Below are positions 1-64,000 of a stretch of DNA of 64,000 nt, piece after piece. Location of the stretch: NCBI GenBank assembly GCA_001001555.1, contig LCKS01000002.1, forward strand, positions 7,074 through 71,073. Reading direction: 5' to 3'. Position 1 is the stretch's first letter, and the number at the start of each line of letters is the position of its first letter. This DNA comes from Candidatus Amesbacteria bacterium GW2011_GWC2_45_19. GTDB lineage: Bacteria; Patescibacteriota; Microgenomatia; CAZETR01; Amesbacteraceae. The notes beneath the pieces are model-generated. The model saw only the letters and a program-made list of their open reading frames with translations. It was not told where the DNA came from and did no database searches. Both the position numbers and the translations under genes were made by a program.

Positions 1-143
1 CTTAAGTCATATAAAACAGTAGAGGAAATCAGATTCTATTACGGAACCGATAACAATTCTAAATCGAAGACGTTCATGAAAAAAATGTCCCCCAGGTTTC
101 CCCAGGGGCGTGATTAATTGCTATTATATACCAGCCTACTTAA

Positions 144-1238
144 TTGTCAATGCTCATCGGAATTGATGCCAACGAGGCCAATTTAACCCCCAACTTAGTG
201 GGCATAAATGAGTATGCTTTTAATTTGCTATGGGCGATTAGCAATTTGCAAACAGAACATAAGTTTGTAATTTATCTGAAAACTCCGCCTCGGAAAACGC
301 TCCCACCTGAAAGGTGGGATTGGAAATACCGGGTCATTCCGGCTCCCTTATTTTGGACCCAAACCAGATTGCCGTTTGATCTATTTTTCCACCAACCCCG
401 CCCCGATGTCTTCTTCAGCATGACCCACTACGCACCACGTTTTTCACCCATCCCCACGGTCGTGGCCATTATGGATTTGGGATTCCTGCGGACTCCGGAA
501 CAATTTACTCCCAAAGACTTTAATCAATTAAAGAGCTGGACCGGATACTCCGTCAAGAACGCCGCCAAAATAATCGCCATTTCCCAATACACAAAGCAGG
601 ATATTATCAAGAATTATCACCGTAATCCAAAAGACATCATAGTTACTCTTCTGGGTTACAACACCAAGCTCTTTAAGCTAGCTCACAAGCCCCCTAAGCC
701 TTATATACTATTTTTAAGCAGTCTCAAACCGAGCAAAAATGTGGAGGGCCTCATTCGCGCTTTCCATCAACTTGGTACTCAGCACTTAGCACTTAGCACT
801 AAACTGGTCATCGCCGGCAAAAAGGCCTGGCTGTACGGCCAAATATTTGCTTTAGTTAAACGGCTGGGTCTGGAGGACAGGGTTAAATTTACCGGCTTCG
901 TGGACGAAGCCGCTAAAGTGACTCTCATGCAGGAAGCTAGCGCCTATGTCCTGCCTAGTTTTCATGAAGGATTTGGCATTCCGGTATTGGAAGCCATGGC
1001 TTGTGGTACACCTGTCGTTATTTCCCAAGTGGCTAGCCTACCGGAAGTTGCCGGCAATGCCGGAATCTATGTCGATCCTTATTCTCCGGCCAGTATCGCG
1101 GATGGAATAAAAACGGCCATCGGACCAAAACGGGAAGAATTTGTGCACGCAGGCCTAAAGAGAGTAAAATTATTCAGCTGGGCCAAATGCGCCCAACTCA
1201 CCCTAACATGTTTAGAGACCGCAACGGCAGACCGTTAA
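144..1238 (+). CDS. glycosyltransferase family 1 (GT4)
   Basis: 364-aa ORF; C-terminal EGFGIPVLEAMACGTPVV motif typical of GT4 retaining glycosyltransferases. Confidence 0.8.
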   Translation: MSMLIGIDANEANLTPNLVGINEYAFNLLWAISNLQTEHKFVIYLKTPPRKTLPPERWDWKYRVIPAPLFWTQTRLPFDLFFHQPRPDVFFSMTHYAPRFSPIPTVVAIMDLGFLRTPEQFTPKDFNQLKSWTGYSVKNAAKIIAISQYTKQDIIKNYHRNPKDIIVTLLGYNTKLFKLAHKPPKPYILFLSSLKPSKNVEGLIRAFHQLGTQHLALSTKLVIAGKKAWLYGQIFALVKRLGLEDRVKFTGFVDEAAKVTLMQEASAYVLPSFHEGFGIPVLEAMACGTPVVISQVASLPEVAGNAGIYVDPYSPASIADGIKTAIGPKREEFVHAGLKRVKLFSWAKCAQLTLTCLETATADR

Positions 1239-1798
1239 CTATCCTACAAGTTTTACACAAGGGGATCGCCAGAATCTTCAATATTTTCCTGGACCTCGAG
1301 CTGTACTTGCTTTATCTGGTAGGCCTGGTTCCCTCGCATCTTTTCCGCAAATTTGCCTACCAACTCTGTGGGATGAAATTAAAAGGCACAATTCACATGT
1401 GGGCCAGGTTTTATAACCCAGCTAATATCGAGATTGGGGAGGGCACCATAGTCGGAGATCACGCTTTTCTTGACGGACGGGCCAAACTGAAAATCGGCAG
1501 TCACGTGGATATCGCTTCCGAAGTCATGATTTACAACTCTGAACATGATTTGACCGCAGAAGACTTTATGGCCACTGTTGCCCCGGTGGAAATCAGTGAC
1601 TATGTCTTTATCGGCCCCCGGGCCATTATTTTGCCGGGAGTTAAAATAGGCCGCGGAGCCGCAGTTGCGGCTGGAGCCGTAGTCACCAAAGATGTACCGG
1701 ATTTTAACGTTGTCGGCGGCGTCCCCGCTAAGATAATAGGGGAGAGAAGTAATAAAAATTTAAAGTATCGACTAGGACGGGCCAGACTATTTCAATGA
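1187..1798 (+). CDS. hexapeptide-repeat (LbH) O-acetyltransferase, WcaF/maltose-acetyltransferase-like
   Basis: Left-handed beta-helix repeats (IGEGTIVGDHAFLDG..., FIGPRAIILPGVKIGRGAAVAAGAVV, VVGGVPAKIIGER). The ATG at 1187 overlaps the upstream gene; the true start may be internal (e.g. ATG near 1373). Confidence 0.75.
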   Translation: MRPTHPNMFRDRNGRPLTILQVLHKGIARIFNIFLDLELYLLYLVGLVPSHLFRKFAYQLCGMKLKGTIHMWARFYNPANIEIGEGTIVGDHAFLDGRAKLKIGSHVDIASEVMIYNSEHDLTAEDFMATVAPVEISDYVFIGPRAIILPGVKIGRGAAVAAGAVVTKDVPDFNVVGGVPAKIIGERSNKNLKYRLGRARLFQ

Positions 1799-2271
1799 AG
1801 ATAATTATAGCTATACTTATAGGCATTTATTTGATGTTGCCTTCTCCCAAATTTCCTGACGTGCCTCCCGGCTCACTTCAATCAAATGAACCGGCAGACA
1901 CCGAAAGCGTTTACCGTCAGGCTTATTACACCAATCTTGCCCGTCCGGAAATAATGGATTATTACGACCGGGCCTTCCGCGGCCCCATCCAATACCGTTT
2001 AAATCTGCCTCCTGAAGACGCTTATTCTGTCATCCGTGACCAGACCAGAAGCAGTTTTTTGGAGCAGATAGTCCATCCCGGGCGGGAGTCGTTGTATATT
2101 AATGCCTTCGTGCCCACCAAGCCTACCGAACAGATCAATATCAACGGTGTTCATTACCTGAACAAAGTCACTATCCGTTATCTGCCCTCTCATCCCATCT
2201 CCCGTCTGACTGTCCTGGCCCTGTCTAGCCTGTTATTCCTGTGGCTGGTTAAAGAATATTCCCATGTCTAA
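1795..2271 (+). CDS. hypothetical small membrane protein
   Basis: 158-aa ORF with hydrophobic N- and C-termini, overlaps neighbours by 4 nt (operon context). Confidence 0.4.
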   Translation: MKIIIAILIGIYLMLPSPKFPDVPPGSLQSNEPADTESVYRQAYYTNLARPEIMDYYDRAFRGPIQYRLNLPPEDAYSVIRDQTRSSFLEQIVHPGRESLYINAFVPTKPTEQININGVHYLNKVTIRYLPSHPISRLTVLALSSLLFLWLVKEYSHV

Positions 2272-3511
2272 ATACTTATTAGCTTTAATATTAATTTTTG
2301 CAGCCCTTTACCCTAAGTTTCCCCTGTTGGGAGTATCCGGCACTTTCGTGGCCGTCCGCCTGGAAGATTTTGTCATCGCCGCGGCCATTGCCTTTTGGGG
2401 ACTGACCGCTATGCGTCAAAAATACCTGCCTGTCCACCGCTCGATTCTCCTATATCTGGCGGTAGGTTTCGTCTCCGTTTTTTCCGCCGTTTTTGTTACC
2501 AAAACGGCTGGTCTTAATCTGGGCTTTCTGCACGCCCTCCGCCGGGTAGAATACATGGCTCTTTTTGCCGTGGGTTTCCACTTCCTGCAAAACCGGGATC
2601 AATTGCATTTTCTCATCCGCACTTTTCTGATAATTTCTCTGCTGGTGTCTATTTTTGGTCTGGGTCAGCAATTTTTGGGCTGGCCGGTCATCTCCACCAC
2701 CAATAGTGAATTTGCCAAAGGCCTGGCCCTGACCTTGGGAGAAGGGGCCCGCATTAATTCTACTTTTGCCGGTCATTACGACCTGGCCGCCTTTTCCATT
2801 TTTCCCTTGTTTCTGGTCATCGCCCTGCTGACCCTGCCCCGGATTCGACACAAATGGGTTTTAGTGGGCATTGGTTCTTTGGCTTATTGGACCATGCTTC
2901 TGTCCGCTTCCCGGGTCACCTTCGCCGCTTTTTACGTCACCGCCGCCCTCTTTTTGCTGCTCATTCATAAGAGGCTTTGGCTCATACCCCTGATGGCCTT
3001 AGCCATTTTCAGCATTTTGATCTCTCCCCAGCTGCTGGGCCGGTACCGCGAGCTTTTAATCAACCACGTCTATGCCGCCGAGACAGCGGCTGACGAAGAA
3101 GTGCCCGATGCTCTCAAACCCCCGGCTGTTCCCGAAGACCGCTCATTCAATATCCGCCTCCAGGCCGAATGGCCCCGGGCCCTGCGGGCTTTTTATCAAA
3201 ACCCGGTTTTGGGCACCGGTTTTTCTTCCGTCGGCCTGGCGGTGGACAACGATTATCTGCGCCTGCTGGCCGAAACCGGCCTGTTGGGATTTTTGGCCTT
3301 CGGTCTGATCATGCTGCGCATCTTTAAGTCCGCCCGGCCTTATTTGCGCGCTCCCAATTCTCCCCCGGAGGCCTTTATCGTCGCCGTAACTCTGGGATTG
3401 GTGGGCCTGCTGCTTAACGCCGCTTTTATCGATGTTTTTGAAGCTTCAAAAATTGCCGTTATTGCCTGGACCTTGCTTGGAGTAGCTGAAAAGGCCAAAA
3501 TATTGGTATGA
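2264..3511 (+). CDS. O-antigen ligase/polymerase-like membrane protein (Wzy_C family)
   Basis: Polytopic membrane protein; periplasmic loop with RxxxW...NPVLGTGFSSVG pattern typical of Wzy_C/O-antigen ligase family. Confidence 0.6.
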   Translation: MSKYLLALILIFAALYPKFPLLGVSGTFVAVRLEDFVIAAAIAFWGLTAMRQKYLPVHRSILLYLAVGFVSVFSAVFVTKTAGLNLGFLHALRRVEYMALFAVGFHFLQNRDQLHFLIRTFLIISLLVSIFGLGQQFLGWPVISTTNSEFAKGLALTLGEGARINSTFAGHYDLAAFSIFPLFLVIALLTLPRIRHKWVLVGIGSLAYWTMLLSASRVTFAAFYVTAALFLLLIHKRLWLIPLMALAIFSILISPQLLGRYRELLINHVYAAETAADEEVPDALKPPAVPEDRSFNIRLQAEWPRALRAFYQNPVLGTGFSSVGLAVDNDYLRLLAETGLLGFLAFGLIMLRIFKSARPYLRAPNSPPEAFIVAVTLGLVGLLLNAAFIDVFEASKIAVIAWTLLGVAEKAKILV

Positions 3512-4851
3512 TCCGCCGTTTTCAATATCTTTTCCTTGGCTTGCTCCTGGTCTTGGGGTTTGTAGTCCGCCTTTACAAAATCACCAACCCCATTGCCGAT
3601 TGGCAGTCCTGGCGCCAGGCAGATACCTCCGCCGTCACCCGCAACTGGGTGAAAAACGGCGTAGACGTTCTCACTCCCCGTTACGATGATTTTTCCGACG
3701 TCTCCGGCCGTGGTCTATTTAACCCCAACGGTTACCGTTTCACCGAATTCCCCCTCTTTAATCTAATCCATTATTTCCTCTATTCTCTATTATCTAATTT
3801 CTATTCTCTAGAACTAGTGGGTCGTTTGACCTCTATTCTGGCCACGCTCGTCTCCGCCGCTCTCCTTTTCTTTTTGGCTCGCCGCCATTCCACCTCGGAG
3901 GTGGCCTGGCTAACTACGGCCATCTTTCTCTTTCTGCCCTACAACATTTATTTTACCCGCGTTATCTTACCAGATCCTCTGATGGTCACCTTGGTTTTGG
4001 CGGCTCTTTTAGCCCAACCTTCTTCGCGCTTGCTGACTTGGATCTTTGGTTCTCTGGCCGTCCTGGTTAAACCCACCGCCATTTTTTTCCTCTTGCCCTT
4101 GCTCAAAGACTTTTGGCTTTTTGCCAGCCTGCTTTTACCCTTTGGCCTGTGGCGCATTTGGGAGCACCGTTCTCCCGAGGGCATTCCCGCCAGCCTGTGG
4201 CTGTTAAACGGCAATGGCATCCGCTTCCGCCCCGCCTGGTTTAGATGGCTGTTTGGCGAGAGGCTGGGGGATATGATTCTGGGTCAGTGGGGGATTTTTC
4301 CCTTCTTACTGGGGCTTTTTCAGGCCAATTCCTATTGGCTCACCTGGGCCGCCGGGGCTCTGCTGTACTTAATCGTTTTTGCCACCGGCAACATCCAGCA
4401 TGATTATTACCAACTCCCTCTTATTCCTATAGTTTCCGTTTTGGTGGCCCTGGGGGCAATTCACTTCAGTACCACCCTGGCCAAAAAAGCCGTCATGGCT
4501 TTCTGCGTCCTGCTGATGCTCGGCTTGGCTTGGTATGACATCAAAGGGGATTATCAGGTTAACAATTGGCCCATCGTCCGCGCCGGCCTGGCCGCGGATA
4601 AACTTTTGCCCAAAAATGCCATCGTCGTCGCCCCTTACAACGGAGACACCGCTTTCCTGTACCAGACCAACCGCCGGGGATTTCCTAATTTGTCCTTACC
4701 CATCAAGGATTTGCGCGACCGCTTCGGCGCCCAGTATTATGTTTCGGTCAATTATGATGATCAAACCAATGCCATTATGAAAAAATATACAGTTCTTGCG
4801 CAGACTCCCGAATATGTCATCATTCAGCTCGTTGAGCCGATCCGCCCATGA
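3508..4851 (+). CDS. ArnT/PMT-like (GT83/GT39) membrane glycosyltransferase
   Basis: N-terminal region (VVRLYKITNPIADWQSWRQADTSAVTRNW) plus many TM segments resembles 4-amino-arabinose/dolichyl-phosphate-mannose transferase family; C-terminal soluble domain. Confidence 0.55.
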   Translation: MIRRFQYLFLGLLLVLGFVVRLYKITNPIADWQSWRQADTSAVTRNWVKNGVDVLTPRYDDFSDVSGRGLFNPNGYRFTEFPLFNLIHYFLYSLLSNFYSLELVGRLTSILATLVSAALLFFLARRHSTSEVAWLTTAIFLFLPYNIYFTRVILPDPLMVTLVLAALLAQPSSRLLTWIFGSLAVLVKPTAIFFLLPLLKDFWLFASLLLPFGLWRIWEHRSPEGIPASLWLLNGNGIRFRPAWFRWLFGERLGDMILGQWGIFPFLLGLFQANSYWLTWAAGALLYLIVFATGNIQHDYYQLPLIPIVSVLVALGAIHFSTTLAKKAVMAFCVLLMLGLAWYDIKGDYQVNNWPIVRAGLAADKLLPKNAIVVAPYNGDTAFLYQTNRRGFPNLSLPIKDLRDRFGAQYYVSVNYDDQTNAIMKKYTVLAQTPEYVIIQLVEPIRP

Positions 4852-6047
4852 AGATCCTGATGCTCCTGCCGTATTTGCCTTACCCTCCGTCAGAGGGCGG
4901 TCAAGTCCGTTCCTACAAACTCATTAAGTTGTTGTCTAGAAAGCACACCATTACTTTAGTTTGTTTTTCCCGCCAGCATAATACTCAAGACCAAATCAGT
5001 CATATGAAACAATTTTGCCGTAAAGTCATAGTTATTGAACGGGGAAAGACTTGGACTCTGGCAAATATCTTGCGCACCGGTTTTTCTCCCTATCCTTTTC
5101 TCGTCTCCATTTATTATTCTCCCCAAATTAAACAGGTCCTCCAGGAAGAGCTGCAAAGCGGCCAATACGATTTAATTCACGCGGAAATGTCATATACCCT
5201 GCCGTACCTCCCTCCTCATAACCTGCCCATTATTTTGGTCGAGCAGACTATCATGTCCCGGATATTTGGCCACCAGGCCAACACCGACAAGCGCTTGTGG
5301 TTCAGGCCGTTTATGTGGATCGACGTAGCCAAAATGCGTTTTTGGGAACAATACTTTTGGAGGAGAGTCAGCCGGGTAGTTACGGTTTCCGCCGAAGACG
5401 CCAAAGTTATCCAAAAGATAATCCCGGGCTTAAGAGTCGACGTAGTGCCTAATGGAGTAGGGGAGGATGTCAGCAATTTGCCCAAAAAACCTCATTATAA
5501 TCACCGCATTTTATATATGGGTAATTATAAATGGATTCAAAATTGGGAAGCGGCAGAACTGCTGGCCAAAAAGGTTTTTCCTCTGATTAAAAAAGCTATC
5601 CCCACCGCCAGGCTGATCATCGCCGGCCAATTCCCTACTTCTGAAGTCAAAGCCCTCAAAACTTCAGGAGTGGAAATTCTGGAACTCAAGGATTCCGACA
5701 CGCAGGGAGTGGTCAACGCCTATCTTGACTCCGGTCTGTTTGTGGCTCCCATGTATGCCCCGGGCGGCACCAGGCTGAAAATACTGGCAGCTATGGCAGC
5801 CATGATCCCGGTTGTCACCACCCCGGTTGGGGCCGAAGGATATGGAGCGGTTGACGGCGGATCAATTATTATCGGCACCACCCCGGAAGACATTGCCAAT
5901 AAATCCATCCAGGTTTTACAGAATAAAAAGATGTATACCCAGATCGCCAATAAAGCCAGACACCTAGTGGATACCAAATTCTCCTGGGAGCCGATTGCCC
6001 AAAAGCTGGAAAGCATATATGAAGACCTTGTCCATCATCATTCTTAG
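4848..6047 (+). CDS. glycosyltransferase family 1 (GT4)
   Basis: 399-aa ORF; GT4-like C-terminal domain (FVAPMYAPGGTRLKILAAMAAMIPVVTT). Confidence 0.7.
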   Translation: MKILMLLPYLPYPPSEGGQVRSYKLIKLLSRKHTITLVCFSRQHNTQDQISHMKQFCRKVIVIERGKTWTLANILRTGFSPYPFLVSIYYSPQIKQVLQEELQSGQYDLIHAEMSYTLPYLPPHNLPIILVEQTIMSRIFGHQANTDKRLWFRPFMWIDVAKMRFWEQYFWRRVSRVVTVSAEDAKVIQKIIPGLRVDVVPNGVGEDVSNLPKKPHYNHRILYMGNYKWIQNWEAAELLAKKVFPLIKKAIPTARLIIAGQFPTSEVKALKTSGVEILELKDSDTQGVVNAYLDSGLFVAPMYAPGGTRLKILAAMAAMIPVVTTPVGAEGYGAVDGGSIIIGTTPEDIANKSIQVLQNKKMYTQIANKARHLVDTKFSWEPIAQKLESIYEDLVHHHS

Positions 6048-6852
6048 CTACAACGTCAAGAAACTGCTTCTTGACTGTTTAGCTTCTATCCCAAAACATC
6101 TGGATTGGGAAGTCATCGTTGTGGACAACGCCTCAAGCGATGACTCTGGCACCGCGGTTAAACACCATTTTCCATTTGTCGCGGTCGCGCAAAACGACAA
6201 AAACTTAGGTTTTGCTGCTGGCAACAACGTTGGCATTAAAAAATCTGTCGGCCAATATATTCTTTTATTAAACCCCGATACTATCGTTTACCCCAACACT
6301 ATAGAAACCGTTCTCAAATATATGCAATCTCATCCTAAAGTTGGCGCGGCTACCTGCCGGGTAGAACTCCCAGACGGTTCTCTCGATTATTCCTGCCATC
6401 GCCATTTTCCCGATCCCATCGGTTCTTTTTTACACCTGATCGGTCTGCGTCACCTTTCTAAATATTCCTCAACCCACGTTCCAAACGCTATTCATGAAAT
6501 CGACGCTCTCGTTGGCGCCTTTGCCATGATCAGAAGAACTGCCGGCGATCAGGTTAGTTGGCTGGACGAGGATTATAAATTTAACGGCGAAGACATCGAT
6601 TTTTGTTACAAATTAAAAGAAAAAGGCTGGAAAGTGATGTATATTCCGGACGTCAAAACTACTCATTTCAAGGGCTCATCTGTCCGGGCTATCCCAGCCG
6701 GCCGCCGCTGTTGGGCTGTCAACTCGACAGACGCCATGCGTCTTTTCTACAGCAAACACCTGGCCGCAAAATACCCCTTCTTTGTAAACTGGGCTGTTTA
6801 CCTGGGTATCAAAGTTCTTGAGATTTTTAGAACGATGGGAGCTTATTTTTAA
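6028..6852 (+). CDS. glycosyltransferase family 2
   Basis: LSIIILSYNVKK...VIVVDNASSDDS...GNNVGIKK...LLNPDT signature of GT2. ORF begins at 5995 but ATG at 6028 (MKTLSII) is the likely start. Confidence 0.8.
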   Translation: MSIIILSYNVKKLLLDCLASIPKHLDWEVIVVDNASSDDSGTAVKHHFPFVAVAQNDKNLGFAAGNNVGIKKSVGQYILLLNPDTIVYPNTIETVLKYMQSHPKVGAATCRVELPDGSLDYSCHRHFPDPIGSFLHLIGLRHLSKYSSTHVPNAIHEIDALVGAFAMIRRTAGDQVSWLDEDYKFNGEDIDFCYKLKEKGWKVMYIPDVKTTHFKGSSVRAIPAGRRCWAVNSTDAMRLFYSKHLAAKYPFFVNWAVYLGIKVLEIFRTMGAYF

Positions 6853-6854
6853 GT

Positions 6855-6915
6855 ACCTCACCCCAGCCCTCTCCTAATTTAGGAGAGGGGGATCCGCCGC
6901 AGTGGAGGGTGAGGT
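6855..6915. repeat. nested palindromic element (ACCTCACCC..CCCTCTCCTAA-TTT-AGGAGAGGG..GGGTGAGGT), intergenic copy of the CCCTCTCC hairpin family
   Basis: Perfect about 10-bp inner stem and 9-bp outer stem read directly from the sequence; related copies at 36106-36170, 42968-42990, 61479-61533. Confidence 0.8.
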
Positions 6916-6926
6916 ATAATTTAAGC

Positions 6927-7994
6927 ATGGGTCGGATTATTTGTATTGACGCCAGGTTGTGGGGAATTAGGCACACCGGAATAGGCCGCTATGTAGAGAA
7001 TCTTATTGATAATTTACCTGGCGAAGTAATACTTATCGTTCCGCCCGATCTGAAAAACGAGCCCAAGTTGGCCAAATTTACCAAATATTACGCCCGTTTT
7101 CACCCCTACTCTTTCTTAGCCCAGCTGGAAATGCTGTGGATTCTGTCTTTTATCAGGCCAGATTTACTGCACGTTCCCCACTTTACGATTCTCGTCCTTT
7201 GGCCCGGCAGAATGGTCGTTACCATTCACGATTTAATTAAACACATTTCCAAAGGCCATGACACCACCACCCGCCATCCCCTTCTTTACTGGCTAAAGTA
7301 TTTTGGATATTTAATTATTGTCTGGCTGGCCGTGCACCGGGCCAGCCATATTATTGTCCCGGCCAAATACTGGCGGGACATCTTAATCAAAAAATACGGT
7401 CTAAATCCAGCCGAAATCTCTGTCATCTACGAAGGAGTAGCTCAAACATTTTTGGGTGACTCTTTAAAGGAGACTCCTTTCAAGAGTATCCCAAGGCCGT
7501 TTGTGGTTTATACGGGAAATTTGTATCCTCACAAAAACATTCTGGTTCTTATCCGAGCCGTAGAACTAGCTAAAGTAAACCTGGCCATCGTCTGCGCCCG
7601 CTCGGTTTTTGCCGACCGCCTTCCCACTTCGCCCCGGGTGTTTTACTTAGGTCAACTAAGTGATGAACAGCTGGTAGGTCTTTATCAGCAGGCTGCAGCT
7701 TTCACTTTCCCCTCATTAATAGAAGGATTCGGTTTGCCGGGCCTGGAAGCTATGGCGGTGGGTTTACCGGTCATTGCCGCCCGGGCCTCCTGTTTGCCGG
7801 AAATTTACGGAGACGCGGCTTTGTTTTTTAGTCCTCACGATCCCGTAGATCTGGCCGATAAAATTCAAAGCCTGCTCATCGACAAAAAACTGCGCGAAAT
7901 GCTAATTGCTAAAGGCCAAATGCAAGTTAAAAAATACTCCTGGGCCACTATGGCCGCCCAAACATGGGAGATTTACCAAGCCGCATCGCGTTAG
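6927..7994 (+). CDS. glycosyltransferase family 1 (GT4)
   Basis: EGFGLPGLEAMAVGLPVIA motif. ORF extends to 6909 (GTG) but that lies inside the palindromic element; ATG at 6927 preferred. Confidence 0.8.
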   Translation: MGRIICIDARLWGIRHTGIGRYVENLIDNLPGEVILIVPPDLKNEPKLAKFTKYYARFHPYSFLAQLEMLWILSFIRPDLLHVPHFTILVLWPGRMVVTIHDLIKHISKGHDTTTRHPLLYWLKYFGYLIIVWLAVHRASHIIVPAKYWRDILIKKYGLNPAEISVIYEGVAQTFLGDSLKETPFKSIPRPFVVYTGNLYPHKNILVLIRAVELAKVNLAIVCARSVFADRLPTSPRVFYLGQLSDEQLVGLYQQAAAFTFPSLIEGFGLPGLEAMAVGLPVIAARASCLPEIYGDAALFFSPHDPVDLADKIQSLLIDKKLREMLIAKGQMQVKKYSWATMAAQTWEIYQAASR

Positions 7995-9121
7995 TTTACG
8001 ACCGGGTGAATAAGTGGGGCGGGGCGGAGAGAGTACTATTGGCTCTTCATGAAATGTTTCCCGGCGCTCCCCTCTACACCGCCGTCTATAACCCCGCAAC
8101 TGCAGGATGGGCTAAAGTTTTTTCTCAAGTTATTCCTACTTTCTTACAAAAATTTCCTTTTGCCAAATCCAATCATGAACTCTACCCCTGGCTTACCCTC
8201 ATCGCCTTTGAAACTCTGAAATTTGACGATTATGACATAGTTATTTCTGTCACTTCTGCCGATGCTAAGGGAATTATTACCAAACCCGGAACCTTTCATC
8301 TATGTTATTGTCTCACTCCCACCCGTTACTTATGGAGTCATAGTGAGTCGTACCGTAATGAGTTGGGAGTAGTGGGGAAAGTATTAACCACTCCATTGTT
8401 TAATTATTTAAAGTCCTGGGATTTAATCGCTTCCCGCCGCCCCGACGCATATGTCGCTATTTCAAAAACAGTCCAATCGCGGATCAAAAAATATTACCGC
8501 CTGGATTCGCAAGTAGTATACCCACCCGTAGACGTCGAACTTTTTAGTCAACCAATTACTATGAACCATGAACTAATAACTAACAACTTCTTCTTGTATG
8601 TGGGCAGATTAGTGGCTTACAAACAAGCCCAGCTCTTAGTTGAAACTTTTAATGATCTGAAATTGCCGTTGGCTATTATCGGGACAGGATCACTTGAATC
8701 AAAACTCAAAGCCATGGCCGCTCCCAACATTCGCTTTCTTGGGCAAGTGGCTGAAACCGAATTGCTTGTCTATTATCAGCATGCGCGGGCGGTTTTGTTT
8801 ATTCACGAGGAGGATTTTGGCCTGGTGCCGGTCGAAGCCCAGGCTGCCGGCACCCCGGTTATCGCCTTAAACCGCGGCGGGGCCAGTGAGACGGTGATTC
8901 ACGGGCAGACAGGTTTGCTGCTTGATAGCGTGTTAGATCTTAAAAATGCTATTCTTAACTTTGACCCTACTCAATTTGACCGGGAGTTTATTAAATCCCA
9001 TGCCCAAAAATTTGCCAAAGACAGATTCAAAAGAGAATTTGAGAGAGCACTTGTACGTGCTTATTCTGGCCGGCGGCGGCGGCACCCGGCTGTGGCCCCT
9101 TTCCCGCGAAAATTCTCCTAA
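7964..9121 (+). CDS. glycosyltransferase family 1 (GT4)
   Basis: N-terminal GGAERV and C-terminal EEDFGLVPVEAQAAGTPVIALNRGGASETV motifs; 3' end overlaps manC in another frame. Confidence 0.8.
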   Translation: MGDLPSRIALVYDRVNKWGGAERVLLALHEMFPGAPLYTAVYNPATAGWAKVFSQVIPTFLQKFPFAKSNHELYPWLTLIAFETLKFDDYDIVISVTSADAKGIITKPGTFHLCYCLTPTRYLWSHSESYRNELGVVGKVLTTPLFNYLKSWDLIASRRPDAYVAISKTVQSRIKKYYRLDSQVVYPPVDVELFSQPITMNHELITNNFFLYVGRLVAYKQAQLLVETFNDLKLPLAIIGTGSLESKLKAMAAPNIRFLGQVAETELLVYYQHARAVLFIHEEDFGLVPVEAQAAGTPVIALNRGGASETVIHGQTGLLLDSVLDLKNAILNFDPTQFDREFIKSHAQKFAKDRFKREFERALVRAYSGRRRRHPAVAPFPRKFS

Positions 9122-10103
9122 ACAATTTATCAAGCTTTTTGACGGCAAATCTTTACTGCAGCTGACGGTCGGGCGGGCCGTCGAGCTAGCTCCTCCAGAC
9201 CGGATATACGTCTCCACTTCCGCGAAATATGTCTCTGAAATAAAAAAACAGTGTCCCAGAATAAAGAACGAGAACATCATTGCCGAACCTCAACGTAAAG
9301 ATACCGCTATTGCCCACGGCCTCGGGGCCGCCTATATTTATCACCAGAACCCTGAAGCCATAATTATTAATTTAGCCTCCGACCATCTAATTTCACCCGT
9401 CTCCGGTTTTGTTAAAGATATTCTAACCGCTGTTGAATTTGCAGACCAAAATAAATTCGTCACCGTCGGTATTAAGCCCAAGTTTCCCCATACCGGCATG
9501 GGTCACATCAAATTTAAAGGTCATGTAGGCCTCAAATTTGTTGAGAAACCCCCCCTCGATCTGGCTAAAAAATTCACAGCCTCCGGAAATTATTTATGGA
9601 ATGCTAACCTGTATGTCTGGAAAGCCAAGTTATATCTGGATCTCCTCAAAAAACACGCTCCCAAAACTTATTCTTTTTTCCCCAGAATCATAAATAGCAT
9701 TGGTACCGACAAAGAAAAAGAGATAATTCAACTGGCTTTTCAAATGGCTCCCAGTATTTCGGTAGATTATGCGGTTTCGGAAAAGGTCACCAATTTTGTT
9801 TGTATCACCGGACATTTTAACTGGTCAGATGTGGGAGATTGGAACGTGGTTTGGCAAAACCTGCCCCAAGACGCCGCCGGCAACGCTGTCGCGGGCAGCC
9901 GGGGGAGAGGCGAGTTAGTCGGCCTCAATTCCCAAAACAATCTATTTATTTTAGACAAACAGCTCATCACATTGGTCGGGCTTTCGGATATGGTAGTTGT
10001 AGATACGCCGGACGCTATCCTCATTTGCCCCAAAGACAACGCCCAGGCCGTCAAACAGCTGCATCAAATACTTAAGGAGCAAAAACTGCTAAAATACTTG
10101 TAA
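9000..10103 (+). CDS. manC: mannose-1-phosphate guanylyltransferase (GDP-mannose pyrophosphorylase)
   Basis: LILAGGGGTRLWPLSRENSPKQF nucleotidyltransferase signature plus C-terminal cupin-less ManC-like domain. Start uncertain (ATG 9000, TTG 9051 or GTG 9057; ORF opens at 8946). Confidence 0.8.
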   Translation: MPKNLPKTDSKENLREHLYVLILAGGGGTRLWPLSRENSPKQFIKLFDGKSLLQLTVGRAVELAPPDRIYVSTSAKYVSEIKKQCPRIKNENIIAEPQRKDTAIAHGLGAAYIYHQNPEAIIINLASDHLISPVSGFVKDILTAVEFADQNKFVTVGIKPKFPHTGMGHIKFKGHVGLKFVEKPPLDLAKKFTASGNYLWNANLYVWKAKLYLDLLKKHAPKTYSFFPRIINSIGTDKEKEIIQLAFQMAPSISVDYAVSEKVTNFVCITGHFNWSDVGDWNVVWQNLPQDAAGNAVAGSRGRGELVGLNSQNNLFILDKQLITLVGLSDMVVVDTPDAILICPKDNAQAVKQLHQILKEQKLLKYL

Positions 10104-10106
10104 TTC

Positions 10107-10739
10107 ATGAAGTACGAACGTCTCAAACGCATCATGGATATTTTTTTGGCCCTCTTTTTGGGAATCGTCTTCTTCCCCGTAAGCCTCCTAGTTGCTCTGG
10201 CCATCAAATTGGAATCTCCGGATGGCCCGATTTTTGCCGATACTCCCAATAGAGTGGGTAAGAACGGCAGACTCTTTCACACCTATAAATTTAGATCCAT
10301 GATTCCTGACGCGGTTAAATATCTCAAATCTAACCCGGGTCTTTTGGAAAAATACAAAAAAAGCAGTTTTAAACTCTACGACGATCCCCGGGTAACAAAA
10401 GTGGGTAAATTCATCCGCAAATATTCCTTAGACGAAGTGCCCCAATTTATTAATATTCTCAAAGGAGAGATGAGCCTGATTGGGCCCCGGCCGTATTATT
10501 CGGACGAGTTGGAAGAACAACAGGCAAAATATCCTCAAACCCAAGACCTGGTGAAAAAGGCCTTATCCGTCCGTCCCGGCGTCACCGGTATCTGGCAGGT
10601 TTCCGGAAGAAGCGACATTAATTTTGACAAACGCATCGAGATGGATTCGCACTACGCCGAGAACATGAACCTATGGTATGATTTAAAGATACTGTTAAAA
10701 ACCCCTTTTGTGATGTTGTCCGGCAAGGGGGCCCTGTAA
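10107..10739 (+). CDS. initiating sugar-phosphate transferase (bacterial sugar transferase family, WbaP/PglC-like)
   Basis: Single N-terminal TM, RLFHTYKFRSM and DEVPQFINILKGEMSLIGPRP motifs of polyprenyl-phosphate hexose-1-P transferases. Confidence 0.85.
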   Translation: MKYERLKRIMDIFLALFLGIVFFPVSLLVALAIKLESPDGPIFADTPNRVGKNGRLFHTYKFRSMIPDAVKYLKSNPGLLEKYKKSSFKLYDDPRVTKVGKFIRKYSLDEVPQFINILKGEMSLIGPRPYYSDELEEQQAKYPQTQDLVKKALSVRPGVTGIWQVSGRSDINFDKRIEMDSHYAENMNLWYDLKILLKTPFVMLSGKGAL

Positions 10740-10748
10740 GATCCTGCT

Positions 10749-12662
10749 ATGCCCGAAGAAACTTTAGTCCATCCCCTCGAAATTCAAATCCGCCGCTTTC
10801 CTCCGGTTCTCAAAATTATTTTGATCGTCCTGGCAGTTCTCTTGGGATTAACAGCCATGCTGGCAGTTTTGCTTGTCCCTCAAGTCAAAAAACTTCTGAC
10901 CTCGGTTGACCGGTTAAAAGCTTCCGGTGCTAGTGTAGTGGCTGCAGCCAAAGCCCAAGACCTCAAAGCCATTGATTCACAATTGGATGTAGTCGAAAAA
11001 GATCTGGCCCAACTCTCCAAAGATTATTCACAACTATCTTGGCTTAGAATCGTTCCCATTGCTAGCTTATACTACGCCGACGGTCAGCACGGCCTGAAAG
11101 CAGGTTCCGAAATTTTAGACGCCGCTAAAATTACCGTCGCAGCCATTGCCCCTTACGCTGATTTAGTTGGCCTCAAAGGACTGGCTACGTCAGGCGATGG
11201 TATGAAAACCGCTCAAGACAGAGTTAATTTCGTAGTTGAGACCTTGGATAAAGTCCGGCCCCGGCTAACGCAAATTGGGGAGAAACTGGCCGTGGCCCGG
11301 TCTGAAGCGGACAAAATTAAACCGTCCCGTTATCCCAAATACAGCTCCCAATTGACGTCTGGAATAGCTCTCATCGATCAAGCCGCCAGCCTGGTCAACG
11401 ACGCCAAACCGCTTTTAGAATCTGCCCCTTATATTTTGGGTAAAGATAATCCCCGTAAATATTTGGTTCTCTTTCAAAATGACGCCGAGCTCCGCCCCAC
11501 CGGCGGCTTCATGACCGCCTATGCGGTGATTGAAGTCAGTAAAGGTAAAATTAACATCGTTCAGTCCAACGATATTTATACTCTGGATGATAAATTCCCC
11601 AAGAAACTGCCCGCCCCCGAGCCCATCAAAAAATATCTGCCCAACGTTCCTTACTGGTATCTGCGCGACCAAAACCTGTCCCCTGATTTCAAAGTTTCCA
11701 TGGATACTTTTTACCCCAATTACCTGCTCACCAAATCTCCCGCCGTTGACGGTATTATTGCCGTGGATACCCAATTGCTGGTAGACCTGCTCAAAGTCAC
11801 CGGCCCCATCGGCGTTTCCGGTTTTGGCAACTACAGCGCCGAAATCGACAAACGCTGCAACTGCCCCCAGGTTTTTTATGAACTGGAAAAATTTGCAGAT
11901 ATAGAGGGCCCGGTAGTCTGGGATTCGGTCTCCGGAAAAATCGTTTTTCAACCCCGGAACTATGGAGACCGCAAGTCTTTTATTGGTCCCATGATGCACT
12001 CGGTTATGACCAACGTTTTTGCCCAGCCCAAGAAAAAAATGTCTGAATTATTCAACACCGCTCTGGACGCCATTAATGGCAAGCATGTCCAGTTTTACTT
12101 TATCAATCCCGACATTCAGCGCGCCGTCGAAAGTTTTAATCTAGCCGGGCGGGTTCGGGAGTACAGTGAGGATTATTTAATGGTGGTGGACACTAATTTC
12201 GCCGGGGCTAAAACCAACGCTTGGGTGACTTACGCTGCCGATCAAAAAATCGATGTGGCCGGTGACGGGACAGTTACCAAAATCCTGACCTTAACATATA
12301 AAAACCCCCAGCAATATTTCGTGGAAAAGGGCACCAATCTCAAGCTCAACGGCGTGTTCCGTGATTGGCTGCGGGTCTATGTGCCCCAAGGCAGCCAGCT
12401 TTTGGAAGCTAAAGGCTTTGAAACCGGCCAAAAAACTTCCGAGGATTTGGGCAAGACCGTCTTTGAGGGATTCTTTACGGTCACTCCGCTCAACGTCCGC
12501 ACCATTACTCTCAAATATAAACTGCCCATAAAGATCAAGTCTCCCTACAAACTACTCGTGCAAAAACAGGGGGGAGCCAAAAACTTCAATTACACTTTCA
12601 AAGTCAACGACAAAGCGTATCCTGAATTTCTGCTGACCGCCGATCATGAATTCGTATTCTGA
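10749..12662 (+). CDS. membrane-anchored DUF4012-like protein
   Basis: N-terminal TM then large extracytoplasmic domain; LRPTGGFMTAYAVIEVSKGKI motif recalled from the DUF4012 family found in cell-wall polysaccharide loci. Confidence 0.45.
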   Translation: MPEETLVHPLEIQIRRFPPVLKIILIVLAVLLGLTAMLAVLLVPQVKKLLTSVDRLKASGASVVAAAKAQDLKAIDSQLDVVEKDLAQLSKDYSQLSWLRIVPIASLYYADGQHGLKAGSEILDAAKITVAAIAPYADLVGLKGLATSGDGMKTAQDRVNFVVETLDKVRPRLTQIGEKLAVARSEADKIKPSRYPKYSSQLTSGIALIDQAASLVNDAKPLLESAPYILGKDNPRKYLVLFQNDAELRPTGGFMTAYAVIEVSKGKINIVQSNDIYTLDDKFPKKLPAPEPIKKYLPNVPYWYLRDQNLSPDFKVSMDTFYPNYLLTKSPAVDGIIAVDTQLLVDLLKVTGPIGVSGFGNYSAEIDKRCNCPQVFYELEKFADIEGPVVWDSVSGKIVFQPRNYGDRKSFIGPMMHSVMTNVFAQPKKKMSELFNTALDAINGKHVQFYFINPDIQRAVESFNLAGRVREYSEDYLMVVDTNFAGAKTNAWVTYAADQKIDVAGDGTVTKILTLTYKNPQQYFVEKGTNLKLNGVFRDWLRVYVPQGSQLLEAKGFETGQKTSEDLGKTVFEGFFTVTPLNVRTITLKYKLPIKIKSPYKLLVQKQGGAKNFNYTFKVNDKAYPEFLLTADHEFVF

Positions 12663-13191
12663 CCTTGGCATTGTCCTCAAAAGGTCAAACCTGGGCGAAG
12701 CGGATAAGCTGATCACCCTCTATACCCAACGTCATGGCAAAGTGACCGCCATTGCCCGGGGATTGCGCAAACCCAACTCCAAGCGGGCCGGATCCCTGGA
12801 GTTATTCAATGTGATTAAGTCCTCTTTCATCAAGGGAAAGGGGGGTTTAGATACCCTGGCCGAGGTGCAAATCCTGGCTTCGTTTCCTGCCTGGCGCCAG
12901 TATCTGGGCCGGGTTAACCTGGCTTATCAGTTGGCGGAAGTAGTGGACAAACTTACTCCAGACCATCAGCCTCACCCGGAAATCTTTGAAATTCTTTCTT
13001 TAGCCTTATCCCAAATCTCCAGTCTCGGTTCAGATTGGGAATTAAAAATTAAAAACTTAAAACTAAAAATTTTGGTGGAACTGGGCTACTGGCCAAGGAC
13101 CAAGGAATTCATTGGAGAGATTGATCAATTTATCGAAGGGCTAATCAACCGCCCCCTCAATTCCTCCAAGCTCCTAGAAAAACTAAGATAA
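12646..13191 (+). CDS. recO: DNA repair protein RecO (short form)
   Basis: N-terminal OB-fold region GIVLKRSNLGEADKLITLYTQRHGKVTAIARGLRKPNSKRAGSLELFN is RecO-like; 181 aa. Confidence 0.7.
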   Translation: MNSYSDLGIVLKRSNLGEADKLITLYTQRHGKVTAIARGLRKPNSKRAGSLELFNVIKSSFIKGKGGLDTLAEVQILASFPAWRQYLGRVNLAYQLAEVVDKLTPDHQPHPEIFEILSLALSQISSLGSDWELKIKNLKLKILVELGYWPRTKEFIGEIDQFIEGLINRPLNSSKLLEKLR

Positions 13192-13258
13192 TAATTATTT
13201 GTTAAATACAACGGTCGTGAAATTTGACAAATAATAATGAAAAGAAAATAATAAATCA

Positions 13259-13804
13259 GTGAATAAAAGAAAAGTAACTGTTGGAGGAATTCTAAAGTTG
13301 ATAAACGACGCTGGAGAAATCTTTTTACCTCTGACCAGGAAAGGAACATATAGACAATTGTACTCACCTCGGATCTTGAGTCTGGAGGATTATTTTCCAT
13401 CTGAAATAAAAAGAGTGGCCAGCAGATTAATCCGTAAGGGACATGTGCAAAAAGAAGAAACTTCCGATGGTTGGATAATAAAAATTACTAATAAAGGAAA
13501 GAACGAGATATTAAAATTCAGACTGGAAGAATTTAAACCCAAAAAAGATAAATGGGACGGATTATGGCGACTGGTATTTTTTGACATAGAAGAGGTCAAT
13601 AGGAAGAAAAGAGACATGCTACGGAAATATTTAAAGAAACTGGGACTCAAACAAATGCAGGAAAGTGTATGGGTTGGCCCATTTGATGTAAGTTCTGAAG
13701 TCAAATACTTACGCGAGGTATTGGACGTTCCTCACGAGGTAAAAATTGGGGTGATGAAAGAGTTGGAAAACGCCGAAGATTTAAAAGGATGGTTTGAACT
13801 ATGA
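13259..13804 (+). CDS. hypothetical regulator-like protein with Cas2/PaaX-C-like ferredoxin-fold C-terminal domain
   Basis: WDGLWRLVFFDIEE...KYLKKLGLKQMQESVWVGPFD matches the VapD/Cas2/PaaX-C type fold pattern. Flanked by 45-bp direct repeats (see findings). Confidence 0.35.
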   Translation: MNKRKVTVGGILKLINDAGEIFLPLTRKGTYRQLYSPRILSLEDYFPSEIKRVASRLIRKGHVQKEETSDGWIIKITNKGKNEILKFRLEEFKPKKDKWDGLWRLVFFDIEEVNRKKRDMLRKYLKKLGLKQMQESVWVGPFDVSSEVKYLREVLDVPHEVKIGVMKELENAEDLKGWFEL

Positions 13805-13879
13805 TATTTGTTAAATTCAACGGTCGTGATGAATGACAAATATTATGTGAGATGGAGTTTTTGTAGTAAACTTAAAGTC

Positions 13880-15151
13880 ATGGATCTGATGGAAAAAATC
13901 GTCAGCCTGTGCAAGAGAAGGGGATTTGTATTTCCCGGAAGTGAAATTTATGGCGGGATGGCTAACTCTTGGGATTTTGGCCCGGTTGGCGCCCAACTCA
14001 AAAAAAATATCAAGGATCTGTGGTGGAAAACTTTTGTGGAAAGCCGGGATGACGTTGTGGGTTTGGATGCCACCATAATCATGAACCCCAAAGTTTGGGA
14101 AGCCTCGGGTCACATAGAAGGGTTTTCCGATCCATTAGTCGAATGTAAGTCTTGCCACAACCGCTTTCGGGCCGACCAAATTGACATTAAAGATGTCTGC
14201 TCCGATTGCGGTAAAAAAGACTGGAGTCCGGTAAAAAATTTCAATCTCATGTTAAAAACTTTCCTCGGCCCAGCAGAAGATTCCGCCCACGCAGCTTATC
14301 TGCGCCCCGAAACCGCCCAGGCCATGTTTGTGGATTTCAAAAATGTTCTTTCCTCTAACCCAAAAAAGTTGCCATTTGGTATAGCTCAAATGGGAAAAGC
14401 TTTCAGGAACGAAATTACTACGGGAAACTTTTTGTTTAGATTGCGCGAGTTTGAAATGATGGAGATTGAGTACTTCGTTCACGAAAAAGATTGGAAAGAA
14501 GCGTTTGAGATGTGGCGGAAAGAAATGTGGAATTGGTTTGAATTAATGGGTATCGATAAAACCAAAATTCACGAACACGAAATTCCTGACGGGGAAAGAG
14601 CGCATTATTCCCAAAGAACTATAGACTTTGAGTTTGAGTATCCCTTTGGACAAAAAGAACTATACGGCTTGGCTTATCGCACCGATTATGACTTGAAGAG
14701 GCAGCAAGAGTTTTCAGGGCAAGATTTATCATACGCAGGTATAATGCCCCATGTCATAGAACCAACTTGGGGAGTAGATAGAACATTTTTAGCCGTTATG
14801 CTTTCTGCCTATCATGAAGACGAAAAGAGAGTTATTCTTAAACTTCATCCCAAACTCGCTCCATATAAAGTTGCCGTTTTTCCGCTGGTGGCCAATAAGG
14901 AGAACATCGTTAAAAAAGCCCGGGAAGTTTACCAGTTACTGAAACCAGTTACAGTTACTACATGGGATGACCGCGGCAACATCGGCAAAAGATATTACGC
15001 CCAGGACGAAATCGGTACTCCCTGGTGTGTAACTATCGATTATCAGACTTTGAAAGATGATACTGTCACCGTGCGCGACCGGGACACCGCCCAACAAGTG
15101 CGCGTGGCAGTTTCTGAACTTGACAGTTATTTCCCAGAAAAGTTAAAGTGA
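13880..15151 (+). CDS. glyQS: glycine--tRNA ligase, dimeric alpha2 type
   Basis: GFVFPGSEIYGGMANSWDFGPVGAQLKKN..., class II aaRS motifs and C-terminal anticodon-binding domain. ORF opens at 13808; ATG 13880 or 13889 likely. Confidence 0.9.
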   Translation: MDLMEKIVSLCKRRGFVFPGSEIYGGMANSWDFGPVGAQLKKNIKDLWWKTFVESRDDVVGLDATIIMNPKVWEASGHIEGFSDPLVECKSCHNRFRADQIDIKDVCSDCGKKDWSPVKNFNLMLKTFLGPAEDSAHAAYLRPETAQAMFVDFKNVLSSNPKKLPFGIAQMGKAFRNEITTGNFLFRLREFEMMEIEYFVHEKDWKEAFEMWRKEMWNWFELMGIDKTKIHEHEIPDGERAHYSQRTIDFEFEYPFGQKELYGLAYRTDYDLKRQQEFSGQDLSYAGIMPHVIEPTWGVDRTFLAVMLSAYHEDEKRVILKLHPKLAPYKVAVFPLVANKENIVKKAREVYQLLKPVTVTTWDDRGNIGKRYYAQDEIGTPWCVTIDYQTLKDDTVTVRDRDTAQQVRVAVSELDSYFPEKLK

Positions 15152-15155
15152 ACTT

Positions 15156-15641
15156 GTGAACAAGTGGCTGCCCATTGTAGGTGCGATAGGAACCTTGGGA
15201 CTTAGTGCCGGGGTGCTTTTGTATTTCAAAGGCCAACCCAATTCTCCCTTACCCACCCCAACTCCCACCCTCGAAGTAGCTGTCCAGCTCACGGCAAACA
15301 AGCAACCTCAAATTGAACTTAAATTCAGCTCCGATGGCCATTACGTCACCGTCTCCTTATCTAATCTCTATGCCGACCAATTGGAATACAATCTCATCTA
15401 TGACGCTTCCGTCAAAGGCAGTAAACTTCAGACCGGTGTCAATTCCACGGCCAGCATTACTGGCAAAACGACATTTTCTCAAAAACAGCTATTAGGTTCC
15501 GAATCCTCCGGCAAATTCACCTATCACGAAAAAATTGCCAATGCGGTGATGGAGCTCACCCTGCGCGACGTCTCCGGCCGGTCCATCTTTACTTCTACGT
15601 ATCCCTTCACCGTCACCCCCGGCTCCTCCGCGAAACTTTAA
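15156..15641 (+). CDS. hypothetical secreted/membrane-anchored protein
   Basis: N-terminal hydrophobic segment, no recognisable domain. Confidence 0.4.
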   Translation: MNKWLPIVGAIGTLGLSAGVLLYFKGQPNSPLPTPTPTLEVAVQLTANKQPQIELKFSSDGHYVTVSLSNLYADQLEYNLIYDASVKGSKLQTGVNSTASITGKTTFSQKQLLGSESSGKFTYHEKIANAVMELTLRDVSGRSIFTSTYPFTVTPGSSAKL

Positions 15642-15668
15642 CGCACAAGGCTTCGGCTTTTATTAGTC

Positions 15669-15724
15669 TTGACACCGTGTGAAAATGGGGTCATAGTGGT
15701 AGGAAGTGGTAAAAAGTGGTAAAA
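15669..15724 (+). promoter_or_regulatory. dcw promoter (TTGACA-17-CATAGT) with three direct AGTGG-taa repeats (MraZ-box-like)
   Basis: TTGACA at 15669, candidate -10 at 15692; three 10-bp-phased boxes cATAGTGGtag gAAGTGGtaa aAAGTGGtaa immediately upstream of mraZ. Confidence 0.55.
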
Positions 15725-15731
15725 CAATGAC

Positions 15732-16157
15732 ATGTTTATCGGACAATATGAACATTCTCTCGAAGCCAAAGGCCGCCTCTCCGTCCCCAGCAAATTCCGT
15801 TCTCAATTGGCCGATGGGGCCGTCCTGTCCCAGGGACTAGACGGCTGTTTATTTTTATATCCCCAGGCCGTCTGGGATTCGCTCATTACCAAGTTATCCC
15901 AATTACCCTTAACCAAACAGACTGCCCGTAGTTTTACGCGCAGCCTGTCCTACGGCGCCACAGAGGTAGAGATTGATTCTCTGGGGCGGATCTTGGTTCC
16001 GGACTATCTGCGCGGGTTTGCCGGCCTCAAAACCGCTTGCATTATCGCCGGAGCCGTAGACAGGGTGGAAATTTGGGATAAATCCAAATTTGTCAGCTAT
16101 ACGCAAACCATTAATTCACACCGGGAAGAGATAGCTGAAAAACTTGAGATTTCATAA
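15732..16157 (+). CDS. mraZ: transcriptional regulator MraZ
   Basis: MFIGQYEHSLEAKGRLSVPSKFR and second MraZ repeat (SLGRILVPDYLRGFAGL). Confidence 0.9.
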   Translation: MFIGQYEHSLEAKGRLSVPSKFRSQLADGAVLSQGLDGCLFLYPQAVWDSLITKLSQLPLTKQTARSFTRSLSYGATEVEIDSLGRILVPDYLRGFAGLKTACIIAGAVDRVEIWDKSKFVSYTQTINSHREEIAEKLEIS

Positions 16158-16950
16158 ATCCGTACTTTTACAACCAGCTTGTCACTTTTTAGCCGTAAAA
16201 TCAGGCGGTCACTATGTAGACTGCACATTAGGCGGCGGGGGACACGCGGCCGAAATCTTACGCCAGGGAGGAAAAGTTTTAGGGTTGGACCAGGATCCAG
16301 ATGCTATTTCTGCCTGCCTTGCCCTTCCGAAGCCGTTAGGCGAAGGAGGGCCTGATCTGATTTTAGTCCAATCTAATTTTATTCACCTGGCGGAGGTCGT
16401 CTCTGCACATCATTGGCAGCCGGTGTTAGGGGTATTGCTTGATTTGGGCGTCTCCGAACACCAAATTAATACTCCCGGCCGCGGCTTTTCTTTCCAAGAG
16501 TCGGGACTGCTAGATATGCGCATGGATCCCAACTTGCCCAATACTGCGGCCACGCTAGTTAACCAGTTATCAGTTAACCAGTTAACCAGTTTACTGCGCG
16601 ACTTCGGTGAAATACCTGTAGCCAAACTACTGGCCGTCAAGATCATCGCTGCCAGGCCGCTGACCACAACTGATCAACTGGCAGCCATTACTGGTAAGTG
16701 GTCCCGCCAGGCCTTTCAAGCGCTGCGTATCGCCGTCAACGACGAACTGGGGGCGCTTAAGGAAATTTTGTCCCAGGCCCAGCAAATTCTGGCTCCCGGC
16801 GGCCGGCTGGTAGTTATCAGTTTTCATTCCCTGGAGGATAGGATTGTCAAACACACGCTGAAAAACATGCCGTCTTTAACTCCCAAGCCGGTCATAGGCG
16901 AAAAAGGTGCCAAGCTGAGAGCATATGTTAAAACTATTAATCATTATTAA
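16144..16950 (+). CDS. rsmH: 16S rRNA (cytosine1402-N4)-methyltransferase RsmH/MraW
   Basis: YVDCTLGGGGHA SAM-binding motif, dcw position after mraZ. Contains an in-frame CAGTTAAC tandem microrepeat at 16558-16595. Confidence 0.9.
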   Translation: MRFHKSVLLQPACHFLAVKSGGHYVDCTLGGGGHAAEILRQGGKVLGLDQDPDAISACLALPKPLGEGGPDLILVQSNFIHLAEVVSAHHWQPVLGVLLDLGVSEHQINTPGRGFSFQESGLLDMRMDPNLPNTAATLVNQLSVNQLTSLLRDFGEIPVAKLLAVKIIAARPLTTTDQLAAITGKWSRQAFQALRIAVNDELGALKEILSQAQQILAPGGRLVVISFHSLEDRIVKHTLKNMPSLTPKPVIGEKGAKLRAYVKTINHY

Positions 16951-17128
16951 TCTTCTCCTGCTTTCCGGGCAGGTAGTTTTGTCGTTTGGCAGGGCTACCC
17001 AAGGGAGCGAATTGGGCCGCTTGCAAAATCAGGCGCAGACTTTGGCCGCACAGAATCAACGTCTCCGCGAGGCTATCTATTCTTCGTCCTCCCTGTCTCA
17101 CATTTGGACTCTGGCCCAAAAACCATGA
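16925..17128 (+). CDS. ftsL: cell division protein FtsL-like (small bitopic coiled-coil protein)
   Basis: 67 aa, one TM then coiled coil, located between rsmH and ftsI as in canonical dcw clusters. Confidence 0.5.
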   Translation: MLKLLIIINLLLLSGQVVLSFGRATQGSELGRLQNQAQTLAAQNQRLREAIYSSSSLSHIWTLAQKP

Positions 17129-18762
17129 ACCGGCGCCTTTCTGTAATTCAGGCAATTTTTATTCTTTTTTCTTTGGGTATTGTCCTGCGTTTGGGCTATT
17201 GGCAAATTGTCAAAGCGGCAGATCTAGCCGCCGAGGCAGCTTGGCAAAGACAAAGTTTTCTGGAAATTCCCAGTCCCCGGGGAGCCATTTTGAGTTCGGA
17301 CGGTTTTCCTCTGGTCACCAATCAGGAAGCCTACTTATTTTATGTTAATCCCCGGCAGTTTATTTTTTCCGAAAAGCTAAGCCAATTGTTACCTGCTTCC
17401 GCCAGTGCCCGGCTGGCCAATATTCCTGCTAATTTGGGTTGGTTTCTCATCGCCCGTCACTTACCGGTTTCTCTCCGCGATCAAATCCAAAGCTTGAAGT
17501 TGGACGCTATCGGTTTTGAACCCGATCCCAGCCGTCTCTATCCCGAAGCCAGCTCCAGCGCCCACCTCCTGGGATTTGTGGGTCAGGATTCCGCCGGCCG
17601 TCCTCAAGGCTACTTTGGTCTGGAAGGATATTATAATCGGCAACTCACCGGCCTTCCCGGTAAATTAGTTCAGGAAAAAGACGCTCTCAACCGGCCAATT
17701 TTAATCGGTACTTCAAACTTACTGCCTCCCCAGCCCGGCAGCGCCTTAACGACCTCGATCAACCGCACTCTGCAGTTTATTGCATATCAAAAACTGGCGG
17801 CTGCCCTGACCAGATACGGCGCTGTCTCTGGTACAGTTTCAATTATGGAACCATCTACCGGCCGGATTTTGGCCATGGTCAGCTTGCCTAACTACGACCC
17901 TTCTGATTTTGGCAGGTTCGATCAACAAATTTACAAAAACCCCATTATTTCCGACGCCTACGAACCGGGATCAATTTTTAAAACTGTGGTCATGGCGGCG
18001 GCCCTGGACGCCCAAGCCGTCCAGCCGGACACAGTATGCGATATCTGTACCGGCCCGGTAGCCGTCTCCGACTACGTTATTAAAACCTGGAACGACAAGT
18101 ACTATCCTAAAAGCACCATGACCGAGGTCATCCAACATTCAGACAACGTAGGCATGGTTTTTGTCAGCCGCCGCCTGGGAAAGCGCAAACTGATTAGCTA
18201 CTTGAAAAAATTCGGAGTTGGGCAACTGACCGGTGTGGATTTGCAGGAAGAAAGTTCACCCCAACTCCGGCCCGAATCGGCCTGGATGGATATTGATCCG
18301 GCTACGGCATCATTCGGTCAGGGCATTGCCGTCACTCCTTTGCAGATGCTGCGGGCTGTCTCCGTTATAGCTAACCGTGGACTTTTGCCCAAACCTCAAG
18401 TTGTGGACAAAATTAATAATAAAGCGATCCTTCCCTCGCCGCCGACCCAGGTCATTTCCTCAATGGCTGCCGCCCAAATGGCCTTGATGATGGTTAACGC
18501 CGTGGATCTTGGAGAAGCCAAATGGGCCAAGCCAAAGGGGTTCAGTATCGCCGGAAAAACCGGTACCGCCCAAATCCCGGTTTCCGGTCACTATGACGCA
18601 GATAAAACCATCGCCTCGTTTGTGGGTTTTGCTCCGGCAGATCAGCCTAAGTTTGCCATGCTGATTACTTTGCGCGAGCCCAAATCTTCCCCTTGGGGAA
18701 GTGAAACCGCCGCCCCTTTGTGGTTTGATATCGCTCGTGAGGTATTCCGTTTGCTAAAATGA
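17104..18762 (+). CDS. ftsI: peptidoglycan D,D-transpeptidase FtsI (class B PBP)
   Basis: SxxK (GSIFKT), SxN (HSDNVG) and KTGT motifs; N-terminal TM and dimerisation domain. Confidence 0.9.
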   Translation: MDSGPKTMNRRLSVIQAIFILFSLGIVLRLGYWQIVKAADLAAEAAWQRQSFLEIPSPRGAILSSDGFPLVTNQEAYLFYVNPRQFIFSEKLSQLLPASASARLANIPANLGWFLIARHLPVSLRDQIQSLKLDAIGFEPDPSRLYPEASSSAHLLGFVGQDSAGRPQGYFGLEGYYNRQLTGLPGKLVQEKDALNRPILIGTSNLLPPQPGSALTTSINRTLQFIAYQKLAAALTRYGAVSGTVSIMEPSTGRILAMVSLPNYDPSDFGRFDQQIYKNPIISDAYEPGSIFKTVVMAAALDAQAVQPDTVCDICTGPVAVSDYVIKTWNDKYYPKSTMTEVIQHSDNVGMVFVSRRLGKRKLISYLKKFGVGQLTGVDLQEESSPQLRPESAWMDIDPATASFGQGIAVTPLQMLRAVSVIANRGLLPKPQVVDKINNKAILPSPPTQVISSMAAAQMALMMVNAVDLGEAKWAKPKGFSIAGKTGTAQIPVSGHYDADKTIASFVGFAPADQPKFAMLITLREPKSSPWGSETAAPLWFDIAREVFRLLK

Positions 18763-18850
18763 AACCAATGTCCCGTTTCCACACTATCTCTTTCCGCCAT
18801 GCTTGGATAAGTACTGTCATTATTGCTGTTATTATCTTCATCCCTAAAAT

Positions 18851-19888
18851 ATGGCGCTTTATTTAGGCATTTTAATTTTTTCGTTTATTGTTACCAGTAT
18901 TGCCATCGTCCCTTTCATTGATTATCTCTATCGTCTGCGTTTCACCAGGAGAGACGAACGGGCGGACATAACAGCCACTGATACCCCGGAATTCCGCAAA
19001 TTACACCAACTACATAGCAAAAAAGTCGGCACTCCCATCGGCGGGGGAGTACTTATTATCACTCTCGTTACTCTTCTTTACGCCTTACTTTTTCCCATTA
19101 TTAGCCGCCTGGGAGTGTATATCACCTCGGCTTTTCCCATTAAAGAGGAACTAAATATTATTTTCTTCACTTTTATATCTTTCGGCCTGCTGGGCCTCTA
19201 CGACGACATTATGAAAATATTCGGCTTTGCCAAAACCGGTTTTTTTGGCTTGCGGGTCAGACACAAACTGATTATTCAAATTCTTCTTTCCGTCACTATC
19301 GCCAGCATGCTCTTTTTTAACCTGCGTGTTCAAATTGTCAACATCCCCAACATTGGCATCTTAAATTTGGGATGGCTGTATATCCCCCTGGCCGCCTTTT
19401 TAATCACTGCTTTTACTAACTCCTTTGACTTCACTGACGGGTTGGACGGCCTGTCCTGCGGCGCCCTCCTGATCTGTCTGCTGGCCTTTTGGGCTCTAGC
19501 CGTGGCCTCTTTGGACACGCCGCTCTCAATTTTTATCGCCCTCTGGATTGGCGGTTTGATTGCCTTTTTGTACTTTAATGTCTACCCGGCCCGTATTTGG
19601 CTGGGTAATGCCGGGGGGCTGGCTTTTGGCGCTACCCTGGCAGTGGTAGGGTTGCTTTTGGGGAAAATAGTCGCCTTACTGGTCATCGGGGGCATATTTA
19701 TAGTTGAAGGTGGTAGCAGTTTTTTGCAAATTATGTCCCGTAAGCTGTTCAACCGCCGTGTCTTTCCCATTGCCCCTATCCATCACCTGTTGCAGGTCCG
19801 GGGTTGGGAAGAACCCAAAATTGTCATGCGGGCCTGGTTGGCCGGTATTATGTTAGCCATTTTTGGCCTGTGGCTCGCTCAGCTTTAA
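18851..19888 (+). CDS. mraY: phospho-N-acetylmuramoyl-pentapeptide transferase MraY
   Basis: NSFDFTDGLDGL motif and 10-TM topology. Confidence 0.9.
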   Translation: MALYLGILIFSFIVTSIAIVPFIDYLYRLRFTRRDERADITATDTPEFRKLHQLHSKKVGTPIGGGVLIITLVTLLYALLFPIISRLGVYITSAFPIKEELNIIFFTFISFGLLGLYDDIMKIFGFAKTGFFGLRVRHKLIIQILLSVTIASMLFFNLRVQIVNIPNIGILNLGWLYIPLAAFLITAFTNSFDFTDGLDGLSCGALLICLLAFWALAVASLDTPLSIFIALWIGGLIAFLYFNVYPARIWLGNAGGLAFGATLAVVGLLLGKIVALLVIGGIFIVEGGSSFLQIMSRKLFNRRVFPIAPIHHLLQVRGWEEPKIVMRAWLAGIMLAIFGLWLAQL

Positions 19889-20928
19889 CCATCACTCTCC
19901 TGGGTTTAGGACTCACCATCTTTGGTCTGCTGATGGTCGGCAGTTCATCGGTGGTAGATGCCGCCCGGGATTTTGGCGACAAGTGGTATTACCTCAAACT
20001 CCAATCCGGCTGGGCGGTCATGGGACTAGCCGGATTTTTTTTAATCTCCCGTTGGCCATATCAGAAACTGGAAAAACTCTCCGTCTCTTTATTGCTTATT
20101 ACTTTATTACTTCTTGTTCTCGTTCTCATCCCCGGTCTGGGATCCAAACTTCTGGGAGCGCGCCGCTGGTTAAGTTTAGGCTTTTTCAGTTTTCAACCCG
20201 CAGAGCTGGCTAAATTAACCCTGGCCATTTATTTTTCCAGTTTATTGAAAAAAGCCACCCGTTTCCGGCCGTTTATTATAGTTTTGGGGTTAACCGGCCT
20301 TTTAATTATGTTGGAACCGGATTTGGGCACAACTTTGATTTTGACCGGCAGCAGCTTACTCACCTATTTTGGCAGCGGAGGCCAACTGCGCTATCTGGGT
20401 CTGATAATTCCAGTTTTTATCATTGCCGCGGCCGCTCTCGTCTTTTTTTCTCCATACCGCCTTGACCGCCTGAAAACCTTTTTTGATTATTCCCGTGATC
20501 CCCTGGGGTCTTCTTATCACATCCGCCAGGTTCTCTTGAGCCTGGGATCGGGCGGCGTGTTTGGAGTGGGCTTAGGCCAATCCAAGCAAAAATATGAATT
20601 CCTGCCGGAAGCCACTACCGACTCCATTTTTGCCGTCATTGGTGAGGAACTGGGGTTGGTAGGGGGGTTGGTCGTCATCGCCGCGTTTCTGGTCTTTATG
20701 CGCCAAGGCTTCTTGATTGCTGCCTCCGCCCCCGATCAATTCGGGGCCAACCTGGTTCTGGCCCTGACCTCCTGGATTTCTCTGCAGGCCCTGGTTAATT
20801 TAGGCGCCATGGTAGCTATCATCCCCTTAACCGGCGTCCCCCTGCCCTTCATCTCCTACGGCGGCTCCTCCCTGGTCCTGGTTTTGCTGGCATCAGGTAT
20901 ACTAGTTAATATTGCCAAACAGAAGTGA
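19804..20928 (+). CDS. ftsW: SEDS-family peptidoglycan glycosyltransferase FtsW
   Basis: LEPDLGTTLIL and PLTGVPLPFISYGGSSL motifs, dcw position. ATG 19804 overlaps mraY by 85 nt (no alternative ATG before the first TM). Confidence 0.85.
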   Translation: MGRTQNCHAGLVGRYYVSHFWPVARSALTITLLGLGLTIFGLLMVGSSSVVDAARDFGDKWYYLKLQSGWAVMGLAGFFLISRWPYQKLEKLSVSLLLITLLLLVLVLIPGLGSKLLGARRWLSLGFFSFQPAELAKLTLAIYFSSLLKKATRFRPFIIVLGLTGLLIMLEPDLGTTLILTGSSLLTYFGSGGQLRYLGLIIPVFIIAAAALVFFSPYRLDRLKTFFDYSRDPLGSSYHIRQVLLSLGSGGVFGVGLGQSKQKYEFLPEATTDSIFAVIGEELGLVGGLVVIAAFLVFMRQGFLIAASAPDQFGANLVLALTSWISLQALVNLGAMVAIIPLTGVPLPFISYGGSSLVLVLLASGILVNIAKQK

Positions 20929-20946
20929 TATAATAAGTGCATTATT

Positions 20947-21186
20947 ATGAAAGTCAAGAAACTCGATTATCTTATTGAGTTAGTCTACGATAAAGCCTAT
21001 AAGGGTTATGTCGCTGAAGTAGTTAATCTCTATGGTTGTATGTCTCAGGGTAAAACTAAAAAGGAAGCATTAACAAACGTCGACAAAGCCATTAAAGCTT
21101 ATATGGAAGCATTAACCAAAGCTGATAAGGATACGGAATTTGTTCAACGAAGAGTCAACACTCCCGTTCCTCTGGCTTATGCCTAA
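20947..21186 (+). CDS. hicB: HicB-family antitoxin
   Basis: GYVAEVVNLYGCMSQGKTKKEALTNVDKAIKAYMEAL matches the HicB/UPF0150 RNase-H-like fold antitoxin family. Confidence 0.75.
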   Translation: MKVKKLDYLIELVYDKAYKGYVAEVVNLYGCMSQGKTKKEALTNVDKAIKAYMEALTKADKDTEFVQRRVNTPVPLAYA

Positions 21187-21400
21187 GCTGACGAATATTT
21201 CAGGCAGGAATGCAGTTAAAGCTTTTATCAAATTTGGTTACTTGCATGTACACACTTCTGGCGACCATGCAATCCTGCAAAAATCCGGATCTCCTAGCTT
21301 ATCTATACCTTTACACAGGGAAGTGGCTCCATTTCTCTTAAAATCTCAGGTCAAAAAAGCAGGTATTTCAATTGATGATTTCATTAAGGAGTTGAAGTAA
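21179..21400 (+). CDS. hicA: HicA-family mRNA interferase toxin
   Basis: AVKAFIKFGYLHVHTSGDHAILQKSG...IPLHREV...QVKKAGISIDDFIKEL is a YcfA/HicA-like dsRBD toxin. ORF opens at 21140; ATG 21179 overlaps hicB stop by 8 nt. Confidence 0.75.
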   Translation: MPKLTNISGRNAVKAFIKFGYLHVHTSGDHAILQKSGSPSLSIPLHREVAPFLLKSQVKKAGISIDDFIKELK

Positions 21401-21408
21401 AAGAATCG

Positions 21409-21472
21409 GTTCCTCCCTGGTCCTGATCCTCCTGGCCTCCGGCATTCTCGTCAACACCGCCCGCTGCTCATA
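21409..21472 (+). repeat. relic duplicate of the ftsW 3' end (in-frame ...SSLVLILLASGILVNTARCS*)
   Basis: 15-nt identical core TCCTCCCTGGTCCTG and amino-acid-level colinearity with ftsW 20863-20928; lies immediately after the hicBA insert. Confidence 0.7.
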
Positions 21473-21476
21473 GAAA

Positions 21477-21513
21477 ATTGACAAATAAAATGCGACCGCA
21501 TTATTTTTGTCAA
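21477..21513. terminator. 17-bp-arm inverted repeat TTGACAAATAAAATGCG-ac-CGCATTATTTTTGTCAA (terminator and/or operator upstream of murG)
   Basis: Near-perfect palindrome seen in the sequence, followed by a TGnTACAAT-like -10 before the murG GTG start. Confidence 0.5.
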
Positions 21514-21550
21514 ATAAAAGCATCATGGTCAATAATGTTACAATGAACTT

Positions 21551-22615
21551 GTGAAAACGTTGGTGTTTACCGGGGGGCATCATACGAGCGCTTTGGAAGT
21601 GGCCAAGGCGCTGAAAGACAAAGGATGGCAGATAGTTTGGTTCGGCCACCGCCACTCCATGTGGGAAGACAAGTTAGATTCTGCCGAATATCATGAAGTA
21701 ACAACCGCAGATATTAAATTTATTGATCTGAAAGCCGGCAAATTCTACCGGACTTTTAACCCTCTCAAACTCATCTCTATCCCATACGGCTTTTTTCAGG
21801 CCCTGTTACAGTTACTGTTACTGCGCCCAAACGGCATCGTCTCCTTCGGCGGCTACCTGGCCGTCCCTACCATTCTGGCCGGCTGGCTGCTGGGAATCCC
21901 GTCCATTACCCATGAGCAAACGGTTGTCTCCGGCTGGGCCAATAAATTTATTTCTCTCTTTGTTAAGAAAATAGCTCTGGCCTGGCCAGACAGCACCCGG
22001 CGCTACCCGCGCAGTAAATCCGTGGTTATCGGCCTGCCTCTCCGCGACGAAATAATCAGAATTAAAAAATATAATAGCTTCGCTGGAAAATTAAAAATTA
22101 AAAATTTGGTCTATATCACAGGAGGAAAACAAGGATCACAAACTATTAATAAGGCAGTTTTTGCCGCGCTTCCTAAATTGCTGGCCAGTTATCAGGTTGT
22201 ACATCAAACCGGAAATTTAGATTATTCCCCGGCCCGGTCCCATATTAAGGATGGATATGAGTGTTTCGCCTTTGACTCGGCTAAAGCCATATCTGCTCTG
22301 GCTCAAGCCGCGGTGGTCGTCAGCCGGGCCGGCGCCCACATTGTTTACGAATTGGGATATCTGGGAATTCCGTGTGTGTTAATTCCCATTCCGTGGGCCT
22401 CCCACAACGAACAACTCCTCAATGCCCAGATACTGGAGGGCAATCACCAAGCCGTTATTTTACCGGAATCTCAATTAACCCCCCAATCACTGATTTCTTC
22501 AATTAAACAAGCCATGCACTTAAAACCCCGCTCCCTGGATCTGCCCACTGACGCTGCCGAAAAACTGGTTCAAATTACAGCTAGCCTCTTTACAACCGCT
22601 GACCGTCAGAAGTAG
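21551..22615 (+). CDS. murG: undecaprenyldiphospho-muramoylpentapeptide beta-N-acetylglucosaminyltransferase MurG
   Basis: N-terminal LVFTGGHHTSALEVAKAL and GT28 C-terminal domain (ITGGKQGSQ); GTG start. Confidence 0.85.
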   Translation: MKTLVFTGGHHTSALEVAKALKDKGWQIVWFGHRHSMWEDKLDSAEYHEVTTADIKFIDLKAGKFYRTFNPLKLISIPYGFFQALLQLLLLRPNGIVSFGGYLAVPTILAGWLLGIPSITHEQTVVSGWANKFISLFVKKIALAWPDSTRRYPRSKSVVIGLPLRDEIIRIKKYNSFAGKLKIKNLVYITGGKQGSQTINKAVFAALPKLLASYQVVHQTGNLDYSPARSHIKDGYECFAFDSAKAISALAQAAVVVSRAGAHIVYELGYLGIPCVLIPIPWASHNEQLLNAQILEGNHQAVILPESQLTPQSLISSIKQAMHLKPRSLDLPTDAAEKLVQITASLFTTADRQK

Positions 22616-22631
22616 AATCCCATTATCAAGC

Positions 22632-23873
22632 ATGGCCAAGAGCAAACAAATAAGCTCTATCGACATTGGTAGCACCAAAATAACTACTTTGGTGGCCCAG
22701 ATCCGCGAAGAAGACTCGTCTAAAATTCACATTGTGGGAGCGGCCACCTCTCCGTCCAGAGGGATCCGTAAAGGTCAAATTGTTAATATCGACGAGGCAG
22801 TCGAAAGCATCGTTGAGTCGGTAGAATCGGCCGAACGCATGGCGGGTTATAATGTGGCCCGGGCCTGGGTCTCGGTAGACGGTACCCATATCGCCTCTCA
22901 AAATAGCCAAGGAGTGGTGGCCATTTCCGATCCTCACGGAGAAATATCCGGCGAGGATGTGCGTAGGGTTCTGGAAGCCGCCCGGGCTATTTCCCTGCCC
23001 ACTTCTTCTGAGATCCTCCACGTCATACCTCGTTCTTTTTCGGTGGATAGTCAGCAGGGGGTAAGGGATCCCATCGGCATGACCGGAGTTCGCCTGGAGG
23101 TGGAAACCCATATCGTTACCAGCTCGACTACTGCCCTTAAAAATTTGAGCAAATGTGTCGGTGAAGTGGGATGTGATGTTTCCGGATTGGCTTTCGGAGG
23201 CTTGGTTTCCAGCCTGGCGGTCCTCACCGACACCGAAAAGGAATTGGGGGTAGTATGTGTGGATATCGGCGGAGGTACCACCGATATCGTCATTTATGTT
23301 GACGGAGCTCTTTCCTATTCATCGGTTCTTCCCGTGGGCGCGCGAAACGTGACCAATGACCTAGCTATTGGACTGCGCATCTCTTTGGAAAGTGCCGAAA
23401 AAATAAAAGTCTTTATTAGCCAGAGCCGTAAAGACAAAGAAGACGAAATAGACCTTTCCCCCCTGGCTCTTCCCGAAGAATTGAAAACTATTTCCTACAA
23501 AACGTTGGTGGAGGGAATTATCCGCCCCCGTCTTAATGAGTTGTTTCAGATGATTTCTTCCGAGATAAAAAAAAGTAATTTGGCCGGGCTGACACCGGCG
23601 GGCCTGGTGATTTGCGGTGGTGGAGCCCTAACAGTGGGATTGGTTGATTCAGCCAAAAGGATTCTTAGCATGCCCGTGAGAATCGGCTGGCCTACCGGTT
23701 TAACCGGTTTAATTGACGAAATTGAGAGCCCGGCTTTTGCCGCATCTGTAGGACTTCTCAAGCATTCTTTGGACAATGCAGAAGAAGCCGGTTTGGGGAA
23801 TTTCCTGGACAAAATCCCGCTCACCGGATTGATGGGCAAAATCAGTAGTGCTCTTAAGTCTTTACTACCTTGA
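22632..23873 (+). CDS. ftsA: cell division protein FtsA
   Basis: Actin-like ATPase, IDIGSTKITTLVAQ and DIGGGTTDIVIY motifs; precedes ftsZ. Confidence 0.9.
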   Translation: MAKSKQISSIDIGSTKITTLVAQIREEDSSKIHIVGAATSPSRGIRKGQIVNIDEAVESIVESVESAERMAGYNVARAWVSVDGTHIASQNSQGVVAISDPHGEISGEDVRRVLEAARAISLPTSSEILHVIPRSFSVDSQQGVRDPIGMTGVRLEVETHIVTSSTTALKNLSKCVGEVGCDVSGLAFGGLVSSLAVLTDTEKELGVVCVDIGGGTTDIVIYVDGALSYSSVLPVGARNVTNDLAIGLRISLESAEKIKVFISQSRKDKEDEIDLSPLALPEELKTISYKTLVEGIIRPRLNELFQMISSEIKKSNLAGLTPAGLVICGGGALTVGLVDSAKRILSMPVRIGWPTGLTGLIDEIESPAFAASVGLLKHSLDNAEEAGLGNFLDKIPLTGLMGKISSALKSLLP

Positions 23874-23913
23874 GTTGCCCTGATACAATCAGACCCACTC
23901 CTGCCCGCTATGT

Positions 23914-25056
23914 ATGGCTTTAGTCAAACCTGACGTTGGCCGCTACGCCAAGATAAAAGTTTGTGGAATTGGTGGAGGAGGGGGGAACGCGCTTAACTCC
24001 ATGATTTCTTCGGGAACGATTAACGGAGTTGATTTTATTGCTGTTAATACTGACGCCCAAGTTCTTCTGACTAATCAAGCCAATCTCAAACTGCAAATTG
24101 GGGAAAATCTCACCCGGGGCTTGGGTGCCGGCGGGGACCCGGAGATTGGCCGCCAGGCTGCCGAAGAGTCCCGCGAAAAGATCAAGGAATATCTTATCGA
24201 TTCGGATATGGTTTTTATTACTGCCGGCATGGGAGGCGGAACCGGCTCCGGAGCCGCTCCGACAATCGCCGAAGTCGCCCGCGAAATTGGCGCTCTGACC
24301 GTGGGGATTGTCACCAAACCCTTCGCTTTTGAAGGTACTCGGCGCATGGTCAACGCTGAAGAGGGTATCGAGCAACTTAAAAACAAGGTTGACACTTTGA
24401 TCATTATCCCCAACCAGCGCCTCTTGGACGTCATTGACCGTAAAATGACTCTTTTAGAAGCTTTCCGGGTAGTGGATTCAGTTCTATCTCAAGGAGTACA
24501 AGGTATTTCGGATATTATTACCGTCCCTGGCCTTATTAACGTCGATTTCGCCGACGTCAAAACCATTATGAAAAATGCCGGATCTGCCCTGATGGGTATT
24601 GGGACCGGAGTGGGGGACAACCGGGCCCAGATGGCTGCCCGGGCTGCCGTTTCCTCCCCACTTCTGGAAATTTCCATCGAAGGCGCCAAGGGTATTCTCT
24701 TCAACATCACCGGGGGTCCGGATATGACCATGGCCGAAGTGGACGAGGCCGCCCGGATAATTTCCGAGGCCGCCGACGCTGACGCCAATATCATCTTCGG
24801 CTCTACTCTGGACGAAAAACTTATCGACCAGATGAAAATTACCGTCATTGCTACCGGCTTTGATGAGGCCCGGGTCCGTCTGGCCAACATGGTGACCCGT
24901 TCCCGCCCTGTGGCCGCCTCCGGCATGATCGGAATCGTTTCCGAAAAGCCCAAAGTCGAACCTGAACCCGAGCCTGAATCTTTCACTCCCCCGGACCTGG
25001 CCGAACCCATGGCCGACGATTGGGACATCCCAGCGTTTTTGAGGCAAGGGAGATGA
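23914..25056 (+). CDS. ftsZ: cell division GTPase FtsZ
   Basis: GGGTGSGAAP tubulin signature and C-terminal DIPAFLR peptide. Confidence 0.95.
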   Translation: MALVKPDVGRYAKIKVCGIGGGGGNALNSMISSGTINGVDFIAVNTDAQVLLTNQANLKLQIGENLTRGLGAGGDPEIGRQAAEESREKIKEYLIDSDMVFITAGMGGGTGSGAAPTIAEVAREIGALTVGIVTKPFAFEGTRRMVNAEEGIEQLKNKVDTLIIIPNQRLLDVIDRKMTLLEAFRVVDSVLSQGVQGISDIITVPGLINVDFADVKTIMKNAGSALMGIGTGVGDNRAQMAARAAVSSPLLEISIEGAKGILFNITGGPDMTMAEVDEAARIISEAADADANIIFGSTLDEKLIDQMKITVIATGFDEARVRLANMVTRSRPVAASGMIGIVSEKPKVEPEPEPESFTPPDLAEPMADDWDIPAFLRQGR

Positions 25057-25063
25057 CAGAATT

Positions 25064-25306
25064 ATGGTGAAAGAACTTATTTCCGGATTTTTTCATAAGC
25101 CAGATGGATCTGACGCGGACATTTTAGCCGCAAGCGCCCGTCGGAGCTTGTACTTATTAGCGTTCTCCATATCGATCCCAGCAATGTTCGTCGCAATGGT
25201 TGCCAAACCAGAGGCAGCGGCATTTTTAGTCAGATCTGAAGGTGTTTTTGCTATTGCTTTAAGCTTTGCATATATGATAGTCAGGCCTGGCAAACCAAGT
25301 TCATGA
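25064..25306 (+). CDS. hypothetical small membrane protein
   Basis: 80-aa ORF with two hydrophobic segments; followed by a 10-bp-stem hairpin (25325-25362). Confidence 0.25.
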   Translation: MVKELISGFFHKPDGSDADILAASARRSLYLLAFSISIPAMFVAMVAKPEAAAFLVRSEGVFAIALSFAYMIVRPGKPSS

Positions 25307-25349
25307 TATTTCTTTTAAAGAAGGGACACTCCTTTAAGGTTAGTCCTTT

Positions 25350-25601
25350 TTGGAGTGTCCCGAAAGTATTTACAAATTAAAGCGGTCGTATAAAAGAGAA
25401 CTTTATGCATGGGGTTTCGCTCTGGTTATAATCGCCACACCATTTATCTTAATAGCTAGGCCTGAAATATCAGGCTACACGCTTCAAAGAGATATTATAG
25501 CCATGATTGTCTTAGGACTTTTGTACCATCATCCGGGTTCTCAATTTGAGGAATGGGAAAGACTTGTCGTGAACAAAATTCAAGGTAAAAAACCTGTGTA
25601 A
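25350..25601 (+). CDS. hypothetical small membrane protein
   Basis: 83-aa ORF, two predicted TM helices. Confidence 0.25.
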   Translation: MECPESIYKLKRSYKRELYAWGFALVIIATPFILIARPEISGYTLQRDIIAMIVLGLLYHHPGSQFEEWERLVVNKIQGKKPV

Positions 25602-25646
25602 AGACGGACAAATACATTCGGGTTAGAATTTTGATAAAATCACTTC

Positions 25647-28472
25647 ATGGCTTTTAAACCGGTTACTCCTCAAGTTGATTTTGTGGTTTTGGAAAAAGAG
25701 CTGCTCAAAGAGTGGTATGAGAAAGGGATAGTCGATAAATATTTGCACAAGAACGATAACGCAAAAAAGAGATTCAGTTTTTTAGATGGGCCCATCACCG
25801 CCAACAATCCCATGGGCGTCCAGCACGGTCAAGGTCGCACTCTCAAAGATCTTTTTCAGCGTTACAAAAACGCCCGCGGTTTTAAGCAGCGTTTCCAGAA
25901 TGGTTTCGACTGCCAGGGACTTTGGCTGGAAGTTCAAGAAGAAAAAGACCTCGGGTTAAATAGCAAAAGAGACATTGAGACATTTGGGATCGAGAAATTC
26001 TGCACCAGGTGTCGTCAGAGAGTAGAAAAGTTTTCCCAGATTCAAACTGAGCAGTCAAAACGTTTAGGCATGTTTATGGACTGGGATAACTCTTACTACA
26101 CCATGTCCGAGACAAATAACCTTTACATTTGGTATTTTCTCAAAAAATGTCATGAGAAAGGATGGTTGTATGAAGGCGTGGATTCTATGCCGTGGTGTCC
26201 CCGTTGCGGTACAGCCATTAGCCAACACGAACTGTCTGATGATGGCTACAAGACAGTCGAACACATGTCAGTTTACGTCAAGTTCAAGCTCAAAAATGAG
26301 CCTCGAACTTCACTTCTGATTTGGACTACTACTCCGTGGACCTTGGCTGTCAATGTTGCAGTAGCCGTCCATCTCCAAAAAGACTATGTCAAAATCAAGC
26401 TTAACAGCACCAATGAATTTCTTATTCTCGCCGCTAGCCGCCTTTCGGTAATTGCCGAAAAATACGCGGTAGTTGAAAAATTTCAGGGTAAAAAACTCTT
26501 AAATGTCGAATATTTGGGCCCTTTTGACGAATTACCCGCTGTCAGTGGAACCACACATACCATCATCGAATGGAAAGAAGTCTCTGATGCTGAAGGCAGC
26601 GGCCTGGTGCACATTGCCCCGGGTGCGGGGGAAGAAGACTTTAGACTCGGCAAACAGTTTGGCTTGCGTGTGTTGGCCCCTTTAGATGAGTTTGGAATAT
26701 ACTCTGATGGTTATGGCTTTCTCACTGGCAAATTTGCCCTAGACGTTCGGAGTGAAATCTTCGCCAAACTCAAAGAAAAAAACCTCTTCTACAAACAAGA
26801 ATCGATCACCCATTCCTATCCCCATTGCTGGAGATGTAAACAGGAACTAGTTTTTCGGGCTACTTCCGAATGGTTTATTAGTGCTCAAGAAATTCGGCCA
26901 TTGATGAAAAAAGCCGCTAAAAAAGCCAATTGGCTGCCACCGTCCGCCCAAAAACGTATGCAGGACTGGTTAAACAACATGGGCGATTGGCCAATATCCC
27001 GTCGGCGATATTGGGGTCTCGCACTACCCTTTTATCAGTGTCAGGACAACCATGTCACAGTCGTTGGTTCTAAAACAGAGCTTCGGAGTTTGGCTATCAA
27101 CCCAAATTTGGTAGATAAACTGCCCGAACTCCACCGACCTTGGATTGACTCTATCAAAATCAGATGCCCCCAATGCAGTCAAGAGGCGGCTAGAACCAAA
27201 GAAGTGGGGGATTGCTGGCTAGACGCCGGAATCGTGCCATTTTCTACTTTGAAATATCTTGAAGATAAAAATTATTGGCGGGAGTGGTTTCCTACTGAAT
27301 TTATTACTGAATACATCGGCCAAATTAAACTCTGGTTTTACTCCACTCTCTTTATGTCAGTTGCTTTGGAAAATACTGTCCCTTGGAAAAATGTTTTGGC
27401 CACAGGATACATCATTGACGAAAAAGGTGAACCTATGCACAAGACCAAGGGCAATTATATTCCATTTGACGATGCCGCAGAAAAGATGGGGGTTGATGTA
27501 ATGCGCTGGATTTATGTTTCCAACAACCCCATCGAAAATATCAAGTTCGGCTACAAAATGGGCGACGAAATCCGCCGCCGCTTTCATCTCATTCTCTGGA
27601 ATGTCTACAACTTCTTCGTCACCTATGCCAATCTGGACCGATTTGATCCAAAATTAAAAATAACTATACCTTCGGATAAAAATTTTAAATTAAAAATTCT
27701 TGACGAGTGGATTCTGGCCCGATTAAATCAAACCATCACCATTGTAACCATAGGTTTAAATTCATACGATCCCTATTCTTCCAGTCACGCCATAGAAGAA
27801 TTATTAAGCGATATTTCTTTGTGGTATGTCCGCCGCAGCCGCGACCGCGTCGGTCCCACGGCCACTGATCAAAGCGATAAACTTGCGTGTCATTCCACTC
27901 TCTACTCTCTACTTTCTACTTTCTCCCAACTATTAGCTCCGTTCAATCCTTATATTTCAGATAGTATTTACAAAAATCTAACCGGGGTTGAATCAGTTCA
28001 CCTGTCAAACTGGCCCAAAGCCAGGAAATTGAGTAAAGCAGATATTCAGTTAACCGAAGATATGAAACTTGTGCGCAAAATAGTGGAAATGGGCCTATCT
28101 GAACGCAAAACAGCCGGGATGAAAGTCCGCCAGCCCCTGCGCGCTTTGCGCGTAAACGCCCAACGCTCAACGTTCAACGCTCAACTACTTCAACTCATCA
28201 AGGACGAACTGAACATTAAAGAAATAACCTGGCGTGAAGGTGAGTTGTCAGTAGATCTAGACTTGAAGCTGGATCCCGAATTATTAGCTGAAGGCCGGCT
28301 CCGCGGCCTCATCCGTCAGGTTCAGGAGAAACGCAAGGAGCTGGGCGCCCGTCTGGATCAAAAAATCCGTGTCACCCTACCCGAGCTTCCTATAGATCTG
28401 GCAGAATTTCAGCGTCAAACATTAGCCAGAGATGTAAAATCAGGACATGAGTTTCAAATCGAACTACTTTGA
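25647..28472 (+). CDS. ileS: isoleucine--tRNA ligase (class I aaRS, type-2-like)
   Basis: Class I HIGH-region (PITANNPMGVQHGQG), zinc knuckle WCPRCGT, DWPISRRRYWGLALP and KMSKS-like HKTKGNY motifs; 941 aa. Ile vs Val assignment is by motif resemblance only. Confidence 0.6.
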   Translation: MAFKPVTPQVDFVVLEKELLKEWYEKGIVDKYLHKNDNAKKRFSFLDGPITANNPMGVQHGQGRTLKDLFQRYKNARGFKQRFQNGFDCQGLWLEVQEEKDLGLNSKRDIETFGIEKFCTRCRQRVEKFSQIQTEQSKRLGMFMDWDNSYYTMSETNNLYIWYFLKKCHEKGWLYEGVDSMPWCPRCGTAISQHELSDDGYKTVEHMSVYVKFKLKNEPRTSLLIWTTTPWTLAVNVAVAVHLQKDYVKIKLNSTNEFLILAASRLSVIAEKYAVVEKFQGKKLLNVEYLGPFDELPAVSGTTHTIIEWKEVSDAEGSGLVHIAPGAGEEDFRLGKQFGLRVLAPLDEFGIYSDGYGFLTGKFALDVRSEIFAKLKEKNLFYKQESITHSYPHCWRCKQELVFRATSEWFISAQEIRPLMKKAAKKANWLPPSAQKRMQDWLNNMGDWPISRRRYWGLALPFYQCQDNHVTVVGSKTELRSLAINPNLVDKLPELHRPWIDSIKIRCPQCSQEAARTKEVGDCWLDAGIVPFSTLKYLEDKNYWREWFPTEFITEYIGQIKLWFYSTLFMSVALENTVPWKNVLATGYIIDEKGEPMHKTKGNYIPFDDAAEKMGVDVMRWIYVSNNPIENIKFGYKMGDEIRRRFHLILWNVYNFFVTYANLDRFDPKLKITIPSDKNFKLKILDEWILARLNQTITIVTIGLNSYDPYSSSHAIEELLSDISLWYVRRSRDRVGPTATDQSDKLACHSTLYSLLSTFSQLLAPFNPYISDSIYKNLTGVESVHLSNWPKARKLSKADIQLTEDMKLVRKIVEMGLSERKTAGMKVRQPLRALRVNAQRSTFNAQLLQLIKDELNIKEITWREGELSVDLDLKLDPELLAEGRLRGLIRQVQEKRKELGARLDQKIRVTLPELPIDLAEFQRQTLARDVKSGHEFQIELL

Positions 28473-29493
28473 TTGGTGGCTGATTTTACCCGCAGTTCTG
28501 CTGGTTATTCTGGGACTGGCTATTATCCGCAGCGTTTTTCCGGTTCTTGTGCCATTTCAGTTAGCCTTCGCCATTGCGGCCGCAGTAGCCTTTATATTGA
28601 CAGCCCTGGTCGACTATAAAATATTTCAAGCTCTGCACCTGCCGATTTACATCAGCTCGTTAGTTTTTTTAATTACCCCTTTCATTTTCGGCTTGCACAG
28701 CCGTGGGGCCCTGCGCTGGCTGCAATTTGGCCAGATTTCTATCCAGCCATCCGAACTGATTAGACCTTTCCTTCTTTTGGCTTTCGTCACGATGTCTACG
28801 AGATGGCGGATTATTGCGTTTATCATTCCCGCTCTTATCATTTTTTTTCAACCCGACCTGGGTACGACTCTAGTTCTCACCGTTGGCTGGTTGACAGTTT
28901 TTCTGTCAAATTTTTCATTTCGCCACACTATGTTAACCGGGCTAGCAGTTTTTTTCTTAGCCGCGCCGTTACTTTGGTTCATAATCAAACCTTACCAGAG
29001 AGACAGGATCCTGACGTTTGTTAACCCTTACTCGGACCCCCTGGACCGGGGATACCAAGTGATTCAGTCGGTTATCACTGTGGGATCCGGCCAATTCTGG
29101 GGCCGAGGCCTAGGTCAGGGAACCCAGTCCCAACTGCGCTTTCTTCCGGAGAGGCATACCGATTTTATTTTTGCCTCCCTGAGTGAAGAATTGGGATTTG
29201 TCGGAGCCGCATTTACTTTGATCCTTTTCCTGATCATTATGTGGCGTATTTACCTGCTTTCCCAATATGCAACCAATCCCGTAGTCACTCTTTATGCATT
29301 GGGGACTTTAACCATGCTTTCTTTCCAAATCTGGGTCAATATAGGTATGAACCTCGGCCTGGCCCCCATAACTGGAATTACTCTTCCTTTCGTCTCATAC
29401 GGCGGATCATCCCTGGTTTCCCTGGGATTAACTTTGGGAATCCTTACCTCCATGAACCGGCAAACATCTCCTTCCTCCTTTCAAATTAAGTGA
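28447..29493 (+). CDS. rodA: SEDS-family peptidoglycan glycosyltransferase RodA/FtsW paralogue
   Basis: FQPDLGTTLVL and PFVSYGGSSLV motifs; second SEDS copy outside the dcw cluster. Confidence 0.75.
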   Translation: MSFKSNYFDWWLILPAVLLVILGLAIIRSVFPVLVPFQLAFAIAAAVAFILTALVDYKIFQALHLPIYISSLVFLITPFIFGLHSRGALRWLQFGQISIQPSELIRPFLLLAFVTMSTRWRIIAFIIPALIIFFQPDLGTTLVLTVGWLTVFLSNFSFRHTMLTGLAVFFLAAPLLWFIIKPYQRDRILTFVNPYSDPLDRGYQVIQSVITVGSGQFWGRGLGQGTQSQLRFLPERHTDFIFASLSEELGFVGAAFTLILFLIIMWRIYLLSQYATNPVVTLYALGTLTMLSFQIWVNIGMNLGLAPITGITLPFVSYGGSSLVSLGLTLGILTSMNRQTSPSSFQIK

Positions 29494-29496
29494 TTT

Positions 29497-29784
29497 TTGG
29501 GTATAATTTCCCCCATGCAGGCCATAATCAAAATTGGTTCCTCGCAATATCTAGTCGAGCCCGGGCAAGAGTTTCTAGCCGATCGCGGCCAGATTGATGC
29601 AGTTCTTTTTCCCGATGGGGCCAAAGTTGCCATTAAGGATTTGGGTCAAGTCAAGGGCCGAAAAATTCGGGTGGCCAAATACAAAGCCAAAAGCCGTTAT
29701 CGCAAAGTCCGGGGATTTAAACCTGTTTATCATAAAATAAAAATCGAGAAAATTACTGTTGACAGCCGTGAAAAAAGAGTATAG
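29497..29784 (+). CDS. rplU: 50S ribosomal protein L21
   Basis: MQAIIKIGSSQYLVEPGQEF... bL21 signature. Confidence 0.9.
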   Translation: MGIISPMQAIIKIGSSQYLVEPGQEFLADRGQIDAVLFPDGAKVAIKDLGQVKGRKIRVAKYKAKSRYRKVRGFKPVYHKIKIEKITVDSREKRV

Positions 29785-29793
29785 GATGACACC

Positions 29794-30039
29794 GTGGCGC
29801 ACACCAAAACTGGGGGTTCTACCAGACAAAAAGGAAACCGCAGAGGGAAACGCTTGGGCGTTAAAATTTTTGGCGGTCAAAAGGTTTCTGCCGGAAACAT
29901 TTTAGTTCGCCAAAACGGCACCCGCTTTCACCCGGGTGACGGGGTTCAAGTAGGCCGTGATTTCACTCTAACTGCGTTAAAAGCTGGAGTATTGCGTTTC
30001 TATAAAAGATTCAGTAAGCAATATATTTCTGTACAATAA
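29794..30039 (+). CDS. rpmA: 50S ribosomal protein L27
   Basis: [28 protein letters not shown] bL27 signature. Confidence 0.9.
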
Positions 30040-30043
30040 AATA

Positions 30044-30868
30044 ATGAATCAGCAAGTCATTGACCTAGACATCGATTCTTTGCAGGCTAATCCTCTGCAG
30101 CCCAGAGGCATTATTACCCCGGAATCTTTAGTCGACTTGGTCGATTCGGTACGGGAGCACGGTATTTTAGAGCCGTTAGTCGCGGCCAAAACTCCGGCCG
30201 GATACCAGATTATTGCCGGGGAGCGGAGATGGAGAGCTGCCAAATTAGCCGGCCTGAAAACCGTTCCGGTGATCATCAAAGAGACTACCCCCCAAGGAAT
30301 GTTGGAAATGGCCATTGTCGAGAACGTCCAGCGCACTGACCTAAACGCCATTGACCGGGCCAAAGCCTTTGAAAGACTAATTAGTGAATTCGGCCTAGGT
30401 AACAGTGAAATAGCCCAACGGATTGGTAAAAGTCCATCCTATGTCAGTAATTCTCTGCGCCTTCTCACTCTCCCCGACGCCCTGAAAGATGGTCTGCTGA
30501 CCGGGCTGATATCCGAAGGCCATGCTAGGGCTTTGGCTGCCATTGACGACAATCGTTTGATAGTCGAAGCCTACAAGATTATTCTGCGCGAATCCGGTTC
30601 AGTCCGCCGGGCAGAAGAGCTGGCCCGTAGAATGCGGATTCAAGCCGGCCACAAGCCCAGCGGGAAAGCGGCTAAGGCTCCACACGAGGTCAGCGAGGAA
30701 ATAGATCGCCTGCGCGATGAAATCCAAGAGGTGCTGGGCGGAAGACCCGCCAACATCGTCCGCCTTTCCCGCTCCCGGGCTGAAACCAGACTGACCATCA
30801 TTCTCAAAGGCACGTTACCAGAAACTGAAGACCGTCTGCAAAAAATTTACAAAGGTATCAAAAGTTAA
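30044..30868 (+). CDS. parB: chromosome partitioning protein ParB (no adjacent parA)
   Basis: ParB-box GERRWRAAKLAGL and HTH (SEIAQRIGKSPSYVSN). Confidence 0.85.
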   Translation: MNQQVIDLDIDSLQANPLQPRGIITPESLVDLVDSVREHGILEPLVAAKTPAGYQIIAGERRWRAAKLAGLKTVPVIIKETTPQGMLEMAIVENVQRTDLNAIDRAKAFERLISEFGLGNSEIAQRIGKSPSYVSNSLRLLTLPDALKDGLLTGLISEGHARALAAIDDNRLIVEAYKIILRESGSVRRAEELARRMRIQAGHKPSGKAAKAPHEVSEEIDRLRDEIQEVLGGRPANIVRLSRSRAETRLTIILKGTLPETEDRLQKIYKGIKS

Positions 30869-31367
30869 GCGGCCAATACTTAATCCAGAACTTCCCCACA
30901 ATTGCCTTTTTGGAAATAGGTCCAAACTCCCGGGAATCCGAACTGTAATTCCGGTTATCTCCGAATATCATGTAATATCCGGCCGGGATCTGATACGGAA
31001 CGCCTTCACGCAGAAAAGATTTTTCTAAAGTTTGGTATGTGGCTGGCAAATATGCTTCCGGCAGCCGCTGCCCGTTAATAAAAACATATCCATTCTTAAC
31101 CACAATCGTCTCTCCGGGTAAACCAATTACTCTTTTAATATAGTCGCTGTTGGCCGGCGGAGGAGCCCGAAACACCACCACGTCACCCCGTTGCGGGTCG
31201 CCTTTTCTGTAACTGACTTTATCCGTCAATATATATTCCTTATCATGAAAGTTGGGATACATCGAATTTCCGTCCACCTTGTGCGGCTGAAGCAGGAACA
31301 GATAGATCATCATGAAGACGGCAAATGCCATCACCACCGGCTGCAAACCGTCCAGGAGCTTCTTCAT
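30858..31367 (-). CDS. lepB: signal peptidase I
   Basis: GNSMYPNF (catalytic Ser box), KRVIGLPGE and GDNRNYSSDSREFG boxes. Confidence 0.9.
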   Translation of the reverse strand: MKKLLDGLQPVVMAFAVFMMIYLFLLQPHKVDGNSMYPNFHDKEYILTDKVSYRKGDPQRGDVVVFRAPPPANSDYIKRVIGLPGETIVVKNGYVFINGQRLPEAYLPATYQTLEKSFLREGVPYQIPAGYYMIFGDNRNYSSDSREFGPISKKAIVGKFWIKYWPLNF

Positions 31368-31397
31368 AGATTCATTATGGAGTCCGTGTTAAAATTT

Positions 31398-31474
31398 GTC
31401 TACGGGGACTCGTGGCGCAGCTGGTCAGCGCGTTTCGTTGACATCGAAAAGGTCAGAGGTTCGAATCCTCTCGA
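31398..31474 (+). tRNA. tRNA-Val (anticodon GAC), CCA encoded
   Basis: Hand-folded cloverleaf: acceptor GGACTCG/CGAGTCC, D-arm GCGC-AGCTGGTCA-GCGC, anticodon loop TTGACAT, T-arm AGAGG-TTCGAAT-CCTCT. Confidence 0.85.
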
Positions 31475-31486
31475 GTCCACCAAAAT

Positions 31487-31822
31487 TCACCAACAAAAGA
31501 TCCAGAAACAGCGCCTTTGCTTTGAGGCGCCTAAGACTTCGGGAACATTAATTTCCCAGTGTTCCGGCTCGGACCAATATTTTCCCTTCCCGTATTTAAG
31601 ATGCACGTATTGCCGGCCGGGAGCCACATTTCGGAAGACATAAAAATTATTATAGGTATCCACCAGTGAGTCGGGTTTACTGAATTCATAATCATTCAGC
31701 GCTAAACTAAATCCCGTGTTGGGAAAGCTATCCCAGAACATATACACTGTATCAGATCCATAGCTAAAAGTTACTTGGGGACGAGCAAGTACCGGAGAAG
31801 CTAAGGCTAAACCAATCAACAA
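31487..31822 (-). CDS. hypothetical secreted protein
   Basis: 111-aa ORF with N-terminal signal-like segment MLIGLALASPVLA. Confidence 0.35.
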   Translation of the reverse strand: MLIGLALASPVLARPQVTFSYGSDTVYMFWDSFPNTGFSLALNDYEFSKPDSLVDTYNNFYVFRNVAPGRQYVHLKYGKGKYWSEPEHWEINVPEVLGASKQRRCFWIFCW

Positions 31823-31879
31823 ACACGCAAAAAGAAAAACTATCTTTTTCGTATACCCCCGTTTATACTCCCTTCAATT

Positions 31880-34165
31880 TTAATTTGCAAATTGGTCTGC
31901 TCTTTGTTGATACACATCTTGTTTAACTAGCCGTAGCCCTTCTTTAATCTGTTGCCGTAAGTCCGCGGCCATGTCCGCCCACGGACCCCGACCCGTCTTG
32001 GCCACCAGCGCGTCAATGGTCCGGTACAGCCGATTCATCCGGGCGTCAAATTTGGCCGCCGTATTCACTTTGGTCTGGCCGATATCTGCCACATAGCTTT
32101 TAATCCGGGCCAAATCCTGCAGCAGAATTCTTCTGGCCGGCAATTTAAGGGCGCTGGCGCCAACCGCCGTCTTTAATGTTTCCAGCCTGGCCTGGGCGTT
32201 GTCCAGCGGGGTATCCCCCAAATTGGCCTGACTTAATTGCACTCCAAATTGATGTTGGTCTGTCTGTCCGCTGGCTACGCTGTCACTCACTTCCTGCCAG
32301 GCTTCGTCGTCGCCTTTGATCCGGCCGAAATACAGAGTGTAATTTCCTCCCCCGCCGGCGGGCGAGACGGTAACTTGATAATCGCCATCGGCCGGATTAC
32401 TAATGACCACAATTCCGTCTTCCGGCAAAAAAGTCCCCCCGGGTCCGCTGACTTGGAAATCAACCGGGGAGGCAGTAGTGACTATAATAGCACTGTCGTA
32501 GTTCGGCTGATTAACATCTTGACCGCTGGCCGGCAAGCCCAACATCTCCAGAATTTTCTTTTGGGAAATCTCTTTGGAAATAATTTCAGTATGATTTTTG
32601 CCAGATAGTTCATCGTTTACAGGTGCTCCGCTAATCTGACTGCTGGATAACAATACCGCCCCGTCTCCATTGTCATATTCTTTCTGGCCGGTAGGTTTGC
32701 CGTCCACCCATCTACCCGTCAATATATCAGCCAGGCTTCTAGGCTCGACCTGAATAAACTTTACTGTATTTCCCCAATTGCTGGATAAAGTCTGCAATTT
32801 AGCCAAAATACTTCCCAGTTGGGAATCTAAACCGGGAAGGAAATTGTTTGTCCAAGTTAGCCCCGCAATTGGCTTTATTGACCCATCCCGATTTTTCAAA
32901 AATTCATAGATTGGTAGGACATTTCTTAAAGCAGGAAATAAAGCTTGTACCTCGGCCACTTCCGTATCATATTGATCTCTGTTTACGCGCAACAGCAGTT
33001 TCATGGCCAGTTTTTGCCACCCCGTAAACCCTTGCGGGTTTGCTCCCTCCCACAAGTAAAAAGCTTCGCCCACTCCCCGGTGCGGACTGCCCACAGTTAA
33101 TAATTTATCAATCTTTTCGGGATTAGATTGGGCATAGGCGCGGGCCACCAGACCTCCCAGGCTATGCCCTACCAAATTAACTTGGCCAGAGGATATACGG
33201 TCGGAAATAAACTGGGCTAAATTATTTGCCGTGTCTGACGCATTTCGTCGCCAATCATATGCGTACACCCATAAATTTGTATTTTGGATATAACCGGCCG
33301 CCTCCAACGCCGAAATTAATCCGTTATAGACTTTCACATAGGGGGCAATTTTCCAATCCGTATCCGGTACATTTACTCCGTGCACTAACGCCTCATAATT
33401 CCAGCCAGCCCCCATCCCAGGAATTAAAATAATAGGAGTTAAAGGAGTAGGAGTGGGGGTGGGAGTGGGCACCGGGTCCAAACTCCTTACCACCACATTA
33501 TCAAACCAAACTTCAGAATCTGGATCAGTCCCCACACTGGCTTGAAAACCGATGGTACCGCCACCAAAGTAAGGAGGTGAGTCTGCTAATTCCCAAACTT
33601 GAATATCGTTAATGAATATCTTGATTACAATATTAGAAAATTCTATTCGAAAATGATATGTTTGGTTATCCTGAAAGGAATACGAGGATTTTTCTAACCT
33701 ATAATAACCGTCAACAACTTTTTGAAACCACATATCAGAACCATAAAATTTCAAATCATACCAATTCGAAGGGTTTAAATACTTAAAAATTATGTTTCTG
33801 TCGGCAATAACAGTATTTGTAAATTCCATATCAAAACTATAGGAGTATCCCATCCCTTCAGTAAAATTAAAATTATTAGGAATAAGCTCAGTCACACATC
33901 CGGGACCATCTATTTTAATACCCACTCTACCATTTTCCGCTTTCCAAGTAGTTGGATTACTTTGATATAAGCAAGGCAAACTTGGGGCTGACCATTGCAT
34001 ATTACGAGCGACCGTCCAGTCAGATATATCGTTATCATTAAAATTGTCTTGGAAGTAAATGATGCTTGCGTTGATACTCTTTGGAAAAACAAAGGCGAAA
34101 GAAATACTCACTAAAACGACAACCCCAACTCTGACCATCCTACTATACAACGACCAAACTTCCAC
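31880..34165 (-). CDS. secreted multidomain lipase/esterase (LamG/DUF1080-like N-domain, TP-linker, alpha/beta-hydrolase with GHSLGG, PPC-like C-domain)
   Basis: Signal/TM N-terminus; ConA-like domain ending FDNVVV; TPTPTPTP linker; nucleophile elbow VNLVGHSLGGLVARAY; C-terminal beta-rich then coiled-coil tail. Confidence 0.6.
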   Translation of the reverse strand: MEVWSLYSRMVRVGVVVLVSISFAFVFPKSINASIIYFQDNFNDNDISDWTVARNMQWSAPSLPCLYQSNPTTWKAENGRVGIKIDGPGCVTELIPNNFNFTEGMGYSYSFDMEFTNTVIADRNIIFKYLNPSNWYDLKFYGSDMWFQKVVDGYYRLEKSSYSFQDNQTYHFRIEFSNIVIKIFINDIQVWELADSPPYFGGGTIGFQASVGTDPDSEVWFDNVVVRSLDPVPTPTPTPTPLTPIILIPGMGAGWNYEALVHGVNVPDTDWKIAPYVKVYNGLISALEAAGYIQNTNLWVYAYDWRRNASDTANNLAQFISDRISSGQVNLVGHSLGGLVARAYAQSNPEKIDKLLTVGSPHRGVGEAFYLWEGANPQGFTGWQKLAMKLLLRVNRDQYDTEVAEVQALFPALRNVLPIYEFLKNRDGSIKPIAGLTWTNNFLPGLDSQLGSILAKLQTLSSNWGNTVKFIQVEPRSLADILTGRWVDGKPTGQKEYDNGDGAVLLSSSQISGAPVNDELSGKNHTEIISKEISQKKILEMLGLPASGQDVNQPNYDSAIIVTTASPVDFQVSGPGGTFLPEDGIVVISNPADGDYQVTVSPAGGGGNYTLYFGRIKGDDEAWQEVSDSVASGQTDQHQFGVQLSQANLGDTPLDNAQARLETLKTAVGASALKLPARRILLQDLARIKSYVADIGQTKVNTAAKFDARMNRLYRTIDALVAKTGRGPWADMAADLRQQIKEGLRLVKQDVYQQRADQFAN

Positions 34166-34203
34166 AACTGCACTATACCTTATAGGGCCTTACTCGTGTC
34201 AAG

Positions 34204-34971
34204 ATGGTAAAATTACGATTGATGGATAAACAATATAATGAGTTTCACAAAAAATCCAAGATTCAGAAAAAACCGATCAAGAGAAATAACTTTACGTACA
34301 GGCTAATCATTAGAGAAGTAGAAAAGATATTGCTTAAGATAAAGAGGAATAATGTCATAATTTTGGATTACGGATGTGGTATAGGAACTTTGGCTTTTTA
34401 CCTTGCTTCAAAAGGATACAATATTACCGGTGTTGACGTATCTCCCCTGTCAATCAGATTGTGTAATAAAAGTGCTAAAGAGATGAATCTAAGTGGTCTG
34501 GCTAAATTTAACTTAAATAAGGATTTTTTGAAGAAGTTAAAAAAAACAAGCGGTAAATTTGACTTAATAATTTGTTCCGAAGTAATTGAACACGTTCAAA
34601 ATGATATCAAGTTACTGAAAAAATTATCAGGAATTCTGAATAAAGGAGGATATTTTCTTTTGACAACTCCTAGCAAAAACGCCCCATTGTTTAAAATGGG
34701 ACTTGCTAAATTGTTTGACATAAGAGTGGGACATTTACGGCGATATACAGAAAAAGACCTGACCAAGAAAGTCGAAAAAGCAAGTTTCAAAATAATCAAA
34801 GTTATAAAGACCGAGGGAATTATTAGGAATTCATTATTTTTGTTCCCCATATTTGGGAATTTAGTCCGATTTATAAAAGGACCAATCTCAGATATAGTAA
34901 CTTTTGTTGATAAAATATCTTTAAAATTGTTTGGAGAATCGGATATTTATGTTGTATGTCAGAAGCCATGA
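34204..34971 (+). CDS. class I SAM-dependent methyltransferase
   Basis: ILDYGCGIGTLAFYLASKGYNITGVDVS motif I; AT-rich gene. Confidence 0.75.
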   Translation: MVKLRLMDKQYNEFHKKSKIQKKPIKRNNFTYRLIIREVEKILLKIKRNNVIILDYGCGIGTLAFYLASKGYNITGVDVSPLSIRLCNKSAKEMNLSGLAKFNLNKDFLKKLKKTSGKFDLIICSEVIEHVQNDIKLLKKLSGILNKGGYFLLTTPSKNAPLFKMGLAKLFDIRVGHLRRYTEKDLTKKVEKASFKIIKVIKTEGIIRNSLFLFPIFGNLVRFIKGPISDIVTFVDKISLKLFGESDIYVVCQKP

Positions 34972-35773
34972 AGGTATTGATGATGACCAGGTTGTATTGG
35001 CCCCATGTAGGTGGAGTAGAGAAGCATGTGGAGAAAATAACTGAAATTTTGAAAAAGAAGCACCAAATAACTATTGTTTGTGAAAAACACGATCCCAAAC
35101 TGCCAGATTATGAAAATGATAGGGGAGTGATAATTTACAGAATTGGGGGATCGGACAAATGGGCCATTTGGAAATGGTGGTTTAGGCATTTGAACCTCAT
35201 AAATGACGCAGATATTATTCACATTCACGACGTTTTCTTCTGGTTTTTACCATTTAGACTCCCCTACTGGTTCAAAAAAGTTTTTATCACTTTCCACGGC
35301 TGGGAAGGCATATACCCCCTGCCCCGGAAAAACATAATTGTTCGTAAATTCAGCGAATGGATGGCCAATGGCAATATCTGCGTAGGTGAATTTATCAAAA
35401 AATATTATGGCACCAAATCCGATTATGTCATCTATGGAGCGGCAGAAAAAATCAAATACCCAAAAGTAAAAAGGCAAGGGGCAATTTTTGTGGGCCATCC
35501 GGACGCGGATCAAGGGCTGGATTATTACTAAAATTGGATATATTCACCGACGATCCCGATGCCGGCAAATATTTTTATAAATACAAATACGCTTTTGTCT
35601 CCGGTTATTTATCTATTCTTGAAGCTATGGCTCAAAATACGCCGGTTTTTACCCATTATGACAATCCGCTAAAATACGACTATCTAAATATGACACCGTT
35701 TAAAGACAAAAATTTTAAAATACCCGGCTGGTTAGAAGTAGCCGATATTTACGAAAAACTATGGCAAAAATGA
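34956..35773 (+). pseudogene. disrupted GT4 glycosyltransferase (N-terminal Glyco_trans_4 fragment 34956-35531 plus frameshifted C-terminal fragment 35534-35773, middle missing)
   Basis: YWPHVGGVEKHV N-domain motif in the first ORF, SGYLSILEAMAQNTPVF C-domain motif in the second ORF in a different frame; combined 270 aa vs about 370 expected. Confidence 0.5.
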
Positions 35774-36738
35774 CCGAACGCACAAGGAGAGACCTTGTGC
35801 GCGTGACGGTGGTGGTTACGGTTTTGAATGAAGAAGCCACAATCAAGTTTCTTTTGGATGCTTTGATTAGACAAACCAGAAAGTCCGATGAAATTATTAT
35901 CGTCGACGGCGGGTCAACAGATCGCACCGTGGAAAAGATTAAGAAATATAAAGAGATTAAGTTACTAAGAAAATCTGGAAATAGGTCGGTAGGCAGAAAT
36001 TACGGCATGAGCCAGTCTAAGGGCAACATCATCGCCTTTACCGACGCTGGTTGCATCCCCGAACTAAATTGGCTCGCAGAACTAATTAAACCTTTTTATA
36101 AAAAACTCCCCTCTCCTGGCCAACGGCCCGAGCGAAGCGAGAATTTAGGAGAGGGGCAGGGGGTGAGGTACGGGAGAGTGGAGGTTGTTTCTGGCTACTA
36201 CAAAGGTCTTTCTCAAAATATTTTTGAGAAATGTTTGGTCCCTTATGTCTTGGTCATGCCGGATAAAATCCCGGCTGAATTTTCCCCTTCCACCCGCTCC
36301 ATGGCCATGCGCAAAGGAGTGGGACTCTTCGATGAAAAGCTAAGCCATAACGAAGACTATGCTTTTGCCGTGGCGTTGAGAAAAAAAGGCCTGGAATTTT
36401 ATTTCGCCCCCAAAGCAATGGTGGGCTGGATGCCGTGTAAAAATTTGCGCCAGGCGGCCTGGATGTGGTTGCGCTTTGCCATAGGCGACGCCCAGGCCGG
36501 AATTTTGCGCCCCAAAGTCAAACTCTTATTCCTGCGCTATTATGTATTTTTCTTCCTCTTTTTCCTTAATCACTTATTTATCTTAATCTCTTTTCCCTAC
36601 TTGCTTTGGGCCGTGGCTAAAAATTACCGCTACGTCAAAGATCTGCGGGCGTTTTTCTGGCTGCCCGTACTGCAGCTGACTACGGATATGTGCGTCATAT
36701 TTGGTACTATTATGGGAGTCTTGTCCCGATCTAAATGA
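35761..36738 (+). CDS. glycosyltransferase family 2 (carrying an in-frame palindromic-element insertion)
   Basis: VTVVVTVLNEEATIKFLLDAL...IIIVDGGSTDRT...FTDAGC GT2 motifs; 36106-36170 element encodes LPSPGQRPERSENLGEGQGVRYG. Confidence 0.75.
   Translation: MAKMTERTRRDLVRVTVVVTVLNEEATIKFLLDALIRQTRKSDEIIIVDGGSTDRTVEKIKKYKEIKLLRKSGNRSVGRNYGMSQSKGNIIAFTDAGCIPELNWLAELIKPFYKKLPSPGQRPERSENLGEGQGVRYGRVEVVSGYYKGLSQNIFEKCLVPYVLVMPDKIPAEFSPSTRSMAMRKGVGLFDEKLSHNEDYAFAVALRKKGLEFYFAPKAMVGWMPCKNLRQAAWMWLRFAIGDAQAGILRPKVKLLFLRYYVFFFLFFLNHLFILISFPYLLWAVAKNYRYVKDLRAFFWLPVLQLTTDMCVIFGTIMGVLSRSK
36106..36170. repeat. CCCTCTCC hairpin-family element inserted in frame in a GT2 gene
   Basis: CTCCCCTCTCCT ... AATTTAGGAGAGGGG ... 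GGGTGAGGTA shares the AATTTAGGAGAGGG and GGGTGAGGTA blocks with the 6855-6915 copy. Confidence 0.7.
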
Positions 36739-37949
36739 ACTACTTAAAAAAAGCTGTTTCAGGCATTTATTGGACCGGCGCTCTTCGCGCTTGTTTACGC
36801 GGCTTCACCATCATTCGAACAGTCATTCTCGCCCGTCTCCTCGTCCCAGCCCAATTCGGCATTTATGGAGTCGCCTCACTTGCCCTGGCAATGCTTGAGA
36901 CCCTAACAGAAACCGGCATCAACGTCTTTTTAATCCAGGAAAAAGACAGCGATAGTTACATCGACACGGCCTGGCTGGTTTCAATCGCTAGAGGGGCCAT
37001 CATTTCTCTCATCCTCATCCTCTCGGGTCATTTTGTTACCTCTTTTTTCAAATCGCCCTCTTCTCTTACCCCCTTACTTTTAATTAGTCTAGTCGCCTTT
37101 ATTCGCGGATTTATCAACCCATCCGTCGTCACTTTCCAAAAAAATCTCACATTCAACAAAGAGTTTCAATTTAGATCGGTGCTTTTTTTAATCGAAGCCT
37201 CTGTAACAGTGGTATCAGCGTTTATAACCAGGTCTGCATCCAGTTTCGTCCATGGGCTTTTAGCTAGTTCAATCTGCGAAGTCGTTTTCTCTTTGATTTA
37301 TATAAAACCCCGCCCTCACTTCAATTTTATTCCGGAAAAACTGCGTCTTATTCTCCATCGCGGCAAATGGCTCACCGCCGCCGGTATTTTTAATTATCTT
37401 TATCACAATCTCGACAATATCGTTGTTGGCCGTCTGCTAGGAGTAGCCCCGCTTGGCCTATACGACACCTCTTATAAAATTTCCAGCCTCCCAATCACTG
37501 AAGTTTCTGAAGTTTTTTCCAAAGTCACCTTTCCTATTTTTTCCCAGATTCAAAACGATACCACTCGGCTATCGCGGGCATACTTCAAATCCACCCTCAC
37601 TTTGTCAGCCTTAGTCATCCCCTTTGGTTTATTGTTGTTTTTCTTTCCTCAAATTATTGTCATTCTCCTCGGTCCCAACTGGCTTCCGGCTGTCCCAGTC
37701 TTGAGACTACTTTCCGTTTACGGCGTAATTAGGTCCATTTCCGGCGCCTCTTCCGCTCTGTTTTTGGCAGTTCACAAGACCAACTATGTTACTTATCTCA
37801 CCTTAGCCAGCATCTTAGGTTTGGGAATATCTATTGTCCCCCTGGTCACGCGTTTTGGCCTTGTTGGGGCCGCCATTTCCGCCATCATCGGCTCATTGGC
37901 CGCCCTTCCCGTCATCTTCTACTGTCTGCGCTTGATCCTTAAATCATGA
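36735..37949 (+). CDS. polysaccharide flippase-like (MOP/Wzx family) membrane protein
   Basis: 404 aa, about 12 TM segments, positioned among GT genes; family assignment from topology and context only. Confidence 0.5.
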   Translation: MNYLKKAVSGIYWTGALRACLRGFTIIRTVILARLLVPAQFGIYGVASLALAMLETLTETGINVFLIQEKDSDSYIDTAWLVSIARGAIISLILILSGHFVTSFFKSPSSLTPLLLISLVAFIRGFINPSVVTFQKNLTFNKEFQFRSVLFLIEASVTVVSAFITRSASSFVHGLLASSICEVVFSLIYIKPRPHFNFIPEKLRLILHRGKWLTAAGIFNYLYHNLDNIVVGRLLGVAPLGLYDTSYKISSLPITEVSEVFSKVTFPIFSQIQNDTTRLSRAYFKSTLTLSALVIPFGLLLFFFPQIIVILLGPNWLPAVPVLRLLSVYGVIRSISGASSALFLAVHKTNYVTYLTLASILGLGISIVPLVTRFGLVGAAISAIIGSLAALPVIFYCLRLILKS

Positions 37950-38683
37950 ACATTTTAGGTAGGTTTTTACCGGACCTGTGGTATAGCCCCGCAGACGTCC
38001 TCCTTCGCGCTTCGGAGGTTTTTATTTGGCAGCGGGTCTTGCTAGTTTCGCCCAGCCTGGATATTGGTTGCGGCGACGGCGATATCAGTAAGCGAACCTT
38101 TTCTTTTCCAGATCAAATTGACGTAGGTATTGACCTCCGGCCGGTGGCAACTAGCAATCTTTATCACCAAATGCTCCAGGCAGACGCCACAAAACATCCG
38201 TTTAAAAATTCCAGTTTTCAAACAGTCATAAGTAACAGTACTTTCGAGCATATTAAAGCCGATACCAAAGCTGTTTCAGAAGTCGCCAGAATCCTAAAAC
38301 CCGGCGGCAAATTTTATCTAACCGTCCCCACTCCCCGCCTGCGCCCGTTTCTAAGCAACCAGATTAACGCCCGGGTGGCGCATCTTCATTACCGGTCCGC
38401 CACAGACTGGCAAAAATTATTAGCCAAAAATAATTTGGTCTTAAAAAAGGTCGAGTATTATTTTCCTCCCGCATCCGTTTCCGCTTGGCTTCTGCTCTTC
38501 AAGCTTGCCACCTTCAAAATTTATCATCGCGAACTTTGGTCTTATCTCAAAGATTCTCCATACAGCAGGCTCTTCCCTTCCAGATTTATATCGCAAGTCT
38601 TGAAAATTTATTTATCCAGATATATAGCCACAGATTTTTCGGAAGATGGAACTTGGCAGTTTATTACCGCGGTTAAAAAATGA
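37946..38683 (+). CDS. class I SAM-dependent methyltransferase (Methyltransf_11-like)
   Basis: LDIGCGDGDIS motif I and LKPGGKFYLTVP post-I motif. Confidence 0.7.
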   Translation: MNILGRFLPDLWYSPADVLLRASEVFIWQRVLLVSPSLDIGCGDGDISKRTFSFPDQIDVGIDLRPVATSNLYHQMLQADATKHPFKNSSFQTVISNSTFEHIKADTKAVSEVARILKPGGKFYLTVPTPRLRPFLSNQINARVAHLHYRSATDWQKLLAKNNLVLKKVEYYFPPASVSAWLLLFKLATFKIYHRELWSYLKDSPYSRLFPSRFISQVLKIYLSRYIATDFSEDGTWQFITAVKK

Positions 38684-39768
38684 AAATCGCTCTATTTCAT
38701 AATCTTCCACCGGGTGGGGCCAAACGCACAGTCTATGAACAAGTTAAGCATTTAAGTCAAAAACACGAGCTGCGTCTTTTTCAATTATCCAATACCAACG
38801 AGGATTTTTTGTCGCTGTACCCCTTCGTAAAATCAAAAAAAACTTATCCTTTCTCCCTTTCGTCGAACCGTTTACGAGCCGACTATCAGAAATTTTTTGT
38901 CCTGCCCCAAATCCATCGTCGCATGGCTCAAGATACCGAAGGTGCCGACGTCGCCCTCATCCACGCCGACCTCTATACCCAGGCTCCGCACATCTTATGT
39001 TTTCTGAAAATCCCCAGTTTGTATTTTTGCCAGGAAATGCTGCGCATTGCCTACGAACCGGAATTGGCCTTTACCGACCGCGTCTCATTTCCCAAAAGAT
39101 ATTACGAAGTTTTAACGCGCCAAATCAGAAAATTCGTAGACAGGTCAAATGCCCAATCCGCCTCCATGATTTTAACCAACTCCGGTTTTACGGGGGCAAA
39201 AGTGCAAAAAGAATTTAATAGACCGGCCCTTACCTGTCATCTGGGTGTCGATCCCCAGGTTTTTTACCCCCAAGACCTGCCCAAAAAAACCCAGGTTCTC
39301 TTCATCGATCAAAAAGACAAAATTTCCGGTTACGATTTTGTTCTCCAGGTCCTAAACTTAATCCCCCCTCAAAATCGGCCAAAATTAAGGATCCTAAGTT
39401 TTTCCAAAGGCGCGCCGGCCGTTTTGCCCCAAAACATGGCCAAATATTACTCCGAGTCGCTGGCCACCCTCTGTACCAGTTACAACGAACCGTTCGGACT
39501 GGCTCCCATCGAGTCCATGGCCTGCGGAACTCCGGTTTTGGCCGTTAACGATGGCGGATACCAGGAGACGGTTTTAGACGGCCTCACCGGTTGGCTGCTT
39601 CCGCGAGATCCAAAAGCTTTTACCAAAAAAATCGCTTTTTTACATCGTCATCCTCAAAAAGCTCATCAAATGGGTCTTGCCGGTCGAAAACATGTGATCA
39701 AAAACTTTACTTGGGCCAAACATAACTCCATCGTCGAATCAGCCCTATGCCATCTCGCGTCTCGATAA
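38680..39768 (+). CDS. glycosyltransferase family 1 (GT4)
   Basis: EPFGLAPIESMACGTPVLAVNDGGYQETV motif. Confidence 0.8.
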   Translation: MKIALFHNLPPGGAKRTVYEQVKHLSQKHELRLFQLSNTNEDFLSLYPFVKSKKTYPFSLSSNRLRADYQKFFVLPQIHRRMAQDTEGADVALIHADLYTQAPHILCFLKIPSLYFCQEMLRIAYEPELAFTDRVSFPKRYYEVLTRQIRKFVDRSNAQSASMILTNSGFTGAKVQKEFNRPALTCHLGVDPQVFYPQDLPKKTQVLFIDQKDKISGYDFVLQVLNLIPPQNRPKLRILSFSKGAPAVLPQNMAKYYSESLATLCTSYNEPFGLAPIESMACGTPVLAVNDGGYQETVLDGLTGWLLPRDPKAFTKKIAFLHRHPQKAHQMGLAGRKHVIKNFTWAKHNSIVESALCHLASR

Positions 39769-41447
39769 TTATCGTCAAATACCGGGCGGCCGCAGAATTA
39801 GCTGCTTGTTTACCCAGTCTGAAAAAATATCATGTCATCATCGTCGACAACGACAAAATAAACCGGGGTTATGCCGCCGGCAACAATCTGGGGGCTAAAA
39901 GTGCCAAAGGGGAATACTTGCTCATTCTCAATCCGGACACGGTCGTTTCCCCCGGCGCCATCGAATTATTAGCCACTTTTCTGGACACTCATCCCCAAGC
40001 CGGAATTGTCGCTCCGTTTCTTCTTGACCCAGCCGGCCGGCCCTATCCTTTGCAAGGCACCCGGGAGCTCACGCCCCTCACTGGTCTGGTCGCTCTCTCG
40101 TTTCTGAACCAGATTCCTAATCCCATTTCCCGCCATTACTGGCTGGCCGATTGGGACAAACGCCAGCCGCGCCAAGTAGACGTCGTCCCCGGCACAGCTT
40201 TTCTTATTCGCAAGCAAATTTATGACCAACTCGGCGGATTCGATGAAAACTTCTTCCTCTATTTTGAAGAAGCCGATCTCTGCCGCCGTGTCCGGCATGC
40301 GGGCTGGGAAATTTACATGTATCCGCCGGCCAAAATTATGCATTACTGGGGCGCCAGTACCCCAAAATCTGCCCGTATCCAGGCCATTTTCTCCGCTTCC
40401 CGTTTTTACTACTTTCGCAAGCATTTCGGCCTGCTTTGGGCCATCGTAGTCCATCTCGTTTGTTCTTTTTCTCTCCTCTGGCTGGCGGTTATTTTAGGAG
40501 CCGCCCTGCGTTTCTACCGGTTTCCTGGCCTTATGCCCTTTATCGGCGACCAGGCCTGGTACTATTTGGCCGCCCGCGACGCTCTTCTGGGCGGGAGATT
40601 GCCCTTGTTGGGCATCACCGCCAGCATCACCTGGCTACATCAAGGCCCACTTTGGACTTATCTCCTGGTTCCCTTGATTGCCCACCCCGTCCTCCCAGCC
40701 ATCCTGACCTCAATCATGGGCGTGGTCTCCGTTTATTTAATTTACTTCCTAGGTGGCTGGCCAGCCTCTCTGCTATTAGCCGTTCTGCCATTAGCCGTTC
40801 TCCAATCCCGCATGCCCTACCACACATCTCTCATTCCTCTATTTTCTATTCTCTTTCTCCTATTTTTACGTCGTCATAAAGATTTCCTCGCCGGCCTCTT
40901 CCTCGGCTTCCTCTATCAATTGCACCTGCTCACATTCATCTTCTGGCCAATTATGTTTTGGCGCCGCCGCCTCATCCCCGGTTTTATTCTGGGGATTCTC
41001 CCTTTTTTACTAGTGGGACCAGTCCAAACATTTGGAATTCTCGCCTGGATCGCCAAGCATTCTCTCGCCGGTTTCGGCGGCTCCACCATCTCCACAGCCT
41101 ACCTCGTCGTCCTCCTCGTCCCCGCCATCCTCGTTGTCTCTTGGTTTCTCAATCGCCTTCCAAAGTTTATCGGGATTTTGATAATTGTGATTTATTTGGG
41201 ATTTAGTTATTCGAATTTAGATATTGGTTCATCTTTATCTAGCAGAATCGTTCTATCTAAAGCAATTTTGAGGGAGAGCGGCACTGACGCTCCGGAAATT
41301 GTCATGTCCGGTCCCGGTTCCAAATTTCGCTCCTACTCCATGCCCTACGAATACCTCGTCTGGTGGCTGTCCCGTTCCACCTCTCCAGAGGGCTCTCACA
41401 CAAAATTCCTTATCCATGAGTCCTCTCAAACTTTCGAACAGCTTTGA
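39747..41447 (+). CDS. GT2 glycosyltransferase fused to a C-terminal polytopic membrane domain
   Basis: N-terminal VSIIIVKY...DNDKINRGYAAGNNLG...LLILNPDTVV GT2 core then about 300 aa hydrophobic domain. Confidence 0.7.
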   Translation: MPSRVSIIIVKYRAAAELAACLPSLKKYHVIIVDNDKINRGYAAGNNLGAKSAKGEYLLILNPDTVVSPGAIELLATFLDTHPQAGIVAPFLLDPAGRPYPLQGTRELTPLTGLVALSFLNQIPNPISRHYWLADWDKRQPRQVDVVPGTAFLIRKQIYDQLGGFDENFFLYFEEADLCRRVRHAGWEIYMYPPAKIMHYWGASTPKSARIQAIFSASRFYYFRKHFGLLWAIVVHLVCSFSLLWLAVILGAALRFYRFPGLMPFIGDQAWYYLAARDALLGGRLPLLGITASITWLHQGPLWTYLLVPLIAHPVLPAILTSIMGVVSVYLIYFLGGWPASLLLAVLPLAVLQSRMPYHTSLIPLFSILFLLFLRRHKDFLAGLFLGFLYQLHLLTFIFWPIMFWRRRLIPGFILGILPFLLVGPVQTFGILAWIAKHSLAGFGGSTISTAYLVVLLVPAILVVSWFLNRLPKFIGILIIVIYLGFSYSNLDIGSSLSSRIVLSKAILRESGTDAPEIVMSGPGSKFRSYSMPYEYLVWWLSRSTSPEGSHTKFLIHESSQTFEQL

Positions 41448-41465
41448 AGGGCCACGCCTTTTTGA
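41446..41465. repeat. REP-like palindrome (left flank of RAYT): GAAGGGCCACGCCTTTTTGA
   Basis: Inverted copy of 42168-42200; core AAGGGC-CAC-GCCTTT hairpin. Confidence 0.75.
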
Positions 41466-41477
41466 TATAGTTAGACC

Positions 41478-42167
41478 ATGCCAGCCAAAAATACCAGAAA
41501 ACAATTCATAGAAAACTCTTATTATCATATTTACAACAGAGGAGTCGAAAAACGGCAAATATTCATGGACGATATGGATTATTCAGTATTCATTTCATAC
41601 TTAAAAAGTTACTTGCTGCCCAAAAGCGAAGAGTTTTTGCACGGCATATTTTCAAATGAAAGTTCGACACCCAAGCAAAAGGCCGACGCCCTCAAACTAT
41701 TAAGGCTTAATAATTTCTCTGAGACAATTTCACTCACTGCCTACTGCCTGATGGGTAACCATTTCCATTTTTTGGTTAAACAAACTATGGCAGACGGTAT
41801 TGATAAATTCATGAATTCGTTGATGACTAGGTACACCATGTATTTCAATCGCAGACACAAGCGGGTCGGCCATTTGTTCCAAGGAAATTACAAAGCAGTA
41901 TTGGTCGAGACTGAAGCGCAGTTACTGCACCTCACCCGCTATATCCATCAAAATCCAGCCTCGAAAGGCCACGCCTTTCAAACTCATCCATACTCATCCT
42001 ATCAACAATATGTTTCGTCAGCACGCCTCGAATGGATAAAACCAGATGAAGTTCTCAACTATTTTTCCAAGCAAGGCTTTAATTCATACGCAGCTTTCGT
42101 TGGAGATACTCATATTTACGATTCTTTGATGATCATCTCCGGATTAACTTTAAGTGAATCAGACTAG
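41478..42167 (+). mobile_element. REP-associated tyrosine transposase (RAYT, IS200/IS605 TnpA-like HUH Y1 enzyme)
   Basis: YHIYNRGVEKRQIF, HUH motif YCLMGNHFHFLV and catalytic-Tyr region RYIHQNP; flanked by inverted REP hairpins; contains one REP copy internally (41963-41983). Confidence 0.8.
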
Positions 42168-42200
42168 ATCAAAAAGGCGTGGCCTTTCAAACCTTTCAAA
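42168..42200. repeat. REP-like palindrome (right flank of RAYT, inverted orientation): ATCAAAAAGGCGTGGCCTTTCAAACCTTTCAAA
   Basis: Reverse complement matches 41446-41465 with one mismatch; AAAGGC-GTG-GCCTTT hairpin. Confidence 0.75.
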
Positions 42201-42225
42201 CTTTCAGAAGTGTTAAAATGATTGT

Positions 42226-42978
42226 ATGTTAACTGGGATTGTGCTCACTCATAACGAAGAGAAGAATATTGCCCGGTGTTTGGAATCCTTAAAATTTTGC
42301 GACGCGGTTTTAGTGGTTGACAGCGGTTCAACAGATAAAACCATGTCTTTGGCCAAAAAAGCCGGAGCCACAGTTGTTAACCATCCTCTGGATGGCAACT
42401 ATGCTGCCCAGCGCAATTGGGCTCTCTCCCAAGCCAAAACTCCCTGGGTGTTATTTGTGGACGCCGACGAAATGGTTTCCGTCAAATTGGGCGAAGAGAT
42501 CACATCCGCCGTCAAAAAAATCGAATACAAAGGGTTTTTAATCCCCCGGATAGATTACATGTGGGGCAAGAAGCTGTCCCACGGAGACGTGGGCGGAGCT
42601 AGATTCTTGCGTCTAGCCCGCCGCGGAGCCGGCGAGTGGCACGGCGCGGTTCATGAAACCTGGGCCATCGAGGGCAACATAGGGACACTCAAGCACCCCA
42701 TCTTTCACTATCCTCACCCTACTCTAGTTGAGTTCTTGCAAGAGATTAACCGCTACTCTTCCATCCGGGCCCAAGAACTCCACCGCGCTGGCCAGCGGGC
42801 CAATTTATTCCAAATCATTCTTTACCCATCGGCCAAATTTTTGTGGCTTTGGATTTGGAAATTGGGATTTGCGGATGGTACCACCGGTTTTGTCCACGCC
42901 ATGACCATGGCCTTCTACAGTTTCCTGGTTAGGGGTAAACTATGGTTATTTCAAAAAGGAGTAACGTCCCCCTCTTAA
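42226..42978 (+). CDS. glycosyltransferase family 2
   Basis: IVLTHNEEKNIARCLESL...VVDSGSTDKT...FVDADE GT2 motifs. Confidence 0.8.
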   Translation: MLTGIVLTHNEEKNIARCLESLKFCDAVLVVDSGSTDKTMSLAKKAGATVVNHPLDGNYAAQRNWALSQAKTPWVLFVDADEMVSVKLGEEITSAVKKIEYKGFLIPRIDYMWGKKLSHGDVGGARFLRLARRGAGEWHGAVHETWAIEGNIGTLKHPIFHYPHPTLVEFLQEINRYSSIRAQELHRAGQRANLFQIILYPSAKFLWLWIWKLGFADGTTGFVHAMTMAFYSFLVRGKLWLFQKGVTSPS

Positions 42979-42990
42979 GGTAAGAGGGGG
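42968..42990. repeat. perfect hairpin CCCCCTCTTA-agg-TAAGAGGGGG overlapping the GT2 stop codon (CCCTCTCC family variant / terminator-like)
   Basis: 10-bp perfect stem, 3-nt loop read from sequence, followed by GGGGGTG as in other family members. Confidence 0.7.
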
Positions 42991-43005
42991 ATCAGAGGGG
43001 GTGTT

Positions 43006-44148
43006 ATGAGCGGTTGGATTGCAATTTTGCTGGCTTTGGGTTTTGCTTTCGGCAACCTGTATAAATTTTCATTCTTTTCAGCCGAGGTGCGTATTTCAGC
43101 CCTGGATATCGTGGTTTTTACTCTCACTCTTCTGGCATTACCTGTAAATCTCAAAAAATACCGGTATTTGGTCATCCCCATCACCGTTTTTTTCACAGTC
43201 GGTTTAGTAAGTCTGATTTTTGCCCTTCCCGCCTACGGTTGGCAGGCAATTTTCGTCGGATCCATGTATTTAACCCGTTGGACTGTCTACAGCCTATTTT
43301 TTGCTTCAATAATTCAATTAATTAAATCGTCCAAGATCGTTCACTTATTGTACTCGTTAGGCATAATCACGGCTATTTTGGGATTGGCCCAATATTTGGT
43401 TTTCCCGGATGTCCGGGCTCTAGCTGTAGCCGAATGGGACCCCCATTATTTCCGGGTGGTCGGTACCTTCCTCGATCCCGGTTTCACAGGTTTAATTTTG
43501 GTTTTCACTCTCATTTTTTTAACACTGAATCCGCTCAAAAATCGCTTAATTAACTTAATTTCTTGGTCTGCTTCATATCTTGCGTTTGCCCTGACCTACT
43601 CCCGCAGCAGCTACGCCGCTTTCCTGGTTTCCATGACCTATATCGCTTGGCGCCGCAAGTCGCTTAAATTTTTTTTATTTATAATTATTCTGTTCCTCAC
43701 CACTGTCTACGCACTACCCCGTTCACCGGGTGGGGAGGGCGTAGATTTAGAGCGCACCAGCTCCATCCAGGCTAGAATTGACAGCTGGACCACCGCCTGG
43801 AGGATTTTTACCCGGCATCCCGTTTTGGGAGTGGGTTTCAACACCTACCGCTATGCCCAGGGAGCCAGCCTCACATCCCACGCCGGAGCCGGCGCCGACT
43901 CCTCGCTACTCTTTGTAGCCGCCACCACCGGCCTGGCGGGCCTGCTGGCCTATCTCTGGTATATTAAACGGCTTTTTTCCTTAATTCCTAACTCCTATCT
44001 CCTGGCTCTTCTGGTCCACTCTATATTTTTAAACTCCCTCTTTTATCCCGCCGTTATGGTCTGGATAGCTCTACTTCTTTCCGTGTCTGATTCCCCGCCC
44101 GGTCAACCGTCACCAGCACCAGCACTTTCTCGTCGGGATTCAAATTGA
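43006..44148 (+). CDS. O-antigen ligase/polymerase-like membrane protein (Wzy_C family)
   Basis: Polytopic; loop motif RIDSWTTAWRIFTRHPVLGVGFNTYRY typical of Wzy_C. Confidence 0.6.
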   Translation: MSGWIAILLALGFAFGNLYKFSFFSAEVRISALDIVVFTLTLLALPVNLKKYRYLVIPITVFFTVGLVSLIFALPAYGWQAIFVGSMYLTRWTVYSLFFASIIQLIKSSKIVHLLYSLGIITAILGLAQYLVFPDVRALAVAEWDPHYFRVVGTFLDPGFTGLILVFTLIFLTLNPLKNRLINLISWSASYLAFALTYSRSSYAAFLVSMTYIAWRRKSLKFFLFIIILFLTTVYALPRSPGGEGVDLERTSSIQARIDSWTTAWRIFTRHPVLGVGFNTYRYAQGASLTSHAGAGADSSLLFVAATTGLAGLLAYLWYIKRLFSLIPNSYLLALLVHSIFLNSLFYPAVMVWIALLLSVSDSPPGQPSPAPALSRRDSN

Positions 44149-44737
44149 TAGTCGTGGCAAATTTTCCCCCTTGCCCGATAATAATCAGCCGATCGTTGGC
44201 CGTCAATCTCACCCCGCTGGTCGTCCCCTTTATCTCCACTTTATTATCAGCCACCATCGACGTCTCCACCGTCAATTCCGGAGGTTTGTTGGAGTAATAC
44301 ACGTCTACCTCGGTCGAAGCATTGCCCTTGTTTCCCACCTGGTCTATAGCCACTGCGATGAGCGTGTTGTCCCCGTCTTTCAGGTTGATATTTCCCAGAG
44401 TAAATATTCCGTCGTCCTTAGCCACCACATTTCCCACACTTTCCCCATTTAAAGTCAGGTACACCGTTGACCCCGCCTCGGAACTACCGGAAATTGTCTG
44501 TCTGGCGCTGTTAGTAGCATCATAAGGTAAAGAAAAACTGGGCGGGGGCGGGGGAATCAGATCGGTTTTATCTACCGGCATTTTAGAGGACTTCAAATCT
44601 CCCAAAAACACCGCCATTTTTACCAGGACCGGAATTCCCCCAAAAACCGCCAACGCCAATAAAACTATCGTTCCCAAAACCAGCAGCACCGCCTTTCTCG
44701 AGTTCCGCCTGTCCTCCAATCGGCTCAACCTGCTCAT
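44054..44737 (-). CDS. hypothetical membrane-anchored secreted protein (beta-rich, Ig-like?)
   Basis: N-terminal TM (AVLLVLGTIVLLALAVFGG) followed by T/V/N-rich beta-strand region; no known motif. Confidence 0.4.
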   Translation of the reverse strand: MSRLSRLEDRRNSRKAVLLVLGTIVLLALAVFGGIPVLVKMAVFLGDLKSSKMPVDKTDLIPPPPPSFSLPYDATNSARQTISGSSEAGSTVYLTLNGESVGNVVAKDDGIFTLGNINLKDGDNTLIAVAIDQVGNKGNASTEVDVYYSNKPPELTVETSMVADNKVEIKGTTSGVRLTANDRLIIIGQGGKFATTINLNPDEKVLVLVTVDRAGNQTRKEVELSRP

Positions 44738-44756
44738 GCTAAAATTATACCACCGT

Positions 44757-44827
44757 GCCTCCTTAGCTTAGTGGTAAAGCGGCGGTATCGTAAACCGCGG
44801 ACGCTAGTCCGATTCTAGCAGGAGGCT
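44757..44827 (+). tRNA. tRNA-Thr (anticodon CGU), no encoded CCA
   Basis: Hand-folded: acceptor GCCTCCT/AGGAGGC, D-arm GCTT-AGTGGTA-AAGC, anticodon stem GCGGT/ACCGC loop ATCGTAA, T-arm GCTAG-TCCGATT-CTAGC (unusual C at position 55). Confidence 0.65.
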
Positions 44828-45095
44828 CTGCGCCTCGTCCTCGCAGAGCGAGAGACGGGCGGCACAAACTTATGTATACCGTCTACGTTTTAAAAAGTCT
44901 GAAAGATGGAAGGAAAATATTAGAAGAACCAAACAATTCTATATCAGTCGATGATTATATAGCCGCCAGATGGGGAGAAAAAAAGCATGTAGGTCAGTCT
45001 ACCCCCACTGGGTTGAAGTAGACACACCAAACAAAATTATCATTGTCACCCGCATCAAGCACTGTAAAGACGTGTACAGATAGCACAGATAGCAG

Positions 45096-45120
45096 CTTTG
45101 AAAGGCCACGCCTTTCAAAG
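45096..45120. repeat. REP-like palindrome CTTTGAAAGGC-CAC-GCCTTTCAAAG
   Basis: Perfect 11-bp arms; same family as RAYT flanks; overlaps the stop region of the 45115-46248 gene. Confidence 0.8.
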
Positions 45121-46248
45121 CCCCTCCACCTCCGGAAGCTCCAGGGGTTTGATCTCTTGAAGTTCTCTCCCTGTTACGGCCTGCAATTCACCATACATCC
45201 CGTGAGTGTTGTCGATAATCTTGCGCAATTCCTTTTCCTGCCTCGCCCATTTCAGATTAAACCAGCGTTTTTCTTTCTCTATATCTCCCTGCAAATTATT
45301 AAAAGCCTCGACAATGGCTTCAATCCTGTGAGTAAACTCCACACTCCTTAGATATTGGTACAGCACCTCCATTTTTTCATTTTTTCCCACATTAGCCAAT
45401 TTTTCAAAATGGATATGGATTAAATCAAACCGCAGAGCCATCGCCAACCCCCTGGCGGATTTTAAGGTTGTTACCCAAACATTTTCTCTGTAAACAAACG
45501 TCTCGATGTCTTCGGGAGGATTAGCTACCACCAAAACTGCCAGTTGCGCCCCGGCTGCTCTTTGATCTTCCCTTAATTTCTTCAGCCACCCGTCGCTCCA
45601 TTGCGCGTTTTTAGACTCCCATAAGATCATTCCGCATTCACGGCCCAGCTTATCAACCACCGTTTGGGAAATATCTGCGCCCCGTTCTCCTTTCTTAATT
45701 TCGGCTATCCTGTCTTCGGGAAACTCTCTCCTCAAGGTTTGTTCCAGCCCCAATTCCATCACTTCTCCTTGGCCTTGTTGGGATCCCTGCTCTAATTTGC
45801 GCTTCAGCTCATCGTTCATTTTTAATGCATCTTGCAGTTTCTTGTCTTTTTCAGCGTCTTTTAATTGATGCTCTTCATCGGCTTTTTTCCTGGCCTCTTG
45901 CCGTATTTTATCTTCCTCTTCGGCTAGTTTTTTCTGCATTTCCAGCTTCGCGTCATCTTTTTCCTGCCTGGCTTTGCGCAGTTCTTTCGTTAAATCTCCC
46001 AATTGCTCCTGCAGCTTTTTATTTCTTTCCTTCTCATCCACCTCCGCCTCCTGCAACCGTTTGATAGCCGACTCAAAATCAGCCTTGACCTTTGCGGCGG
46101 TCGTTTCTTCGGCTTGCCGGCGGGCGGCTTCTAAATCCTTTTGGTGTTTAACTCTTTCAGTTTGCAGAACCTGTTCGGAAATTTGATGTTCCAAAGCCTC
46201 GGAAATTTCAATCTCCTGCCCGCAATTTTTACATTTAATAGTGCTCAT
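45115..46248 (-). CDS. Zn-ribbon / coiled-coil / C-terminal PD-(D/E)xK-like nuclease-fold protein (DUF2130-like)
   Basis: N-terminal CxxC...(KCKNCGQ), long E/K-rich coiled coil, C-terminal GADISQ...ILWESKNAQ resembling D...ExK restriction-endonuclease-like motif. Confidence 0.4.
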   Translation of the reverse strand: MSTIKCKNCGQEIEISEALEHQISEQVLQTERVKHQKDLEAARRQAEETTAAKVKADFESAIKRLQEAEVDEKERNKKLQEQLGDLTKELRKARQEKDDAKLEMQKKLAEEEDKIRQEARKKADEEHQLKDAEKDKKLQDALKMNDELKRKLEQGSQQGQGEVMELGLEQTLRREFPEDRIAEIKKGERGADISQTVVDKLGRECGMILWESKNAQWSDGWLKKLREDQRAAGAQLAVLVVANPPEDIETFVYRENVWVTTLKSARGLAMALRFDLIHIHFEKLANVGKNEKMEVLYQYLRSVEFTHRIEAIVEAFNNLQGDIEKEKRWFNLKWARQEKELRKIIDNTHGMYGELQAVTGRELQEIKPLELPEVEGL

Positions 46249-46249
46249 A

Positions 46250-46903
46250 TCAAGGCACTTCCACTACTCCCTCCAGCCCCACGGGCAGATCTTTTAGCTC
46301 ATCAGCCGTTAAATCCACTACCCAGTCTCCACCGGCCAGCATTTTCGGCAAGCTCGCCTGGCCAAAGATCTTTTTGCCCAATTTTGGTAAATCAACCGGC
46401 AACTTCACCGGGTTGGCAAATCTCCGGCATTCATGAGGCTCAATTTTGATCCGGAAAATCACAGACACCGTGTCCAAAATTATCACCGAGTTAGCCGCCG
46501 GAGCAACATTCAGTCCCACCGCGCACCCGCCCATATCCAAAATCACTCCCGCCACCGGCGAAGTCAAATCGGCCTGATCCAGGCGGTATTTGGCCTGCTC
46601 CACTTCTTTAACCGAGGCGTCTAAGCTCGCCTGTTGGCTGGATTTATTGTACCGGGTAATGTCATCCCCGGGATTTTTAAAGCGGATGTTAAATATCTCA
46701 AAATCCGCCCGCACCTGCTGGTTTTGGGCCAATTGCCGGTCCAAATCCGCCTGCAGTATCTGCCGGTCCAGCGAGGCGATAATCTCGCCCTTGCTCACGC
46801 TGTCGCCCGCGTTTTTGCGCAAACTCACCAGTTTTCCGGAGAAGGCAAATCTGGTTTCCACGTTCCGCCCCCACACCTGTCCGGAAAATTTATTACTGGC
46901 CAT
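46250..46903 (-). CDS. truncated HlyD/RND membrane-fusion-protein-like periplasmic adaptor (no N-terminal TM)
   Basis: Biotinyl-lipoyl-like halves (GKLVSLRKNAGDSVSKGEIIASLD; LTSPVAGVILD) and beta-barrel segment; only 217 aa. Confidence 0.5.
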   Translation of the reverse strand: MASNKFSGQVWGRNVETRFAFSGKLVSLRKNAGDSVSKGEIIASLDRQILQADLDRQLAQNQQVRADFEIFNIRFKNPGDDITRYNKSSQQASLDASVKEVEQAKYRLDQADLTSPVAGVILDMGGCAVGLNVAPAANSVIILDTVSVIFRIKIEPHECRRFANPVKLPVDLPKLGKKIFGQASLPKMLAGGDWVVDLTADELKDLPVGLEGVVEVP

Positions 46904-46915
46904 AAAATTACTATA

Positions 46916-47554
46916 TCATGGTTTACAATCTGATCCTTTGACAAATCCGGCTGCCCGCGCTTCTTTTTCGTTGCAAAACCACCCATCGCCTAAATATAAC
47001 TGCACGACGGTATTACCGTATTGTCCGCAACCAGGGTAGCGGTAAAACTTGGTCTCTTTTCCCTGCTGACCAATATTACCTTTGATATTGCACTTGGGTT
47101 GAATAGGATTTACATCTTGGGTACAGCCGGCGCCAAATATTCCTAAGGTACCGGCTCGGGCTTTCTCTCCTGCCTTCAGTAATTCATCTGCGTTAGAATC
47201 CGTGCCTCTGGCAAAATACGCCCAACCCTGCTCCAACATCTTTTTATTGACATAAATATTTCCCGCATATACTTGGCTGACCAGGCGTTTAAATTTATCA
47301 TTAAACACCACTTTTATTTGCAGCCGCTTCCCCAAAATCAACTTCTCCAGAGCTTGTTTGGCTTCGGTGCCGCCGCAATATTTCAACTCCGGGGCATCTA
47401 CACCGGCCAGGCGGACAACCTGTTTTTCCTTGGTTTCAAAAGTGTCCCCGTCTATCACTCGGGCAACCTGATATGTGGTTTTCAAATACACCGCTGCGGC
47501 TAAAACCACCGTCCCTACCACCCCCGCCATTATCTTCCCTTTCATTTTTCCCAC
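46916..47554 (-). CDS. membrane-anchored thermonuclease (SNase family) with Cys-rich C-terminal domain
   Basis: N-terminal TM; VIDGDTF...VRLAGVDAPEL SNase motif; C-terminal CNIKGNI...YRYPGCGQY...WFCNEKEARAAGF domain. Confidence 0.75.
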   Translation of the reverse strand: MGKMKGKIMAGVVGTVVLAAAVYLKTTYQVARVIDGDTFETKEKQVVRLAGVDAPELKYCGGTEAKQALEKLILGKRLQIKVVFNDKFKRLVSQVYAGNIYVNKKMLEQGWAYFARGTDSNADELLKAGEKARAGTLGIFGAGCTQDVNPIQPKCNIKGNIGQQGKETKFYRYPGCGQYGNTVVQLYLGDGWFCNEKEARAAGFVKGSDCKP

Positions 47555-47577
47555 CCTTCTAGTCTAGCACACAACCG

Positions 47578-48276
47578 ATGTATACTATCAAACAGGGAAA
47601 TGCAAACTTTATGAATAAAGAAGTTACCAAGATAACTAAAATCGCGATCTTCCAAAACAGGAAAATCCGTAAAACCATTTATCAGAATGAATGGTGGTTT
47701 GTGATCGAGGATGTAGTTTTAGCACTAATTGATTCAAATGACTCAAAGCAATATATTCAGCGCATGAGACTTCGTGACCCTGAGCTTTCCAAAGGGTGGG
47801 TACAAATCGTACATACCCTTTTAATGGAAACCAGTGGTGGTAAGCAGAAAATGAATTGTGCTGATACTGAGGGTGTTTTTAGGATTATCCAATCAATCCC
47901 TTCTCCTAAAGCAGAACCTTTTAAAAGATGGTTGGCCAGAGTTGGATATGAAAGGGTACAGGAGATAGAAGATCCGGAGCTTGCCCAAAAAAGGGTCACA
48001 TCTGAATATAAGAAAATAAAAGGACTCAAGCGTCAAAACCTGCGTGACCATATGAATGATTTGGAGCTGCTATTTTCTCAGCTTGGTGAAGCAGCAACCA
48101 CAGAGATTACCAAAACAGATCATCCTCAAGGGTTTAAGAAAAATAAGCAAGTCTCAAAACGTGGAGGTAAAATTGCCGGAGACGCCAGATCCAATCTTGA
48201 ACGCGAAACTGGAAGAAAAGTAATTACCTCGCAAAATTATTTACTTAAGAGACAGAATAAGAAACTTTTAAAATGA
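47578..48276 (+). CDS. Bro-N domain protein (DinD/antirepressor-like)
   Basis: IAIFQNRKIRKTIYQNEWWFVIEDVVLAL resembles Bro-N; AT-rich gene. Confidence 0.45.
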   Translation: MYTIKQGNANFMNKEVTKITKIAIFQNRKIRKTIYQNEWWFVIEDVVLALIDSNDSKQYIQRMRLRDPELSKGWVQIVHTLLMETSGGKQKMNCADTEGVFRIIQSIPSPKAEPFKRWLARVGYERVQEIEDPELAQKRVTSEYKKIKGLKRQNLRDHMNDLELLFSQLGEAATTEITKTDHPQGFKKNKQVSKRGGKIAGDARSNLERETGRKVITSQNYLLKRQNKKLLK

Positions 48277-48977
48277 ACAAATTTTATTTAGAAATTTTAG
48301 AAGCAATTAAACAAAAGGCTAAAAAAACAAAGCAAACCTCGGAGACATCCGGATATTTGGGACATAGGCATTTCCATTATGGATTAAGTGTTCCCCAGAG
48401 AAGGGTAATAGCTAACGCATGGATTAAAAATAATAATGCTATTTCTCTAACAAAATTTATAACTCTGTTAGACCTTCTTTATCGAGGAGACTCTTACGAA
48501 GAAAAATCTATGGCCGGATTGCTTCTGGGATATTTACCAAAACTTAGAAGACAATTGAATCCTAAATTATTGGATAACTGGCTTAGTTACTTGGAAGGTT
48601 GGGCTGAAATAGATTCTACTTGTCAGTCCAATTTCACGGCAGATGAAATCCTACTTAAGTGGAATGATTGGGAAAAATTAATTAAGAGTTTTGCTGACAA
48701 TAAAAGCGTTAGTAAGAGAAGAGCGAGCTTAGTATTATTAACAGGAGTTGTTAATAACTCGAATGATAAAAGACTTATCGGTTTGGCTTTTGAAGTTATA
48801 GATAAACTAAAATCTGAGAGAGATATTTTAATTACAAAAGCCGTCTCTTGGCTTCTAAGAAATTTAATCAGACACAATAAAATCAGAGTTGAAAAGTATC
48901 TCGACGAAAATTTAGACTACTTACCCATTATAGCAATAAGAGAAACTAAAAATAAACTTAGAACTGGCAAAAAATAG
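48273..48977 (+). CDS. DNA alkylation repair protein (AlkD/AlkC-like HEAT-repeat glycosylase family)
   Basis: C-terminal KAVSWLLRNLIRHNKIRVEKYLDEN resembles the DNA_alkylation family signature; overlaps upstream gene by 4 nt. Confidence 0.5.
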   Translation: MNKFYLEILEAIKQKAKKTKQTSETSGYLGHRHFHYGLSVPQRRVIANAWIKNNNAISLTKFITLLDLLYRGDSYEEKSMAGLLLGYLPKLRRQLNPKLLDNWLSYLEGWAEIDSTCQSNFTADEILLKWNDWEKLIKSFADNKSVSKRRASLVLLTGVVNNSNDKRLIGLAFEVIDKLKSERDILITKAVSWLLRNLIRHNKIRVEKYLDENLDYLPIIAIRETKNKLRTGKK

Positions 48978-49244
48978 ATAAAAGATTCAATAATTCTATT
49001 ATTCTACTGGCGGGGTACTTTTAACGCTAAAATAATAAGATGATACAGTTTTATAGCACAGTTAAAAGTTAGTTCGACCCCCGTCAGGGTATAAGGTTAT
49101 GGGATTAAATTTTGGCAAACTTTAGAAACTTTCCGAAGCTAAAATCCACGAGTTCGATAAAATTTCTATGGAGCTAGTTTTTGAAAAAGTTCGCACTGAT
49201 TTTCGAGATTCTCCGTGATGCTGCTGGCTCCCGCCTTCGCTGCC

Positions 49245-49295
49245 AGCTTCGGCCGTGCAGGCCGGCTCGGCTGCGGCCTCGCCTCCGCTTATTTT
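49245..49295. repeat. GC-rich structured element A (GCTTCGGCCGTGCAGGCCGGCTCGG...) in AT-rich island
   Basis: CGGCC-loop-GGCCG hairpin; related copy at 53121-53185; sharp GC spike in a ~35% GC background. Confidence 0.55.
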
Positions 49296-49493
49296 TTGCG
49301 CCCGAGATTATGCTCGCTAACGCGAGCATATTTTACTAAAATTTCCATTGGAATGGAAACTTTTGGCTTTGCCCCACCCACCCGTGCGTGCCAACGTAAA
49401 ATACATTGATAAGACTCCCTCTCCAGCCTTACTATTGACAGGAATTATTTTTTATGTTAAATATAGTTAAATCTGACTTAACTAAAATATACA

Positions 49494-51239
49494 ATGAAAA
49501 AAGTTAACAATACTAAAATTTTATCGACTGCAGAGGCTAGTCGTTTATTGGGGCTAACCCGGCAAACGTTATATAAACTCGCGGAAAAAGGTGAACTACC
49601 GGGGAAAAAGATCGGCAGAAATTATAAGTTCTTCGAGCAAGATATTTTAAGCTATATTCGCCTCCATAAAAAGCTTCCGAAATATAAAGAGTGGGAATTA
49701 AGAGCAGATTTTGCTACTGAAGGGATTAAGAAAATGGCAAAACGTACTTTTCAAGGTCTTTCATCAAATATTGAAGAGCTAATTGCAAATTCATATGATG
49801 CTGATGCAACTTCCGTAAGGATTGTCATTAATAACGACAAAGGAACGTTGAGCATAATTGACAATGGTTCAGGGATGGATGAATCTGCGCTTGCTTCTTT
49901 TGTGAAGTATGGGAAGAGTGATAAGGACTCAGATTACCGTTCTCCAAAATTTGGACGGTCTCCGATTGGCGAATACGGAATGGGCGGAAAGCTGGCAATA
50001 ACTAATATTTCTAGACGTTGCAAGATAATTACAAGAAGAAACGGTTATGAGCACATATTTAACATGAATCGTGCAGACCTCGATAAGGCTAAGTATATAA
50101 GTGATGTCAAAAGTAGGGTGCTGACCAAAAAATGCAGTAAGAAATACCACGGTACTGAAATATACATGGAAGATTTGTTTACGAAAACTATCGACAGTGA
50201 AAGGTTGCAGGAGAGATTTTCTACAAAAATGCCATTAAGTCAGAATTTTCAAATCGTTATGGTCGTCATTCGAAATAATGAAAAAAAGGAACAGACAGTA
50301 AGCGAACCTATTTTTGAATATGAACGAAAATTCGACTTTAGTGACGATCTTCCAAAAATAGGGAATGTTAAGATGTCTATTTATTTCACTAAAGAGCCTA
50401 TAGCGGCTACAAAACAAGGTGTATGGACAAAGGTAAATGGGAGAATAGTTAACGAAAAAGCTGAGTGGTTTGATTTGTTTCGAGCAACCTCCGGTACGAG
50501 ATATAGATATAGGTTATTCGGGTATGGTGAGGCTGATGGTCTGAAAGACTATGTGACTTTTTCTAAAAACGATTTTATCGACTGTCCCGAATACAATGAG
50601 TATTGGGAATTTGGTCACAAAAATATCTTAAAGGTACAAAATACCCTTCTTCGTGATGACGAGAACATTAAAAAGGAGCAAGATAGAAACCTAGTGAAAG
50701 ATGTTGAGAAAGAAGTGAACGATATTGTCTCGAAATTAGATGACCCCGCCACATTAGGTGTTCTTGAGGCGAAAATAAAGAAGGAGTTTACGAAGGAAAA
50801 GGAAAGTGCTCCTGAAGCTCCTTATCCAAATATAGATGTTATTGAAAAAGAGGCAGAAAAAGTTGTTTCCGTAGTCAAAAGAGGAAAAGATAAAAGAGAA
50901 AGGCGAAACCAGTCCATAGCCCCTAGTGAAAGAGTGTCATACTCAGGTAGAAATTATGTAATAACACCAGTCGATCTTTCTGAAACAGGGGACATTGTCA
51001 AATTTACTAAAGAAATGAACTTAATAGAAATTAACGAGAAGCATCCCTTGTACGTTAAAGCATCTAGAAACAGCTCATTAGATGATTTAGTTAGAAGTCT
51101 CGCATTTACAGAAATTGCTTACGACTACAGCGAAGGGGACTTTGTTAGTTTTGACGCTGTATTTAATGAATTAGCTAGAATTGCGTCAAGGCGGGTTAAA
51201 TTAATTGGTATGGAAGATCTAACAGCTAGTAGCGGGTAA
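49494..51239 (+). CDS. HTH (excisionase/MerR-like) fused to GHKL/MORC-like ATPase (HATPase_c_3) protein
   Basis: N-terminal HTH (STAEASRLLGLTRQTLYKLAEKGELPG); Bergerat-fold boxes ELIANSYDADA (N-box), IIDNGSGMD (G1), GEYGMGGK (G2); 581 aa. Confidence 0.6.
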   Translation: MKKVNNTKILSTAEASRLLGLTRQTLYKLAEKGELPGKKIGRNYKFFEQDILSYIRLHKKLPKYKEWELRADFATEGIKKMAKRTFQGLSSNIEELIANSYDADATSVRIVINNDKGTLSIIDNGSGMDESALASFVKYGKSDKDSDYRSPKFGRSPIGEYGMGGKLAITNISRRCKIITRRNGYEHIFNMNRADLDKAKYISDVKSRVLTKKCSKKYHGTEIYMEDLFTKTIDSERLQERFSTKMPLSQNFQIVMVVIRNNEKKEQTVSEPIFEYERKFDFSDDLPKIGNVKMSIYFTKEPIAATKQGVWTKVNGRIVNEKAEWFDLFRATSGTRYRYRLFGYGEADGLKDYVTFSKNDFIDCPEYNEYWEFGHKNILKVQNTLLRDDENIKKEQDRNLVKDVEKEVNDIVSKLDDPATLGVLEAKIKKEFTKEKESAPEAPYPNIDVIEKEAEKVVSVVKRGKDKRERRNQSIAPSERVSYSGRNYVITPVDLSETGDIVKFTKEMNLIEINEKHPLYVKASRNSSLDDLVRSLAFTEIAYDYSEGDFVSFDAVFNELARIASRRVKLIGMEDLTASSG

Positions 51240-51297
51240 ATACCAGACAGTTATTAGTTATATTTTCGTAACAAAATAGAAACTAGTTAAAAAGATA

Positions 51298-52413
51298 ATG
51301 ATCAAAGGCATTTTTCCAAACGAAAAAATTTTGACAAGGGGCCGTCTTCATGATGACGATTCGATAGATGTACTTAACTTTCCAACTCGCGTACTAAACA
51401 CCTTAGTAATGCACGACTATGAGACCGTTGGACATTTTTATCGCGTGTCGATGGCTGATTTGGGAAGGATAAGAAATATTGGAACTAAGACATTAAAGTA
51501 CTTTGGAGAAGTCAAAGCAGCAATAAAAGAACATCGAAAAGAGCCTGATCTGCCGCCACTAGAAACCGCGAAGTCAAAGGAAGCAAAGCCTTCAAGTTTT
51601 GTGCCTTATTTGACAGAAACTGAAAAAGAAAGAATGAAGTTGGTTAAGAGACTCTATGACGAGTATGGCACTCTAGAAAAAGTGGGAAGCCTGCTGAGAC
51701 TGTCAAGAGAAAGAGTTAGACAAATATTAAATAAAGGTCAAAAATATGGCCTTTTCACTTACCAGTTAACCCGAGATAGAAAATTTGATGAAGTGCTAAA
51801 CAAGATAGATGGGGAACGGCTAAGGGTATTACTTAGTACTACCAAAAATCAATTTGATGTTTGTTCGAATTTGGGGATAGATATAAGTACTCTTCAAAGG
51901 TTGATTAAATATTATAACATTGATCTCGTGTCCTATAAACAGGATGCTAGATATAAGAGATACTTAGTAGAATACTCCGAGATGGTTCGCGTACTTGGAT
52001 ATCATCCATCTACCACCATTATGCAGCGCCGCAAGGAATGGAGGAAAATATGGGCGGGTATTGTTAGGCTGTGGGGAAGTTTTGATCGATTTAGAGCAGA
52101 GTTTGGTATCGAAAAACCTAAACACTCTATGCACCCTAACACCTTAAAAGCTTGGCAACGAGCAAAGGAAAGAAGAATGGCGCATAAAAAGGAAAAAGTC
52201 GAAAACGTATACAAAATCATCGCTGAGCATGGTCCTTTAACTTGCAAAAAAATTTCCTACCTGGCAGGGTATAGTGATCAAATTGTCTATCAATATGTAA
52301 AAGATATGGTTAAAAAAAATAAGATTAAAAAATTAGGCAAAGGAAATAGAATTAAGTACGGATTAAATATTCAAAAAAATTATATTAAGCAATCAAAAAA
52401 CTATGCACACTAA
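51298..52413 (+). CDS. DNA-binding protein with RNAP alpha-CTD-like HhH and sigma70-region-4-like HTH
   Basis: LNFPTRVLNTLVMHDYETVGHFYRVSMADLGRIRNIGTKTLKYF (alpha-CTD-like); LSRERVRQILNKG (sigma70 r4-like); 371 aa. Confidence 0.4.
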   Translation: MIKGIFPNEKILTRGRLHDDDSIDVLNFPTRVLNTLVMHDYETVGHFYRVSMADLGRIRNIGTKTLKYFGEVKAAIKEHRKEPDLPPLETAKSKEAKPSSFVPYLTETEKERMKLVKRLYDEYGTLEKVGSLLRLSRERVRQILNKGQKYGLFTYQLTRDRKFDEVLNKIDGERLRVLLSTTKNQFDVCSNLGIDISTLQRLIKYYNIDLVSYKQDARYKRYLVEYSEMVRVLGYHPSTTIMQRRKEWRKIWAGIVRLWGSFDRFRAEFGIEKPKHSMHPNTLKAWQRAKERRMAHKKEKVENVYKIIAEHGPLTCKKISYLAGYSDQIVYQYVKDMVKKNKIKKLGKGNRIKYGLNIQKNYIKQSKNYAH

Positions 52414-53059
52414 TGACGAAATTAAAGAAACTATTTTAAAATGTCTATATGAGCATGTTCAAAAATCTAAAGGACCTTCCGGTATTCCGATGGGGATACG
52501 AGATTTAACCTCGGCAGTCAAATCCAAAATTGACGTTAAGCAACAGGTAGTTAGTTCTAACCTACATTCATTAATAAAAAACGGGTTTGTGGATGAGAAG
52601 GAGGTTCAAAATCCTTACGCTGCCGCTAAGTTTAACAGCAAGCCCGCTGTTAAATATGAACTCTCGAGAGCCGGAATTAGTTATTTTGATCAAGGTTCAA
52701 AGTTTGATCTGGCAGATAGAAACACAGGTATAAACATTCAAATGTTAAACAGCGCTGTGGTTATCGGAAATCAAAACATAGTCAAGAATATTGTGAGGGA
52801 GGAATATAAAGAGGGTTACTTGAAACTTGAGGAACTTGGGAAAAGAGTCAACTTATCTTCTGATATAAAAAATGAAGACAAAGTGAATTTGCAAGCTGAC
52901 ATTGAAACCATTAAAAACCAACTTGCGAAAGTTTCTCCAAACCACAATATTGTAAAAGCAGCTTTAGCAAGCCTATCAGGATTAGCTGATATATCTCAGT
53001 TATCTTCTCATTATGAAAGCGTCAAGAATTGGATTCTTTCCATCTTGGGCTTTAGTTAA
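52403..53059 (+). CDS. hypothetical protein (possible wHTH N-terminus)
   Basis: 218-aa ORF overlapping upstream gene by 11 nt; no recognised motif. Confidence 0.35.
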   Translation: MHTNDEIKETILKCLYEHVQKSKGPSGIPMGIRDLTSAVKSKIDVKQQVVSSNLHSLIKNGFVDEKEVQNPYAAAKFNSKPAVKYELSRAGISYFDQGSKFDLADRNTGINIQMLNSAVVIGNQNIVKNIVREEYKEGYLKLEELGKRVNLSSDIKNEDKVNLQADIETIKNQLAKVSPNHNIVKAALASLSGLADISQLSSHYESVKNWILSILGFS

Positions 53060-53120
53060 AAATTTTTGCATTTTCTCGTTTGAACACAAGGGAAAACACA
53101 GTTTGAGCCGATGTTTGCGG

Positions 53121-53185
53121 AGGCTTCGGCCGTTAGGCCGAGCCGGAGCCTGGGTGCGAGGCCGCGAGGCAGCCGAGCTTGATCA
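53121..53185. repeat. GC-rich structured element B (GCTTCGGCCGTTAGGCCGAGCCGG...)
   Basis: Shares GCTTCGGCCGT-N-AGGCCG-N-CGG core with element A. Confidence 0.55.
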
Positions 53186-53279
53186 CAGGGAATTTTCCCG
53201 AAAATCAGTTCGAACTTTTTCAAAAATCAGCTCAAAAGTCCTAAATTTTGAGTTGGTAACGATTAAAAGGTAAGTAGTT

Positions 53280-54167
53280 TCAAGATATGTTTCTTGTAAT
53301 TGTTTTCATTTTAAACATTTTTGTATCTATCAAAAACTCATACCCCGTTAATTTTAGCCATAGGTTAATGTTTTCTGTCAGTTGATACATTGGTACACCC
53401 AGATGACTAACCAGACTCCGATTAATCTTATAGGTTTTAAGTGCTTCAGCCTCATGATATTTAGGAATGTCTGGAAAATCTAAAACTTGATATTTATCGT
53501 CTTTCACTCTCCTTAAGAGTAAAAACCTGTCAGGATAATTTTTGTTCTCCTTGTTAACCTCACTACCCCTAACTAACCTGTATTTATTTTTAACATCTTT
53601 ATCTTCAGAAGGGAGAAAGATATTTTCAATTTTCTGCACGTCACTCACATCTCTAAGTCTTTTCAATAATTCAATAACTGCAATGATTTGATCATTTTCA
53701 AATTTTTCTGTGATAAGGGGGTTTTTCAAAATATTTTCGAGGTTCGATTCGTACGCCTCCCAAGTTCTGAATATTTGAAATCCAAAAAAGGTATTTGTTT
53801 CCAATAATTTGTTTATATCTTTTAAGCTTATAGATAAAAATTTGGACACACTACTTTGGCTATAATCTAACTCTTCCAGTGGATAAAAGAATTTCATGAG
53901 TTGATATACTATTCCCAAAACCTCTCTATCAATCTGCATTTTTCCGTACTCAAATATTTCTTGATTTAGTTTTCTGTTGGAAACACTCTTTATCAGTTCA
54001 TAAGAAATTAGGATTGCCGTAATAGCAATTAACGAAGCAGAAATATTAATTAAAAGATCTCTAATGTTTCCATTAACATATTTGCTTAGGCAATATATGA
54101 AAATGCCTGTTAGAAAAGATACAAAATAGGGCAACATAGTATAGAAAAAGCTTTTTGGAAATTTCAT
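53280..54167 (-). CDS. hypothetical membrane protein (2 N-terminal TM + cytoplasmic domain)
   Basis: 295-aa ORF, AT-rich, no known motif. Confidence 0.4.
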   Translation of the reverse strand: MKFPKSFFYTMLPYFVSFLTGIFIYCLSKYVNGNIRDLLINISASLIAITAILISYELIKSVSNRKLNQEIFEYGKMQIDREVLGIVYQLMKFFYPLEELDYSQSSVSKFLSISLKDINKLLETNTFFGFQIFRTWEAYESNLENILKNPLITEKFENDQIIAVIELLKRLRDVSDVQKIENIFLPSEDKDVKNKYRLVRGSEVNKENKNYPDRFLLLRRVKDDKYQVLDFPDIPKYHEAEALKTYKINRSLVSHLGVPMYQLTENINLWLKLTGYEFLIDTKMFKMKTITRNIS

Positions 54168-54313
54168 ACCCTAATTATAAATCAAGTTGTGTTGGTGTTA
54201 TACTCGGATTACCGAATGACCTCTGTGGTGAAGGTATCTTACTTTTAGAGAACTGATGGCACGAAAGTGATCCATCTTAGCCACAGAGATCGCATACAAA
54301 TAGGTATCAAAAT

Positions 54314-55129
54314 ATGAACGGGAATGATAAAGCATTGGTAACGCAGAGGATTGGTCAGTTAAAAAAATCGGCTGGAGAGTTAGCTGAGAATGTCACAGTA
54401 AATAATAAAAAAGAGTTTGTAAGTGTGGTGGGTTTATTACTTCACAACCTTGCCTCAGTCGTCGTTCCTGGATATGCCGTTGGTGCGGGGACTATAAAAG
54501 ATTATTATGATCAAAAGGTTAATAAGAAAAGACAACAAGAGATTGATTCTCTCCTGGGCAATTTAAATAGACGTTTGTCTTCAGTTGAGATAAAGCAAGA
54601 AGCGGTCGATTATTTTGAAAACACAATTGTGTTTCAGCTCGAAGAAATAACTCGGAAATTATTAACAAATCCCGGCAGAGGCTTTGGTGAAGTAATAGCT
54701 GAATTTGTCGCTAGCGCATTAGAAAACATGGATCTTCACCCCAAAACTAAAGATCTTGTACTATCTACGCTCCTAAGCTTGGACAGCGTAGATCTTTTGG
54801 TGCTTAAAACTATGGACAAGCATTTTCTTTCAAATTTACCTCAAAATGGAGGAAATGGGGCTAGGGGCGTAACCAGAGATTCTATTTGTACCTTACTTAA
54901 GGACCGCAATATGGACGAAGCTGTTATTGATCGATCTCTCCAGCGACTACAGTCAGAATCACTTATTCAACCCATGAAAGTTAGTGCTCCCGCTATTACT
55001 GAAGCTCCGACTGCGGATGAGTTGTATAAAGGAAAACGACCTGACCAATTCGATGCTCCCGGAGGATTTATTAACACAGGTTTCGGTAGAATATTTATTA
55101 ATTTTCTTAAACTGAATGACGACAAATGA
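54314..55129 (+). CDS. hypothetical protein
   Basis: 271-aa ORF, 4-nt ATGA overlap with next gene (translational coupling). Confidence 0.4.
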   Translation: MNGNDKALVTQRIGQLKKSAGELAENVTVNNKKEFVSVVGLLLHNLASVVVPGYAVGAGTIKDYYDQKVNKKRQQEIDSLLGNLNRRLSSVEIKQEAVDYFENTIVFQLEEITRKLLTNPGRGFGEVIAEFVASALENMDLHPKTKDLVLSTLLSLDSVDLLVLKTMDKHFLSNLPQNGGNGARGVTRDSICTLLKDRNMDEAVIDRSLQRLQSESLIQPMKVSAPAITEAPTADELYKGKRPDQFDAPGGFINTGFGRIFINFLKLNDDK

Positions 55130-55950
55130 ATATCAAAAATGATATTGATGTAATAATTCAGAACCTTAAATCATCGTTAGATTCAACTTCTGAGTCAAAA
55201 AAGCAATTGAGCGGATACACAATTCAGCTAGGGAAACAAGAAGAGCAAATTGAATCGGCAATTAACTTATGGGAAGAAATGAAAGGACAGAATGTCACGC
55301 CTCCTCAACCAATCACCGCCTCTGGAGTTGCACTAACTTATACTCTCCAACAATCATCACAAGATTTAAAGACATACGTCTCGAATCAAAGTTGGACAAA
55401 TCAGCTACAAGCTTTGGGGACAACTGCTCTAACAATAAATTCTGTTGCTGCTTCTGGAGCCTCGCTCTCATACCCACCAGGATATCGTTCGCAAGCCCTT
55501 GTTCAAGTAAATCTAATTGAAGAGAGGTATAGTCAAAGATCTGCGATCTCGCAGAAACTTTATGCAATTGATCAGTCATTAGGCCAAGAGTATGATAACG
55601 CTTGGCAAACATTACATCAGGCCACTCAAGATCCTACCCGTTCACCAATGTTTCTAATGAGGGAGGTGGAACGCAGATTGCTTGATTATTTTGCTCCAGA
55701 GATCGAACTTAGAAAGTATCATTCATTAGTTCCTAGCGACAAAATAACAGGCAGGCATAAAGTAGATTACTTGAAATCAATAATCAAACCATCTGCACAA
55801 ACCGCTTTTCTTGCCCAAGAACAGGCGTTAAATAACATTTATGCTTTATTGAGTAAGGCACATTCACCAGGCCAATTAGACATCGAGAAAACTAAAGCAT
55901 TTTTATACCAAGCTGATGCTCTGATTCAATTACTATTAGATTCTTTTTAG
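55126..55950 (+). CDS. hypothetical protein
   Basis: 274-aa ORF coupled to upstream ORF. Confidence 0.4.
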   Translation: MNIKNDIDVIIQNLKSSLDSTSESKKQLSGYTIQLGKQEEQIESAINLWEEMKGQNVTPPQPITASGVALTYTLQQSSQDLKTYVSNQSWTNQLQALGTTALTINSVAASGASLSYPPGYRSQALVQVNLIEERYSQRSAISQKLYAIDQSLGQEYDNAWQTLHQATQDPTRSPMFLMREVERRLLDYFAPEIELRKYHSLVPSDKITGRHKVDYLKSIIKPSAQTAFLAQEQALNNIYALLSKAHSPGQLDIEKTKAFLYQADALIQLLLDSF

Positions 55951-56065
55951 GTCCGACTCCGGTATCGGGTATTCAAAACTTCCAGGCTAACTCAAAAAAG
56001 CAAAAAAACCTGGCTCGAACCAGGTTTCTAGGCTAAATTTGCTAAAATTTCAATTCATTACGGTA

Positions 56066-56139
56066 TGGAGCGGGATACGGGAATCGAACCCGCTTCTTCT
56101 GCTTGGGAAGCAGATATACTACCGGTGTACTAATCCCGC
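56066..56139 (-). tRNA. tRNA-Gly (anticodon CCC), CCA encoded
   Basis: Reverse-complement fold: acceptor GCGGGAT/ATCCCGC, D-arm GTAC-ACCGGTA-GTAT, anticodon stem TCTGC/GCAGA loop TTCCCAA, T-arm GCGGG-TTCGATT-CCCGT. Confidence 0.8.
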
Positions 56140-56379
56140 ATTTAGTAGTTTTTTCAAAGCCTCGCCACCTTTGTAGGATTTTATCATCTTTTCTCTGGCT
56201 AAAGCTTCACTATATGTCTCATACTGCTCAGAATAAATTAATTTCCAATTTCCTTTAGCATAACGAGTTGAAGTAGTTTTTCCCCGATTGTGTTCAGCCA
56301 GTCGTTTTTCCAAGTCAGAAGTACAACCGATATATCTCCGGTTTGAAAGTATATTTTGGATAATATAGGTCCAAAACAT
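56119..56379 (-). CDS. small GIY-YIG nuclease (stand-alone catalytic domain)
   Basis: MFWTYIIQNILSNRRYIGCTSDLEKRLAEHNRG...KGNWKLIY...E motif set of GIY-YIG domain. ORF extends to 56412 through a hairpin; 3' end overlaps tRNA-Gly by 21 nt. Confidence 0.7.
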   Translation of the reverse strand: MFWTYIIQNILSNRRYIGCTSDLEKRLAEHNRGKTTSTRYAKGNWKLIYSEQYETYSEALAREKMIKSYKGGEALKKLLNAGLVHR

Positions 56380-56409
56380 CTGAACCCCCTTCTCCCCGCC
56401 TTGGCGGGG

Positions 56410-56434
56410 CATACTACCGGTGTACTAATCCCGC
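56410..56434. repeat. 25-bp perfect direct repeat of the tRNA-Gly 5' portion (other copy 56116-56140)
   Basis: ATACTACCGGTGTACTAATCCCGCA occurs twice, bracketing the GIY-YIG ORF. Confidence 0.9.
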
Positions 56435-56469
56435 ACTTCGACTCCGCTCAGTGTAAACTATTTTACAAC

Positions 56470-56976
56470 TTAGTTACAGATAATTTTGAGCGTTTGGCCC
56501 ACGTACAGCAGATTAGGGTTGGCCAATTTGTTTTCATTGGCTGTTTTCACCCAGGCGTACCCGTTTTGGCAAATTTTCACCGAGATGTTCCACAGATTGT
56601 CGCCTGCCTCCACGGTGTAGCTAACCGGCTGTTTGACTTCCACTTCGGGCAAAGTCAGTTTGGTGCCGACGTACAGCAAGTCCGGATGATTAGCCAAAAC
56701 TTCTTTATTGGCCTGATATACGTCCGTCCAGTTGTAGCCGGATCCGTAAGCTGCCTCGGAAATAGTCCATAGGCTATCGCCCGCCACTACGGTGTATTCA
56801 TTTCCCGCCACCGGTTCTTCGACCTTAACGGTGGATGTGGATGTAGTCTCGCCCTTTTTGTTTACCGATTTAAAGTAGTTGTACAGCAGCCCCACGACCA
56901 GAAGTACCACTACTAATCCCAATCCCATGCTGATATTTTGCTCGTTCAGTTTCAGTTTTTTCAATAAATCTTTCAT
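56470..56976 (-). CDS. LysM-domain peptidoglycan-binding protein (two LysM repeats, N-terminal TM)
   Basis: YTVVAGDSLWTISEAAYGSGYNW...LLYVGTKLTLP and YTVEAGDNLWNISVKICQNGYAW...LLYVGQTLKI. Confidence 0.8.
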   Translation of the reverse strand: MKDLLKKLKLNEQNISMGLGLVVVLLVVGLLYNYFKSVNKKGETTSTSTVKVEEPVAGNEYTVVAGDSLWTISEAAYGSGYNWTDVYQANKEVLANHPDLLYVGTKLTLPEVEVKQPVSYTVEAGDNLWNISVKICQNGYAWVKTANENKLANPNLLYVGQTLKIICN

Positions 56977-57039
56977 CGTTCCTCCTTCCCGGGCAGAGAT
57001 ATGGTTAGGCCAAGAATATACCCTGAACGCATTATCAAA

Positions 57040-58542
57040 TCAATGGGTATTCATTTGAAAACGGCCCGAACCGGTCAGGAGGCGCAGTGGGGAAGGATTG
57101 ATGGCTTGCAGTTGGGATACACTCTTGGCTCCTCTAAATACCATGGCCAGAATCGCGTCTTCGGTCAGCATATGCAAATTGTATGTCAGGGTCGGTAAAA
57201 CGTTTTTTACATAGCTCATTTCAGCCTTGGTTGTTTCTCCTTCCACAAACGAAGGAATAGTGAATGGCAGCAATTTGCCGTCTAAAAATTTGGTTCTGGC
57301 CGACGCCTCTCCCCCGTAAGGCTTAAACAATCTGCCTTTCTCGTCAGAACAAAACAGCATTCCCCCCGGGGATTCGATGGTTCCTCCCGCCACCACCCGG
57401 GAAACGCTGATCCCGGAAGCTCCCAGCAGTAAACTGGTGGCTACATGGTCTGATGCGCCTCCCTCGACAATAATGGGAATTAGCAGCTCGCCCCGCAGTC
57501 CCCATACCAGTTCCGGCCAATCAATGACCGATCCGCTTCTTACTCCCGTGACGCATCTGCCTCCGCCGCCGACGCCCACAAATAATCCGTCGGCCCCCGC
57601 TTCCTGCACCCGCTTGGCCTGGTCGACGTCTACCACTTGGCCTGAAAACATTTCCACCTTTTGTCCAAATTCCTTTCTCAGAGCCATAGTTGTCCGTTCC
57701 AAATTCAGCCCCGGTTCCGGAGAATACACCCTAAATGATCTTACTCCGGCTTTATACAGCGAATTGGCTCTTTCCAAAGCTGTGATAGGATTAGTTTCCA
57801 GAGTTCCCACCACATTGTTTTTCCACCACCCGGAAACCCCTCTTCTGTCAGCCCGTTTGGCCAGTATCAGCTCTTCCAGCTCGTCCAATCTCTCGAATAC
57901 TTCTCTGGCCAAATCGGCTTGCCGGACAATTTTCGACAGCACGCCATTTCTGGGAATTCCAGCCAAACTGTGGCTGGCAGCCATGGTGGCTACCGCCAGC
58001 GAACTGTTCCATACATCAGGAGAGGCAGATCCTACAAATAGGTTTCTACCCTGGCGGCCCAGTTTGACAAAAGGGCCTTGGGCATATCTTTCTGTCCGGC
58101 TGATTCTGTCCCGGTCCGAACCCGTAACGCTGGCTCCCAAGTCTCCAATCGACAGGCTCATTCCCGTTTTGGCCACGTAGTCAAAAGCCCCGCATTCAAT
58201 TTTTGCCGGGGGTAGAAACTTGCTCCCTGTTACGGATTTTAAGTAGCCCATTCTGTGAGGATGATTGAACAGTTCCAAGAAAAACAGCCGCATCCTCAAA
58301 GTTTCGATCATTTTTTCCTGGGGCAGCATCTGCAGCGAAGCCACCGGCAAAGCGTCAAAAGGAGTCAACAACAACCCTTGGCTAGGATACACATCATCAT
58401 GGTTTTTACTCACTTTCAACCATGGCTCTAAATATCGGCTAATGTTTTTTTCATAAGGGAGCAGTTTGTCTAAGACTTTCTTTTCTCCAAAATCTTTTTC
58501 CCGGAATTTATTAAAATCGTTTCTTAACTGAGCGTTTGACAC
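57040..58542 (-). CDS. IMP dehydrogenase/GMP reductase-family TIM-barrel protein with novel N-terminal extension
   Basis: GVGGGGRCVTGVRSG and IIVEGGASDHVATSLLLGASGISV resemble IMPDH catalytic loop and phosphate-binding regions; about 170 aa N-terminal region without match. Confidence 0.45.
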   Translation of the reverse strand: MSNAQLRNDFNKFREKDFGEKKVLDKLLPYEKNISRYLEPWLKVSKNHDDVYPSQGLLLTPFDALPVASLQMLPQEKMIETLRMRLFFLELFNHPHRMGYLKSVTGSKFLPPAKIECGAFDYVAKTGMSLSIGDLGASVTGSDRDRISRTERYAQGPFVKLGRQGRNLFVGSASPDVWNSSLAVATMAASHSLAGIPRNGVLSKIVRQADLAREVFERLDELEELILAKRADRRGVSGWWKNNVVGTLETNPITALERANSLYKAGVRSFRVYSPEPGLNLERTTMALRKEFGQKVEMFSGQVVDVDQAKRVQEAGADGLFVGVGGGGRCVTGVRSGSVIDWPELVWGLRGELLIPIIVEGGASDHVATSLLLGASGISVSRVVAGGTIESPGGMLFCSDEKGRLFKPYGGEASARTKFLDGKLLPFTIPSFVEGETTKAEMSYVKNVLPTLTYNLHMLTEDAILAMVFRGAKSVSQLQAINPSPLRLLTGSGRFQMNTH

Positions 58543-58570
58543 AGTTGCAAGTATACCGCAAAATCCATTT

Positions 58571-59134
58571 ATGCAAATTAAAACTATTTATTTTGCCACC
58601 GCCAACGAAGGAAAACTCAAAGAAGCTTCGGCGATTTTAGGTATAGAAGTCTTAGGATGCGGGTTGGATATTGCCGAAATTCAATCCTTAGACCCCATCA
58701 AAGTCGCAGTTCAAAAAGCCAAAGATTACTATCTCAAATTACAAAAACCCATTTTGGTAGAAGATGTGTCTTTAGCGTTTGCAGCCTTAAATGGTTTACC
58801 TGGACCATATATTAATGATTTTTCCAAAGCTCTGGGAAACACCGGCTTATTAGAATTATTAGTGTCCAAATCAGTTAGGTCAGCTACTGCCCAGACCACC
58901 CTAGTCTTCATAGATGCCTCACAACAGGAACACGTTTTTATGGGTAAGATAAAAGGGACGATTGCTCCAGCCCCCACCGGAGACAATGGTTTTGGCTGGG
59001 ACCCTATTTTCATTCCTCAAGGGCATACCAAAACTTTTGCTCAAATGACTGACGCCGAGAAAAATACCTGTTCCATGCGGGCTCTGGCTTTCCAAGAATT
59101 CAAAACCTGGATCAATCTTAGCAACTTCTGGTAA
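58571..59134 (+). CDS. rdgB: non-canonical purine NTP pyrophosphatase (RdgB/HAM1 family)
   Basis: IYFATANEGKLKEA, ILVEDVSL, GLPGPYINDF motifs. Confidence 0.85.
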   Translation: MQIKTIYFATANEGKLKEASAILGIEVLGCGLDIAEIQSLDPIKVAVQKAKDYYLKLQKPILVEDVSLAFAALNGLPGPYINDFSKALGNTGLLELLVSKSVRSATAQTTLVFIDASQQEHVFMGKIKGTIAPAPTGDNGFGWDPIFIPQGHTKTFAQMTDAEKNTCSMRALAFQEFKTWINLSNFW

Positions 59135-59147
59135 AATGACCTCGTCT

Positions 59148-59225
59148 GGGCTCGTGGTGTAGCTTGGTTAACACGTGTCCCTGTCAAGGACAAGATCGCC
59201 GGTTCGAATCCGGTCGGGCCCGCCA
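59148..59225 (+). tRNA. tRNA-Asp (anticodon GUC), CCA encoded
   Basis: Acceptor GGGCTCG/CGGGCCC (one G-U), anticodon stem TGTCC/GGACA loop CTGTCAA, T-arm GCCGG-TTCGAAT-CCGGT. Confidence 0.8.
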
Positions 59226-59291
59226 GACATAATTAGAGCGGTCCGATGTGACATCGGACAGGTCGGGGGTTCGAGTCCCCTCGGTCCCGCA
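59226..59291 (+). other. degenerate tRNA 3'-half-like remnant (T-arm GGGGG-TTCGAGT-CCCCT + CGGTCCCG) preceded by an 8-bp hairpin
   Basis: Resembles 3' half of adjacent tRNA-Asp (GGTTCGA.TCC...CGG.CCCGC) but no matching 5' acceptor strand or D-arm could be folded. Confidence 0.4.
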
Positions 59292-59415
59292 AATGTGGTA
59301 TAATGCATTCACAGGTTTGAACCGACAAATCTGTTTAAATCTGATTTGTATTTAAAGCAGGCAAGATAGTTTTTTCTTCTGATTTTGATACACGCTCTTA
59401 TTTAGGCAGTTTTGT

Positions 59416-60546
59416 ATGTTCAAAACACGACATAGGATCAAATCTTTTGACCCTTCGCTTCTGGTGAGAAACTCTCCGGCTCAACTTGCCCAAACTCCGG
59501 AAGCATATTTACCCAAACACACTTTTTCAGACTTCGGTTTTCCTCCCCAGCTAGTAAACAACATTGCCGGGCGCAACTACTCCACCCTCACTCCTATTCA
59601 GGATCAGGTAATCCCCCTGCTGTTGGAAGGCAAAGACGTAGTTGGTCTAGCCAACACCGGAACCGGCAAAACTGCTTCTTTCTTGCTTCCTTTTATCAAG
59701 AAAGTAGACGCCGACAGATCCCAAAAAGTGCTGATTATGGCCCCCACCCGGGAACTGGCTGTGCAAATAGAGGAGGAACTTAAAAATTTCTCCCGCCAAA
59801 TGAAAATATTTAGCGCTTTATGTATTGGTGGAGTGAGTATGCAAGGGCAAATCCGCAGCCTCTACCCTAATCCCAATTTTGTAATTGGTACCCCCGGCCG
59901 TTTAAAAGACTTGAGCTTGCGTCACAAAATTGTCTTTTCCTCTTTCAACACTGTGGTCTTAGACGAAGTAGACCGCATGCTGGATATGGGATTTATTCAC
60001 AATATGACCGATATCCTTTCGGCTTTGCCCAAACTGCGCCAATCAGCATTTTTCTCCGCCACCATGACCCCGCAAGTGCAAAAAGTCATGAACACTTTCC
60101 TAAAAAACCCCATCACTATATCTATAAAAACCCACACGGTAATCAGCAACATAGCCCAAGATGTAATCAAAACCAACGGTAAACCCAAAATTGACGTCTT
60201 GCACAATCTGCTGATTCAAGACGGTTTTGACAAGGTTCTGGTTTTTGGCAGAACCAAGTGGGGGCTGGAAAGATTAGCCACCGATTTAGCCAGAAGGGGA
60301 TTTGCCGTAGTCGCTATCCATGGAAACAAAAGCCAGGGCCAGCGTCAGCGCTCTTTGGCTGAATTTAAAAATAATAGGGTCAAGGTCCTTCTGGCTACCG
60401 ACGTGGCTTCCCGGGGATTAGATATCGACGACGTTACCCACGTCATCAACTTTGATCTGCCCGAATCTTACGAAGACTATATCCACCGCATCGGCAGAAC
60501 CGGCCGGGCCAGCAAAACCGGCATCGCCCTCACCCTCGTTCCCTAA
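59416..60546 (+). CDS. DEAD-box ATP-dependent RNA helicase
   Basis: Q-motif region, Walker A TGTGKTASF, DEVD (DEAD variant), SAT-like, HRIGRTGRA motif VI. Confidence 0.9.
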   Translation: MFKTRHRIKSFDPSLLVRNSPAQLAQTPEAYLPKHTFSDFGFPPQLVNNIAGRNYSTLTPIQDQVIPLLLEGKDVVGLANTGTGKTASFLLPFIKKVDADRSQKVLIMAPTRELAVQIEEELKNFSRQMKIFSALCIGGVSMQGQIRSLYPNPNFVIGTPGRLKDLSLRHKIVFSSFNTVVLDEVDRMLDMGFIHNMTDILSALPKLRQSAFFSATMTPQVQKVMNTFLKNPITISIKTHTVISNIAQDVIKTNGKPKIDVLHNLLIQDGFDKVLVFGRTKWGLERLATDLARRGFAVVAIHGNKSQGQRQRSLAEFKNNRVKVLLATDVASRGLDIDDVTHVINFDLPESYEDYIHRIGRTGRASKTGIALTLVP

Positions 60547-60561
60547 TATGTCAAACTAGGT

Positions 60562-60584
60562 CAAAAAGGCCACGCCTTTCAAAA
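60562..60584. repeat. REP-like palindrome CAAAAAGGCCACGCCTTTCAAAA
   Basis: Same GGCCACGCCTTTCAAA core as RAYT flanks; intergenic between helicase and polX. Confidence 0.75.
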
Positions 60585-60609
60585 TGTTGAAACTTGGTAT
60601 ACTGGACAT

Positions 60610-62388
60610 GTGATGGACACCAGCCGCCACATGACCAATTTGCAGGTTGCCAAGCTGCTGCGAGCCGTTGCTGCCGCAATAGAATTGTCGAGCGGAGACA
60701 ACAGATTCAGAATCGTGGCGTATCAGCGGGCAGCAGATGCCATCGAACATTCCAGCAGCGAAGTTAAAGACCTGTGGGACGACGGCAATCTTAAGGAGTT
60801 GGCGGGCGTGGGTGAAGCCATCGCCGGACATCTGGATGAATTGTTCAAGACGGGCAAAGTTAAACATTTCGAAGCTATTCTCAAACCATTTCCTCCAGCT
60901 TTGTTTGAGCTAATGGAGGTACCAGGAATAGGTCCCAAGACCGCCCTTAAGTTCAGTAAAGAACTCGGTATCACCCGCGCCCACTCCGCCATACCAGAAC
61001 TCCTCAAAGCCGCTAAAAAAGGCCGTATCGATGAACGGTTTATAAAGGCCATCGAGGAATATCAGGGCCGCTCCAGACGCTTGCTTCTGGATGTAGCCCA
61101 AACTATTGCCGATTCAATTGTAGGCTGGATGCGCAAAAATCCTCACGTGCGGGAGGCAAACACCCTGGGCAGTCTGCGCCGCCAGGCATCTACCGTAGGA
61201 GATATCGATATCGCCGTCGCTTCTGATCATGCCAAAGAAGTTATCGAACATTTCACTAAATATCCCCATAAATCCCGCGTTCTTGAAGCAGGTGTTCATA
61301 CTGCCTCCCTCATCCTCCCGAACGAATACCAAGTCGACCTCATGGTCCAGCCTCCGGCCGCCTATGGGGCTCTCCTGCAGCACTTCACCGGTTCCAAACA
61401 CCACAACATCAAACTTCGTGAATACGCCCTCAAAAAAGGCTACTCGCTCTCTGAATACGGTATCACCCCCCGTCCCAGTACCTCACTCTCTAATCCCTCT
61501 CCTATAATAGGAGAGGGACGAAAGGGAGAGGTATTATCATTTCCTACGGAAGAAAAATTCTACAACTTTCTCGGTTTAGACTGGATTCCCCCCGAACTGC
61601 GCGAAGGAGAAAATGAAATCGAATTAGCCAAATTACACCAACTACCCAAATTGGTTGAGCTTTCTGACATCAGGGGTGATTTACAAATGCACAGCGACTT
61701 TAACATTGAGCCGTCTCATGATTTAGGGTTAAGTAGTGTGGATGAGTTGTGTGATAAGGCTAGGGAGTTGGGATATGAGTATATAGGAATCACCGACCAC
61801 AACCCGGCTGTTTCCGGTCATACCCAGGCTCAAATTCTGGATTTAATCAAAAAGAGGACAGAAGTTATTCAATTTCAAAAACGAGCAATTCATGTATTCA
61901 ATAGCCTGGAAATTGATATTCAACCCATCGGCAAGCGGGCCCTACCTGACGCAGCGCTAGAACTACTTGATTATGCTTGCATAGCTATCCATAGCAGCTT
62001 TCGTCTGTCTCGAAAAGCTATGACCGACCGGGTTTTATCCGCCCTGGACCACCCCAAAGTAAAATTTTTCGCCCATCCTACAGCCAGGCTTCTGGGTCAG
62101 CGCGAAGGGGTGGAATTAGATTGGGACCGGATTTTCGACTTCTGCGTCCGGAATCATAAATGGCTGGAGATTGACGGTTGGCCAAATAGATTGGACCTGC
62201 CGGATGTAGTGGCCAAAGACGCCATTAAATACGGAGTTAAATTAGTGGTCGATACCGACTCTCACGCCGCCGGGCAATTAGTTTATATGCGCTACGGCGT
62301 TTCCGTTGCCCGCCGCGCCGGAGCCGCTAAATATGATATTATTAACACAGGTTCTCTGAAGGAGGTGATTTCATGTCTTACCAAATAA
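60610..62388 (+). CDS. polX: family X DNA polymerase (PolX: pol-beta-like core + C-terminal PHP domain) carrying an in-frame palindromic-element insertion
   Basis: HhH GIGPKTALKF, catalytic GDIDIAV, PHP histidines (GDLQMHSDFN, ITDHNP...); 61479-61533 element encodes ...SLSNPSPIIGEGRKGEV... in the interdomain linker. Confidence 0.8.
   Translation: MMDTSRHMTNLQVAKLLRAVAAAIELSSGDNRFRIVAYQRAADAIEHSSSEVKDLWDDGNLKELAGVGEAIAGHLDELFKTGKVKHFEAILKPFPPALFELMEVPGIGPKTALKFSKELGITRAHSAIPELLKAAKKGRIDERFIKAIEEYQGRSRRLLLDVAQTIADSIVGWMRKNPHVREANTLGSLRRQASTVGDIDIAVASDHAKEVIEHFTKYPHKSRVLEAGVHTASLILPNEYQVDLMVQPPAAYGALLQHFTGSKHHNIKLREYALKKGYSLSEYGITPRPSTSLSNPSPIIGEGRKGEVLSFPTEEKFYNFLGLDWIPPELREGENEIELAKLHQLPKLVELSDIRGDLQMHSDFNIEPSHDLGLSSVDELCDKARELGYEYIGITDHNPAVSGHTQAQILDLIKKRTEVIQFQKRAIHVFNSLEIDIQPIGKRALPDAALELLDYACIAIHSSFRLSRKAMTDRVLSALDHPKVKFFAHPTARLLGQREGVELDWDRIFDFCVRNHKWLEIDGWPNRLDLPDVVAKDAIKYGVKLVVDTDSHAAGQLVYMRYGVSVARRAGAAKYDIINTGSLKEVISCLTK
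61479..61533. repeat. CCCTCTCC hairpin-family element (ACCTCAC..CCCTCTCCTAT-a-ATAGGAGAGGG..GGGAGAGGTA) inside polX
   Basis: Block-by-block match to the intergenic 6855-6915 copy. Confidence 0.75.
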
Positions 62389-62906
62389 TTTTTTTTGCTA
62401 TTGCCGCAGGTTTAGTTTTATACGTTGTGGGAGTTTATAACGGTCTGGTTTCTCTGCGGACCCGCATCAAAGCTGCAGTTCAGGAAATCGGCAACCAGCT
62501 CAAGCGCCAGTTTGAGTTGATTCCCAATCTGGAAGCCTCGGTCAAAGGATATCTGGCTCACGAAAAAAGTATCTTAGAAATGCTGGCCGACGCCAGAAAA
62601 ATGGTAGCCAAAGGCCAGGACGCCTCAGCCAAAGTCGCCGAACTGCTGCCCAAATTACAGATAGTCGTGGAAAGCAATCCCCAGCTCAAGGGGTCTGACG
62701 TGGTAGGTAAATTAATGGAGGAACTGCGCGATACATCGGACAAAATTATGTATTCCCGCCGCACCATGATCGACTTGTCTGCCGACTATAATATCCGGCT
62801 GGTCACTTTCCCCAGTTCCGTTATCGCCAACGCTTTTGGCTTTAAACCTGAAAAAGGCTTGGAAGTGCCCGAAAGTGAACTGCAAACACCACAGGTGTCC
62901 ATATGA
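62373..62906 (+). CDS. lemA: LemA family protein
   Basis: N-terminal TM then LemA-like helical domain (VGVYNGLVSLR...); paired with htpX as commonly observed. Confidence 0.8.
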   Translation: MSYQIIFFAIAAGLVLYVVGVYNGLVSLRTRIKAAVQEIGNQLKRQFELIPNLEASVKGYLAHEKSILEMLADARKMVAKGQDASAKVAELLPKLQIVVESNPQLKGSDVVGKLMEELRDTSDKIMYSRRTMIDLSADYNIRLVTFPSSVIANAFGFKPEKGLEVPESELQTPQVSI

Positions 62907-63829
62907 TTAACGTTTACGAAGCAGTTGATGCCAACAAGCGTAAAAGTTGGCTGGTGATCGCCGGTTTTGTGGCTTTTGTCTTTGTGGCCGCCGTCTTCAT
63001 TTCCAAAGGCTTGGCTGCTTATTACGGTTACCAATCTACCGGTTTGGAATTGACCGGTATCGCATTGGTCATTTCCGGAGTCATGAGTCTGGCCGGCTAT
63101 TATTGGAGTGACTCGATTATTTTAGGCCTGTCTGGCGCTCGATTGGCAGACAAGCGCCGTGATTTTATGTTTTACACCGTGGCCGAAAATTTATGTTTGG
63201 CTGCCGGTTTGCCTCTACCCAAGCTGTACGTCATCGACGATACGGCCATGAACGCCTTTGCCACCGGCCGCGATCCCGCTCACGCCGCCATCTGTGCCAC
63301 CACCGGCCTGCTGGCCAAACTTAACCGCACCGAGCTGGAAGGGGTTATCGGCCATGAACTTTCTCACATTGGCAATTACGATACCCGCCTCATGGCCATC
63401 GTCACTATTTTGGTGGGGCTAATCACCCTGTTGGGAGATTGGCTGCTGCGGGCTAGCTGGTTTGGAGGCCGCAGCCGTAACAGCGAAGACAGGGGATCGG
63501 GAGCTATTTTTCTGATTTTAGGTCTTGTTTTGGCCCTGCTTTCGCCCGTCATCGCCCAAGTAATTCAATTGGCCATCTCCCGCCGGCGGGAATTTCTAGC
63601 CGACGCGTCGTCAGTCAAATTAACCCGTCAGCCATCGGGACTAATTTCGGCTCTCAAGAAATTAGGAGCAGACAAAGAGCCTTTAGAAGCGGCCAACAAA
63701 GCCACCGCCCATTTGTATATTACAAATCCGTTAAAAAATAGGCATGACGCCCGCGGCTGGTTTGCAAATATGTTTAATACTCATCCTCCTCTCTCCGACC
63801 GCATCAAAGTCCTTGAACAAATGTCTTAA
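62903..63829 (+). CDS. htpX: zinc metalloprotease HtpX (M48 family)
   Basis: HELSHIGNYD zinc-binding motif, 4 TM, EFLAD motif. Confidence 0.85.
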   Translation: MINVYEAVDANKRKSWLVIAGFVAFVFVAAVFISKGLAAYYGYQSTGLELTGIALVISGVMSLAGYYWSDSIILGLSGARLADKRRDFMFYTVAENLCLAAGLPLPKLYVIDDTAMNAFATGRDPAHAAICATTGLLAKLNRTELEGVIGHELSHIGNYDTRLMAIVTILVGLITLLGDWLLRASWFGGRSRNSEDRGSGAIFLILGLVLALLSPVIAQVIQLAISRRREFLADASSVKLTRQPSGLISALKKLGADKEPLEAANKATAHLYITNPLKNRHDARGWFANMFNTHPPLSDRIKVLEQMS

Positions 63830-63835
63830 CTCTTG

Positions 63836-63890
63836 ACACGCCACCCACGATATATTATTCTGTACAAATATGTACAGGATAACAGAACTT
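63836..63890 (+). promoter_or_regulatory. promoter-like TTGACA-N17-TATATT followed by perfect palindrome CTGTACA-aata-TGTACAG
   Basis: Sequence read directly; CTGT...ACAG arms resemble LexA-type SOS boxes but the spacing is N10 rather than N8. Confidence 0.35.
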
Positions 63891-64000
63891 ACCAGGAGTG
63901 GAAGAGAACTGTTCCATACCGGAGATCTGGCTGTAATTTGGGGCGTTGAGAATAAAAATACCCTGTATACGGCCATTAAGAGGCTGGTGAGCAAAGGGGA

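Follow-up and report, generated by a model that had tools for sequence, protein, structure and literature searches.

Probable BoxC/PIT/TM triplex-motif repeats between genes and in frame within genes of a Candidatus Amesbacteria bacterium

Four short repeat elements are found in a 64 kb stretch of the genome of Candidatus Amesbacteria bacterium GW2011_GWC2_45_19; the whole of this stretch is termed the window here. The elements are most probably BoxC/PIT/TM repeats, whose units would be copied or converted whole and would survive between genes or in permissive protein loops. The triplex-motif class itself is already known and is pan-bacterial. New with respect to the literature searched are the in-frame copies that are translated, and hot spots at which there is evidence that units are copied whole; neither the presence of the motif in bacteria of the candidate phyla radiation (CPR) nor its presence within coding sequences was found in that literature.

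The E. coli repeat has been named in turn BoxC, PIT, for potential intrastrand triplex (Hoyne, Edwards, Viari & Maher, 2000), and TM_ECO (Holder et al., 2015, PMC4666352), in a literature that comprises the work of Bachellier in the 1990s, Hoyne et al. (2000), Hoyne & Maher (2002) and PMC4666352. TM_ECO has the sequence CCCTCTCCC-TGT-GGGAGAGGG-CCG-GGGTGAGGG and represents a class II intrastrand triplex motif (PMC4666352). The isolated strand forms a stable triplex as judged by CD and NMR, and a triplex was not detected in vivo (PMC4666352). TM_ECO loci are hypervariable, 'palindromic' doublets decay to hairpins and a link to a transposase is absent; PIT elements of E. coli also lack promoter and terminator activity (PMC4666352). 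Besides E. coli, the motif is documented for Synechocystis and for many further bacteria; the E. coli copies are purely intergenic, and evidence of mobility was not found there (PMC4666352).

In the window, the order of parts is a pyrimidine arm (Y), a loop, a purine arm (R), a second loop and a mirror arm (H), which, read from the sequence, is that of a predicted class II intrastrand triplex motif (Table 1). A purpose-written finder that requires an all-pyrimidine arm of at least 8 nt, its perfect complement and a mirror arm with 8 perfect triads returns exactly four loci from the 64 kb, and 0 from 100 dinucleotide shuffles. A relaxed version returns the same four loci, with a shuffle mean of 0.1. 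The proposal in the initial annotation that the four sites form a real family is borne out by this search. Shared sequence blocks, which it had also proposed, are present at three of the sites in the form of an exact core, CCCTCTCCT-N-AGGAGAGGG (6867-6889, 36109-36155 and 61495-61517). These three are the only copies of the core in the window; zero matches are found in 100 shuffles and 0 are expected by chance. The fourth site, 42967-43006, reads CCCCCTCTTA-AGG-TAAGAGGGGG-TCAG-AGGGGGTGTTA; it has the same three-domain architecture but lacks the blocks.

Table 1. Predicted triplex motifs of the window and their parts
Feature	Position	Strand	Parts	Basis
Intergenic 'palindromic' triplex motif (site 1)	6854..6916	.	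H' = TACCTCACCC 6854-6863; Y = CCCTCTCCTA 6867-6876; loop ATT; R = TAGGAGAGGG 6880-6889; 17-nt spacer 6890-6906; H = GGGTGAGGTA 6907-6916	Motif finder, folding
Composite triplex motif, in frame in GT2 gene 35761-36738	36107..36170	+	Y = CCCCTCTCCT 36108-36117; expanded 29-nt loop 1 = GGCCAACGGCCCGAGCGAAGCGAGAATTT 36118-36146; R = AGGAGAGGGG 36147-36156; loop 2 = CAG; H = GGGGTGAGGTA 36160-36170	Finder, orthologues, AF2
Triplex motif of another subfamily (site 2)	42967..43006	+	Y = TCCCCCTCTTA; loop AGG; R = TAAGAGGGGGA; loop 2 TCAG; H = AGGGGGTGTTA	Finder, ORF positions
Probable remnant of older minus-orientation triplex motif	61461..61472	-		Comparison with L003
Palindromic triplex motif, in frame in PolX 60610-62388	61479..61533	.	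H' = TACCTCACTCT (one mismatch); Y = TCCCTCTCCTAT 61494-61505; R = ATAGGAGAGGGA 61507-61518; loop 2 = CGAA; H = AGGGAGAGGTA 61523-61533	Finder, orthologues, AF2

A G/T-rich tail lies 3' of all three core hairpins, as GGGTGAGGTA at site 1 and in the GT2 copy (6907-6916 and 36161-36170) and as GGGAGAGGTA in the PolX copy (61524-61533). The reverse complement of the tail is found 5' of two of these hairpins, where it forms the left arm (6854-6863 and, with one mismatch, 61479-61488). The tail mirrors the purine arm: each G faces a G, and each A faces a T or an A. In the GT2 copy the R arm is 5'-AGGAGAGGGG and the tail 5'-GGGGTGAGGT; at site 2 they are TAAGAGGGGGA and AGGGGGTGTTA. This pairing fits the rule for a purine-motif (reverse-Hoogsteen) third strand, with G*G:C, A*A:T and T*A:T triads. 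The initial annotation had described the tail, which is present, but had overlooked the mirror relation that defines the family. Its left block, ACCTCAC, is the mirror arm that belongs to the other strand, and the unit therefore resembles a long palindrome. Long hairpins result when the 'palindromic' copies are folded as single strands of DNA (z = -4 to -6.5); that of site 1 has a folding energy of -21.7 kcal/mol (z = -6.5).

Published descriptions of the class have stems of 6-15 nt, at most one mirror mismatch and short loops (1-6 nt in ITxF, 0-10 nt in Hoyne, and 3 nt for loop 2 of TM_ECO). At all four window sites the all-pyrimidine arms are 10-12 nt long with perfect complements, and each mirror arm has 9-10 consecutive allowed triads. 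Loops are short in the minus-strand reading of site 1 (3 and 3 nt), at site 2 (3 and 4 nt) and in the PolX copy (1-3 and 4 nt). Loop 1 of the GT2 copy, of 29 nt, and loop 2 of the plus-strand reading of site 1, of 17 nt, exceed the limits of published triplex finders. Read on the minus strand, site 1 has the compact canonical form CCCTCTCCTA-AAT-TAGGAGAGGG-CTG-GGGTGAGGTA. Units are 39-64 nt long across the window sites, and the motif is multi-copy, with four loci per 64 kb compared with 0 expected.

The mirror arm covaries with the stem. In the fetched loci, 1.3 Mb in total, 140 hairpins with other stems and an asymmetric purine arm were compared; 32 of them are followed by a perfect 9/9 mirror arm, 4 have a direct repeat and 0 a mirror arm upstream. 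Examples that obey the mirror rule are CCTTCTCCC...GGGAGAAGG-tta-GGATGAGGG and TCCCCCTTT...AAAGGGGGA-tca-AGGGGGATT. The length of loop 2 is sharply peaked at 3 nt (157 of 297 motifs), as in TM_ECO. Mirror-arm covariation, the loop 2 peak and the multi-phylum spread described below together indicate a family that is defined by structure and is not lineage-specific.

With TM_ECO the window elements have in common the domain order, stems of ~9-11 nt, a loop 2 of typically 3 nt, near-identical cores (CCCTCTCC / GGAGAGGG / GGGTGAGG), 'palindromic' doublets with a mirror arm on both strands, several dispersed copies, hypervariable loci with deletion remnants and the absence of a transposase association. 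They differ in that the arms are extended by T/A (CCTA / TAGG / GGTA), the loops of some copies are enlarged (29 nt, 17 nt) and the host is a CPR (Microgenomates) bacterium. In addition, window copies are found in frame within genes, whereas those of TM_ECO in E. coli MG1655 are 'always intergenic'. The strict TM_ECO pattern, CCCTCNCCC N3-6 GGGNGAGGG N3 GGGNGAGGG, is not matched by the window sequences CCCTCTCCT / AGGAGAGGG / GGGTGAGGT; the ninth position of each arm differs, with T/A/T in place of C/G/G. By this comparison of sequences the window copies are assigned to the class as a sister subfamily and not to TM_ECO proper. In vitro triplex formation is known only for the E. coli relative TM_ECO, and by analogy the triplexes of the window are predicted ones.

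The exact pattern CCCTCTCCT-N-AGGAGAGGG-N-GAGGTA was scanned in one genome per GTDB species, and at least 120 loci carry it. The 131 elements among the matches listed are found in the CPR (Ames-, Gottesman-, Nomura-, Moran- and Saccharibacteria) and in Chloroflexota/Dehalococcoidia, Cyanobacteria, Melainabacteria, Bacteroidota, Ignavibacteria, Acidobacteriota, Acinetobacter, Coxiellaceae and others. The portion of the tail not forced by the scan pattern (GGGGT) is near-universal among these listed matches. The pattern is also found in 33 IMG/VR viral contigs. About 10 of the 131 listed elements lie within long open frames, such as those of RluA in Plectonema and an NB-ARC protein in Anaerolinea, and candidate in-frame copies in other phyla are in unrelated proteins (e.g. 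NadB-like, FemAB, NB-ARC, RluA and a membrane GT). A link to DNA polymerases, considered since PolX and DinB are carriers, was rejected as a coincidence of small numbers, as the hosts in other phyla are unrelated proteins.

Several loci carry two to three near-identical triplex motifs together with identical flanks: L020 (Segetibacter, 75-431), L010, the viral contig L164 (4360-7452), L078 and L111. Spacing is ~110-2,060 bp, and ~160 bp in L020, L078 and L111. The sequences suggest that the motif appears there as part of a larger repeated unit.

The position of the window elements relative to genes is largely as initially annotated. Site 1 is intergenic; it fills the gap between a TAA stop codon at 6850-6852 and the next likely start, the ATG at 6927. 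Its GAGG is 13 nt from that ATG, too distant to argue for a Shine-Dalgarno role. The element near 42968-42990, site 2, does overlap a stop codon, as it supplies the last three codons and the TAA (42976-42978) of a GT2-family gene, 42226-42978. The last base of site 2 doubles as the A of the start codon ATG (43006) that opens the next gene, 43006-44148, and from its position, 5 nt from this ATG, the G-run is a plausible Shine-Dalgarno sequence. Copies in the GT2 and PolX genes lie, as proposed, in intact reading frames that continue through them, and encode LPSPGQRPERSENLGEGQGVRY and STSLSNPSPIIGEGRKGEV, respectively. Orthologue alignments, in which most proteins have short loops, show both segments to be lineage-restricted insertions, and both lie in surface loops, as low-pLDDT coils in otherwise confident AF2 models. 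The PolX insert was, however, misplaced: it is not in the linker between the pol-beta core and the PHP domain but within a beta-hairpin of the thumb domain.

The window PolX is 100% identical to the PolX of Microgenomates group bacterium GW2011_GWC1, which places the source in the CPR. The PolX loop is a 7-amino-acid beta-hairpin turn (GIK-VKDKLR-QF) in its modal form and reaches at least 14 amino acids in 31 of 115 orthologues. Compared with the solved Thermus thermophilus PolX (PDB 3AU2), the window protein has 17 extra residues. In the AF2 model, with an overall pLDDT of 91, these form a coil at pLDDT 57-70, below 50 at the centre. Long loops translate different subfamilies of the motif: PSLKLREGRGVSY, PPLNLRGGNPQERV and LPSPNLGEGTGVRY, in addition to the query STSLSNPSPIIGEGRKGEV. 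The DNA of six relatives displays a range of states. L002 is empty, L001 has the same unit as the window and L006 has a deletion remnant; L003, L004 and L005 carry other subfamilies at differing insertion nucleotides and in either orientation, that of L003 being the subfamily of window site 2. L003 is nearer to the window than L001 is, yet its unit is of a different subfamily and in opposite orientation. Between the window and L001 the element is 94.7% identical (third positions 100%), compared with 70% (43%) for the rest of the gene.

Upstream of the present PolX unit, the remnant listed in Table 1, TATCACCCCCCG, provides codons for I-T-P-R and corresponds in sequence to the H domain, ATCACCCCC, of the copy that L003, the closest relative, carries intact on the minus strand. 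The ATCACCCCCC sequence beside the unit, coding for I-T-P, is on this comparison the probable mirror arm of an older L003-type unit. A different repeat-like peptide, HPERSEGSSLDSSPAERGQNDRS, is found at the same loop in PolX orthologues P0044 and P0064. Its PERSE core resembles the nested loop insert GQRPERSEN of GT2, a likeness that hints at PERSE-type peptides as another small element family.

The majority of GT2 orthologues have the sequence KPFSDP-KVQ-VVSGYY without the segment, and a minority have LPSP(K/R)LGEGxGVRY. In the query and in P0122, GQRPERSEN is added inside the hairpin loop. The insert is a disordered coil in the AF2 model (overall pLDDT 90; ~55-70 in the insert and below 50 at its centre). 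Element identity between the window and L127 is 97% (third codon positions 95%), compared with 72% (53%) in the rest of the gene. A second G-rich block, CGGGAGAGTGGA, follows the GT2 copy at 36171-36182, with equivalents TGGGGGGGTGGA in L127 and CTTGGGTGTGGAA in L130; judging by its sequence, it looks like another degenerate mirror arm.

A search of the fetched loci with the 24-nt loop insert recovers the GT2 copies only. In JGI/ENA metagenomes, the composite unit with the odd loop GGCCAACGGCCCGAGCGAAGCGAG is present at one further locus, on the Microgenomates-like contig L131, where it is in frame and in opposite orientation within the gene of DinB, a Y-family polymerase. DinB orthologues are empty (GRTFCLSL-DGFWA), or have a compact unit (LYLTPNPSPNLGEGHY), the composite unit or deletion remnants (LYL-GEGHY). 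A phmmer search with the 32-amino-acid composite peptide against 1.84 billion representative proteins returned a spurious TPR/CHAT protein only and is uninformative on other in-frame sites. Further variants occupy the same loops in GT2 orthologues P0148, P0177, P0193 and P0201, and also in P0160 and DinB P0251; these comprise another subfamily, PLIPLLSKEREGRRPGEV, and units with different expanded hairpin loops, HPSPTAKTRARGEKLGERMGVRY and LNPSPNFSQVRGFTVGEGHY.

The presence of the composite unit in both GT2 and the unrelated DinB points to units that are copied or converted as wholes. The 24-25-nt piece has the same loop position in both, and relatives of both genes carry compact units; its sharing by two unrelated genes suggests either the overwriting of one unit by another or a small insert directed at these loops. 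In L004, L131 and the window, the copies of a genome are alike in their stems, subfamilies being genome-specific, and filled and empty orthologues are interspersed in PolX and GT2 NJ trees, which were built with loops masked and not bootstrapped. By their series of sequence states, the PolX, GT2 and DinB loops are putative hot spots of recurrent gain, replacement and deletion in Microgenomates. Motifs beyond the chosen sites are rare in the relatives, with two loci, both intergenic (L004 and L131), in ~130 kb. Given this low density elsewhere, the enrichment in three protein loops exceeds what random insertion plus tolerance alone would give. The high occupancy may come from selection that disfavours imprecise deletion, from recombination among populations or from a preference for targets in the region. 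Compact units have one stop-free frame per orientation, with TAA or TAG in the loop in the other frames, which accounts for the invariable PSP...GEG reading. The GT2, DinB and PolX junctions have no visible target-site duplication. As neither this nor an enzyme nor a clean empty/filled pair of near-identical strains was found, the term copied or converted is used here and not transposition in the strict sense.

An alternative without mobility, in which the elements originated or persisted locally through old insertions, recombination of gene segments between populations and structural selection at the DNA level, is considered improbable. It would account for the motif at the same loop in many orthologues and for the likeness of the codons that flank the GT2 copy in the window and L127, and recombination would mix filled and empty alleles in trees; indeed, part of the pattern could come from homologous recombination of gene segments between populations or from motif-to-motif conversion. 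However, insertion points, orientations and subfamilies differ in the PolX loop, subfamily stems are common to the copies within one genome, and the composite unit in two unrelated genes is identical even in loop sequence that the stems do not need. The loop insert is conserved as well as the arms are, which structural selection alone would not predict.

To about the same low degree, it is conceivable that the motifs are REP/REPIN-type elements mobilized by a Y1 (RAYT-like) transposase whose gene lies at 41478-42167 of the window. Enzymes of the Y1 type have single-stranded hairpins as substrates and leave no target duplication. Like REP sequences, the triplex motifs are short, GC-rich, imperfect dispersed palindromes without visible target duplications, and one lies ~800 bp downstream of the Y1_Tnp gene. 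A Y1 orthologue with 63% identity (8571-9257) is ~1 kb from the intergenic motif of L004 (7558-7611); the proximity in these two cases, as read from the two loci, may be coincidence. The Y1 gene is flanked, however, not by triplex motifs but by a different palindrome family, AAAGGCCACGCCTTT, with GGCCACGCC as core. REPs lack the mirror arm. They are defined by a GTAG or CGTC end tag (PMC3733652), which the triplex motifs, with ends TACC...GGTA, do not carry. The E. coli motif has no associated transposase (PMC4666352). A tblastn search with the window Y1 protein of ~1.2 Mb of motif loci from other phyla gave zero homologues, the L004 orthologue being the sole match overall.

The second palindrome family, with core AAAGGCCACGCCTTTCAAA, is at 41439-41465, 41956-41982, 42173-42192 (inverted), 45093-45119 and 60557-60583 in the window. 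It brackets the Y1 transposase gene, which is IS200-like and of RAYT type, in a REPIN-like layout; one copy is within the Y1 coding sequence and another between a DEAD helicase gene and PolX. A further feature is the segment 48001-56000, with a G+C content of 0.37 compared with ~0.47 elsewhere and with reversed skews, which ends near a tRNA-Gly (56066-56139). A 28-nt direct repeat (56116-56143 / 56411-56438, 96% identical) overlaps this tRNA. The segment may have been acquired as an island, or may be the scar of an integration.

Rickettsia palindromic elements (RPEs), to which the elements were initially likened, are AT-rich and 100-150 bp in length. To our knowledge, they are restricted to Rickettsia and have no mirror (triplex) arm, and a sequence resemblance would not be expected. 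The likeness holds as an analogy of behaviour: window elements are selfish-looking palindromes in frame as extra surface peptides, also found between genes, and those in intact genes are lineage-specific segments. It does not extend to RPEs as families of 100-150 bp confined to Rickettsia, as the window units are 39-64 nt and have a mirror arm. That the elements form a distinct RPE-like selfish palindromic class, new for this lineage, is quite unlikely. In-frame, lineage-restricted insertions in surface loops would fit such a class, and a scan of the window at the Rfam gathering threshold matched four tRNAs only and nothing at the triplex-motif sites. On the other hand, the exact pattern occurs in many phyla, and the architecture and the nearly identical sequence are those of the published BoxC/PIT/TM motif, so that the claim of a class distinct to the lineage is abandoned.

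Miniature inverted-repeat elements (MITEs; Correia/NEMIS) and the small dispersed repeats of cyanobacteria are small, non-autonomous, can nest and are occasionally found in reading frames, and in these respects the window elements are similar. MITEs are characterized by terminal inverted repeats together with target-site duplications and a parent IS element, whereas none of these is seen for the window elements. Outer inverted arms are present in the 'palindromic' copies only, and the junctions, which were compared without an empty site of the same lineage, have no visible duplication.

A reading of the segments not as inserted DNA but as functional peptides under conservation, or as a hairpin that regulates at the RNA level (terminator or attenuator), is hardly credible: orthologue peptides are similar (PSPxLGEGxGVRY) and the hairpins stable, but the segments are missing from the majority of orthologues and from the T. 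thermophilus PolX of solved structure, form low-confidence coils, are found in both orientations relative to the gene, have third codon positions conserved beyond what the protein requires and are not followed by a T-run, and E. coli PIT has no promoter or terminator activity (PMC4666352).

For BoxC/PIT/TM repeats copied or converted as whole units, the following course is proposed. The pyrimidine arm and its Watson-Crick purine partner would form a hairpin, whose purine arm is mirrored by the 3' G/T-rich arm, and two successive folds of the single strand could give an intrastrand purine-motif triplex (G*G:C, A*A:T, T*A:T). With a mirror arm on both strands, the unit would look like a long palindrome. 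Whole DNA segments would be copied, or one unit converted to another, probably via a single-stranded intermediate and by an activity that acts in trans. In a gene-dense CPR genome, copies would persist solely between genes or in permissive surface loops, where only the stop-free frame is possible, and would yield Pro/Gly-rich peptides such as PSPxxGEGxGVRY. A unit within a gene may be retained because imprecise deletion would harm the gene. Units would also destabilize their own site, giving rise to deletion remnants, replacements and loop expansions.

A wider generalization is offered tentatively, as a speculation of rather low probability. In this proposal BoxC-type motifs would be pan-bacterial elements propagated by their structure, no dedicated transposase having been found; units would be copied to new sites or would overwrite other units, their hairpin loops would gain small inserts, and essential genes (PolX, DinB, GT2) would trap units in their surface loops, which would become recurrent hot spots.

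BoxC/PIT/TM repeats have been known for ~30 years, yet neither their function nor the way they spread is agreed upon. The CPR data extend the family to the candidate phyla radiation and many other phyla, and indicate that the units are translatable as disordered loops in DNA polymerases and a glycosyltransferase. Whole units, including loop sequence that has no structural role, recur at unrelated loci and are conserved far above their host genes. Protein segments of the PSPxxGEGxGVRY type are best annotated as repeat-derived and not as conserved motifs. The PolX, GT2 and DinB loops provide a series of filled, empty, remnant and replaced alleles for tests of mobility and instability.

Follow-up and report, generated by a model that had tools for sequence, protein, structure and literature searches.

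A hicBA-like toxin-antitoxin cassette at the 3′ end of ftsW in an Amesbacteria genome, and displaced ftsW ends at the ftsW-murG junction

The window analyzed here is a 64-kb stretch of DNA (64,000 nucleotides) whose host belongs to the groundwater Amesbacteria (Microgenomates/CPR). In the region of interest the order is ftsW, hicB, hicA, a second in-frame copy of the ftsW end (21 codons), a palindrome, and murG. The ftsW gene (19870-20928, + strand; 352 aa by the public gene call) belongs to an open reading frame that opens at 19804 and ends at 20928, matches the FtsW family (PF01098, E 3e-96), and encodes a protein identical to P0001, annotated as FtsW of Candidatus Amesbacteria; the 374-aa translation of the full reading frame lacks an exact database match because the public gene call starts later. 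The murG gene (21551-22615, + strand) matches PF03033 and PF04101. The insert between them holds hicB and hicA as its only genes with family support, and an Rfam search of 20700-21700 returned no RNA family. A preliminary description of this DNA had placed each of these features at, or within 1 nt of, the positions found here, and the AT-rich insert that it reported is evident in the GC content of the cassette, which is 36.8% compared with 51.3% for the ftsW body and 45.7% for the whole window.

The hicA gene (21179-21400, + strand) overlaps hicB by 8 nt and encodes a 73-aa protein that matches PF07927 over the entire profile (positions 1-58 of 58) with 35.8 bits, above the cut-off of 27, and an E value of 8.6e-9. 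Its predicted structure (pLDDT 93) matches the dsRBD-like α-β-β-β-α fold of solved HicA proteins, the top Foldseek matches being 1whz (TMq/TMt 0.80/0.83) and chain 5yrz_B of a Streptococcus pneumoniae toxin-antitoxin complex (0.69/0.85), with further matches to Burkholderia pseudomallei HicAB (6g26_E/F), 4c26, and Escherichia coli HicAB (6hpb_A); the top four have TMq values of 0.68-0.80, TMt values of 0.81-0.85, and an rmsd of 1.3-1.7 Å. A plain sequence search of the PDB with HicA gave no match, and the single PDB match of the HicA family profile was dismissed as spurious. Residues G28-D29-H30 and H46 are invariant among 21 family members, with the two histidines as candidate equivalents of the catalytic His of characterized HicA proteins. 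The hicB-like gene (20947-21186, + strand) encodes a 79-aa protein with only a putative N-terminal HicB domain, matching PF15919 at E 2.8e-5 with 24.7 bits, just below the 27-bit cut-off. Its family profile matches the PDB HicB entry 6g1c at E 0.016, its homologues carry the NCBI name HicB family, and a plain sequence search of the PDB gave marginal matches only (E 0.13); the AlphaFold model is poor (pLDDT 48) and unusable for a fold search. No C-terminal DNA-binding domain of the RHH or HTH type, as would serve autoregulation, is present in the 79 residues, and the family alignment ends at about residue 79. Single-domain HicB-like proteins exist, and absence of the C-terminal domain does not exclude antitoxin function. 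The assignment in the preliminary description is borne out for hicA, which is above the family cut-off, and probable for hicB, which is just below it.

A promoter-like site lies at 20906-20934 (+ strand), with a -35 element TTAATA within the ftsW codons V-N-I and an extended -10 element TGATATAAT that overlaps the ftsW stop codon. It scores 10 of 12 consensus matches with the TG present, and a TATAAT box is conserved at the same position upstream of hicB in the homologous loci L087, L088, L089, and L178, which suggests that the site may serve as the promoter of hicBA. The two genes are best explained as a type II toxin-antitoxin module with its own predicted promoter, in which HicA would be the toxin. 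Characterized HicAB systems (E. coli 6hpb, B. pseudomallei 6g26, and S. pneumoniae HicBA 5yrz) share with this module the PF07927 match and fold of HicA, the probable type of the HicB N-terminal domain, and the arrangement as two small overlapping genes with a predicted promoter of their own. The sequences are only remotely similar to the characterized ones, and unlike in those systems the antitoxin gene comes first and encodes a 79-aa protein without a C-terminal DNA-binding domain.

The limits of the conserved module (20925-21405, + strand) are set by homology to other genomes. It recurs with 70-83% DNA identity in unrelated contexts of other Microgenomates, and the homology is confined to 20925-21405: blastn identities are 82.8% with L087 (20925-21405), 76% with L088 (20945-21399), and 70% with L089. 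The hicB-hicA pair is kept as a unit in these three loci, and in L178 a hicA reading frame follows hicB, though only hicB was called as a gene. None of the retrieved contexts (L087-L093, L178, and L179) has hicBA next to ftsW, and in L089 the homologue lies 25 nt after a tRNA-Arg gene. The left boundary falls within the last ftsW codon and stop, which read AAG TGA in the window and AGT TAG in L099, and the right junction reads hicA-TAA AAGAAT|CGGT. Significant flanking repeats accompany the cassettes of the window and of L178 (52-nt direct repeats, about 83% identical; 0 of 500 shuffles reach the score) and are not found for L087, L088, and L089. Elsewhere in the window, a gene of 181 aa is flanked by repeats at 13196-13236 and 13805-13845 (41 nt, 85%). 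The right repeat begins 0-6 nt past the stop codon of the cargo in the hicBA cassettes of the window and L178 and in the window cassette at 13196-13845.

The 3′ end of ftsW is present twice. The left copy (20862-20928, + strand) is the working end of the gene and consists of CGGC, a 15-nt core at 20866-20880 (TCCTCCCTGGTCCTG), and an AT-rich replacement tail at 20881-20928 (38% GC) that contains GGTATACTAGTTAATATTGCCAAACAG and supplies the last 16 ftsW codons, encoding VLLASGILVNIAKQK*. The right copy (21407-21473, + strand) consists of CGGT, the core at 21411-21425, and a GC-rich tail (62% GC); it lacks a start codon, is read in a frame that differs from that of hicA, and ends in a stop codon at 21471-21473. 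In translation the functional end reads ...GGSSLVLVLLASGILVNIAKQK and the right copy ...GSSLVLILLASGILVNTARCS. The core occurs exactly twice in the 64 kb, at 20866 and 21411, with no match of any kind in 100 shuffles, and is part of a direct repeat of 55 nt (20862-20916 and 21407-21461) with 75% identity and a spacing of 545, in agreement with the second, GC-richer copy of the ftsW end noted previously. Identity between the copies is 18/19 over CGGY and the core and 24/48 thereafter, and so abrupt a drop indicates a breakpoint rather than gradual decay. A profile built from native ftsW tails matches the right copy at E 6.6e-11, and its second matches over 1.42 Mb (the window and the loci compared) lie solely downstream of ftsW. 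Native tails of the genus have 52-69% GC, and the right tail shares 33-36 of 48 nt with them, compared with only 24 with the working tail. The working tail is identical to that of L099 at 42 of 48 nt and to that of low-GC L119 at 35 of 48, and among the 120 closest FtsW proteins none apart from the window's own ends in ...KQK. Base composition and these alignments support the view that the working, AT-rich end is foreign and that the GC-rich copy is the native end, displaced as a relic. Within the genus, no part of ftsW is better conserved in DNA than the block at 20830-20880 (+ strand; gene nt 961-1011), where mean pairwise identity among six genus members is 93-98% compared with 59-90% elsewhere in the gene. 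The breakpoint coincides with the 3′ edge of this block, which is the presumed homologous anchor.

Four nucleotides past the relic stop is an imperfect palindrome (21478-21513, with no strand assigned), the 17-bp-arm palindrome of the preliminary description, whose 17-nt arms are 88% complementary and which folds with -12.4 kcal/mol (z = -5.3). It has no T-run, a terminator scan scores none, and its arm TTGACAAATAAAA is not significant as an over-represented motif in the window. The palindrome probably represents the hairpin that natively follows ftsW, or else belongs to the promoter region of murG. A promoter-like region for murG (21507-21544, + strand) comprises TTGTCA-18-AATAAT and a TACAAT box at 21539-21544, 6 nt before the GTG start. 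The motif TA(T/C)AATGAA(C/T)TTGTGAAAA is shared with L098, and in L007, L094, and L099 a related TATAAT box stands before the start of murG. The murG start is predicted to be near-leaderless.

An empty site exists in L098, in which ftsW ends ...GILVNIARQS* and is separated from murG by a spacer of 79 nt, similar to the 77 nt between the relic stop and murG in the window. Together with the GC-rich composition that the relic shares with native tails, this supports the earlier proposal of an insertion at the ftsW 3′ end that left the native end behind. The empty site had been predicted in advance, and the prediction was right as to its existence and the position of a hairpin, which in L098 lies 11 nt after the ftsW stop, and wrong as to the ending (NIARQS instead of NTARCS) and the hairpin sequence, which is a different one. 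Every other close relative carries its own insert between ftsW and murG (L007, L094, L095/L100, L096, and L099, and also L101 and L102; 1.2-1.9 kb), and in most of the more distant Microgenomates ftsW abuts murG. The junction is an insertion hot spot of the clade that is not particular to hicBA, and the earlier picture of a tightly packed operon in which a toxin-antitoxin module is unusual is misleading for this clade. Among the products of the inserts are methyltransferases, a deaminase, an XRE-HTH protein, AdoMetDC, an aldo-keto reductase, and DUF3800, beside unknown proteins. A search of the window cassette and of insert ORFs from L094, L099, L101-L103, L110, L119, and L154 revealed no integrase, recombinase, or transposase, and the ORFs sampled from L127 and L135 likewise hold no integrase or recombinase domain.

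Relics of the ftsW tail lie downstream of ftsW in six independent genomes (the window, L094, L095/L100, L096, L099, and L119), compared with five marginal tail matches (E 0.002-0.006) among about 150 control loci. L094 has three of them, each ending in a stop codon, between four cassettes, and L095/L100, L096, L099, and L119 have one each. Event by event, the left boundaries of the relics lie 67, 48, 39, 36, 33, and 30 nt before the stop and hence define no common crossover core. The first relic of L094 is identical to the working tail at 44 of 48 nt (92%) and the third is frameshifted. Upstream, L094 and L098 share 99.8% identity, and from murG on they share 98%; between these parts L094 has a 1.9-kb array where L098 has a 76-nt spacer. 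A GC-rich hairpin (AATCCCACCTnnnAGGTGGGATT) directly adjoins the relics of L094, L095/L100, and L096 on their left side, and the cargo genes beside the shared hairpin in L096 and L007 are not homologous. An AT-rich tail like that of the window precedes different cargo, a module of 66 and 84 aa, in L099 and L119, whose cassettes are only about 70% identical in DNA and hence were not recently transferred between them; sequence comparison shows their relics to be conserved about as well as, or better than, the cassette in between. As L099 has the same tail before a different cassette, hicBA itself probably did not bring the whole AT-rich tail, and the tail probably predates hicBA. Thus, of the suggestion that the insert supplied a replacement C-terminus, the foreign, AT-rich nature of the tail stands, and hicBA as the bringer of all of it probably does not.

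Taken together, these data are best explained, with somewhat better than even confidence, by a homology-anchored insertion that displaced the native ftsW 3′ end, in which a low-GC foreign segment with hicBA would have recombined into the end of the gene. The pre-insertion allele would have consisted of the ftsW body, the core, GATCCTCCTGGCC...TCATAG, and the palindrome. Incoming DNA may first have paired with the chromosome at the most conserved ftsW block, with a crossover within or beside the 15-nt core at 20866-20880, and would have brought its own AT-rich version of the last 16 codons, such that FtsW stays intact (...NIAKQK*). The other end would then have joined just upstream of the core. 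This would have displaced the native tail downstream, where it forms the non-coding relic at 21407-21473 and is followed by the original hairpin and by murG with its predicted promoter. The route may have been either a single crossover of circular DNA bearing a short ftsW fragment, for which the circle junction would read ...GAGTTGAAGTAAAAGAATCGGTTCCTCCCTGGTCCTGGTTTTGCTGG, or homology-facilitated illegitimate recombination (HFIR) of linear DNA; both the mechanism and the order of events are proposed from the arrangement of the sequences. It does not look as if an element-encoded integrase were at work. Many different small cassettes have accumulated at the same spot in the genus, sometimes serially, and, as the comparison of L094 with L098 supports, ordinary double crossovers in ftsW and murG probably exchange whole arrays between strains; the junction would tolerate inserts because murG has its own predicted promoter right at its start. 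Several observations count against homology-anchored insertion. The identical core of 15 nt (18/19 with its flank) is a short substrate for exchange that depends on RecA, none of the retrieved contexts is a donor with hicBA adjoining an AT-rich ftsW tail, the conservation of the L099 and L119 relics is odd for neutral DNA, and right repeats that begin 0-6 nt past the cargo stops are tidier than random illegitimate joining predicts. The same AT-rich tail before differing cassettes and the shared hairpin could, moreover, point to a site-specific system.

Precedents for such an exchange come from C-terminal displacement arrays, which are known from rhs, cdiA, and Vibrio cholerae T6SS effector-immunity loci, and in which incoming DNA pairs with the conserved upstream part of a gene and adds a new 3′ end with cargo, the old 3′ end is pushed downstream, and repeated events lead to arrays of orphaned ends (PMC2935791, PMC5361080). 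HFIR has been described along with these arrays for T6SS and Rhs loci, and the mechanism proposed for them is homology-facilitated and illegitimate, with no integrase (PMC5361080). The ftsW locus shares with them the upstream anchor, with a breakpoint directly 3′ of the best-conserved 50 nt of ftsW DNA, the new 3′ end with cargo, and the displaced ends in series. It differs in that the gene affected is an essential one with a housekeeping role, the exchange leaves the encoded peptide essentially unchanged instead of adding a new toxin tip, cargo and target gene are unrelated, and the displaced pieces are 30-67 nt long and non-functional. When a circle with a partial homologous segment recombines with its target by one crossover, the insert ends up between two copies of that segment (PMC3240628), and the product of such insertion-duplication matches the ftsW locus in its two homologous copies, each a hybrid of chromosome and donor. 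The experimental duplications involved 109-950 bp of identical DNA (PMC3240628), unlike the shared segment of 67 nt here, of which about 19 nt are near-identical. Natural competence is stated for Saccharibacteria in the abstract of the preprint version of a Cell 2023 paper on their genetics (PMC10187176).

How the CPR/Patescibacteria, with their tiny genomes, gain accessory genes is little understood, and the ftsW locus provides a sequence-level footprint of gene acquisition, with a foreign end, a displaced native end, an empty allele, and arrays in sister genomes, at a site within an essential division and cell-wall cluster and without recognizable mobile-element machinery. If homology-anchored recombination is the correct account, conserved housekeeping genes may act as landing pads for flexible genes including toxin-antitoxin modules, and C-terminal displacement, so far a feature of polymorphic toxin loci, would extend to a core gene. 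The locus can be used as a marker of strain-level variation and recombination in groundwater Amesbacteria, and the ftsW-murG junction suggests itself as a natural neutral insertion site for genetics.

Site-specific integration is a less likely account, to which perhaps one chance in several may be given. Here a trans-acting recombinase would insert small cassettes, or a larger element that has since decayed, using an attB in the ftsW 3′ end or the hairpin and an attP with an ftsW-tail mimic in each element, and tandem accretion would give rise to the arrays. SCCmec at rlmH/orfX and tRNA-targeting islands insert in the 3′ end of a conserved gene, restore it, and accumulate in tandem. The ftsW locus resembles them in the reuse of one gene end with insertion in the last codons, the restored frame, the flanking direct repeats, and the serial arrays split by repeats. 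The gradient in L094, where the newest-looking relic is nearest ftsW and the third is frameshifted, accords with accretion, and the similar AT-rich tails that the window, L099, and the distant L119 have in front of differing cassettes, the nearly identical hairpin abutting relics behind three unrelated cargo genes, and the position of the L089 homologue close to tRNA-Arg would also fit. However, no insert examined holds a recombinase gene, the inserts are only 0.5-1 kb, the variable repeat boundaries leave no common core, and members of the hicBA cassette family occupy many unrelated sites, three of five without a significant flanking repeat. In addition, what separates L094 from L098 is the exchange of a whole array rather than the gain of a single cassette.

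Duplication in situ is improbable. It would have produced both copies by a target-site duplication of about 50-70 nt or a tandem duplication, and the copies would then have diverged, the working one through synonymous drift toward AT-rich codons. Long imperfect repeats do flank hicBA in L178 and the 181-aa gene of the window, and the first L094 relic is 92% identical to the working tail. The window copies, however, are identical in the core and then 50% identical, with an abrupt, one-sided shift from 62% to 38% GC while the remainder of ftsW has 51%, the AT-rich tail is common to L099 and resembles that of low-GC L119, and neither a transposase nor terminal inverted repeats are present. An IS element or transposon was rejected for the same want of a transposase and of inverted repeats at the cassette ends, together with the diverged repeat of 55-67 nt.

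About equally improbable is a reading in which the ftsW 3′ end and hairpin form, in Amesbacteria, a dedicated platform for cassette acquisition that is integron-like but has no integrase linked to it. Cassettes with a promoter and an ftsW-tail mimic of their own would be inserted beside this essential division gene, either by a recombinase acting in trans or by a mechanism directed by the hairpin. Older cassettes and relics would be pushed toward murG, and the relics and hairpins, unexpectedly well conserved, would be functional recombination sites rather than debris. As in integron arrays, small cassettes of one or two genes are ordered at one fixed chromosomal point, older cassettes appear further from the insertion point, and some cassette ends bear hairpin-forming sequences. 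In contrast to integrons, the loci show no intI, attI, or attC consensus, what repeats is a piece of a host gene, and the cassettes have their own predicted promoters. No integrase lies at or in the junction of the loci examined, and the cassette ends share no attC-like consensus, unlike in an integron proper. The view that hicBA is ancestral at this site was rejected because an empty site exists and the inserts are so varied.

An assembly artefact, with contigs of co-occurring strains misjoined into a chimera, is very improbable: the public MAG contig L180 does end inside the core (...TCCTCCCTGGTCCT), L008 ends 6 nt before it, and L003 has other local mis-assemblies, but independent assemblies from JGI, ENA, and NCBI, made from different samples with different assemblers, agree exactly across both junctions, in line with the assembly check that had been proposed, and analogous relics occur in five other genomes. 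The 11.8 kb spanning the site are 100% identical in the JGI and ENA contigs, and the same junction is present in an NCBI MAG contig. In the collection, 38 indexed blocks contain the HicA protein and 61 the HicB protein, and the context is identical in all 24 contigs read for each.

In the groundwater population genome of Candidatus Amesbacteria (Microgenomates, CPR/Patescibacteria), the genes are ordered mraZ-rsmH-PBP-mraY-ftsW-[hicB-hicA]-murG-ftsA-ftsZ, with ftsW ending at 20928 and hicB (20947-21186) overlapping hicA (21179-21400) by 8 nt. Mechanical repeat detection identifies a 55-nt direct repeat of 75% identity (20862-20916 and 21407-21461) that contains the 15-nt core TCCTCCCTGGTCCTG at 20866 and 21411; this core has no other occurrence in 64 kb, and 0 of 100 shuffles contain one. 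The second copy of the ftsW end claimed in the preliminary description is present after hicA, with its identical core at 21411 and in frame to a stop. This relic of the native 3′ end translates as GSSLVLILLASGILVNTARCS followed by TAG at 21471-21473, and the working ftsW ends in GGSSLVLVLLASGILVNIAKQK and a stop. The 17-bp-arm palindrome described after the relic was also found, at 21478-21513, with 17-nt arms that are 88% complementary and a fold of -12.4 kcal/mol (z = -5.3). The GC content is 36.8% in the hicBA cassette, 51.3% in the ftsW body and 45.7% in the window.

An assembly artefact is discounted by independent contigs. A JGI contig of 185 kb (Ga0209211_10000103) and a groundwater contig from ENA each match the 11.8 kb around the hicBA site at 100% identity, and both junctions are also present in the NCBI MAG contig LCOO01000011 (GW2011_GWA2_47_70; loci L003/L006). 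The exact proteins are indexed in 38 (HicA) and 61 (HicB) public-collection blocks, with the same context in 24 of 24 contigs read for each; as several contigs share this context, the arrangement is not an assembly artefact. LCOO01000011 itself lacks ~120 nt in the PBP gene (about 18687-18807) and ~107 nt in ftsW (about 20674-20781), shortening the gene calls to 521 aa (PBP) and 274 aa (FtsW); the JGI and ENA contigs are intact, and the two local deletions are probably assembly errors. Two public MAG contigs end at the core, L180 from the window's own species at 2510, within the 15 nt, and L008 at 4992, 6 nt short of them, which hints that the assembly graph branches precisely at this breakpoint because the strains differ there.

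The hicBA pair is an ordinary though divergent HicAB-type module. HicA passes the Pfam threshold for PF07927 (35.8 bits against 27), and its predicted structure (pLDDT 93, with a 21-sequence alignment as input) matches the solved HicA-type structures 1whz, 5yrz_B from S. pneumoniae, 6g26 from B. pseudomallei and 6hpb from E. coli (TMq 0.68-0.80 and TMt 0.81-0.85 for the top four matches). HicB, a single-domain protein of 79 aa without a DNA-binding domain, scores slightly below the PF15919 threshold, and its family profile finds HicB 6g1c in the PDB at E 0.016; its structure model was unusable. Hundreds of variants of both proteins with 70-88% identity occur in Amesbacteria, Beckwithbacteria, Gottesmanbacteria and Daviesbacteria, many of them on very short contigs.

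DNA homology with other copies of the module (83% identity in L087, 76% in L088, 70% in L089) is confined to about 20925-21405. On the right the homology ends at the hicA stop; the left boundary, GTGATATAAT, is an extended -10 box in which the TGA doubles as the ftsW stop codon; the promoter-like site TTAATA-17-TGATATAAT spans 20906-20934 with its -35 element within the AT-rich ftsW codons V-N-I. Copies elsewhere (L087, L088, L089, L178, L179) sit at unrelated places, including 3′ of PBP2 within an mreCD-pbp2 cluster (L088) and 25 nt downstream of tRNA-Arg(CCG) (L089, module 3769-4222, tRNA 3671-3743), where a search for a duplicated tRNA end detected none. In L178, from another metagenome and with a HicB 86% identical to that of the window, the module is flanked by a 52-nt intergenic direct repeat (544-595 and 1077-1128, ~83% identity) with a score reached by 0 of 500 shuffles, and its right copy follows the hicA stop codon without a gap. 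The hicB homologues carry TATAAT 6-12 nt ahead of the ATG, and a conserved TA(T/C)AAT box lies ~6 nt upstream of the murG GTG start (window 21539-21553; also L007, L094, L098, L099); from their sequence, these positions suggest that 5′ leaders are very short or lacking.

Across about 160 relatives, ftsW abuts murG in most distant Microgenomates and in other phyla, while in the window's genus all close relatives except L098 carry differing inserts, and the junction is an insertion hot spot in this genus. The cargo comprises a kinase-like gene with a PCMT-type methyltransferase (L007), a remnant of that same kinase-like gene with the methyltransferase (L095/L100), a 259-aa protein with an isochorismatase (L096), five small genes including one deaminase-like (L094), a 66+84-aa pair with an XRE-HTH gene and AdoMet decarboxylase (L099), and other genes in L101-L103, L110, L119 and others. 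Searching both strands of 1.42 Mb with a native-tail profile gives second matches only 3′ of ftsW and on the same strand, in the window, L094, L095/L100, L096, L099 and L119, and relic length varies by event (67, 48, 39, 36, 33 and 30 nt). When about 150 control loci were scanned for self-similarity, just five marginal matches appeared (E 0.002-0.006). In L094, three relics that all reach a stop codon separate four cassettes: 4565-4612, identical to the working tail of L094 at 44 of 48 positions, 5088-5117, and 5584-5617 with a 1-nt deletion.

The empty site predicted for relatives exists in L098 (FtsW 89% identical), where ...GILVNIARQS and a stop are followed by a 79-nt spacer and murG; the distance from relic stop to murG in the window is 77 nt. 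A hairpin occupies the same position in both, and the murG start keeps its TATAAT-N6-GTG; the spacer sequence is otherwise not conserved, and the prediction is borne out only approximately. L094 and L098 are 99.8% identical across 4 kb ending 12 nt ahead of the ftsW stop and 98% identical from murG on, and between these flanks L094 has a 1.9-kb four-cassette array (4059-5986) and L098 a 76-nt empty spacer (5548-5623). None of the three L094 relics matches the native tail of L098, and the difference between the two loci is allele replacement via a double crossover in the conserved flanking genes.

Past the core, the relic tail has 62% GC and shares 33-36 of 48 nt with native tails of genus members, the working tail (20881-20928) has 38% GC and shares 30-33 of 48, and the two match each other at only 24 of 48. 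At the 3′ edge of the core, the two ftsW-end copies drop abruptly from 18/19 identity to 50%, which looks like a recombination breakpoint rather than slow decay. Within the genus, ftsW DNA is best conserved at gene nt 961-1011, directly 5′ of the breakpoint, with a mean identity of 93-98% as compared with 59-90% in the remaining ftsW.

The AT-rich tail is also found ahead of cassettes other than hicBA. In L099, the nearest relative (ftsW DNA 83.5% identical), it precedes a different two-gene cassette, with a 40-nt stretch 97.5% identical to the window and 42 of 48 tail positions matching, and a relic follows at a similar distance. In L119, a 38%-GC Amesbacteria from the same sample with FtsW only 59% identical, a similar tail, also AT-rich, occurs together with a GC-rich relic and a cassette homologous to that of L099; as the two cassettes are only ~70% identical, the arrangement is either old or slow to spread. 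The left boundary of hicBA falls within the final sense codon plus stop of ftsW, which read AAG TGA in the window and AGT TAG in L099. Given this boundary and the tail shared by different cassettes, a two-step history is likely, in which the AT-rich tail would have come by an earlier displacement and hicBA would have been placed behind it by a later exchange. The two-gene L099/L119 module directly after ftsW (5569-6045 and 2521-2916; ~66-70 and ~70-84 aa), conserved between these two distant Amesbacteria, has no match in Pfam and may be a further toxin-antitoxin-like pair.

Homology-anchored insertion with displacement of the native 3′ end is the best-supported model. It could proceed by a Campbell-type single crossover with a DNA circle that carries a short piece of ftsW, a route that experimentally gives an insert between duplicated homologous segments (PMC3240628), or by homology-facilitated illegitimate recombination of linear DNA, as proposed for the orphan-end arrays of rhs loci and of T6SS clusters in V. 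cholerae (PMC5361080, PMC2935791). Recombination between two tail copies around a cassette could free a circle of tail and cassette that could then integrate at the ftsW end in a relative. Ordinary double crossover can also swap whole arrays, as between L094 and L098. Natural competence is reported for Saccharibacteria in the abstract of PMC10187176, the preprint version of a 2023 Cell paper on their genetics. The FtsW peptide is preserved by the replaced tail, and the junction tolerates inserts because murG has its own putative promoter at the start codon. The weak points are the short near-identity (15-19 nt), the missing donor and the tidy junctions.

The rival reading is that a site-specific or other dedicated mechanism inserts cassettes at the ftsW end. 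It is favored by the AT-rich tail common to the different cassettes of the window, L099 and L119, and by a GC-rich hairpin, AATCCCACCTnnnAGGTGGGATT, that recurs almost unchanged just left of the relics after three unrelated cargo genes (L094, L095/L100, L096); this hairpin also lies right after ftsW in the empty site of L098 and is rare elsewhere (10 matches in 177 loci). Further points in its favor are the long flanking repeats and tidy right ends at the L178 hicBA and at a 181-aa gene of the window (13259-13804), which has the same architecture as the hicBA cassette. A 41-nt direct repeat of 85% identity (13196-13236 and 13805-13845), containing the inverted repeat TATTTGTTAA...TTGACAAATA, flanks this gene; its right copy begins directly after the stop, and in each case, the hicBA cassette of the window included, the right repeat begins 0-6 nt past the cargo stop codon. 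No recombinase or transposase domains were found in the insert ORFs examined, and a dedicated cassette-acquisition system appears improbable. The 181-aa gene lies between a putative recO-like gene and a putative class II aminoacyl-tRNA synthetase-like gene, both named from their translations.

Insertion-duplication and C-terminal displacement are already known; no description was found of a CPR essential division gene whose 3′ end had been displaced repeatedly, leaving serial relics, and full-text literature searches on toxin-antitoxin modules within dcw clusters and on HicA in CPR returned nothing relevant.

Copies of the hairpin (A)ATCCCACCTnnnAGGTGGGAT(T) are concentrated at the ftsW-murG junction of relatives, adjoining relics (L094 4541-4555; L095 4333-4347; L096 4898-4912 and 4994-5008; L007 5856-5870; L098 5571-5585; L129 5554-5568), and a perfect copy, CCCACCTGAAAGGTGGG, occurs at window 302-318, apparently within ORF 144-1238. 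Between the PBP gene and mraY, where the window has only an 88-nt gap (18763-18850), close relatives have a gene for diacylglycerol kinase (PF01219; about 1647-2189 in L094-L096), another presence/absence difference within the dcw cluster. Two small ORFs (80 and 83 aa) with hydrophobic-looking translations lie between ftsZ and ileS at 25064-25601.

Follow-up and report, generated by a model that had tools for sequence, protein, structure and literature searches.

Organization of the locus

The 64,000-nt stretch of DNA that was analysed (the window) lies on a 185-kb contig and carries, between two glycosyltransferase genes, a HUH/Y1 gene enclosed by terminal inverted repeats (Table 1). The host is Candidatus Amesbacteria (Patescibacteria), a CPR lineage with a reduced genome, as the original prediction had surmised.

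Table 1. Features of the Y1 unit and of the solo hairpin copies, numbered from the first base of the window
Feature	Position	Strand	Remarks
Left target-duplication copy, CCTCTCAAACTTTC-GAA	41421-41438	+	3' end of the upstream membrane GT2 gene
Left terminal inverted repeat	41440-41471	+	32 nt, 91% complementary to the right arm
Predicted promoter TTGAAG-16-TGATATAGT	41444-41471	+	promoter scan, 9/12 with TG
Left-repeat hairpin AAGGGC-CAC-GCCTTT	41447-41461	+	one mismatch (left arm AAGGGC)
HUH/Y1 gene	41478-42167	+	229 aa; Pfam Y1_Tnp match
HUH motif N94-H95-F96-H97	41757-41768	+	translated ORF
Catalytic Tyr Y155 in RYIHQNP	41940-41942	+	translated ORF
Internal hairpin CTCGAAAGGC-CAC-GCCTTTCAAA	41960-41982	+	in-frame inside the Y1 gene
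Right terminal inverted repeat	42163-42194	-	32-nt arm
Right-repeat hairpin	42173-42187	-	loop is GTG on the + strand
Right target-duplication copy, CCTTTCAAACTTTCAGAA	42192-42210	+	continues into the ancestral GT2 gene end
Solo palindrome GCTTTGAAAGGC-CAC-GCCTTTCAAAGC	45095-45121		perfect 12-bp arms
Solo copy, 3'-end type, AAACTAGGTCAAAAAGGC-CAC-GCCTTTCAAA	60553-60583	+	intergenic

Both terminal repeats are built on a hairpin with a 6-10-bp stem and a 3-nt loop, their core being AAAGGC-CAC/GTG-GCCTTT. The terminal inverted repeat reads AGCTTTGAAGGGCCACGCCTTTTTGATATAGT, is devoid of the GGGGWSAS motif and, on the right side, includes the TAG stop codon of the Y1 gene (42165-42167). Inverted hairpins had been predicted to bracket the gene: the inversion is there, but the repeated arms are longer than the hairpin. 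The segment corresponding to the left terminal repeat is conserved in three homologous loci (L007, L009 and L012).

When the window was searched for AAGGCCACGCCTTT with up to two mismatches, six matches were obtained against 0.69 expected: exact ones at 41965, 42173 (minus strand), 45102 and 60566, one with a single mismatch at 41448, and one with two mismatches at 2717, which was taken as a chance match. A similar search with the 23-nt palindrome gave five matches for 0.00 expected. The five copies announced by the original prediction are confirmed. A possible fourth copy, degenerate (41677-41697, 70% match), was also attributed to chance, since it makes a poor palindrome and the segment that holds it shows conservation of the protein sequence.

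The two flanking hairpins are short and, as DNA, weak (-1.8 and -4.4 kcal/mol, no better than shuffled sequences); the values are -6 kcal/mol (z -3.6) for the internal copy and -13 kcal/mol (z -7.9) for the solo copy at 45095-45121. In the aligned copies no GT[AG]G foot, i.e. neither GTAG nor GTGG, stands beside the stem, where TTTG/CAAA or TCAA/TTGA is found. The orientation of the loop flips independently of the flanks, and strand-specific recognition of the loop is therefore doubtful. A terminator scan of the sense strand did not call the flanking hairpins as terminators, and an Rfam search of the whole window returned four tRNAs only; the hairpin fits no described RNA family.

The 5' hairpin coincides with a predicted promoter. 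The 16-nt spacer that follows the putative -35 element TTGAAG (41444-41449) contains the hairpin, and the putative extended -10 element, TG-A-TATAGT, ends at 41471, 6 nt upstream of the Y1 ATG. The same order, hairpin then -10 then ATG, is observed in other lineages.

The Y1 protein

The original prediction of a 229-aa HUH/Y1 protein was borne out by a Pfam Y1_Tnp match of 41.9 bits (cutoff 23; 1.3e-10) and by the translation of the ORF, which displays HIYNRG, NHFH, L133-F-Q-G, Y155-IHQNP preceded by R, and P171-Y-S-S-Y. The tyrosine motif is of the class-2 type Y---NP (Y155-I-H-Q-N-P; YIH.NP in most homologues); downstream of the linker come an SS motif (PYSSY) and a helical C-terminal tail. 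In the family profile, the HUH motif and the tyrosine line up with those of ISDra2 TnpA. With E values up to 0.1, Pfam found nothing in the protein besides Y1_Tnp, and in particular no C-terminal HTH-like domain (Bac_DnaA_C, HTH_23 or HTH_28). Of the two HMM searches suggested along with the original prediction, the Y1_Tnp one was thus positive, but the REP_Tyr_transpos equivalog of NCBIfam (NF047646) scored 42.7 bits, below its cutoff of 80.

The AlphaFold2 model has a pLDDT of 87.7, lower over the block encoded by the internal hairpin (70), and shows short helices at the C-terminus. The best PDB match of the model in Foldseek was 4ER8, a complex of E. coli RayT and a REP hairpin (E 2.4e-4); next came the TnpA proteins of ISDra2 and IS608. 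At the sequence level, phmmer gave zero matches among PDB sequences even at E 10 and a profile search retrieved ISDra2 TnpA only (E 0.05). Because neither gave a RayT match, the link with RayT depends on the fold search. Both the Y1 fold and the catalytic motifs are present.

Relatives are numerous, with 23,355 clusters (50% identity, E up to 0.001), 250 of them at E up to 1e-30. The genes found on plasmids by tblastn were only 24-38% identical and annotated as 'transposase' or not at all; with such low identity and uninformative annotation they were dropped as an aid to sub-classification. There is one Y1 gene in the window, no second identical copy in 82 kb of contig (window plus extensions), and no tnpB partner.

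Insertion site and age of the unit

The genes on both sides of the Y1 unit are glycosyltransferase genes. The upstream one, a membrane GT2 gene (39747-41447), now stops at a TGA provided by the repeat arm, and a duplication of its end, 18 nt long in the window, brackets the unit. Past the right duplication copy come the ancestral gene end, then intergenic sequence and, at 42226, the ATG start of the downstream GT2 gene. In L213, where other genes occupy the site of the unit, the uninterrupted gene end reads CAAACCTTCGAAGTGTTAAAATAA, which is here divided between the left and right duplication copies. Target duplications were found in the window, L009 and L007, with lengths of 18-39 nt. A comparison of relatives for the 0.75-kb segment, proposed with the original prediction, yielded an empty site in the related L211, where the two GT2 genes are 5 nt apart. 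The whole unit of about 0.75 kb is an insertion between two glycosyltransferase genes.

The unit occupies the same slot in L007 and L009, which are species-level relatives, and it must be old because this slot is held in species whose Y1 proteins are 79-86% identical. The proposal that it interrupts a polysaccharide locus is consequently right as to the insertion but not if a recent event is meant: recent disruption of the glycosyltransferase cluster was ruled out by the slot being common to these relatives, and is also opposed by the divergence of the flanking duplications and by the functional end of the upstream gene. Elsewhere the context varies. The Y1 gene of L012 has another location, a 68%-identical homologue with the same ends is found in a quite different gene context, and L133 and L155 each contain two paralogues within 12 kb, 46-56% identical to the query protein. 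Y1 transposases are not known to generate 18-39-nt duplications of a target gene end, nor are IS200/IS605 elements known to make any; this counts against the RAYT-like reading favoured below.

The in-frame copy and its match with the flanking copies

The core of the internal hairpin, AAA GGC CAC GCC TTT, encodes K163-G-H-A-F167, in the linker right behind the tyrosine motif. Among 120 close homologues, 112 have [K/Q]-G-x-x-x at this place and 109 have in fourth position a residue specified by an NCC codon (A/P/S/T). The first and fifth residues are paired as Q-L (51), K-F (33) or K-L (25), and never as Q-F (0). Stems of at least 6 bp were found in 20.7% of the post-Tyr windows versus 2.8% of the other windows, and the covariation score of the internal palindrome was 0.179 versus 0.099 for shuffled sequences, only 2 of 500 of which reached it.

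The three-part layout (5' flank, in-frame linker, 3' flank) is found in many homologous loci. At 17 of 22 loci the internal hairpin is found again in the 5' flank of its own locus, at 17 of 22 in the 3' flank and at 15 of 22 in both; hairpins from the other loci, used as controls, recur in 9/442 and 6/442 cases (about 2%). Although the hairpin sequence differs from lineage to lineage, the three copies within a locus (5', internal and 3') agree with one another. Even the unpaired loop bases change together: the loop is GTG in all three copies of L012 (giving KGVAF) and CAC in all three copies of L007.

At the protein level, the pattern [KQ]G.[APST][FL] was present in just 10 of 127 proteins in a sampling of the 150 most diverse representatives, which rules out the internal palindrome as a trait of the whole 23,000-cluster family. 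It is a trait of the close subfamily and of certain further lineages that have different types of hairpins. The internal copy had been noted as one more copy, within the coding sequence. Its location stands, but the alignments mark it as a conserved in-frame feature of the subfamily rather than an incidental extra. One homologue, L147, ends exactly behind the internal hairpin.

Dispersed copies

The solo copy at 45095-45121 overlaps the TGA stop (45115-45117) of a minus-strand DUF2130 gene (45115-46248), as originally described, save that its arms have 12 bp instead of 11; 27 nt are common to this copy and to the internal copy of L007. The copy at 60553-60583, also correctly located in the original prediction, is situated between the DEAD-box helicase and PolX genes, 7 nt past the stop of the former and 27 nt upstream of the latter. 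Its non-palindromic flank ACTAGGTCAAAAAGG is also found at the 3' ends of the Y1 genes, and a degenerate copy (at 18481) occupies the orthologous position upstream of PolX in L007. Three further solo copies exist on the same contig within 10 kb beyond the window (L215:15620, 15658 and 19995), the first two forming a direct tandem pair 38 nt apart. There are therefore five solo copies at four loci in 82 kb of contig, about one solo locus per 20 kb, a modest copy number sampled over these 82 kb only. No inverted doublets (REPINs or BIMEs) were seen among the solo copies, all singlets except for the one direct tandem pair. Across loci, the density of solo copies was 0.36 per 10 kb for a locus' own hairpin versus 0.015 for the hairpins of other loci, i.e. 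about 24 times higher. In Microgenomates Gr01-1014_16, a 4.2-kb contig (L106) carries four copies; L111, L114, L119 and L213 contain others. The hairpin is, as first proposed, a dispersed family.

The solo units, which sit at the 3' ends of genes, are asymmetric and about 35-40 nt long. Each comprises the hairpin and, beside it, a conserved flank whose sequence is that of the inner portion of the inverted repeats; gene-proximal flank sequence, even the last codons of the Y1 gene, is included. The original picture of a complete RAYT/REP system is not supported as it was put: what is repeated is a unit identical to the terminal inverted repeats of the gene, which comes nearer to TIRYT or subclass 2.1.

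Comparison with known systems

Most characterised RAYT/REP systems, the textbook example of a domesticated transposase and its accompanying short repeats, come from Proteobacteria. The Amesbacteria protein shares with E. coli RayT/TnpAREP and its REPtron (PDB 4ER8; Nunvar 2010; Ton-Hoang 2012; Messing 2012, PMC3479197) the HUH/Y1 fold, the single tyrosine and Y---NP, and in both cases the gene lies between inverted copies of a palindrome that is also dispersed downstream of genes. The differences are several: 229 aa versus 165 aa for E. coli RayT, hairpins without the GTAG foot and with 6-12-bp stems and 3-nt loops, singlets at far lower copy number instead of BIME/REPIN arrays, an in-frame copy inside the gene, and a host belonging to Patescibacteria rather than Proteobacteria. 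Because of the sub-threshold NCBIfam score, the missing GT[AG]G foot, the lack of REPIN doublets and the low copy density, the system is not a canonical RAYT/REP one. In the original RAYT/REP assignment, the membership of the RAYT-containing class is supported by Y---NP and the 4ER8 match.

By its motifs, the protein seems closest to the long type found in subclass 2.1 of TnpAY1 (Quentin et al. 2018, PMC6006769), which is Group 1 of Bertels and probably corresponds to the TIRYT/TIRtron of Di Nocera et al. 2013 (PMC3733652). Subclass 2.1 proteins have a median length of 238 aa, NH[YF]H, FQ (or W[EQ]), Y[IV]H.NP and an SS motif (PMC6006769, Table 1); in a comparison of motifs made by eye, the Amesbacteria protein resembles them by its length, NHFH, FQ replacing WQ, YIHQNP, the SS motif and the C-terminal tail. 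Terminal inverted repeats overlapping the gene ends are another TIRYT trait, seen here where the right repeat overlaps the stop codon. Some TIRs of this group are self-complementary and belong to moderately abundant repeat families, and the flanking oligomers of Group 1 are of low abundance, with about 12 occurrences (Bertels 2017, PMC5581495). On the other hand, GGGGWSAS, present in most described TIRs, is absent from those of Amesbacteria, and Pfam finds no counterpart of the C-terminal HTH or DnaA_C-like domain. Moreover, subclass 2.1 is reported to be without REP-like structures nearby, whereas the Amesbacteria TIR has as its core a hairpin found both in dispersed copies and inside the gene.

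REPs in-frame in their own tnpAREP gene are a feature of subclass 2.4 (Bertels Group 4), to which they were said to be unique, and are generally located between HuH and Y (PMC6006769). The likeness lies in a cognate palindrome that keeps the frame of the transposase gene intact and falls in a peripheral, variable region of the protein. The Amesbacteria copy differs in being placed after the Y motif (K163-F167), in being a short hairpin kept in 112/120 of the close subfamily and matched to both flanks, and in accompanying FQ rather than WQ.

We thus favour, with a probability of roughly 0.7, a RAYT-like unit of the subclass 2.1/TIRYT kind, in which the gene of a class-2 HUH/Y1 single-stranded DNA nuclease-ligase would be associated with its own cognate hairpins.

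Alternative readings

The hairpin-recognizing enzymes of the IS200/IS605 family (IS608 and ISDra2 TnpA) have the same catalytic fold and motifs, and it is established that they act on DNA hairpins at the element ends. These hairpins are asymmetric and subterminal, the protein is core-only (about 130-150 aa) with a Y---Q motif, a tnpB partner is often present and identical copies are many; TIRs and target duplications are, to our knowledge, not found. An ordinary autonomous IS copying itself, either of this kind or bounded by TIRs and moved by a Y1 enzyme, with solo hairpins as decayed ends or MITE-like derivatives, is in our view unlikely here. The inverted repeats with their flanking direct duplication, the relative with an empty site, the two paralogues in each of L133 and L155, and the presence of gene-proximal flank and last codons in the solo units would all agree with it. 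But those paralogues are divergent and not fresh, the 82 kb of contig contain no identical extra gene copy, and the slot has been kept while the protein diverged to 79% identity. An IS200/IS605 origin is further opposed by YIHQNP, by a protein some 80 aa longer (229 aa), by the 32-nt TIRs and the 18-nt duplication, by the lack of tnpB and by the glycosyltransferase neighbours. Somewhat less likely still is a canonical RAYT, domesticated and accompanied by a REP/REPIN population, in the style of E. coli RayT or Pseudomonas Group 2/3, whose gene would be single-copy, immobile and vertically inherited, with the spreading of REPIN doublets as sole role. The class-2 motif, the fold match best to RayT, the inverted palindromes at the flanks, the single copy in the window, the slot common to three species-level relatives and the solo palindromes downstream of genes are what such a system would show. 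It fits badly with a gene unit present or absent at a site with a target duplication, with the 68%-identical homologue having the same ends in a different context, and with NHFH, FQ, SS and 229 aa, which point to subclass 2.1 and not to 2.2 or 2.5 (PMC6006769, Table 1); the equivalog score far below cutoff, the absent foot and one direct tandem pair in place of inverted doublets, at about one solo locus per 20 kb, weigh in the same direction.

One could also imagine that the hairpins serve the host in regulation, for instance as intrinsic terminators, as insulators or as a palindrome bound by some protein, and that the Y1 protein is unrelated to them. Copies do lie at the 3' ends of genes, the T-runs of the flanking copies point into the Y1 gene, and the arm TTGAAA doubles as a -35 element. 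We hold this to be very improbable: the same hairpin is found in-frame within the gene, the three copies of a locus stay matched, loop bases included, across changing lineages, and no Rfam family matches, whereas a generic terminator would not co-vary with the coding sequence of one gene. Simple terminators were rejected on two grounds, the presence of a copy in-frame and the way this copy co-varies with the flanks.

Proposed mode of action

If the locus is a RAYT-like unit, the Y1 protein would bind the hairpin folded from single-stranded DNA, probably with a reading of the conserved flank next to it, then cleave beside the hairpin through a 5'-phosphotyrosine link and rejoin the ends, by analogy with its characterized relatives. 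Cleavage and rejoining may spread the short units and, only rarely, the whole gene unit. From the predicted extended -10 promoter of the gene, whose spacer contains the 5' hairpin, a leaderless mRNA would start; with the hairpin in that position, binding of the protein would auto-repress the gene. As to the internal copy, it could be kept as a second self-recognition site, or the same activity could homogenise it with the flanks again and again. That it is a functional cis-element, by which the gene becomes substrate or operator of its own product, and not a tolerated hitch-hiker, is a tentative idea that we regard as possible but rather doubtful.

Should it be true, the three matched hairpins of the promoter spacer, the post-Tyr linker and the stop codon would form a self-recognition circuit in a large Patescibacteria-centred Y1 clade. 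Such a circuit could auto-repress the Y1 gene, allow the enzyme to delete or switch its own C-terminal domain (compare L147) or, alternatively, drive the concerted replacement of all copies upon a drift in specificity; transposase self-control of this type would be new among HUH enzymes.

The RAYT-like reading extends a mostly proteobacterial kind of system to Amesbacteria, with an unusual three-hairpin layout, and the locus shows that tiny candidate-phyla genomes commonly carry a related system. A different hairpin in each lineage, with matched promoter, coding and terminal copies, amounts to an unusually clean natural experiment and gives a sequence-level handle on the co-evolution of a Y1 enzyme with its DNA target. 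As markers of gene 3' ends and of the borders of variable gene blocks, the scattered units may matter for rearrangement and cassette exchange in reduced genomes. When the 17-nt pattern RAAAGGCCACGCCTTTY was searched across the genome collection, the matches listed were mostly single chance ones in unrelated bacteria, with L106, L111, L114 and L119 as useful by-products.

The Y1 gene and its hairpins

The coordinates of the main features are collected in the table below. The translated ORF carries the motifs HIYNRG, N94-H-F-H97 and R154-Y155-IHQNP and matches Pfam Y1_Tnp (1.3e-10, 41.9 bits for a cutoff of 23), which bears out by HMM the HUH/Y1 identity read from the sequence. The AlphaFold2 model of the protein (pLDDT 87.7, pTM 0.85) finds its best solved match in 4ER8, the E. 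coli RayT with a REP hairpin bound (E 2.4e-4), followed by the ISDra2, IS608 and IS200 transposases. Used as a single query, the protein matched nothing among the PDB sequences, and a profile of 67 homologues gave there only ISDra2 TnpA (E 0.05, HUH and Tyr aligned). The family has many members: of the 8,000 scored candidates from a 90%-clustered database, more than 7,800 were significant, and a 50%-clustered library gave 23,355 representatives at E<=0.001, 9,889 at <=1e-10 and 250 at <=1e-30. The Amesbacteria host belongs to the Microgenomates group of the Patescibacteria; the Y1 protein and its neighbours have identical counterparts in groundwater Candidatus Amesbacteria GW2011_GWA2_47_70 and GW2011_GWB1_47_26. 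Two loci of homologues (L133 and L155) each contain two divergent paralogues within 12 kb, 46-56% identical to the query; the Y1 gene is therefore not always single-copy.

Coordinates of the Y1 locus and of other features in the window
Feature	Position	Strand or orientation	Remarks
HUH/Y1 ORF	41478-42167	+	ATG start, 229 aa
Predicted promoter	41444-41471		promoter scan; TTGAAG, 16-nt spacer, TG-A-TATAGT
Terminal inverted repeats, left / right	41440-41471 / 42163-42194	inverted	32 nt, 91% complementary
Hairpin core AAGGCCACGCCTTT	41448, 41965, 42173, 45102, 60566	42173 on opposite strand	one mismatch at 41448
Direct duplication	41421-41438 and 42192-42210	flanking Y1 unit	18 nt; comparison with L213 gene end
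Second palindrome family, CCCYCTCYT-loop-ARGAGRGGG	6867-6889, 36109-36155, 42968-42990, 61495-61517		unrelated to the hairpin
tRNA genes (four)	31406-31479, 44757-44827, 56069-56139, 59148-59222	56069-56139 on -	Rfam

A search of the window for the hairpin core with up to two mismatches returned six matches (0.69 expected by chance), and the 23-nt palindrome was matched five times (0.00 expected). The sixth core match, at 2717, has two mismatches and was taken as fortuitous. The copy on the opposite strand has a loop that therefore reads GTG. The two flanking hairpins form part of the terminal inverted repeats, the right one of which overlaps the TAG stop of the Y1 gene. Hairpin strength as single-stranded DNA differs among the copies: it is high for the solo copy at 45095-45121 (12-bp arms, -13 kcal/mol, z -7.9), moderate for the one inside the gene (-6 kcal/mol, z -3.6) and low for the two in the flanks (-1.8 and -4.4 kcal/mol). 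The original prediction, a Y1 gene with five hairpin copies, is thus correct in its essentials, as judged from the ORF, Pfam, the core and palindrome searches and the repeats.

Three matched copies, one of them in the coding sequence

The distinctive trait of the locus is a conserved, concertedly evolving triple hairpin, located in the promoter, in a coding linker and in the stop region. The internal copy lies in frame directly after the catalytic Tyr motif, where AAA GGC CAC GCC TTT encodes K163-G-H-A-F167, a loop of lower confidence in the AlphaFold2 model. Its presence inside the gene had been pointed out beforehand; it is, however, not incidental, since L007 and L009 (related genomes with the Y1 gene at the same slot, proteins 79-86% identical) and L012 (a homologue in a different context, 68%) share the arrangement of three hairpins, placed about 30 nt upstream of the ATG, in frame after RYIHQNP, and across the stop. 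Within a locus the loop, which is unpaired, varies in concert: it is GTG in 3/3 copies in L012 (protein KGVAF) and CAC in 3/3 in L007.

The constraint is visible in the proteins. At the position of the internal hairpin, 112 of the 120 closest homologues read [K/Q]-G-x-x-x; the outer residue pairs (Q-L 51, K-F 33, K-L 25, Q-F 0) fit the reverse-complement rule, and in 109 proteins the fourth position holds one of A, P, S and T, the four amino acids of NCC codons, NCC being the complement of GGN. Among 80 metagenome loci retrieved with the family alignment, a perfect stem of at least 6 bp was present at the internal segment in 20.7%, versus 2.8% of 72-nt windows elsewhere in these genes. The hairpin sequence varies widely by lineage (GCAAGGC-GAG-GCCTTGC; TGCAGGGC-CAG-GCCCTGCA; GCGAGGT-CCG-ACCTCGC; TTCGGGAG-T-CTCCCGAA). 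With at most one mismatch, the internal hairpin was found again in its own 5' flank in 17/22 cases, in its own 3' flank in 17/22 and in both in 15/22; hairpins from other loci, used as controls, gave 9/442 and 6/442. In 15 sequences picked by protein motif alone, the innermost pair showed compensatory changes (CG 6, AU 4, UA 2). Their covariation score was 0.179; shuffles gave 0.099, with 2/500 reaching the observed score, and slid controls did not exceed 0.096. In more distant relatives, at about 35-42% identity, the linker is short and has no hairpin, and the simple peptide signature was present in only 10 of 127 diverse representatives; the in-gene hairpin is thus a subfamily feature.

At 273-789 of locus L147, a homologue with 62% identity in residues 1-158 has a TGA immediately after the internal hairpin and lacks both the C-terminal part and the 3' hairpin copy; a deletion between the internal and 3' hairpins is possible.

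The spacer of the predicted promoter is filled by the 5' hairpin, and the ATG comes 6 nt past the -10. The inner flank TTGATATAGT is kept in L007, L009 and L012, and other lineages have a TATAAT-like hexamer after the 5' hairpin, 6-9 nt ahead of the ATG. This layout suggests that the Y1 mRNA is leaderless and that the 5' hairpin is placed where binding would repress. Going by the layout and by what is known of the family, the Y1 protein would recognise the hairpin as a single strand, cleave and rejoin DNA, and may repress its own gene. TATAAT-like hexamers, often TG-extended, often precede start codons by 6-9 nt without a Shine-Dalgarno sequence, in the window (41466-41480, 60592-60612, 42212-42228) and at many loci, which suggests, from sequence, that leaderless transcripts may be common in the Amesbacteria lineage.

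Dispersal of the hairpin unit

That the hairpin is a dispersed family proved right, though modestly so, with two solo copies in the window, three more on the contig and others in related genomes. The three are exact copies at most 10 kb right of the window on the same 185-kb contig (L215 coordinates): a direct tandem pair after gatB (15620 and 15658) and one after rplS (19995). None was found in the 8 kb left of the window. Counting the tandem pair as one, about 82 kb of contig contain four solo loci. The matches listed include four intergenic copies on a 4.2-kb contig of Microgenomates Gr01-1014_16 (L106), copies on two contigs of one Patescibacteria bin (L111 and L119) and one copy near a tRNA in another Amesbacteria bin (L114); L213, a relative with other genes at the site, has one. 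Across lineages, a gene's own hairpin occurs outside the gene 0.36 times per 10 kb, versus 0.015 for foreign hairpins. In most solo copies the similarity extends past the hairpin into the inner, non-palindromic flank of the inverted repeats at the gene (A-C/T-T-A-G/T-R-TCAAAAAGG...), and in some to the last codons of the Y1 gene (window 60553; L009:11846); the repeated unit is therefore asymmetric, about 35-40 nt long and identical to the gene ends.

The tandem after gatB (L215 15620-15710, about 5 kb past the window's right end) consists of a 38-nt unit, hairpin plus CAAACTTTTTACACTAACAGTA. The L106 copies (429, 1771, 2137 and 3714) lie in the same orientation in short intergenic gaps, at a local density far above that of the window; each is preceded by a tandem TTGAYAYR..TTGATAYA, whose other strand reads as an extended -10 promoter. 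In L114 (5500-5760), the solo copy follows a stretch that looks tRNA-like by eye, and 22 nt of it (GGCCTTTCAGAGTTATCCACAT) are identical to the coding sequence after the internal hairpin of L012-type genes; it looks like a Y1-gene fragment rather than a mobilised unit.

Relation to known systems

The locus is genuine: a Y1 gene of RAYT-like type, accompanied in this Patescibacteria genome by hairpin units cognate to it. The proposal of a complete RAYT/REP system holds to that extent, but not for a canonical RAYT/REPIN, for which several defining tests failed: the score against the NCBIfam RayT equivalog model REP_Tyr_transpos is 42.7 bits, below the cutoff of 80, a GT[AG]G foot is missing from the hairpin, and the copies found include no inverted doublets. 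In the classification of TnpAY1 proteins, class 2 (Y---NP) contains the RAYTs (Quentin et al. 2018, PMC6006769). By its motifs (229 aa, NHFH, FQ not WQ, YIHQNP, SS motif), the protein resembles subclass 2.1, which corresponds to Bertels Group 1 and which the authors equate with TIRYTs (PMC6006769), Y1 genes with terminal inverted repeats, some self-complementary, that are moderately repeated (Di Nocera et al. 2013, PMC3733652). The locus is best filed next to subclass 2.1/TIRYT. The low hairpin density is consistent with the only ~12 genome-wide occurrences of Group 1 flanking 16-mers (Bertels et al. 2017, PMC5581495). No REP-like structures were reported for subclass 2.1, and REPs placed in frame inside the tnpAREP gene, usually between HuH and Y, were reported as unique to subclass 2.4 (PMC6006769). 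Here, in contrast, the in-frame copy comes after Y, in another subclass and phylum; nearly all members of the close subfamily have it, and it matches the flanking copies. Full-text searches that combined REP or RAYT with candidate phyla turned up nothing relevant.

Insertion between glycosyltransferase genes

That the Y1 unit interrupts the glycosyltransferase cluster is supported by L211, a relative with an empty site (250-aa GT2 78% identical), where the two GT2 genes are 5 nt apart; the event is old, since L007 and L009 have the gene in the same slot, with the same membrane GT2 gene on one side and the same 250-aa GT2/Wzy genes on the other. The suggested presence/absence comparison thus found the unit in L007 and L009 and missing from the site in L211 and L213 (82%), the latter having an MFS gene and a dehydrogenase gene instead. 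A gene end uninterrupted in L213 (CAAACCTTCGAAGTGTTAAAATAA) is split in the window, with its first part to the left of the unit and the complete sequence again on the right, and the upstream GT2 gene stops at a TGA within the repeat arm. Similar duplications, both diverged, are present in L009 (about 27 nt, enclosing REP-gene-REP-NUDIX-orf-REP) and L007 (about 39 nt). Duplications of such length are not known from Y1 transposases; recombination between the duplicates could lead to precise loss of the unit.

In L009 (10690-11875), a NUDIX gene and a 111-aa ORF lie between two direct 3'-end units, each including the Y1 gene's last codons; in L007 (10764-11210) a NUDIX gene follows the Y1 gene, and the window has none. 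This suggests cassette gain or loss at the repeat.

Other elements and rearrangements nearby

The second palindrome family also occurs in L007 (5595-5617 and 19404-19455) and L216 (4804). In the copy at 42968, the loop contains the TAA with which the 250-aa GT2 gene ends; the copy at 61495 is in frame within PolX, and the orthologous PolX position in L007 also has one. The family resembles a second REP-like one that has copies inside genes; no gene associated with it was identified.

The two solo hairpins of the window bracket a 15-kb segment (45095-60583, compared with L007 14400-18520) whose genes include DUF2130, Bro-N, a DNA alkylation repair gene and an HTH_17/HATPase gene, with one match, weak and below the cutoff, to a predicted pPIWI-associated nuclease. 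The SNase-BSH gene pair is inverted and moved relative to L007, and the hairpin upstream of PolX corresponds in position to a degenerate L007 copy (18481). The hairpins may mark breakpoints at which a variable block, possibly one related to defence, was rearranged. The tRNA gene at 44757 lies about 270 nt ahead of the solo hairpin at 45095.
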